Assembly: GCF_000012805.1 (NCBI RefSeq)
Contig: NC_007484.1
Coordinates: 2,070,001-2,102,000 of the forward strand
DNA length: 32,000 nt
Direction: 5' to 3'
Source of the DNA: Nitrosococcus oceani ATCC 19707
GTDB taxonomy: Bacteria; Pseudomonadota; Gammaproteobacteria; Nitrosococcales; Nitrosococcaceae
The notes under the pieces are model-generated. The model was not told where the DNA came from and searched no databases. It saw nothing but the letters and a program-made list of their open reading frames with translations. A program made the translations under genes and the position numbers. Shown one piece after another: positions 1 to 32,000 of the stretch; positions within the stretch are counted from its first letter, which is position 1, and every line of letters starts with the position of its first letter.

Positions 1-1038
1 GGCTTGCCGTTGGGTTAACCTTTCAGAAAACCCGGCAAAAGGAGCTTCCAGGGGCTGGGCCGAGAGCATGAGTTCCATGCTTGCTTGCCCTCCGCCTACC
101 ACTGTCACTTGATGCCAAGCGGCAAACTTTGTCCCCTCCCCGGCTTCATTAACTGCCTTTTCCTCCCCCTGGATCACATAGCGGTGAAAAGCATCTTTTA
201 CCCAGGGCGAAGGGTTGGGCTGATCCCATAAACGCTGGGCATGACTTTCATTTTCCGTGTAGAGACTCTGGGCAACTTGCCGTCCATAGAGAAAATAGGT
301 TCCCAGGGTGGGATGCACGGCACGCACCGCCCACTCTGCGCCCCCTGGAGCCGGGATCCCCTGCAAGCGGGGTTTTTCCTCTTCCCCACCCCAGGACCAG
401 GTGTTCCGGAACCATAGCGTGGGCAAGAGATGGAGGGTGGCTTCCTCTGGACCACGATTGTGGGCCAGGATCCGCATCTGGATCTGCGCCGGCGTTACCT
501 TGGCATATTGGACCGCCACATCCCAGTAACGGCTATCGTCAAAAACCCCCATATCCAGCAGATTTAACGTAGGCTGCTCCCGGCTTCGCCGGGCGTTTTC
601 CGCCACGATTTGAGCATAAGGATACTCGGCCTGAGGATATTTATAGAGATAATGCAACCAACTATGGCTAGGGGTTCCATCCAGGTAAAAATAGTATTCC
701 TTCACATCTTCCCCATGATTGCCCTGGTTACCGGTCAGACCAAAGGCCCGTTCCTTGAGAATAGGATCGCAGCCATTCCACAGGGCCAGGGCCAAACACA
801 ACCGCTGTTGTTCATCGCAGATACCGCCCATGCCGTCCTCGCTCCAGCGATAGGCTCTGGAGCGGGCTTGATCATGGTCAAAATATTCCCAGGCGGTGCC
901 CGCTGGGCTATAGTCTTCCCGCACGGTGCCCCAGGCCCGCTCGGCCAAGTAAGGTCCCCACAGGGACCAATTCTCCTGGCCCTGGCGCTGAGCGGCAAGA
1001 CGCTGCTGTTCGGCTGGAATTATTTTTTTCTCGGCCAT
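1..1038 (-). CDS. GH63-like glucosidase (MGH1-like glycoside hydrolase). Only the N-terminal 346 codons are present; the 3' end lies beyond the left edge of the window.
   Basis: This ORF is not in the supplied track because it has no stop inside the window. The reverse complement from the ATG at 1038 reads MAEKKIIPAEQQRLAAQRQGQENWSLWGPYLAERAWGTVREDYSPAGTAWEYFDHDQARSRAYRWSEDGMGGICDEQQRLCLALALWNGCDPILKERAFGLTGNQGNHGEDVKEYYFYLDG... and stays open to position 1. The WGPYL.ER.WGTVREDYS and RAYRW.EDG motifs are typical of the approximately 890-aa bacterial GH63 'glucosidase' family. It lies 31 nt downstream of the debranching-enzyme gene on the same strand. Confidence 0.75.
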   Translation of the reverse strand, partial: MAEKKIIPAEQQRLAAQRQGQENWSLWGPYLAERAWGTVREDYSPAGTAWEYFDHDQARSRAYRWSEDGMGGICDEQQRLCLALALWNGCDPILKERAFGLTGNQGNHGEDVKEYYFYLDGTPSHSWLHYLYKYPQAEYPYAQIVAENARRSREQPTLNLLDMGVFDDSRYWDVAVQYAKVTPAQIQMRILAHNRGPEEATLHLLPTLWFRNTWSWGGEEEKPRLQGIPAPGGAEWAVRAVHPTLGTYFLYGRQVAQSLYTENESHAQRLWDQPNPSPWVKDAFHRYVIQGEEKAVNEAGEGTKFAAWHQVTVVGGGQASMELMLSAQPLEAPFAGFSERLTQRQA

Positions 1039-1069
1039 GGGGCGCTCCCGTTATTTTAGTGATTTATCT

Positions 1070-3088
1070 TTAATCTTTAGTCTGTTCAAGCTGCCACCAG
1101 GCTTGGAGTACACAGGCTACCGACCAGGCTTGAGCGGGCGCCCCCCGGGGCCGATGGGGAGGCGCTCCATCGAAAATTTCGCTCACCGTGCCAAGGCCAG
1201 CGTCCAGAAGGTGATCCCCCACAGGCGCAAGCAGATTCTGGGCCGCTGCTCCATCCCCATGGACTCGATAGTGGGCCAGGGCGTAATGGCCCAACAGCCA
1301 GGCCCATACCGTCCCCTGGTGATAAGCCCCATCCCGGGCCCAAACATCCCCCTGATAGTGGGGCTGATAAGCCGGGTGGGCGGGAGAGAGGGAACGCAGT
1401 CCATAGGAGCACAGCAACTCCCGTCCACACTGGCGCACTATCCCAGCCTGGGCGGTGGCATCAAGGGGACTGTGGGGCAAACTCACCGCCAAAATCTGAT
1501 TGGGCCGGACGGCCCTATCCGCTCCTTCAGGTCCATCGATGACATCGAATAAACCCTCCCCTTCCGGCCTTATAAAACGTTGGAAGCCCCGCTGGGTCTT
1601 CCTAGCCAAGTCCCGGTAAGGTAAATCGGACTGGCCCAGTGCTTCCGCCAAGGAGGCCAGGGCCCACAAGGCATTGAACCACAAGGCATTGATCTCCACT
1701 GGCTTGCCCTGGCGGGGCGTGACCACCCATTCACCCACCTTGGCATCCATCCAGGTAAGCTGCAATCCTGGTGCCCTGATAGCAATCAACCCATCCGCCA
1801 GGTCCATGCCAATGCCATGGCGAGTCCCTTGTTGGTATTTCCGCACAATTTCTTCGAGCACCCCAAACCAGCGCTTGAGCGCCATTCGGTCATCCGTGGC
1901 CGCCACATAAGCCCGCCAGGCTTCAATAAACCAAAGGGCACCATCGGCGCTATTATATTCCGGCGTCTCGCCTTTGCCTGGAAACCAATTCGGCAATAGT
2001 CCTTGGTCGATAAACTCGGCAAAGGTCTCCAAAATCCGGCGGGCGCTCTCAAAGCGACCCGTCACCAGGGTCAGTCCCGGCAAGGCGATCATGGTATCCC
2101 GGCCCCAATCCCCAAACCAGGGATAACCGGCGATGACCGATTCCCCCTTCGGGTGGTTAGGGAGAGGGCGGGCAAAAAGAAAGCTATCCGCCGCTAGCAC
2201 TAACCGCCGAATCCAGGAGGGCGCTTTAAATTCCTCTTTAACGCCGGTGCTAGCCCGCCTTAACACCTTTAATTCATGAGCCTGAAAACGCTCCATGGCT
2301 TCTTCCAGGGAAGAAGTCTCTGGCTGGAGACTGGCTACCATGCCTACCCAACCTTTCCAAGACAGACTCAGTTCAGCTTGCCCCACACAAAGATGGCGAT
2401 CACGATCCGGCAGGCCCCGCTCCCGTTCCAGGGAAAGATCAAAATCTTCAATCCAGGAGGACTCTCTGGTTATGGAACCTCCTTGAGCACGAAAATACAA
2501 ACTGAACCAGTGGGGGTGAATCACCCGCAGCCGATCCGCCTCCCCTTCCATCACTGGGCTCAACGCTCCAGGCGAGGCGGTACCGTGGTGATCCCGGGCA
2601 TTCACCAGCAGCTTGAGGCGAAGGCGAACCGAGCCCCCAGAGGAAGAGGAAGACGATGGATTTACCAACCGATAGGCCAAGTAAGTAGTGTGGGCATCTG
2701 GTTCCAGCCAGAGGCGCGCTTCCAGGGCTAGATCACCCACGGCAAAACGCCAAACTGGCATCCGGCCTTGAAGCTCAAAGGATTCCAAATGGACATAACC
2801 CCTTGGATCGACTGCGCCACTTGCCCAGCGGTTAGTAAATAGGGGGATTACCTGGTCCTGGTAAAGTAAACTTGCCTCAGCCTTGGCGAAAACCAGAAAA
2901 CGTCCTAGGGGTGGTGTTAGGGGGGCAATCAGCAAACCATGGTAGCGCCGCGTCAGGGTTCCCGCCACCGTGCCGGCAGCGTAACCGCCAAGGCTATTGG
3001 TCAGCCACCACTCACGCCGTTCTCCCTGTGCAAGGTCGCCGCAGATTTCCCGGCCAAAGCGGATAGGAGGGGGAAGAGTCAAGGTCAT
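1070..3088 (-). CDS. Amylo-alpha-1,6-glucosidase / glycogen debranching enzyme family protein (672 aa)
   Basis: The N-terminus reads ...REWWLTNSLGGYAAGTVAGTLTRRYHGLLIAPL, the typical bacterial GDE N-terminal signature. The C-terminal (alpha/alpha)6 region contains AGYPWFGDWGRDTMIALPGL and WMDAKVGEWVVTPRQGKPVEINALW, which are GDE_C-type motifs. Confidence 0.85.
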   Translation of the reverse strand: MTLTLPPPIRFGREICGDLAQGERREWWLTNSLGGYAAGTVAGTLTRRYHGLLIAPLTPPLGRFLVFAKAEASLLYQDQVIPLFTNRWASGAVDPRGYVHLESFELQGRMPVWRFAVGDLALEARLWLEPDAHTTYLAYRLVNPSSSSSSGGSVRLRLKLLVNARDHHGTASPGALSPVMEGEADRLRVIHPHWFSLYFRAQGGSITRESSWIEDFDLSLERERGLPDRDRHLCVGQAELSLSWKGWVGMVASLQPETSSLEEAMERFQAHELKVLRRASTGVKEEFKAPSWIRRLVLAADSFLFARPLPNHPKGESVIAGYPWFGDWGRDTMIALPGLTLVTGRFESARRILETFAEFIDQGLLPNWFPGKGETPEYNSADGALWFIEAWRAYVAATDDRMALKRWFGVLEEIVRKYQQGTRHGIGMDLADGLIAIRAPGLQLTWMDAKVGEWVVTPRQGKPVEINALWFNALWALASLAEALGQSDLPYRDLARKTQRGFQRFIRPEGEGLFDVIDGPEGADRAVRPNQILAVSLPHSPLDATAQAGIVRQCGRELLCSYGLRSLSPAHPAYQPHYQGDVWARDGAYHQGTVWAWLLGHYALAHYRVHGDGAAAQNLLAPVGDHLLDAGLGTVSEIFDGAPPHRPRGAPAQAWSVACVLQAWWQLEQTKD

Positions 3089-3166
3089 AATATTTTACTC
3101 TAGACCGTACGCGGATTGCTCGCTTGAAGCAGCAAGGGCCTGGGAGCAAAAATCAACGCCCCTTCG

Positions 3167-6100
3167 TTAATCTGAGTTACCAGGGGTTAGCGGCTCAATA
3201 TCCCCCTCTTTATGAACTGGCTTAGGCATCTCGGCTCGCACCCGCACCTGGCGGCGCTCTACAAATGTGCGAACCACAACATAGAAAATGGGTGTGAACA
3301 CAAGGCCAAAAAAGGTGACCCCAAGCATACCACTTAAAACGGCCACTCCAAGGAGTTCCCGGCTTTCCGCTCCAGCCCCCTCGGCGATCACCAGGGGCAA
3401 TACCCCAAAAACAAAAGCAAAAGAGGTCATGAGGATGGGGCGCAAGCGCAACCTGGAGGATTCTACTGCGGCCTTATACCGGTTCAAACCCTGTTTATCC
3501 TGTAATTGCTTGGCAAACTCAACGATTAGGATCGCATTTTTACTCGCCAGCCCGATAAGCACGATAAAACCGATTTGGGTAAAAATATTATTATCCATAC
3601 CCATGAACCAGATCCCCATAATGGCAGACAGCAGACACATGGGCACAATCAGGATCACCGCCAACGGCAACGACCAGCTTTCATACTGGGCAGCGAGCAC
3701 GAGAAAAACGAACAGCACACAGAGGGGGAAGATATAAACGGCGGTATTGCCCGCCAGGATTTGCTGATAAGTCAGTTCCGTCCATTCAAAACCAAATCCC
3801 CGGGGTAATTCACGCTCGGCAATGGCTTCCATCAAAGAAATAGCCTGTCCTGAACTAATTCCAGGCATCGCATCGCCATTTACCTCTGCGGCAGGAAATA
3901 GGTTGTAACGATTGACTTTATCAGGACCCGTAGTTTCTTGAATATCCACTAAGGCGCCAAGGGGCACCATCTCACCACTCACGTTACGGGTTTTCAGCAG
4001 ATAGATATCTTCAGGCTGGTCGCGAAACGCTCCATCCGCCTGGGCTACAACCCGAAAAGTACGGCCAAAAAGATTAAAATCATTGACATAGAGGGAGCCC
4101 AGATAAACTTGCAGGGTATCGAAAACATTACTAAGGGGCACCCCCATGGAGCGCGCTTGGGTACGGTCAATATCCAAATAAATCTGGGGAACATTGGCTC
4201 GGAAGGTGGTAAATAATCCACTCAATTCAGGGGTTTGATTTCCCGTGATAATCACCTGTTCCACCGCATCTTGCAGAGCATGCAACCCACGTCCTCCTTG
4301 ATCCTGGATCTCCATCTTAAATCCGCCGAGGTTACCGATACCCCGCACCGAGGGAGGAGGAAAGACCCCGATAAAGGCTTCCTGGATTTCGCCGAGCCGC
4401 TGCTGGAGCGTTTCGGCAATAGCGTTAGCACCCAAGTTTTCCTCTGTGCGCTCGGAGAAAGGATCTAGAATGACGAAAATAGTGCCCACATTAGGCTGAT
4501 TCCCGCGCATGATCACTGACCATCCCGCCACCGCATTGGTACTCAATATACCCTTCGTATCGAGAATAATTTCGTTGGCCCGACGAAGCACCGCATCGGT
4601 GCGCTCCAGGGAAGCTGCGTCCGGAAGCTGGGCAAAGACAATCAAATAGCCCTGATCTTCCTGGGGAATAAAACCGGTCGGCACTTGGGTAAACCCCAGG
4701 TAGGTGAGCCCTAGCAACCCGCCGTAGATTCCTAGCATCAGCACGCTCATCCGCACGAGGCGGCGAATAAGCAGTGTATATTTAGTCCAAAACCAGCCAA
4801 AAACCCAATTAAATCCCTTAAAAAACCAGCCAAAAAGCCGATCAAGCCAACGCTGTAAAAAATCCTTCTTTTCATCCGGAGACTTCAAAAAAATAGCGCT
4901 TAGAGCCGGACTCAAAGTTAACGAGTTAATGGCCGAAATAATAGTAGCGGCAGCGATAGTCAGCGCAAATTGCTGATAAAATTGCCCCGTCACCCCCGAG
5001 ATGAAAGCAGTGGGGATAAACACCGCCCCTAGCACCAAAGCCATGGCAATGATCGCTCCCGACACCTCCCCCATGGCCTTGAGGGTAGCTTCCCGGCGCG
5101 GCAGGCCCGCCTCCAGGTTACGCTCCACGTTTTCCACCACCACAATGGCGTCATCCACGACAATGCCAATGGCCAGTACCATCGCCGCTAGCGTCAGGGT
5201 ATTGAGGGAGAACCCCAAGGCCGCCAATACCGCAAAGGTGCCAATCAGAGAGACAGGAACCGCCAGCATGGGAATTAAGGTCGCACGCCAATTTTGCAGA
5301 AACACCAGCACCACCACCAACACGATGAGCACTGCTTCAAACAGTACTTTGACCACCGATTTCACCGATTCTTCAATAAAAGTGGTGGTGTCATAGACCA
5401 CACGGTAGGCGATTCCGGGAGGGAAATCCTTGGCTAACCGTTCCATGGTTTCCATCACAGCCTGCTTGGTCTCCAGGGCATTGCTGCCCGGCCGCTGAAA
5501 AATGATGATTCCAACGGTAGGTTGACTGCCGAGATAGAGGTTAGAAGCATAGCTTGCGGCGCCCAGTTCAATACGCGCGATATCACGAACATAGGTCACT
5601 TGCCCCTCAGTGCCGGTTTTAACAATGATCTTGCCAAACTGCTCGGCCTCGGTAAGCCGCCCCATGGTATTAACAGTCAGTTGCAGATCGGTGCTACCAG
5701 GGATGGGGGGTTCGCCTAAAGTACCTGCAGCAACCTGCACATTCTGCTCCCGAATGGCGCGCACCACATCCATTGCTGTCAGTTCACGGGAAGCAAGACT
5801 CTCCGGATCCAGCCAGACCCGCATACTGTAATCACGACCTCCAAACAGGGCGATATCTCCTACCCCCGGCAACCGCGCCAGGGCCTCGCGAACATGGATA
5901 AGGGCATAATTACTGAGGTAGATTTGATCATAGCGTTGATCCGGCGAAATAATATTGACAACCAAACTCAAATCAGGCGAGCTCTTACGCACCGAGATCC
6001 CCATCCGGCGGACCTCTTCCGGCAGCCGAGGCTCCGCCAACGCCACCCGGTTTTGCACCAGCACCTGAGCCTTATCTAGATCAGTGCCCAATTCAAAGGT

Positions 6101-6382
6101 AATGGTGAGCCGAAGCGCCCCATCGTTAGTTGCCTGGGAAGACATATACAGCATGTCCTCAACGCCGTTGATTTCCTGCTCAAGGGGAGTGGCGACGGTT
6201 TTAGCCACCGTTTCTCCACTGGCGCCAGGATAAGTGGTGCTTACGACGACTGTCGGCGGGGCAATCTGGGGATGGCGTTCAATAGGAAGAGTCAGGATAG
6301 CAAGACTGCCGATAATAATAATTAGGATCGATAGTACCGACGCGAATACCGGATGATCCGTGAAAAAACGGGCAAAATTCAT
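3167..6382 (-). CDS. RND efflux transporter permease, HAE1/AcrB-like (1071 aa)
   Basis: The N-terminus MNFARFFTDHPVFASVLSILIIIIGSLAILTLPIERHPQIAPPTVVVSTTYPGAS is canonical for AcrB/MexB-type proteins. It has the 12-TM layout with two large loops, and its length is typical for the family. Confidence 0.95.
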   Translation of the reverse strand: MNFARFFTDHPVFASVLSILIIIIGSLAILTLPIERHPQIAPPTVVVSTTYPGASGETVAKTVATPLEQEINGVEDMLYMSSQATNDGALRLTITFELGTDLDKAQVLVQNRVALAEPRLPEEVRRMGISVRKSSPDLSLVVNIISPDQRYDQIYLSNYALIHVREALARLPGVGDIALFGGRDYSMRVWLDPESLASRELTAMDVVRAIREQNVQVAAGTLGEPPIPGSTDLQLTVNTMGRLTEAEQFGKIIVKTGTEGQVTYVRDIARIELGAASYASNLYLGSQPTVGIIIFQRPGSNALETKQAVMETMERLAKDFPPGIAYRVVYDTTTFIEESVKSVVKVLFEAVLIVLVVVLVFLQNWRATLIPMLAVPVSLIGTFAVLAALGFSLNTLTLAAMVLAIGIVVDDAIVVVENVERNLEAGLPRREATLKAMGEVSGAIIAMALVLGAVFIPTAFISGVTGQFYQQFALTIAAATIISAINSLTLSPALSAIFLKSPDEKKDFLQRWLDRLFGWFFKGFNWVFGWFWTKYTLLIRRLVRMSVLMLGIYGGLLGLTYLGFTQVPTGFIPQEDQGYLIVFAQLPDAASLERTDAVLRRANEIILDTKGILSTNAVAGWSVIMRGNQPNVGTIFVILDPFSERTEENLGANAIAETLQQRLGEIQEAFIGVFPPPSVRGIGNLGGFKMEIQDQGGRGLHALQDAVEQVIITGNQTPELSGLFTTFRANVPQIYLDIDRTQARSMGVPLSNVFDTLQVYLGSLYVNDFNLFGRTFRVVAQADGAFRDQPEDIYLLKTRNVSGEMVPLGALVDIQETTGPDKVNRYNLFPAAEVNGDAMPGISSGQAISLMEAIAERELPRGFGFEWTELTYQQILAGNTAVYIFPLCVLFVFLVLAAQYESWSLPLAVILIVPMCLLSAIMGIWFMGMDNNIFTQIGFIVLIGLASKNAILIVEFAKQLQDKQGLNRYKAAVESSRLRLRPILMTSFAFVFGVLPLVIAEGAGAESRELLGVAVLSGMLGVTFFGLVFTPIFYVVVRTFVERRQVRVRAEMPKPVHKEGDIEPLTPGNSD

Positions 6383-6392
6383 CGATGTACCC

Positions 6393-7613
6393 TTAACCTT
6401 GGCCGGGAGAAAATTCTTTGCCAGCCTCCAAAATAAGTGGCTTAGCGCTGGTTTGGGTAGAAGCCTCCGGGGCCGTCATGGGTGCCAACTGGGGGCTAAC
6501 TTCGATACCTTCCCGGGCCCGTTGGACGCCTTTGATAATGATCCGCTCCTCCGGCTCCAGACCAGCACGAACAATGCGCAAACCATCCACGATAGGACCC
6601 AACTCAACCCGGCGGTAGGCGACCTTATTCTCATCGTTTACCACATAAACGAATTTTTGCCCCTGGTCCTGACTAATCGCCCGATCCGTAATCAATGTGG
6701 CCCGATAGCGGCCACTTCCAGGTATTCGCACCCGGGCGAAAAAACCACCGCTTAACTGATCATCCGGATTAGGGATGACAATCCGAGCGCGTACAGTGCC
6801 GGTAGAGGGGTTTGCCCGGGGCGCAACATAGTCGATAATCCCTTGAAAAGGAAAGTCTTTGTCTGTCGCAAGGCCCACTTGGGCTAGAATTCGCGCATAG
6901 CGTGCACTCACCCGACTACCTTCTTGGTGCAAGCGCCTATACTTAAGCACTGCCCGTTCATCGGCATCGATATAAACATAAATGGGATCAATGGAAACCA
7001 AGATGGCGAGCAAAGTAGCATTACCCTCGCCTCCCCCGATAATCAAGTTGCCCCCATCCACCAACTGCCGGCTAATACGCCCCCCTATGGGCGCCCTGAT
7101 CTCGGTAAAGTTAAGATCAAGGCGAGCAGATTCAACGGCAGCCTGCATTTCCATGACTTCTGCTTGGGCAACCTGCCGCTCGGCAAGCCGTTGATCGTAT
7201 TCCTCACGGGCAATCAGTTTTCTTCCCACCAACTGCTCGGCGCGCTCAAGTTCCGTTATCGCCAAAGTAAGCTGGGCCCGGGCCCGCTTCAAACCCGCCC
7301 GGGCCTGGGCCAGCACCGCCTGGTAAGGACGTTGATCAATGACGAACAGCAAATCCCCTTTCTCAACAATCTTGCCTGGCTCAAAAGCAATTTCATCAAG
7401 ATAACCACTGACCCGAGCGCGGATTTCTACGGTCTTAGCCGCTTCGGTACGCCCTGTATAGTAGTCCCATTCGACGATCTCCCGTTGGATAGGGTGGGCA
7501 ACCGTGACCTCTGGCGGCGGCGGTTCCGAAAGTTGGGGAGTGGGATCATTGCAACCATTTAAACCAAGAAAAATGGCGGCAACAACCCCAGCATGGAAAA
7601 AAGATTTAATCAT
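6393..7613 (-). CDS. RND efflux membrane fusion protein (periplasmic adaptor lipoprotein, 406 aa)
   Basis: A lipobox-like N-terminus (AAIFLGLNGC) is followed by a long coiled-coil hairpin (QAVLAQARAGLKRARAQLTLAITELERAEQL...). The protein shows HlyD/AcrA-type barrel motifs. Its stop is 10 nt upstream of the permease start, consistent with one operon. Confidence 0.9.
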   Translation of the reverse strand: MIKSFFHAGVVAAIFLGLNGCNDPTPQLSEPPPPEVTVAHPIQREIVEWDYYTGRTEAAKTVEIRARVSGYLDEIAFEPGKIVEKGDLLFVIDQRPYQAVLAQARAGLKRARAQLTLAITELERAEQLVGRKLIAREEYDQRLAERQVAQAEVMEMQAAVESARLDLNFTEIRAPIGGRISRQLVDGGNLIIGGGEGNATLLAILVSIDPIYVYIDADERAVLKYRRLHQEGSRVSARYARILAQVGLATDKDFPFQGIIDYVAPRANPSTGTVRARIVIPNPDDQLSGGFFARVRIPGSGRYRATLITDRAISQDQGQKFVYVVNDENKVAYRRVELGPIVDGLRIVRAGLEPEERIIIKGVQRAREGIEVSPQLAPMTAPEASTQTSAKPLILEAGKEFSPGQG

Positions 7614-7672
7614 TAGGGCCTTTTTCTATATTAGCTAGCCAGCCGCTAGCGCTTTTTCTTAGGGCACCTTCC

Positions 7673-8197
7673 TTATACTTCCTTAACGTAACTGGGCGTG
7701 TATCGCCTCATTATGATAAAAAGTGCCAGATATCTGGTAATCAAAAACAAAAATATACCTACCACTACAGCAATAGTAAAAACAATAGGATAGGGAACTT
7801 CCGCTATTATCTCAAAAAGAATTTCCATGGTCGAAGGCCGCTCGGTAGCATAGAAAGGGTCATATTTCTGGATAATTTCTCTCTCTTGAAACATCAGTTC
7901 AGTAAGCCTTTCATCCAGTTGCTCTACCCTTTCCGGATCGGAACCTGGATTTATTTTGACTCTAAGAAATTGGAGATAGGTGTTACGGAAATCCCTTCCA
8001 ATATTGTTAAGCAGATCTTTATCTATATCAGTAATTCGGCTATGTATCGTAGTCGAGGAGTCCGACCGTGAAGCTAACCACATACTAGTAAGCGTTGCCG
8101 AGCCAATAATAGCGACTATTATTGGAATAATTAGCAGCCACATCCTCATTAACTTGCTGAGGTCGGCACTGCTGATACTCTTCTTCTTTCTGTCCAT
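7673..8197 (-). CDS. Hypothetical membrane protein. Two predicted TM helices flank a helical domain of about 100 aa.
   Basis: A 174-aa ORF in an AT-rich stretch. The hydrophobic segments are LLIIPIIVAIIGSATLTSMWL and IVFTIAVVVGIFLFLITRYLALFII. I recognise no family motif. Confidence 0.5.
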   Translation of the reverse strand: MDRKKKSISSADLSKLMRMWLLIIPIIVAIIGSATLTSMWLASRSDSSTTIHSRITDIDKDLLNNIGRDFRNTYLQFLRVKINPGSDPERVEQLDERLTELMFQEREIIQKYDPFYATERPSTMEILFEIIAEVPYPIVFTIAVVVGIFLFLITRYLALFIIMRRYTPSYVKEV

Positions 8198-8604
8198 TAA
8201 TTACCTTCTTTAGCATAATAATTTAGAGTTTGACTTTCCCAAGGCCTATTTACCCATAATCATTTAAGATCAGGAAAAGACCCCTCGCTAGGCCAGCTTC
8301 CCTGGCCTTTTGCGCCAAAAGCTTCCATAGACCACCAACTATCTTCCCCCGGCCCAGCAGCGAAGCATTTGGCAGGCGTCCTCTGTGCTATTGTCGCTCG
8401 GCCTTGCCAGCGTTGCAATCGTGCCACATTGAGCGAGGCTGTCCAATCTCTTTCGTATTTTTCAACGTAAATCTAACCTAGAAGAGGCTTTAATAACCCT
8501 GCCCCTGCTCCCCTTGGCGGTGGACCAACTTGCCTCTGGCGGCCGCTTCGCTATCCTCTAGCAATTAAGGCGTCAAAAAACCTGAATTCAAAAGGAGAAC
8601 CGAA

Positions 8605-9126
8605 ATGAATGATCCACGCATCACCATCATGCAAGGTGATATTACGAAAATGGAGGTGGATGCCATTGTCAACGCCGCTAATCAAACTCTTTTAGGGGGG
8701 GGAGGCGTGGATGGGGCCATCCACCGGGCCGCTGGGCCAGAACTCAAGGAGGAATGCCGGAGCCTAGGCGGCTGCAAGACGGGAGAAGCTAAACTCACCA
8801 GGGGATACCAGCTCCCAGCAAGATACATCATTCACACGGTCGGCCCTATCTGGAAGGGAGGTCAGCATAACGAGGATCAACTTCTAGCCCAATGTTACCG
8901 AAATAGCCTAAAGATTACGCTAGCAAAGAAGATTTCAACACTTGCCTTTCCTTCTATTAGCACCGGCGCCTACGGCTTTCCCCTTGAGCGGGCTTGCCGG
9001 ATCGCCCTTCAGGAGGTGAAGGCATTTCTTGACCAAAATCCCGGGATCAAGCAAATCTATTTCGTCTGTTTCTCTGAAAAGGATCTTAAAAAATATCAAG
9101 AAGCATTTCAAACGATGTCAGCATAA
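8605..9126 (+). CDS. ymdB: Macro-domain protein, O-acetyl-ADP-ribose deacetylase (YmdB-like, 173 aa)
   Basis: The motifs QGDITKMEVDAIVNAANQTLLGGGGVDGAIHRAAGP, IIHTVGPIWKGGQHNEDQLL and AFPSISTGAYGFP align closely with E. coli YmdB. An AGGAG Shine-Dalgarno sequence lies 7 nt upstream of the ATG. Confidence 0.9.
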   Translation: MNDPRITIMQGDITKMEVDAIVNAANQTLLGGGGVDGAIHRAAGPELKEECRSLGGCKTGEAKLTRGYQLPARYIIHTVGPIWKGGQHNEDQLLAQCYRNSLKITLAKKISTLAFPSISTGAYGFPLERACRIALQEVKAFLDQNPGIKQIYFVCFSEKDLKKYQEAFQTMSA

Positions 9127-9391
9127 GGACAGACCGGCAAAGCATTCCTCTACATAATGTTGAGGATAGCGGGGTAATCAGCGATATTCAGAAAACACTC
9201 CGTAAACTACTCGCCCGCTCCCCTCTCCAGAAAGTCAAAAAACAGACACCGGGGATTTTCAACCACGCCTTTACCCATCTCAGCCAAGGGTTAGAAGAAA
9301 TTAGAGACGGGCTTAATTTGAGGAGATCCACGAAGCGGTAAGCAAGGCGACACCATAAGCTCCACGGCAGTAACAATATCCCTAGGCAATT

Positions 9392-11404
9392 TTACCCCTT
9401 ATTTAAGGGATTGAGTAACAAGGGCATGGGACAATCTATCGCCGCGGAGAAGGCGCGTAACAATTCGGCCTCTATTACAGAAACATGATTGTTTACCGTA
9501 ATAGAAGCAGCACATGCCTTCAAAACACGGGGTTTGAGCAATGGCTTGAGCAACGCTAATCGATCAATTGCAGTATCAAGTTCATTTAAATTAATGATTG
9601 AACTTTGTAGTAGCTTTATATGGATATTATCCAACTGTCTTTTTGCTGCATTAAAAGCTTTTTCAGCATCCTTGTAATTATCATGCTCGGCATGAACTAA
9701 TAAAGACAATAGAATACCAATTTCATTTTCTAACTGAGATAGAGCGGAATATTTCCCGGTAACGGAAAATACTGAAGGTTTGTTAAACCCAGAATCCAAA
9801 TTATGGAAGACAATCTTCTGTAGAGCCCACTGAAAAATACTAATTTTATTATCTGCCTCAATCAATACGGAAAGATTCTTTTTAAATAATTGGTATTGTG
9901 ATGGCGATAGCTGGCGCATTGAAGCAATGCTGATTTCTATCAAGGGTAACCGAAATTGATTCCCCAAGGCATCAACGAGGGTTAATAATCGAGCCGTTAA
10001 CTCATGAACACCTTGATCTCCCTGCTTTTCTAAATGCTCTAACTGCGATTTTCGAACCTCGGAGTCCTTATTTATAACTAAGGCATGAATTAAGGCTCTA
10101 GCGCCATAAGGTTCCCGCACTGCTTCAATAAGCTCATTAGGGACTTGGTCAATAAGGGCATGTGCATACTCCAGATGTTGCTGCTGAGGACGGCCAACGT
10201 TATTCATGGCAAAAGCAATATCCGCCACTGCTGGAGAAATCGCACCCTGAAAAGGAAAGCTTTGATTCGCTACTGGCTCTGGGGTCTCCGTGGAGATTAT
10301 TTCATCGGCTTGGCGTCCGGCTTCCAGGAATTCCCCGTTCCAATGGGGTTGAATACGACGAATCCGATCGCCCAAAGGAGGATGGGTTGCCAAAAAGGAA
10401 GCTAGCATTGAACGAACACCATTAGCAAAAAAGGCATGGCTTACCTCTGCTGCCGAGGGGCTTTCTAATGTTGAACCTTCAGCAAAACCTCCAATTTTTC
10501 TTAAAGCATCGGCTATACCATCCGGATTACGGGTAAATTGCACGGCGGAAGCATCGGCAAGGTATTCCCGTTGGCGGCTTACCGATGCTTTAATAAGACT
10601 GCCAAAAAAAGATCCAACAGAACCAATCGCCACTAACCCAAGCCCCAAGACAACGGTGGCAGCTGTACTATCGCTCCGCCTCCTTCGAGAGGAACTTCTG
10701 TAACGTAATAAATAAGAACCGATAATACTAATTATCAATATGCCATGGAGCAAACCCATCAATCTAATATTGAGTCGTATATCGCCATTAAGAATATGAC
10801 TAAATTCATGGGCAATCACTCCCTGTAGCTGATCGCGGTTTAAATGCCGTATACTACCTTCGGTCACTCCAATTACTGCATCGCCTGGCGTAAAACCAGC
10901 AGCAAAAGCATTAATCCCTGCCTCTGGTAAGACATAAACAAGGGGCACGGGCGTACCAGAGGCGATTGCCATTTCCTCAACGATATTAAGTACTCTACGC
11001 TCCGATGGTAGCTCGGTATTTGGGCGAATCAAACGTCCGCCCAACATTTCCGCAACCACTTTACCGCCAGAGGAAAGCGCCATAATTTTATAAAAACTCG
11101 CCGCAGCCACAATAGCCGTGACTATAAACCCAACGCCAAAAAACATTTGCCAATCGAATACGCGCAAAAAGGCTTTCCAGAAAGCCCATGAAAGGATATC
11201 CGCGGAATTGCCACCGCTTGCTAAAAGGCTATCGGCATAACGGCCCATTACCAAATCATTACCAAAATAGGCCGAGAACGCCCCCATAAATGCCATCACC
11301 AAAAAATTGGTCAGCAGGACCAATACCATTACCGCAACAATAAAAAGCAGGACAAAGCGGTTTGTATTCCGACGGGCATCATTTTGCGCTTGAAAAAAAT
11401 CCAT
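9392..11404 (-). CDS. M48-family zinc metallopeptidase (HtpX-like membrane protease) with a long C-terminal extension (670 aa)
   Basis: It carries an HExxH motif (VIAHEFSHILNGD) between N-terminal TM helices, plus a downstream REYLADASAV glutamate motif typical of M48. The C-terminal approximately 270 aa has no motif I recognise. It lies directly downstream of LemA on the same strand. Confidence 0.85.
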   Translation of the reverse strand: MDFFQAQNDARRNTNRFVLLFIVAVMVLVLLTNFLVMAFMGAFSAYFGNDLVMGRYADSLLASGGNSADILSWAFWKAFLRVFDWQMFFGVGFIVTAIVAAASFYKIMALSSGGKVVAEMLGGRLIRPNTELPSERRVLNIVEEMAIASGTPVPLVYVLPEAGINAFAAGFTPGDAVIGVTEGSIRHLNRDQLQGVIAHEFSHILNGDIRLNIRLMGLLHGILIISIIGSYLLRYRSSSRRRRSDSTAATVVLGLGLVAIGSVGSFFGSLIKASVSRQREYLADASAVQFTRNPDGIADALRKIGGFAEGSTLESPSAAEVSHAFFANGVRSMLASFLATHPPLGDRIRRIQPHWNGEFLEAGRQADEIISTETPEPVANQSFPFQGAISPAVADIAFAMNNVGRPQQQHLEYAHALIDQVPNELIEAVREPYGARALIHALVINKDSEVRKSQLEHLEKQGDQGVHELTARLLTLVDALGNQFRLPLIEISIASMRQLSPSQYQLFKKNLSVLIEADNKISIFQWALQKIVFHNLDSGFNKPSVFSVTGKYSALSQLENEIGILLSLLVHAEHDNYKDAEKAFNAAKRQLDNIHIKLLQSSIINLNELDTAIDRLALLKPLLKPRVLKACAASITVNNHVSVIEAELLRAFSAAIDCPMPLLLNPLNKG

Positions 11405-11434
11405 GGGACACCAATTTCAATGGAAAGGCTTTTA

Positions 11435-12031
11435 TTAAAATGAAATGCTTGGAACGGCCTGAATAGCTTGGCTATCCTCAAACTGTAATAATGCCGAATC
11501 CGGACCATGGCCAAACATACCAGCAAGCATGTTCTGCGGAAATGATTGTTTATAAGTATTGTAATGCATGACCGCATCGTTAAACGATTGTCTGGCGAAG
11601 GCAACTCTGTTTTCTGTACTCGTCAGCTCTTCGCTGAGCTGCATCATATTTTGGTTGGCTTTAAGATCGGGGTAATCTTCCACAACAATATTAAGCTTAC
11701 CAAGCGCACCAGTAAGCGTTTGCTCCGCATGGGATAACCGATTAATTGCATCCCCACTGCCAGGATCAGAAGCAGCTTGCCTCAAATCTGTCACCGCCTG
11801 GTTTCTAGCAGCAATGACCGCCTCCAGGGTTTTTCGCTCGTGTTGCAAGTATCCTTTAGCTGTTTCTACTAGATTAGGGATTAAATCATAGCGGCGTTTT
11901 AACTGAACCTCGATTTGTGCAAACGCATTTTTATAGCGGTTTTTAAAGGCTACTAGTCGATTGTAAATCACAATGACATACAAAATCATTGCTACGATTA
12001 CCCCTAAAGCAATAATACCCGTCATTCCCAT
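11435..12031 (-). CDS. lemA: LemA family protein
   Basis: YNRLVAFKNRYKNAFAQIEVQLKRRYDLIPNLVETAKGYLQHERKTLEAVIAARNQ and EDYPDLKANQNMMQLSEELTSTENRVAFARQSFNDAVMHYN match the LemA consensus. I placed the start at the ATG at 12031 (MGMTGIIALGV..., just before the TM anchor) rather than the track's 12073. The start is uncertain. Confidence 0.85.
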   Translation of the reverse strand: MGMTGIIALGVIVAMILYVIVIYNRLVAFKNRYKNAFAQIEVQLKRRYDLIPNLVETAKGYLQHERKTLEAVIAARNQAVTDLRQAASDPGSGDAINRLSHAEQTLTGALGKLNIVVEDYPDLKANQNMMQLSEELTSTENRVAFARQSFNDAVMHYNTYKQSFPQNMLAGMFGHGPDSALLQFEDSQAIQAVPSISF

Positions 12032-12239
12032 TGAAAGACCTCTATATGTAAAAAATATTTTGTAGAAAACCAATAATAATGCTAAAGCGCCTCTACGAAT
12101 CCTTTCACTAATCCTTAAGTAAGAGCTAATCCCCCCTAATAGATATTACCCATAAGAGGCTCCCCTACCGAATGAGGACTTATACCTTTACACTATCGGT
12201 TAATCTGCTGATATATTGATTACAAGATAGGCCCACAGC

Positions 12240-13322
12240 GTGAAAACTATCGCTTACTTTATCACCTCCCATGGTTTTGGCCATGCGGCGCGAGCCTGCG
12301 CGGTCATGGACGCATTACGGAAAAATCTTTCTAAAATCCAATTTGAAATTTATACTCAGGTTCCCCCTTGGTTCTTCCAAGGCTCCCTACAGGGAAATTT
12401 TAATTATCATGCCTTGCTAACCGATATTGGCATTGTTCAGAAATCGCCCTTACATGAAGATTTGAAGCACACGCTACATGCTCTTGACCGCTTCCTTCCT
12501 TTTAACCCCTCTCAAGTGGTTAGACTTGCCAAGCAAATCCAAAAAAACCAATGTGAGCTTATGCTATGCGATATCTCGCCTTTGGGAATCACAGTAGCCA
12601 AGGAAGCAGAAATACCGGCAGTTCTCATTGAAAACTTCACCTGGGATTGGATTTACCAAAGTTACCTTAGCCAGCATCCAGAAATCGGCAAATATATTGA
12701 TTTTTTTAAGGGTTTATTTGAAACAGCGGATTATCATATTCAAACTCAACCAGCTTGCCACCCCACACCGGTTGATTTAACCACTCCGCCCGTTTCCCGA
12801 AAAGCCAGACTTTTTAGGCAACAAATTCGAAGCAAACTCAGCCTGCCTCAGAATGCTCCAGTTATTTTAATTAGCATGGGCGGCATTCCCCCAGGACACT
12901 ACCCCTTTCTAGCGCAAATAGCTGCCCAGCAAGCCCTGTTTTTTATCATTCCCGGGGTGGGTGAGAGTCTACAACGTCATGAAAATATAGTTTTTTTACC
13001 CCACCATTCCGAATTTTTCCATCCGGATTTAATCCAAGCCTCGGATCTGGTATTGGGAAAGCTAGGCTACAGTACCCTGGCCGAAACCTACTGGGCGGGC
13101 ATCCCATTTGGCTATATCATCCGAACCCATTTCCGGGAATCAGAGATACTCGATAAATTTGCGAAAAAAGAGATGGACGGTTTTGCCATGAATGAAACCC
13201 AATTTAACAGGGGCGATTGGATTTCCCAATTACCTTATTATCTCAATTTACCTTCCCGGGAGCGTTTTGGCCCTAATGGCTCTGAGCAAATAGCTCGCTT
13301 TATTCTCTCTTTGTCACCATAA
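12240..13322 (+). CDS. GT-B fold glycosyltransferase (MurG / UDP-glycosyltransferase-like, 360 aa)
   Basis: GTG start. The N-terminal motif IAYFITSHGFGHAARA and the C-terminal GKLGYSTLAETYWAGIPFGYI resemble GT1/GT28-type sugar-nucleotide-binding motifs. Confidence 0.6.
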   Translation: MKTIAYFITSHGFGHAARACAVMDALRKNLSKIQFEIYTQVPPWFFQGSLQGNFNYHALLTDIGIVQKSPLHEDLKHTLHALDRFLPFNPSQVVRLAKQIQKNQCELMLCDISPLGITVAKEAEIPAVLIENFTWDWIYQSYLSQHPEIGKYIDFFKGLFETADYHIQTQPACHPTPVDLTTPPVSRKARLFRQQIRSKLSLPQNAPVILISMGGIPPGHYPFLAQIAAQQALFFIIPGVGESLQRHENIVFLPHHSEFFHPDLIQASDLVLGKLGYSTLAETYWAGIPFGYIIRTHFRESEILDKFAKKEMDGFAMNETQFNRGDWISQLPYYLNLPSRERFGPNGSEQIARFILSLSP

Positions 13323-13337
13323 ATTCACAGGCAACCC

Positions 13338-14222
13338 ATGGCAAGGCAAAAAAAAATAAACCCTTTTCAAGTCTTTCTTACCGTTTGGCAATTGGGGCGT
13401 CAGCGCCCCCTTGTTTTGCTACTACTGGTGCTGACAAGCGGATTCTGGTATGGCTACGAACTGTATATTGCCCGCCCCGGAATGGTATACATGGGGGTTC
13501 CCAAAGCTCAAAATTGGAAACAGCCCCATACCTGGACCCGAATTTTCCGTAATGATGGCTTTATGGTGGGCTATTCGGACCTGCGGGGTAACCCCCTATG
13601 GGTCAGTTACAAGGTCGAAACCATACCCGATAACGCGCCTTACTATAAACGCCCTCAGCGGTTCAGCGCCGACTGGCGCAATCTAACCCATATCGCCCAC
13701 GATGATTACCGCCACAGTGGCTACGACCGGGGCCACATGGCGCCCAACTATGCGATTAGCCGGCTTTATGGAGAACAGGCTCAGCTGGATACTTTTCTCA
13801 TGACCAATATCACTCCGCAAAAACCCAAATTGAATCAAAAATTGTGGCAGCGCCTAGAAGAAGTAGAAATTAATCATTTCACCAAGCGGTTCAAAACGAT
13901 TTGGGTATTCACCGGTCCAATTTTCGATCCTAATATCGAGCGGCTTAAATCCTCATACCGGGTGGAAATACCCGATGCCTTTTACAAAATCTATTTCGCC
14001 CCCTCGCATGAGAAAATGCTTGCCTTTATCGTGAAGCAAGAAGGGGTGCGGGGTAAAGAGCCCCTAGATAAATTTCTGGTCAGTGTTGATGACGTGGAAA
14101 AGCAAACCGGCTTTGATTTTTTCCATGAACTAGAAGACACTTTGGAGGAGCAATTGGAATCCTCCACCGAACCGGACCCCTGGCAACTGAAGGAGGTCGC
14201 CCGGTTACCCGCCCGCTATTAA
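13338..14222 (+). CDS. DNA/RNA non-specific endonuclease (beta-beta-alpha-Me, Serratia NucA/EndoG family) with an N-terminal membrane anchor (294 aa)
   Basis: It has the catalytic DRGHMAPN motif and a downstream N (TNITPQ) typical of Endonuclease_NS. An N-terminal hydrophobic helix reads PLVLLLLVLTSGFWYGY. It starts 15 nt after the glycosyltransferase stop. Confidence 0.85.
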   Translation: MARQKKINPFQVFLTVWQLGRQRPLVLLLLVLTSGFWYGYELYIARPGMVYMGVPKAQNWKQPHTWTRIFRNDGFMVGYSDLRGNPLWVSYKVETIPDNAPYYKRPQRFSADWRNLTHIAHDDYRHSGYDRGHMAPNYAISRLYGEQAQLDTFLMTNITPQKPKLNQKLWQRLEEVEINHFTKRFKTIWVFTGPIFDPNIERLKSSYRVEIPDAFYKIYFAPSHEKMLAFIVKQEGVRGKEPLDKFLVSVDDVEKQTGFDFFHELEDTLEEQLESSTEPDPWQLKEVARLPARY

Positions 14223-14228
14223 GAAATA

Positions 14229-15032
14229 TTAGGGAGATTTTAGCCGCTCCAGCCTTAACCGGTGTCTGGCGTCTGTCGACCAGTAAACAGCCCCCAAAAC
14301 GGCGATCACTGATCCGAACGCCGTACCGCCAGCAATCAAAAACATAATCAACATTTGATATTTCACCGCTTCCATGGGCTCGGCGCCGGCCAAAATCTGA
14401 CCGGTCATCATTCCTGGTAAAGACACCAGGCCCGTAGCGGCCATGGTGTTGATAATGGGCATCAAGGCGCTGCGCAGGGCAGTCTGCACCACAGGAAGGG
14501 TAGCCTGCCAGCGGGTGGCCCCCAAGGTCAGTTGGGCTTCCACAGCATTACGATCCCGCACCAAGCTGGCTAAAAGGCTATGTAGCCCCAAGCTGATCCC
14601 GGTCATGGTATTTCCCAAAATCATGCCTAGCAGGGGCAAGGTATAGCGGGGATCATACCAAGGATCGGGCCGGATTTGCGTCGTTAAGGCAAAAACGGTG
14701 ACCAGGCTGGCCGCCAGCAGCATACATCCCGTCCCCAGACCATAGGACCAAAACCCGCTCATCCTGCGTTCCTGGCGAGCCATGATTTCCCGCCCGGCAA
14801 AAAGAATCATGACCAAGGCGGCGAGGCCGGTCCAGCCCGGCGAAGACAGGGCAAAAAGAGTTTTGAGCACTAACCCTACAAGAGCTAGCTGCACAATCAT
14901 GCGAAAGGTGGCGATGAGGAGTTGCCGTTCCAGTCCAAGATTCAAGCAAAAGGACAAAGCACCATTGAGAATCACCAATACCGAGGCAATGGCCAGATCG
15001 AAAACGCCAAGAGAAATATAATTCAAAGCCAC
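14229..15032 (-). CDS. fetB: ABC-type iron export permease, FetB/YbbM (UPF0014) family
   Basis: LGATRWQATLPVVQTALRSALMPIINTMAATGLVSLPGMMTGQILAGAEPMEAVKYQ aligns with E. coli FetB (...GLVSLPGMMSGLIFAG...). The start is uncertain. The GTG at 15032 overlaps the fetA stop by 10 nt, and the track's alternative start is 15068. Confidence 0.8.
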   Translation of the reverse strand: MALNYISLGVFDLAIASVLVILNGALSFCLNLGLERQLLIATFRMIVQLALVGLVLKTLFALSSPGWTGLAALVMILFAGREIMARQERRMSGFWSYGLGTGCMLLAASLVTVFALTTQIRPDPWYDPRYTLPLLGMILGNTMTGISLGLHSLLASLVRDRNAVEAQLTLGATRWQATLPVVQTALRSALMPIINTMAATGLVSLPGMMTGQILAGAEPMEAVKYQMLIMFLIAGGTAFGSVIAVLGAVYWSTDARHRLRLERLKSP

Positions 15033-15658
15033 GCCTCGCGGACATGGCCCTTTTCCAAAAAAAGGCAACGCTGGGCGACCCGCCGGGCCTGGGCTGGATC
15101 ATGGGTTACCCAAAGGATACCGGTGCCTATCGTCAGGCATTCCCTAAGAACCCGTTCAACTGCGCAGGTGGTGTTATTATCCAATCCAGAGGTGGGTTCA
15201 TCCAACAGCAATACCCGCGGCTCCAAAGCCAGTGCTCGGACTAAGGCAAGACGCTGGCGCTCCCCAGTAGATAAACGCTCTACGGTTCGGTTTTTGACCA
15301 CCCTAGGCAAATTCAGGGCTTCTAACCATGGATTTACAGCCTCCCAGTCGGGGAAGTGGTCAATCACATAGTCACCCCACCAGCCTGGTTCGGAAGGTAA
15401 ATAAACCACCTGCCGCCGCCACTGGGGCGCGGGAATAGAGTCCCAGGATTTACCATCCAGGCTGATCTCGCCCTCACGGGGGTCTAAATCAGCAAGGGCG
15501 CGCAGTAGCAAGCTCTTGCCGGCACCAGAGGGACCCTGCACGGCCATGCACTCTCCATCTGCTAAGCTAAAGGAGACAGAAGATAATCCCATCCGCCGTA
15601 AGCGATGAACGATTAGCAGTAGACTAGCACCTCCTCCAGCAATCAGGCCCAACAACAA
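15023..15658 (-). CDS. fetA: ABC transporter ATP-binding protein, FetA/YbbL-like
   Basis: It has Walker A (GPSGAGKS), the ABC signature (LSTGERQRL) and Walker B (LLLDEPTSGLD). It is paired with the fetB-like permease. The annotated start is a TTG and is uncertain. Confidence 0.8.
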   Translation of the reverse strand: MLLGLIAGGGASLLLIVHRLRRMGLSSVSFSLADGECMAVQGPSGAGKSLLLRALADLDPREGEISLDGKSWDSIPAPQWRRQVVYLPSEPGWWGDYVIDHFPDWEAVNPWLEALNLPRVVKNRTVERLSTGERQRLALVRALALEPRVLLLDEPTSGLDNNTTCAVERVLRECLTIGTGILWVTHDPAQARRVAQRCLFLEKGHVREAWL

Positions 15659-15797
15659 CAGATACCCTTACGTCCTCTCGTAAGTCTAAGCTATCACCAA
15701 GAGGCCGTAATTTATTCTTTTATCAAAATCAATTACAACGGAATACCACGCAAACGCTATATTCTCCACAGGCCACAAGGGTAGTTCCCTGGCGAAG

Positions 15798-15816
15798 TAA
15801 AGTAGTTCATACTTTA
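15798..15816. promoter_or_regulatory. Perfect interrupted dyad TAAAGTA-N5-TACTTTA, a candidate LysR-type operator (T-N11-A style), immediately upstream of the metR-like start
   Basis: Read directly: taaagta gttca tacttta. GTAGTTC also occurs as a direct repeat at 15781 and 15802, which is 21 nt or two helical turns apart. The dyad sits in the 161-nt divergent fetA / metR-like intergenic region. Confidence 0.35.
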
Positions 15817-15819
15817 ACT

Positions 15820-16770
15820 ATGTTTATCGAACTTCGTCATCTCCGAACTTTACTCAGTCTCCGGGAAACGGGTAGCGTCAGTCAAGCTGCCGAGCGCCTG
15901 CATTTAACCCAATCGGCGGTCTCTCACCAGCTAAAAGCCTTGGAAGAACATTTTGAATGCCCCTTGTTTACCAGAAAAAGTCATCCCCTACGGCTAACGT
16001 CCGCGGGTCAGCGCTTGCTAGAACTGGCAACCACCATCTTACCCCAGGTGGAAGCGGCAGAGCGGGAACTGGCTTCCATGGCGGATGGACGCGCCGGACG
16101 GCTCCATATCGCTGTGGAATGCCATAGCTGCTTCCAATGGCTCCTGCCTTCCATGGATATCTTTCGTAACCGCTGGCCGGAGGTAGAAATGGATCTTTCC
16201 CTTGGCTTTAACTTCGAACCGCTACCGGCCCTAGAACGGGGCGATATCGATCTGGTGGTAACTTCCGATCCCCTCGATCTACCCAATATTAGCTATGAAG
16301 CCTTATTCCGATTTCAAGGCATGCTGGTGGTCCCCCCCCGCCACCACCTAGGCGCCAAGGCTTGGGTAGAACCCGCTGATCTCAAAAAGGAAATTTTGAT
16401 TACCTACCCCGTGGGCCGGGATCGGCTGAGCCTTTATACTCATTTTCTAGATCCGGCTGGCATCGAACCCGCCGGTCAGCGAACCGCGGAGCTTACCCTC
16501 ATGATCCTGCAACTAGTAGCCAATAATCGAGGCGTGGCCGCGCTCCCTAACTGGGCCATTGTCGAGGAAATAAAGCAAGGCGCGGTAAAAGCCCTCCCCC
16601 TAGGCAAGGAGGGACTATGGGCGACTCTCTTTACCGCGGTACGGGCGGAGGAAAAGGAGCGATTCTTCATGCAGGATTTTATCCAATTAGCGCGGGAGAC
16701 CTGCTTTCAAAACCTCTCTGGAATTCTGCCTGCCTCAGCGGATTACCCTTCTAATCACGCACTATTTTAA
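15820..16770 (+). CDS. metR: LysR-family transcriptional regulator, MetR-like (316 aa)
   Basis: The N-terminal wHTH LRHLRTLLSLRETGSVSQAAERLHLTQSAVSHQLKALEE, together with RLHIAVECHSCFQWLLP, WPEVEMD and GVAALPNWA, aligns along its length with E. coli MetR (IAIECHSCIQWLTP, WPQVEMD, GIAALPHW). Confidence 0.8.
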   Translation: MFIELRHLRTLLSLRETGSVSQAAERLHLTQSAVSHQLKALEEHFECPLFTRKSHPLRLTSAGQRLLELATTILPQVEAAERELASMADGRAGRLHIAVECHSCFQWLLPSMDIFRNRWPEVEMDLSLGFNFEPLPALERGDIDLVVTSDPLDLPNISYEALFRFQGMLVVPPRHHLGAKAWVEPADLKKEILITYPVGRDRLSLYTHFLDPAGIEPAGQRTAELTLMILQLVANNRGVAALPNWAIVEEIKQGAVKALPLGKEGLWATLFTAVRAEEKERFFMQDFIQLARETCFQNLSGILPASADYPSNHALF

Positions 16771-16787
16771 TAACGGATAGAATATAT

Positions 16788-17597
16788 ATGCTCCCCGATC
16801 TGAAACAACTTAGTGAAATCGTCATCAACACCGCCCAAGAACAGTTGCTACCCCGATTCGCGGAAATAGGCAGCCGGCAAAAAGCCGATGGGAGCTTGTT
16901 GACCGACGCGGATCTGGCCATGCAAAACCAAATAGGTAATCTTTTGGCCGACCGCTGGCCGGCATTTGACTTTCTCAGCGAGGAAATGGATGAGAAAATA
17001 CAAACCCGCCTACTCGCAAACACCGATAAAGGAGTGTGGTGCCTCGATCCGCTTGATGGCACCCGTAATTTCGCTGCTGGCATTCCTTGCTTCGGCGTCT
17101 CCCTAGCCCTGATTTTAAAACAGGAAGTGGTGCTAGGATTGGTGTATGATCCCCTGCGTGGTGACTGCTTCAGCGCGCAAAAAGACCAGGGAGCGTGGCT
17201 CAACGGCAACCTGCTTGGCCGCCGCCGCCCTAGCTTTTCCCTGCAGGAAGGAATCGGATTAGTCGATTTTAAACGCCTCCCCCCAGCATTAGCCACTCGC
17301 CTGGCTACGGCGCCACCCTATAGCTCCCAGCGAAGCTTAGGCTCGGTAGCCCTGGACTGGTGCTGGATCGCCGCCGGTCATGGCCACGTATACCTCCACG
17401 GCAGACAAAAGCTCTGGGATTACGCCGCAGGCAGTTTAATACTGAGCGAAGCGGGCGGCCATGCCTTAAGTTTAGCGGGGGAACCTGTCTTCCGCGCTAC
17501 CTTGGAGCCGCGCTCAGTGGCCGCGGCCCTGGAAGAGAGCTTGTTTAATGAATGGATCGCCTGGTTAGGCATTGATTCCAAAATGGGTGCTCAATAA
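16788..17597 (+). CDS. Inositol monophosphatase family protein (SuhB/CysQ-like, 269 aa)
   Basis: It carries the IMPase motifs FLSEEMDE, WCLDPLDGTRNF and WDYAAGSLILSEAGG. Confidence 0.85.
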   Translation: MLPDLKQLSEIVINTAQEQLLPRFAEIGSRQKADGSLLTDADLAMQNQIGNLLADRWPAFDFLSEEMDEKIQTRLLANTDKGVWCLDPLDGTRNFAAGIPCFGVSLALILKQEVVLGLVYDPLRGDCFSAQKDQGAWLNGNLLGRRRPSFSLQEGIGLVDFKRLPPALATRLATAPPYSSQRSLGSVALDWCWIAAGHGHVYLHGRQKLWDYAAGSLILSEAGGHALSLAGEPVFRATLEPRSVAAALEESLFNEWIAWLGIDSKMGAQ

Positions 17598-17957
17598 CTT
17601 CCCTTTTCCCCAGGAAGAATAACTTCAGGCTAGGACAATCCTGAAGGAAAGAGGTATTCCCCTCTCTAAGAAAAATTCCCGTGGCACATCAAGGTAACAA
17701 ATTGGAGTTTCGCCATGACTGATTTCAATTTTGTTCCTACAAACCTTCATCCGCCTGGAGAATGCGCGGCTCCTCGCAGCCTTCGGCGAAAGGGTTTCCT
17801 TGGCCTCCGTTGGTTTGCGCTACTCCTCGCCCATTCACTTCAGGTGCTCTCCACCCTAGGTTCCGTAAACAAGCGTGTACTACCGCCCATTCATGGCAAA
17901 AAACAAGCAATTTTGGCCCTCCCGCTCGATACCCCGTTTCACTTCGCCTGTCTGCGG

Positions 17958-17978
17958 GCCTGCCTGCTGCAGGCAGGC
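17958..17978 (+). other. GC-rich hairpin (9-bp stem gcctgcctg / caggcaggc with a 3-nt loop) in the mgtE 5' leader
   Basis: Read directly from the sequence. It lies about 30 nt upstream of the mgtE ATG, just before the purine-rich AGGGGG. No T-tract follows, so it is not an intrinsic terminator. Confidence 0.4.
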
Positions 17979-18006
17979 ACCCTCGTTAGGGGGTCCTTAA
18001 ACATCC

Positions 18007-19368
18007 ATGTTTAATTCCAAAGATAACCGCCAACTCGCCGCTGACCTGGCAGAGCTTTTAGACGCTGGCTATCTGGCTCGAGCAACGACTCGCCTAGAGA
18101 CCAGCGACCCCCCCACCATCGCCAATATCCTGGAAGCCTTTCCCTGGGAGAAGCGGCTTCAAATTTGGCAGCTGCTTACCCCCCAAACTAAAGGCGCGGT
18201 ACTCATCGAATTAAATGAAGAAGTCCAGGATGGACTCATTGCAGAATCGCTCCCAGAGAATTTGGTTAAAACAGTCTCTGGACTCGATATAGACGATTTG
18301 GCTGATCTCTATGAGCGCTTACCGGAAAAAGTCCGGGCGGCCGTTCTGCAAGCCATGGATGAGCGGCGGCGGCAACGCTTTGAGGCCGTGCGCCGCTATC
18401 CCGATGACACTGCTGGCGGTCTGATGGACGTGGATGCAGTAGCGGTCCGAGGCGATGCCACCCTCGATACGGTGCTGCGCTATTTGCGCAGAATCCGGCG
18501 CCAACAGGGAGAACTTCCTGAGCATATGGATGCAATCATTGTGGTTGACCGCGCTTCCCGCTATATAGGCATGCTTTCCCTCAGCGATCTAGTCTCCTTG
18601 GAAGAAAACCGCACCGTCTCAGAGGTCATGCGCGCCGAGCTCAGTCCTATTCCCGCTCTGGCATCCGCGAAAAGAGTGGCGCGGTTATTTGAGGATTACG
18701 ATCTGCTCTCCGCCCCCGTAGTGGATGAGGATAACAAATTAATTGGTCGCATTACCGTGGATGATGTGGTGGATGTGATCCGTGAGGAAGCCGACCGCGC
18801 GCTAATGAGCGCAGCGGGACTGGAAGAGGAAAGCGATATCTTCGCGCCCATCGTCACGAGCGCTAAACGGCGGGCAGTCTGGCTAGGCATCAATTTGATC
18901 AATGCCTTCCTCGCTGCCTGGGTAATTGAGCAATTTGAAGGTTCCATTGAACGACTCGTGGTGCTGGCCGTACTGATGCCCATTGTTGCCAGTATGGGCG
19001 GTATTGCCGGTACCCAAACCTTGACCCTGGTCATTCGAGGCATCGCGCTGGATCAAATAGGGCCCGGTAATATACGCAGAATATTGGGAAAAGAACTGGG
19101 GGTGATTACAATCAATGCCCTATTGTTTGCTTTCATGATAGCCACTACGATGATGATTTGGCATCAGGATAGCAATTTGGCCTTGGTATTTTCCTCAGCT
19201 TTGGCTATTAATCTGCTGAACGGAGCCATGGCCGGGGCCGTAATACCCTTTGTCCTGTACAAACTAGGCATTGACCCGGCTCTCGCTGGTGGGGTAGTAC
19301 TCATGGCAACCACGGATGCCCTTGGTTTTTTTACTTTTCTCGGTCTAGCTACTTTTTTTCTCCTGTAG
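18007..19368 (+). CDS. mgtE: Magnesium transporter MgtE (453 aa)
   Basis: It has an MgtE N-domain, a tandem CBS pair (GGLMDVDAVAVRGDATLDTVL..., LLSAPVVDEDNKLIGRITVDDVVDVI) and a C-terminal 5-TM MgtE domain (PIVASMGGIAGTQTLTL, ATTDALGFFTFLGLA). Confidence 0.95.
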   Translation: MFNSKDNRQLAADLAELLDAGYLARATTRLETSDPPTIANILEAFPWEKRLQIWQLLTPQTKGAVLIELNEEVQDGLIAESLPENLVKTVSGLDIDDLADLYERLPEKVRAAVLQAMDERRRQRFEAVRRYPDDTAGGLMDVDAVAVRGDATLDTVLRYLRRIRRQQGELPEHMDAIIVVDRASRYIGMLSLSDLVSLEENRTVSEVMRAELSPIPALASAKRVARLFEDYDLLSAPVVDEDNKLIGRITVDDVVDVIREEADRALMSAAGLEEESDIFAPIVTSAKRRAVWLGINLINAFLAAWVIEQFEGSIERLVVLAVLMPIVASMGGIAGTQTLTLVIRGIALDQIGPGNIRRILGKELGVITINALLFAFMIATTMMIWHQDSNLALVFSSALAINLLNGAMAGAVIPFVLYKLGIDPALAGGVVLMATTDALGFFTFLGLATFFLL

Positions 19369-19421
19369 CCTCTCTGTGCTTCCAGGCTGCCAATGCTCTT
19401 CCACGGCCTTTGAATAGATGA

Positions 19422-19712
19422 TTGTCCATTGACCAAATGATGCGCCGCATCAGTCTAGCCCAGCTTCCCTACCAAGGCCGGTACACGCCGACGGGCCTGG
19501 AAGGTACACTCACTCATCCCGGCAGCTTCGGGATTCTCAACTGGGGCGCCGTTGCCGTCGATCCCGTCCGCCAGATTACGTTCGGTATCCCAGTCTACCT
19601 CAGCTTTATCTCGTGACTCATTCCGCGCTCCGAGACACTGGACGAGATCGTTTCCGTTCCCGGCTATCCAATGGGTAACGAGAACTTCATCGCACCGTCA
19701 GCGGCTCCGGAA
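19422..19712 (+). pseudogene. gcd: Fragment of a membrane-bound PQQ-dependent dehydrogenase (glucose/quinate/shikimate family, Gcd-like) with an in-frame stop
   Basis: DQMMRRISLAQLPYQGRYTPTGLEGTLTHPGSFGILNWGAVAVDPVRQITFGIPVYLSFIS*LIPR aligns with E. coli Gcd DQLVCRVMFHQMRYEGIFTPPSEQGTLVFPGNLGMFEWGGISVDPNREVAIANPMALPFVSKLIPRG. A TGA at 19614-19616 interrupts the frame. Only about 70-95 codons of an approximately 800-aa protein remain. Confidence 0.75.
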
Positions 19713-19714
19713 GC

Positions 19715-19880
19715 ATGGGTGTAGCAGAGTTGGAGACGACAGAAGTCGGGCGACTGCGTCAGAAACTAGCGGATACCTGCCAAGAACGAGAGATCTTAAA
19801 AAAAGCGGTAGCTCACTTTGCCAAGGAGTCGCTGCAAGGTATACGTTCATATCGAGGGCTGCCCTGCAACTGCCCTAGAA
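19715..19880 (+). mobile_element. IS3-family insertion sequence relic: the 3' end of orfA, the -1 frameshift window and the first codons of orfB
   Basis: The orfA-like frame reads ...VGRLRQKLADTCQEREILKKAVAHFAKES, the leucine-zipper/LKKA..FAKE ending typical of IS3 OrfA. A slippery run TTAAAAAAAG lies at 19796-19805. The -1 frame continues ...GVAARYTFISRAA, resembling the R/KYxFI start of IS3 OrfB, and then terminates. There is no DDE domain and I identified no inverted repeats. Confidence 0.7.
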
Positions 19881-20376
19881 ACAAAGCCAAAGCAGCCACG
19901 GAACTAGGATAGGTAAGCTTAGGTTGGTAAATCAGCATAACTGATCCACCGCACCGTGGGACTAAACAACTAGGGATATATGTCCTTAGTTCTGTATATT
20001 GCTAGCAATAAACATAGATAGCTAGAAAAAATGAGTGAGAAGACTACAAAGTAATGCCCGAAGGACGGCTGAGGTAAATGAATAATCAAGCAGGATAGCC
20101 ACACGGAAGAGCAGCTCTCAGAATTGCCACTATTTACGCCTAGAGAAATGACAATACAGCGGGCATTTCTGGATATCATCCGGCACACTATTTGCCTACC
20201 CTCCCCCATACTACGGGAAGATTAGGAATTCCCTCGGTAATCTATTCGCAGGCGCTGTTCTAGTAAGCCCCCTATCACAAACAGCGACGCAACCCCAATA
20301 AACTCACAGCAGCGTCTGCCCCTCCTAATCATGATCATTTTCCTTTCCCCAGAGAAATAAAAATTTAATCTCTAAA

Positions 20377-21126
20377 TTACCTTTTTTGTACCGAATTCCG
20401 TTGCTTTACCCGCGTGGAACTATCATCTCCTCTACGGTGGTCATAAATGATATAGGCTATAAAAACGATCAAGCTTATTATTGAAACCCAAAACATTCCT
20501 GTCCGTAACCGCTCGTTTGTTTCCCCTAAATAGGCCAGAAGAACAATAAGCGGTAAAATACCAATAAAGGTTGCGGCCATAAACCGCCAATAATTCATCC
20601 GTAACAGCCCACCCACGAAACTGATAGCATCATTGGATAGAAAAGGAGAAAATCGAATAACAATAACTGTCCAGAAACCGTACCTTTCTACATATCCTTC
20701 TATCTTGTGACGGGTTTTCAATCCAATTAATTTATCCACTGTAATGGGACCCAACCAACGGCCGACAAAATAGCCTACGGTAGAAGCCACTAAAACTGCG
20801 ATTAAAGCCACGGTTCCACCCCAAAAAGAGCCATAAGCAAGGATCGAAACAACAAAAATAACTACCGACGGGATAACCACCAAAAACATTTGGGCCACCA
20901 TGGATAAAATGATAATAATAGGTCCCCAGAATCCAAACTGTTCTACAAAGTCATGTAGTTTTTCCCGATCACCACTGAACAAGATATTAAAAAAACGATT
21001 GATTGAATCATGAAGGGAAGGCCAAAAAAAGTATAAGCCTATAAAAATTAATATAATCCCCACAGAGAAGGTGATTAATGGTTTTTTACGGCTGATATGA
21101 TGAATTTTTTGAAATAAACTATTCAT
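20377..21126 (-). CDS. DedA / VTT-domain (TVP38/TMEM64, SNARE-associated) family membrane protein
   Basis: GYFVGRWLGPITVDKLIGLKTRHKIEGYVERYGFWTVIVIRFSPFLSNDAISFVGGLLRMNYWRFMAATFIGILP matches the VTT-domain pattern (G..gR..g....; R..P.iP....n...G). I placed the start at the ATG at 21126 (MNSLFQK...), which is preceded by AAGGAAG 7 nt upstream. The track's 21195 extension is unlikely. Confidence 0.8.
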   Translation of the reverse strand: MNSLFQKIHHISRKKPLITFSVGIILIFIGLYFFWPSLHDSINRFFNILFSGDREKLHDFVEQFGFWGPIIIILSMVAQMFLVVIPSVVIFVVSILAYGSFWGGTVALIAVLVASTVGYFVGRWLGPITVDKLIGLKTRHKIEGYVERYGFWTVIVIRFSPFLSNDAISFVGGLLRMNYWRFMAATFIGILPLIVLLAYLGETNERLRTGMFWVSIISLIVFIAYIIYDHRRGDDSSTRVKQRNSVQKR

Positions 21127-21313
21127 AGTACTTCCTTTAAGAGCTAACTCTAAATATGGAACTAAAAGAATCTCTTTTACCGGCCAAAGTAGCAAGCATG
21201 ATCATCAAAACAACCTTGAAATAGTATTTATTTCTACGTTCTGAAATACGCAACAATTTTCCTTTACCGCTGATCACCACAATAGTATTTATAATTTTTC
21301 TACTGCACCTAAC

Positions 21314-21333
21314 ATCCACTAGTACTAGTGGAT
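21314..21333. repeat. 20-bp perfect palindrome ATCCACTAGTACTAGTGGAT
   Basis: Read directly; the sequence is identical to its own reverse complement. It lies about 190 nt upstream of the DedA-like start, within a 710-nt AT-rich divergent intergenic region. Confidence 0.9.
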
Positions 21334-21836
21334 AAACAACCCCTTACCAGTGATCCCATAAATAGCATGAGCCTATCCCATGTCTCTCACGGTATTGTTT
21401 CAAAAGCTGCCTGGCCTATTCGGCATCGCAACTACCAGCGACAGAACTAAAGACGAATAAAGCGACGCAAGCCAGTGATGCTTAACTTAAATGTCCTTAT
21501 CGTTAGTGTAAATTTTACATCTTTATTATGTAAAAAATTCATCACTACTAATTTCGCGCCTACCGTTTTGCAGAGACTTCCATCATAAGAGTAATAGGAG
21601 AGTAATTTTATACCTATACAATAGCAGACAAGTAGCAACAAAAAAGTGGTAGTCTTTCGTTTATGTGCTATTTTAATGGTACAAGCATATCTATCTATAT
21701 TGATAGGGTAATGCGGCAAACTAAAATGATAAAAAATAGTAGGGGAGAAAAAATATCCTATAATGTTTATTCCAAGCGCTGCTTATTTTCTCGTTATAAT
21801 ATTAATAATTTCAAATAGCTAAGAGGTTATTTTCAG

Positions 21837-22151
21837 ATGACAGACACTACCTTACAAAAAGAAATTGACAGCCTAAAAAAAGAACTAGATCAACTCCGTA
21901 AAGAAATGGGAGGGGTAATCTCAGAAATTAAGAGCCGCAGCCAAAGCGTCGCCCGGACGACCCAAAACAAGGCCGAAGAAAGACTAGATGAAATGCTAGA
22001 AAAACTAAATAAAGCATACTTATCTGCCCGTGAAAGTGGCCAGCAGGCAACTATAGCAACTCATAGGGAAATTAAAAAACATCCGGTGGCAAGCGCAAGT
22101 ATTGCTTTTATAGGTATCGCCTTTTTAGTCGGATTATTCTTACGAAAATAA
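21837..22151 (+). CDS. DUF883 family tail-anchored protein (ElaB/YqjD/YgaM-like, 104 aa)
   Basis: A long charged helical N-terminal region is followed by a C-terminal ...EIKKHPVASASIAFIGIAFLVGLFLRK. This matches the architecture and C-terminal anchor of E. coli YqjD (..YVRENPWTGVGIGAAIGVVLGVLLSRR). AAGAGG lies 9-10 nt upstream, and TATAAT hexamers are present at 21759 and 21795. Confidence 0.7.
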   Translation: MTDTTLQKEIDSLKKELDQLRKEMGGVISEIKSRSQSVARTTQNKAEERLDEMLEKLNKAYLSARESGQQATIATHREIKKHPVASASIAFIGIAFLVGLFLRK

Positions 22152-22753
22152 ATGGCAACTAACCTTGTGTAAAGTTCTTAGTTCTATTGTAAGAAGGGTA
22201 GGCGTTATGTAAATATTTCATCACTATTAGCCTTGAACCGGCTATCTTATAGGCATCTCCATGGTGGATCATGGGTAACTTTGAGGGGCAATTTTTATGC
22301 CCATCAAATAGCAGAAATAACGATGGCAGGCGCCTTCACTTACGCAGGGTTAAAAAACAGTAGCTTTTCTTTTTGGTTTCACCTGCGACAAGGCGCTTCA
22401 ATACCTATTGCCATACCAATCATGGCTGTAAGCGATTACAATTCTAAATCCTGCCATTCCTCCCTTTCTACTCCAATGCTATTAAAATCCTAGCCTAGCC
22501 TCCCAGAACGTCTTCCCTCCCGTAAAGCTTGTAAAGCCAATCAAGTTTTTCACAGCACGAACAGCGACTGGCTTTTCATTCTTTATTATCCCATCGGCTA
22601 AATATATATTTCGGTAATATTACCTAATCCTAAGGTTGAAATCCTTGTCTATACTATTAGATAGGGAGTCATTTTTTAAGGCATTGTTTCTTTTAAGTAC
22701 ACGCTAAATTCCTTTTCTAGCCCTGGAGAAATCTAGCTAAGCGGGAGAAAGCA

Positions 22754-23794
22754 ATGAAAAAAGATGAAAAAAAGATGGTATTGAGCCCCACGGATATAGC
22801 CAGTGCCCAAAAAGCATACAGCGCTGTGGTGGGAAGTTTTTTAGATCCTCGGAAACAGCTAGCCAATGTGATTGGCATGGGAATAGGCGTAAAATGGACT
22901 AAGGGCGAGCCTACGGGAAAACCCGCATTGGTAGTACTGGTTACTCAAAAATTAGCAAAAAATGAGCTAAGCCCATCTAACATGGTCCCCAATAAGCTCC
23001 AGGAAATGCAAACCGATGTCCTTGCCATAGGGTACCCGTTAGCCGGTCAAGCGAAGACAAGTATTCAGACCTTAGGAAACCGGGTCCGTCCAGCAGAAGG
23101 CGGCTATAGCGTGGGACATAAAGATATTACTGCGGGCACCATCGCTACTTGTGTCTATGATATTTTGCCAGAGGGCAGCGTAAGCCCACCCTCCCAGGGG
23201 ATTGGTATTCCTTCCAATTACTACCTCCTTAGCAACAACCATGTACTCGCCAACAGTAACGCCGCTTCTTTAGGCGATTCCATTCTTCAACCTGGTCCCT
23301 ACGATGGAGGCACGGACCCGGCGGATCGTATTGCAAGCTTGAGCCGCTTTATCCCCATCACCTTTGACCCTCCGGTGCCTCAAGGAGATCATAACAACCT
23401 TGTAGATGCCGCTATCGCCCAAGTGGAATTTCAGGATGCTGATCGAAAAATTTATTGGATTGGCGACGTTCGAGGCTGGCGCCAGAAACGTGATGTAGCA
23501 GTAGGTATGCCAGTGAAAAAAACTGGCCGCACCACCCATTTCACCATGGGCAGAATAACAGCGATAAACGCCACGGTTAACGTCGGTTATGGCGGTGGCA
23601 AGGTGGCGCGGTTCAGGGATCAGATCATTACGACACCTATGTCCGCAGGCGGCGATTCTGGCTCGTTAGTGACAACTCTGGACAATATTGCGGTCGGTTT
23701 GCTGTTTGCCGGTTCCTCAGTAGCAACCATCGTAAATCAAATTGAGAACGTGCGCTCGCTATTGCGAGTGGAAGTCGCGGAACAAATTCTGTGA
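22754..23794 (+). CDS. Chymotrypsin-fold (S1-like) serine protease with an N-terminal pro-region-like module and no recognisable signal peptide (346 aa)
   Basis: The catalytic triad is in canonical order and context. These are His163 in LLSNNHVLAN (nt 23240-23242), Asp218 in NLVDAAIAQV (23405-23407) and Ser302 in SAGGDSGSLV (23657-23659). The N-terminal approximately 100 aa is non-catalytic. GGGAGAAAG lies upstream of the ATG. Confidence 0.8.
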   Translation: MKKDEKKMVLSPTDIASAQKAYSAVVGSFLDPRKQLANVIGMGIGVKWTKGEPTGKPALVVLVTQKLAKNELSPSNMVPNKLQEMQTDVLAIGYPLAGQAKTSIQTLGNRVRPAEGGYSVGHKDITAGTIATCVYDILPEGSVSPPSQGIGIPSNYYLLSNNHVLANSNAASLGDSILQPGPYDGGTDPADRIASLSRFIPITFDPPVPQGDHNNLVDAAIAQVEFQDADRKIYWIGDVRGWRQKRDVAVGMPVKKTGRTTHFTMGRITAINATVNVGYGGGKVARFRDQIITTPMSAGGDSGSLVTTLDNIAVGLLFAGSSVATIVNQIENVRSLLRVEVAEQIL

Positions 23795-23807
23795 AAGATT
23801 AGATCCT

Positions 23808-24161
23808 GTGGTGTTAAGTTCAGTTAAAAAAACCATTCCTATTTTAAGAGATGGTTCAGTGAAGTATAAACTGCATGAGTATATAAACAGAATTTTTGCG
23901 ATAGTTTTGATTCTAGTTAGCCTCGGCTATCACAATTTCCTATTTTCCTCGGAAACTGTCGTAACCGTAAAAGAGCGACATGAACCTTGGATCATGAATT
24001 TTCCAGGTGTCGTGGGAACAGGAATCGGAGATTGTCAAGGGACTCCTTGCATCAAGGTCTATATAAAGGAGAAAACCCCTGAATTAGAACAGCAATTACC
24101 TAAACGAATTGAGGGATTCCAACTTGATATAGAAGTCACTGGACCTATCGAGACTCAATAG
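23808..24161 (+). CDS. Small membrane-anchored or secreted protein whose C-terminal approximately 65 aa is a paralog of the protease's N-terminal module
   Basis: It has a hydrophobic segment IFAIVLILVSLGY after a basic stretch. This is followed by VVTVKERHEPWIMNFPGVVGTGIGDCQGTPCIKVYIKEKTPELEQQLPKRIEGFQLDIEVTGPIETQ. The start is ambiguous: TTG 23742 (overlapping the protease by 53 nt), GTG 23808 or 23811, or GTG 23859 preceded by AAGAG. The stop at 24161 is firm. Confidence 0.55.
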   Translation: MVLSSVKKTIPILRDGSVKYKLHEYINRIFAIVLILVSLGYHNFLFSSETVVTVKERHEPWIMNFPGVVGTGIGDCQGTPCIKVYIKEKTPELEQQLPKRIEGFQLDIEVTGPIETQ

Positions 24162-24229
24162 GATTAAACTTTCCTTGATGCCTTCATCCCTATCAATTCG
24201 CGGAGAGATAATGTTAGGAGCCAAATAAA

Positions 24230-24466
24230 ATGAGCCTTTCAGCCCTCATAAAAAAGTATGAAGCGCAGTTGATGGGTCTACCGAATGTCACAGGCATTGG
24301 CGTCGGAAAAAAAGCAGGAAAGGAGATCATCCAAGTTTTTGTAACTCGCAAAGTTCCAGAATCTGCTTTACAGCCCCATGAGATTATTCCCAAGAAATTA
24401 GAAAAATATGAAATCAACGTCGAGGAAAGCGGCGCGCTCCTAGCTCAATCCGATCCCAGTGCCTAA
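24230..24466 (+). CDS. Small soluble protein (78 aa) consisting essentially of one copy of the same module
   Basis: The sequence is MSLSALIKKYEAQLMGLPNVTGIGVGKKAGKEIIQVFVTRKVPESALQPHEIIPKKLEKYEINVEESGALLAQ. AGGAG lies 9 nt upstream of the ATG. It is collinear with the modules in the two preceding genes. Confidence 0.65.
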   Translation: MSLSALIKKYEAQLMGLPNVTGIGVGKKAGKEIIQVFVTRKVPESALQPHEIIPKKLEKYEINVEESGALLAQSDPSA

Positions 24467-24501
24467 CCAGCGCTTCATTTGCTTGCAAGGAATGTAGGGA
24501 G

Positions 24502-32000: not shown

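Follow-up and report, generated by a model that had tools for sequence, protein, structure and literature searches.

What is the relationship between a trypsin-like serine protease gene of Nitrosococcus oceani and the two small genes that follow it, both of which appear to repeat the N-terminal domain of the protease as free-standing (solo) proteins? The genes were investigated within a window of 32,000 nucleotides, which is the whole stretch of DNA analyzed here. A protein of Nitrosococcus oceani ATCC 19707 matches the encoded protease at 100% identity. The features discussed below are as follows, with positions given in the window.

22754–23794, + strand: NAL1-like S1 serine protease of 346 amino acids (Pfam NAL1_N and Trypsin_2)
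22808–23044, + strand: fused module copy, protease residues ~19–97 (by alignment to rice NAL1)
23240–23659, + strand: protease catalytic triad, H163 (23240–23242), D218 (23405–23407) and S302 (23657–23659)
23859–24161, + strand: gene 2, a predicted exported or membrane-anchored solo module of 100 amino acids, starting with GTG at 23859
23892–23930, + strand: hydrophobic segment of gene 2, IFAIVLILVSLGY, residues 12–24 (read from the sequence)
23952–24158, + strand: module of gene 2, residues 32–100 (free-module HMM)
24230–24466, + strand: gene 3, a predicted cytoplasmic solo module of 78 amino acids (AlphaFold2 model, Foldseek and homologues)
24502–27798, + strand: membrane protein of 1098 amino acids, co-oriented, 35 nt 3' of gene 3

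The locus and the three copies of the module

The placement of the reading frames in the original prediction, which was made from this sequence and its translations, agrees with these coordinates. At full length, the open reading frame of gene 2 covers 23742–24161, with alternative starts at 23808 and 23742. The GTG at 23859 is most likely the true start because of homology with a 101-amino-acid gene of N. halophilus and because of the gene calls. The 1098-amino-acid membrane protein gave zero matches in Pfam, NCBIfam, PADLOC and PDB. Its place beside the cluster is kept in N. halophilus only, and a homologue on a Ralstonia megaplasmid has no protease or module alongside. It was rejected as a component of the system, given its absence from all the other loci compared and its solitary Ralstonia homologue, and is a lineage-specific neighbor outside the conserved unit. 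The adjacent NorQ/NorD genes (AAA_5/CbbQ_C and VWA) were considered as a MoxR-vWA conflict system and rejected. They are oppositely oriented and lie directly behind COX1 and cytochrome c genes, a layout that we take to be a norCBQD-type nitric-oxide reductase operon. An Rfam scan of the whole window returned zero matches.

The original prediction held that one module is present three times, and this was borne out by pairwise BLASTP, by shuffled sequences and by a profile of the free modules. In pairwise BLASTP, protease residues 21–97 matched gene 3 (31% identity, E = 7e-9), gene 2 matched gene 3 (30% identity, E = 2e-12) and the protease matched gene 2 (E = 0.007). The shuffling control that had been proposed gave Smith-Waterman z values of 13.7 (protease/gene 3), 5.1 (protease/gene 2) and 18.3 (gene 2/gene 3), with the true score attained by 0, 2 and 0 of 2000 shuffles, respectively. 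The free-module HMM matched gene 3 at E = 1e-38, gene 2 at E = 2.5e-26 and the protease N-terminus at E = 1e-9. Sequence comparison confirmed one homologous module of ~70 residues, which spans the N-terminus of the protease, the C-terminal two thirds of the gene 2 product and the entire gene 3 product. The shared motif described earlier corresponds to columns that are invariant in the three copies and their homologues (V20, G22, G24, G26, G30, V36, K41 and P54 in gene-3 numbering). The protease string quoted for the module was correctly located; its range was given as residues 22–97, and the true range is 22–93. When compared with representative proteins, each copy in the window was closest to its own subfamily, so by sequence the fused, cytoplasmic solo and exported solo copies did not arise by local duplication but are old paralogues.

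The module and the ATP-binding domain of rice NAL1

By sequence and model, the module is the Pfam domain NAL1_N (PF25608), the 'ATP-binding domain' (ABD) of rice NAL1. The protease matched NAL1_N with 30.8 bits (E = 2.5e-7), above the gathering score of 27 bits. Gene 3 scored 19.6 bits (E = 7.5e-4), under that cut-off, and gene 2 had no direct match to this Pfam family. NAL1_N matched 28 of the 29 free modules (best E = 4.8e-6), and both solos were assigned to the family transitively because gene 2 and gene 3 match each other at E = 2e-12 and nearly all of these free modules match. When the free-module profile was searched against the PDB, NAL1 was the sole match with E < 0.01 (~0.004). A broad module HMM matched a verified NAL1 sequence at residues 117–157 (E = 4e-9), and the fused copy aligned directly with rice NAL1 residues 113–156 (34% identity, E = 5e-6).

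According to the rice NAL1 study (PMC12012508), the ABD binds ATP through R120, R122, K123 and K139 (phosphates) and D166/V167 (Mg). The fused module of the window keeps basic residues at phosphate positions as well as the D-V of the Mg site: K47, K50 and K66 align with R120, K123 and K139, and D88-V89 with D166-V167. T49, which is also aligned to the ATP-phosphate ligand positions, is a lysine in most homologues. That study also describes how the interface of the ABD with the protease domain (SPD) builds a trimer, in which the ABD docks on the protease domain of the neighboring subunit, and how trimers stack into an active hexameric cage (PMC12012508). In that account, the ABD remains permanently within the active enzyme and is not a pro-peptide that is cleaved off (PMC12012508).

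Rice NAL1 (PDB 7Y77, 8HAS/8HAT/8HAU, 8PME–8PN2) has the same domain order, NAL1_N and then an S1 (Trypsin_2) catalytic domain whose triad is likewise His-Asp-Ser. Unlike the bacterial enzyme, it also has an N-terminal domain (NTD, residues 1–88) and a C-terminal tail, and the divergence between the two catalytic domains is beyond the reach of pairwise BLAST. The idea that the plant NTD is a fused, degenerate solo module was rejected, as the NTD gave no signal with the module HMM. In the bacterial protease, H163, D218 and S302 were invariant in an alignment of 33 sequences, and no signal peptide was found. The nearest solved catalytic domains are of the streptogrisin and alpha-lytic type (1hpg, E = 3.5e-7; 2sfa, 1sgd and 3ure). 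Protease homologues numbered more than 7985, and the best 120 were 69–100% identical and came from several phyla. A whole-protease model built from the 33-sequence alignment, which at 70–88% identity was too shallow, had a pLDDT of 35 and was discarded.

The AlphaFold2 model of gene 3 (pLDDT 75.5) consists of a helix followed by three strands. In a Foldseek search against the PDB, the top 32 matches were all rice NAL1 (probability 0.97–1.00, TM-score 0.51–0.62 on the query), among them 8PME, a construct of residues 88–458 without the plant NTD. Matches below the NAL1 chains had probabilities of ≤0.72 among the 50 matches listed. The model superposes on the ABD, and in it gene 3 shares the fold of that domain (residues 89–172). 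Of the 21 close homologues of gene 3, just 2 have a precomputed Pfam match.

The solos diverge from the ABD at the ATP ligands. In the free-module alignment, they are without the six-residue segment that carries R120, R122 and K123 of NAL1, and because the equivalents of these residues are missing, the solos may not behave like the ABD. K41, equivalent to NAL1 K139, is invariant in the solos, and the position of D166-V167 is D-V in most of them, N-V in gene 3 and D-I in gene 2. Near the C-terminus, free modules share a conserved G-x-h-T-A-Q tail.

Predicted localization and genomic linkage of the solo modules

As noted in the original prediction, one free copy (gene 2) carries a transmembrane or signal segment and the other (gene 3) does not. 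Residues 12–24 of gene 2 are hydrophobic and preceded by K/K/H/R, and this segment is predicted to be a signal peptide or an N-in signal anchor. Gene 2 also contains a cysteine pair, C59 (24033–24035) and C64 (24048–24050), in a hairpin turn. Both the hydrophobic N-terminal segment and the cysteine pair are kept in the orthologues of N. halophilus (L027) and of a metagenome contig (L028). The C-x4-C pattern occurs in gene 2 orthologues and in 15 of the 150 top representative clusters, with a hydrophobic N-terminus as well in 10 of these 15, and 11 of the 12 best gene 2 matches among representative proteins are cysteine-pair proteins. Lipoprotein-type signals, with a cysteine behind the hydrophobic stretch, are found in the relatives P0143, P0152 and a 107-amino-acid protein of L114. 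Since only one of the solos has an N-terminal export or anchor segment, they should occupy two compartments, as had been proposed, and the cysteine pair and the lipoprotein signals of relatives agree with this. One exported solo elsewhere in the family (P0220) adjoins an M14 peptidase.

Cytoplasmic solos are ~75 amino acids long, and their genes are closely associated with the protease gene. A gene-3-like reading frame lies immediately 5' of the protease in 15 of 19 loci from other species, which come from Proteobacteria, Acidobacteriota, Actinomycetota, Bacillota, Verrucomicrobia, Thaumarchaeota and Methanosarcina. The gap between solo and protease was −4 to +67 nt in 14 of the 15 loci measured, and most gaps hold a GGAG-like Shine-Dalgarno motif. 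Pairs of solo and protease were also found in Nitrosomonas Nm166, flanked by transposase genes, and on a B. thuringiensis plasmid, between IS66 and IS4. Fusions occur as module-module-protease (P0145, P0222, P0153, P0260 and P0265) and as module-protease-module (P0161 and P0236). Exported module, cytoplasmic module and protease occur together as a trio that is conserved in two gene orders, one in Nitrosococcus and L028 and the other in L114 and L115, and in L109 and L110 exported multi-module lipoproteins lie directly behind proteases that lack a signal. A functional tie between the solos and the protease is supported because of this tight synteny in many phyla, the fusions and the two gene orders of the trio, which fits the 'trans-acting partners' of the original prediction. 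The solo is not universally required, since the proteases of L016, L021 and Clostridium plasmid arrays have no solo nearby.

The module family as a whole is large. At E ≤ 1e-3, its profile found 4246 representative clusters, and short solo proteins (≤100 amino acids) that lack an N-terminal hydrophobic segment make up 85 of the 150 best. The family also includes protease-free architectures, namely multi-module lipoproteins, transmembrane proteins, P0186 and P0257. Literature searches on NAL1 homologues in prokaryotes or on NAL1_N proteins of the solo type returned nothing relevant.

The neighborhoods of the compared loci consist mostly of ordinary metabolic genes. In L028, the protease lies behind PAAR, gp25 and baseplate genes of a contractile injection system, which was seen once. 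STAND or CHAT-TPR neighbors were found only in L010, L012, L013, L015, L016, L021 and L109: NB-ARC-TPR genes in L010 and L109, and TPR-CHAT genes in L013 and L021, homologues of which flank L012, L015 and L016. A possible parallel is the effector-associated domain (EAD) principle of prokaryotic conflict systems (Kaur, Burroughs, Iyer and Aravind; PMC8195603): a trypsin-like peptidase and a neighboring gene product share one small non-catalytic domain, which suggests recruitment through domain-domain contacts, and some loci have the STAND (NB-ARC) or CHAT-TPR neighbors just named. Here, however, the partner consists of the alpha/beta domain alone, and a STAND or CHAT gene is absent from most loci.

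Possible roles of the solo modules

We consider it an evenly balanced proposition that the locus encodes a multi-component NAL1-type protease system, in which the solos would bind the protease domain in trans and regulate the cage. The N-terminal NAL1_N domain of the protease is the counterpart of the rice ABD, and gene 3 is an ancient stand-alone paralogue of this docking domain without the six-residue basic ATP-phosphate loop. Gene 3 would bind the catalytic domain of the protease in trans and thereby regulate the assembly or activity of the cage. In the favored mode, gene 3 would act as a decoy, restraining the protease by competition with its fused domain; alternatively, it may be a stoichiometric assembly cofactor. 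Homology of the copies, identity of the domain with the ABD, operon linkage, fusions, subfamily structure and predicted topology are what the data show, whereas we infer that the solos physically bind the protease and that a nucleotide might play a part; whether the solos inhibit or activate is a guess. Gene 2 is a third, equally old paralogue, predicted to be exported or membrane-anchored, probably stabilized by a disulfide, and part of the conserved unit. Because gene 2 is predicted to be exported, its binding to a cytoplasmic protease would fail unless the protease exits the cell or gene 2 has a different partner. The foremost difference from rice NAL1 is that the prokaryotic systems encode extra stand-alone cytoplasmic and exported copies of the domain, whose like was not found described for NAL1 in the consulted passages of PMC12012508 or in the literature searches.

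The original prediction likened the module to the pro-regions of alpha-lytic protease and streptogrisin, of which it would be a distant relative or analogue, with the solos acting as foldases in trans and as tight, product-like inhibitors. Streptogrisin and alpha-lytic proteases, the closest solved relatives of the catalytic domain, depend on pro-regions, and these (PF02983; 2PRO, 3PRO and 4PRO) are likewise small alpha/beta domains N-terminal to a streptogrisin-like catalytic domain, the position held by the fused module. The predicted helix and three-stranded sheet belong to the same general fold class, the alpha-lytic pro-region can act in trans, its two similar halves resemble the module-module-protease fusions, and the G-x-h-T-A-Q tail of the free modules could occupy an active site. 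The likeness was nevertheless absent from Pfam, the PDB profile search, hhalign and Foldseek. The suggested comparison with Pfam Pro_Al_protease (PF02983) gave zero matches to window proteins at E ≤ 1 and zero to the 29 free modules at E ≤ 10, and the PDB profile search found only NAL1 although 2PRO, 3PRO and 4PRO were in the database. The pro-region query sequence was verified against 2PRO, and 79 relatives were gathered from metagenome contigs after a homologue search had given 3 proteins. By hhalign, the 287-domain module profile matched the 79-sequence pro-region profile with a probability of 0.1–0.4%, a test of low power in which even the two halves of the pro-region (N and C) miss each other; against the single pro-region sequence the probability was 0.1%, again with low power. 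The 50 Foldseek matches listed for gene 3, headed by the 32 NAL1 chains, included no alpha-lytic pro-region chain. The alpha-lytic pro-region is also cleaved off in a secreted system, whereas the window system is cytoplasmic and the homologous NAL1 domain stays attached in the active enzyme (PMC12012508). Homology to the alpha-lytic pro-region was rejected on these grounds, and the pro-region reading as a whole retains a slim chance; an inhibitor or foldase role for the module, without support from homology, is possible by analogy.

A toxin-antidote or effector-immunity cassette, with the protease as a toxic or injected effector and the solos as the antidote or immunity protein in each compartment, appears quite unlikely. 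Effector-immunity pairs typically have immunity copies in two compartments, and the solos could be read in this way. A small 5' gene is tightly coupled to that of a larger enzyme, IS elements bracket the pair on the Bacillus plasmid and transposase genes flank it in Nitrosomonas, and the ~60–75% identity between distant phyla and in archaea is suggestive of horizontal spread, to which the contractile-injection, TPR-CHAT and NB-ARC-TPR neighbors at some loci can be added. However, both partners are unusually conserved for a conflict system, and the protease carries neither a secretion signal nor a recognized effector-delivery domain. PADLOC gave zero matches for the protease, gene 2, gene 3 and the 1098-amino-acid protein. 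No Pfam DNA-binding family was found in the solos, unlike in type II antitoxins; the metabolic genes that dominate the neighborhoods and the single contractile-injection context also argue against a cassette. The solos could instead be independent small ligand- or protein-binding proteins that stay close to the protease because of shared ancestry or joint transfer, with no direct interaction. This would be consistent with the size of the family and its many protease-free architectures, with the exported solo that adjoins an M14 peptidase instead, and with an exported copy that cannot meet a cytoplasmic protease. Against it stand the 14 of 15 tight couplings across phyla, the fusions to either end of the protease and the survival of the trio through rearrangement, and we give it a low probability.

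For a regulated NAL1-type system, the flavivirus NS2B-NS3 and HCV NS4A-NS3 proteases offer an analogy only. The folding or activity of these chymotrypsin-fold proteases depends on a small, separate cofactor polypeptide. The viral cofactors differ in being short strands inserted into the barrel and not an autonomous paralogous domain. A broader proposal, which we find doubtful and put forward tentatively, is that stand-alone copies of the docking domain control prokaryotic NAL1-type proteases, with a cytoplasmic decoy or cofactor gating the cage and an exported disulfide paralogue linking it to the envelope. This would be an undescribed, horizontally mobile two- or three-component switch, ancestral to plant NAL1.

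Among the yield genes of rice NAL1 is an important one, and the protease that it encodes works only as a cage assembled via the ABD. If the prokaryotic copies are partners of the protease, they would provide a simple bacterial model for docking-domain mimics that switch cage assembly, and such mimics, if real, would suggest a route to tune NAL1 activity. For prokaryotes, a set of small-protein and protease genes recurs across bacteria and archaea, and the module family includes an exported subfamily with a genomic link to a cytoplasmic protease. A large family of small 'hypothetical' proteins thereby gains a domain assignment and a conserved genomic partner.

Gene arrangement and the three module copies

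The module, a domain of about 70 residues, occurs in three of four genes that share one orientation and are separated by spacers of 64, 68, and 35 nt. It is fused to the protease N-terminus, forms the C-terminal part of gene 2, and makes up the whole of gene 3.

22754–23794, + strand: protease ORF, 346 aa
23742–24161, + strand: gene 2 ORF, 100 aa from the GTG at 23859
24230–24466, + strand: gene 3 ORF, 78 aa
24502–27798, + strand: membrane protein ORF, 1098 aa

The protease was 100% identical to the N. oceani ATCC 19707 protein, with exact copies on N. oceani assemblies. Gene callers placed the gene 2 start at 23808 or 23859; the 101-aa N. halophilus orthologue, used as a guide, favours the latter. 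The G+C across 20001–28000, which includes the protease cluster and upstream genes, was 0.35–0.48 vs. 0.51–0.59 in both flanks, and the low value of the cluster is compatible with acquired DNA. Another low-G+C stretch spans 9001–14000. The minus strand at 28017–31995 carries, convergently, a VWA gene (645 aa) and an AAA_5/CbbQ_C gene (275 aa), then COX1, with cytochrome c and TPR protein genes further along in the N. oceani record. We take the VWA, AAA_5/CbbQ_C, COX1, and cytochrome c layout to resemble the norCBQD nitric-oxide reductase cluster. The first three neighbours were also found in N. halophilus, where different genes precede the protease.

The original prediction that one module is present three times was borne out by BLASTP, shuffle statistics, and a free-module HMM, which found all three copies. 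Protease residues 21–97 aligned to gene 3 with 31% identity (E 7e-9), gene 2 to gene 3 with E 2e-12, and the protease to gene 2 with E 0.007. Smith–Waterman scores for these pairs were 13.7, 18.3, and 5.1 SD above the mean of 2000 shuffles, respectively. The shared motif proposed from the sequence coincides with the columns invariant in the three copies and their homologues (V20, G22, G24, G26, G30, V36, K41, and P54), and the only correction concerns the protease segment quoted with it, whose last residue is 93, not 97. As also predicted, an export or anchor segment is present on one free copy only: the gene 2 N-terminus is hydrophobic, and gene 3, like the protease, lacks a signal sequence.

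Relationship to the rice NAL1 protease

In Pfam, the protease N-terminus matched NAL1_N (PF25608) at 30.8 bits, where the cut-off is 27, and a Trypsin_2 domain comes next. Gene 3 fell under the Pfam cut-off (E 7.5e-4), and only two of 21 close gene 3 homologues had a precomputed Pfam match; of the 29 free modules, which came from different organisms, 28 matched NAL1_N. Searched against all PDB sequences, the free-module profile matched only rice NARROW LEAF 1 (NAL1) at E < 0.01 (about 0.004, residues 124–167). A broad module HMM matched NAL1 (a sequence identical to chain 8HAS_A) at residues 117–157 with E 4e-9, and the window protease was 34% identical to NAL1 113–156. When gene 3 was modelled with AlphaFold2 (pLDDT 75.5), the model had a helix followed by a hairpin and one further strand, and its best 32 Foldseek PDB matches were all NAL1 chains, including the 88–458 construct (probability 0.97–1.00; TM-score 0.51–0.62 on the query).

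In the NAL1 literature (PMC12012508), residues 89–172 form an ATP-binding domain that touches the neighbouring subunit's serine-protease domain, producing trimers that stack into a hexameric cage needed for activity. The fused bacterial copy has basic residues at the phosphate positions (K47, K50, and K66, equivalent to R120, K123, and K139) and D88-V89 at the Mg site. In the stand-alone copies (solos), the K139 equivalent is invariant and the Mg-site position is D-V in most (N-V in gene 3, D-I in gene 2), but the six-residue stretch bearing the R120, R122, and K123 equivalents is missing. Solos of both subfamilies usually carry a motif G-x-h-x-[AI]-Q (VTAQ, IETQ, IQIQ) a few residues from the end, which may add a fourth strand to the domain or serve as a protease-binding tail.

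24431–24451, + strand: C-terminal motif columns, gene 3 residues 68–74 (free-module alignment)

The catalytic triad (H163, D218, S302) was invariant in 33 aligned homologues, and the nearest solved relatives of the catalytic domain by sequence were streptogrisins and alpha-lytic protease. The proposed likeness of the module to the pro-regions of such enzymes found no support. Pfam Pro_Al_protease matched neither the window proteins nor the 29 free modules, the free-module profile left 2PRO, 3PRO, and 4PRO unmatched in the PDB set searched, and pro-region chains were absent from the 50 Foldseek matches listed for the gene 3 model. Comparison by hhalign of a 287-domain module profile with 79 pro-regions gathered from metagenomes gave probabilities < 1% for the whole and each half, a test of low power because the two pro-region halves also fail to detect each other. 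It thus says little about a very remote or purely structural relationship, for which no positive evidence emerged. Unlike a pro-region, the homologous NAL1 domain stays permanently attached in the active enzyme (PMC12012508). A pro-region-like foldase or inhibitor is quite improbable.

Subfamilies and linkage to the protease

A module profile searched exhaustively against 1.84 billion representative proteins matched 4246 clusters at E ≤ 1e-3, of which 484 reached E ≤ 1e-10. Among the best 150 clusters, 85 were solos of ≤100 aa without a hydrophobic N-terminus, 17 had a hydrophobic N-terminal segment, nine had a GDSG protease domain, and 15 had paired cysteines, C-x(3-6)-C, at the hairpin turn (10 of these also with a hydrophobic N-terminus). 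The best matches of gene 3 were plain solos, those of the protease N-terminus were proteases, and 11 of the 12 best for gene 2 were Cys-pair proteins. By these sequence relationships, the three copies are old paralogues, each with its own orthologues. The N. halophilus and contig L028 orthologues of gene 2 retain both cysteines as well as the basic, hydrophobic N-terminus, and relatives P0143, P0152, and P0146 combine lipoprotein-type signals with two or three modules in tandem. The conserved Cys pair and the positive-inside rule suggest that the gene 2 module should face the periplasm.

Scanning genomes with the protease as query gave 20 loci, in Gamma-, Beta-, and Alphaproteobacteria, Acidobacteriota, Actinomycetota, Bacillota, Verrucomicrobia, Gemmatimonadota, Thaumarchaeota, and Methanosarcina. 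Of the 19 loci from other species, 15 had a gene-3-like ORF directly upstream of the protease; a sixteenth (L024) had a partial copy downstream. Among 15 measured loci, 14 had a solo-to-protease spacer of −4 to +67 nt, and a GGAG-like Shine-Dalgarno motif is present in most spacers. The pair sits between transposase genes in Nitrosomonas sp. Nm166 and, with a 13-nt spacer, between IS66 and IS4 transposases on B. thuringiensis plasmid pBMB240. When the neighbourhoods were compared all against all, no further gene proved common to most loci.

The order protease, exported solo, cytoplasmic solo in Nitrosococcus recurs in N. halophilus and L028, and L114 and L115 have exported lipoprotein solo, cytoplasmic solo, protease. 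Multi-module Cys-pair lipoproteins come directly after signal-less proteases in L109 and L110. Fusions were module-module-protease (P0145, P0222, P0153, P0260, P0265) or module-protease-module (P0161, P0236). That the set is kept through rearrangement and fusion argues that the two solos and the protease form one functional unit.

The 1098-aa membrane protein was rejected as a member of this unit, as it accompanies the cluster only in N. halophilus and is absent from the other loci. It has a single hydrophobic segment at the N-terminus, then a long middle, and is hydrophobic again towards the C-terminus; searches of Pfam, NCBIfam, PADLOC, and PDB gave no match. An unannotated homologue (28% identical) on a Ralstonia pseudosolanacearum megaplasmid (L113:5968–9087) has no protease or module alongside.

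Large TPR-CHAT (caspase-like) proteins lie beside the protease in L013 and L021 (Pfam), as do homologues of these proteins in the other Acidobacteriota loci (L012, L015, and L016).

About 3.7–6.8 kb and 8.3–11.8 kb: TPR-CHAT neighbours (L012, L013, L015, L016, L021)

NB-ARC-TPR STAND proteins occur near the protease at L010:5804–8176 (a Methylophilaceae contig) and L109:641–3616. These two kinds of neighbour hint that some module-protease cassettes could be part of cell-death or conflict systems. In L028 alone, a single case, an 80%-identical protease (8001–9050) and two solos directly follow a contractile-injection-type cluster of PAAR, gp25-like, and Tail_P2_I baseplate genes (1–7711). Clostridium botulinum and C. 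novyi plasmids (including pCN2) carry arrays of module+protease paralogues of about 310–320 aa, with as many as 25 matching places in a single record and eight within one 19-kb stretch; no solos were found among these arrays. The representative protease homologue P0229 (704 aa) has a ~370-residue insertion just after the conserved GVSIGH motif, which looks like an intein or homing-endonuclease insertion; its close relative P0218 (334 aa) lacks it. A "putative serine protease" of Alphaspiravirus yamagawaense, an Aeropyrum pernix virus (10508–11458), was 29% identical over query residues 25–310, so that the match includes the module region.

Possible roles of the stand-alone copies

The presence of three copies is solid; the mechanism is unproven. 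The cytoplasmic solo would bind the protease catalytic domain and control cage assembly or activity, the most economical reading because the NAL1 domain docks on the protease domain in trans. We lean towards a decoy or negative regulator, since the solo has lost the ATP loop, is not needed in certain lineages (L016, L021, and the Clostridium plasmid arrays), and has a small-gene-first, tightly coupled, mobile layout like that of antidote-enzyme pairs. We rate a stoichiometric assembly cofactor only slightly less likely than the decoy, and the module-protease fusions fit both alike. A toxin-immunity cassette seems a rather doubtful explanation, and it is likewise unlikely that the solos are unrelated small binding proteins. 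Docking on the catalytic domain cannot explain the exported paralogue, which is the main unexplained point.

The domain (Pfam NAL1_N; UniRef "Nal1 N-terminal domain-containing protein"), the protease type, and the NAL1 structures are already known. A literature search found no account of stand-alone copies, their operon partnership, or an exported Cys-pair subfamily. The large family of stand-alone copies, its conserved operon pairing with prokaryotic NAL1-like proteases, and the exported Cys-pair subfamily appear to be undescribed.
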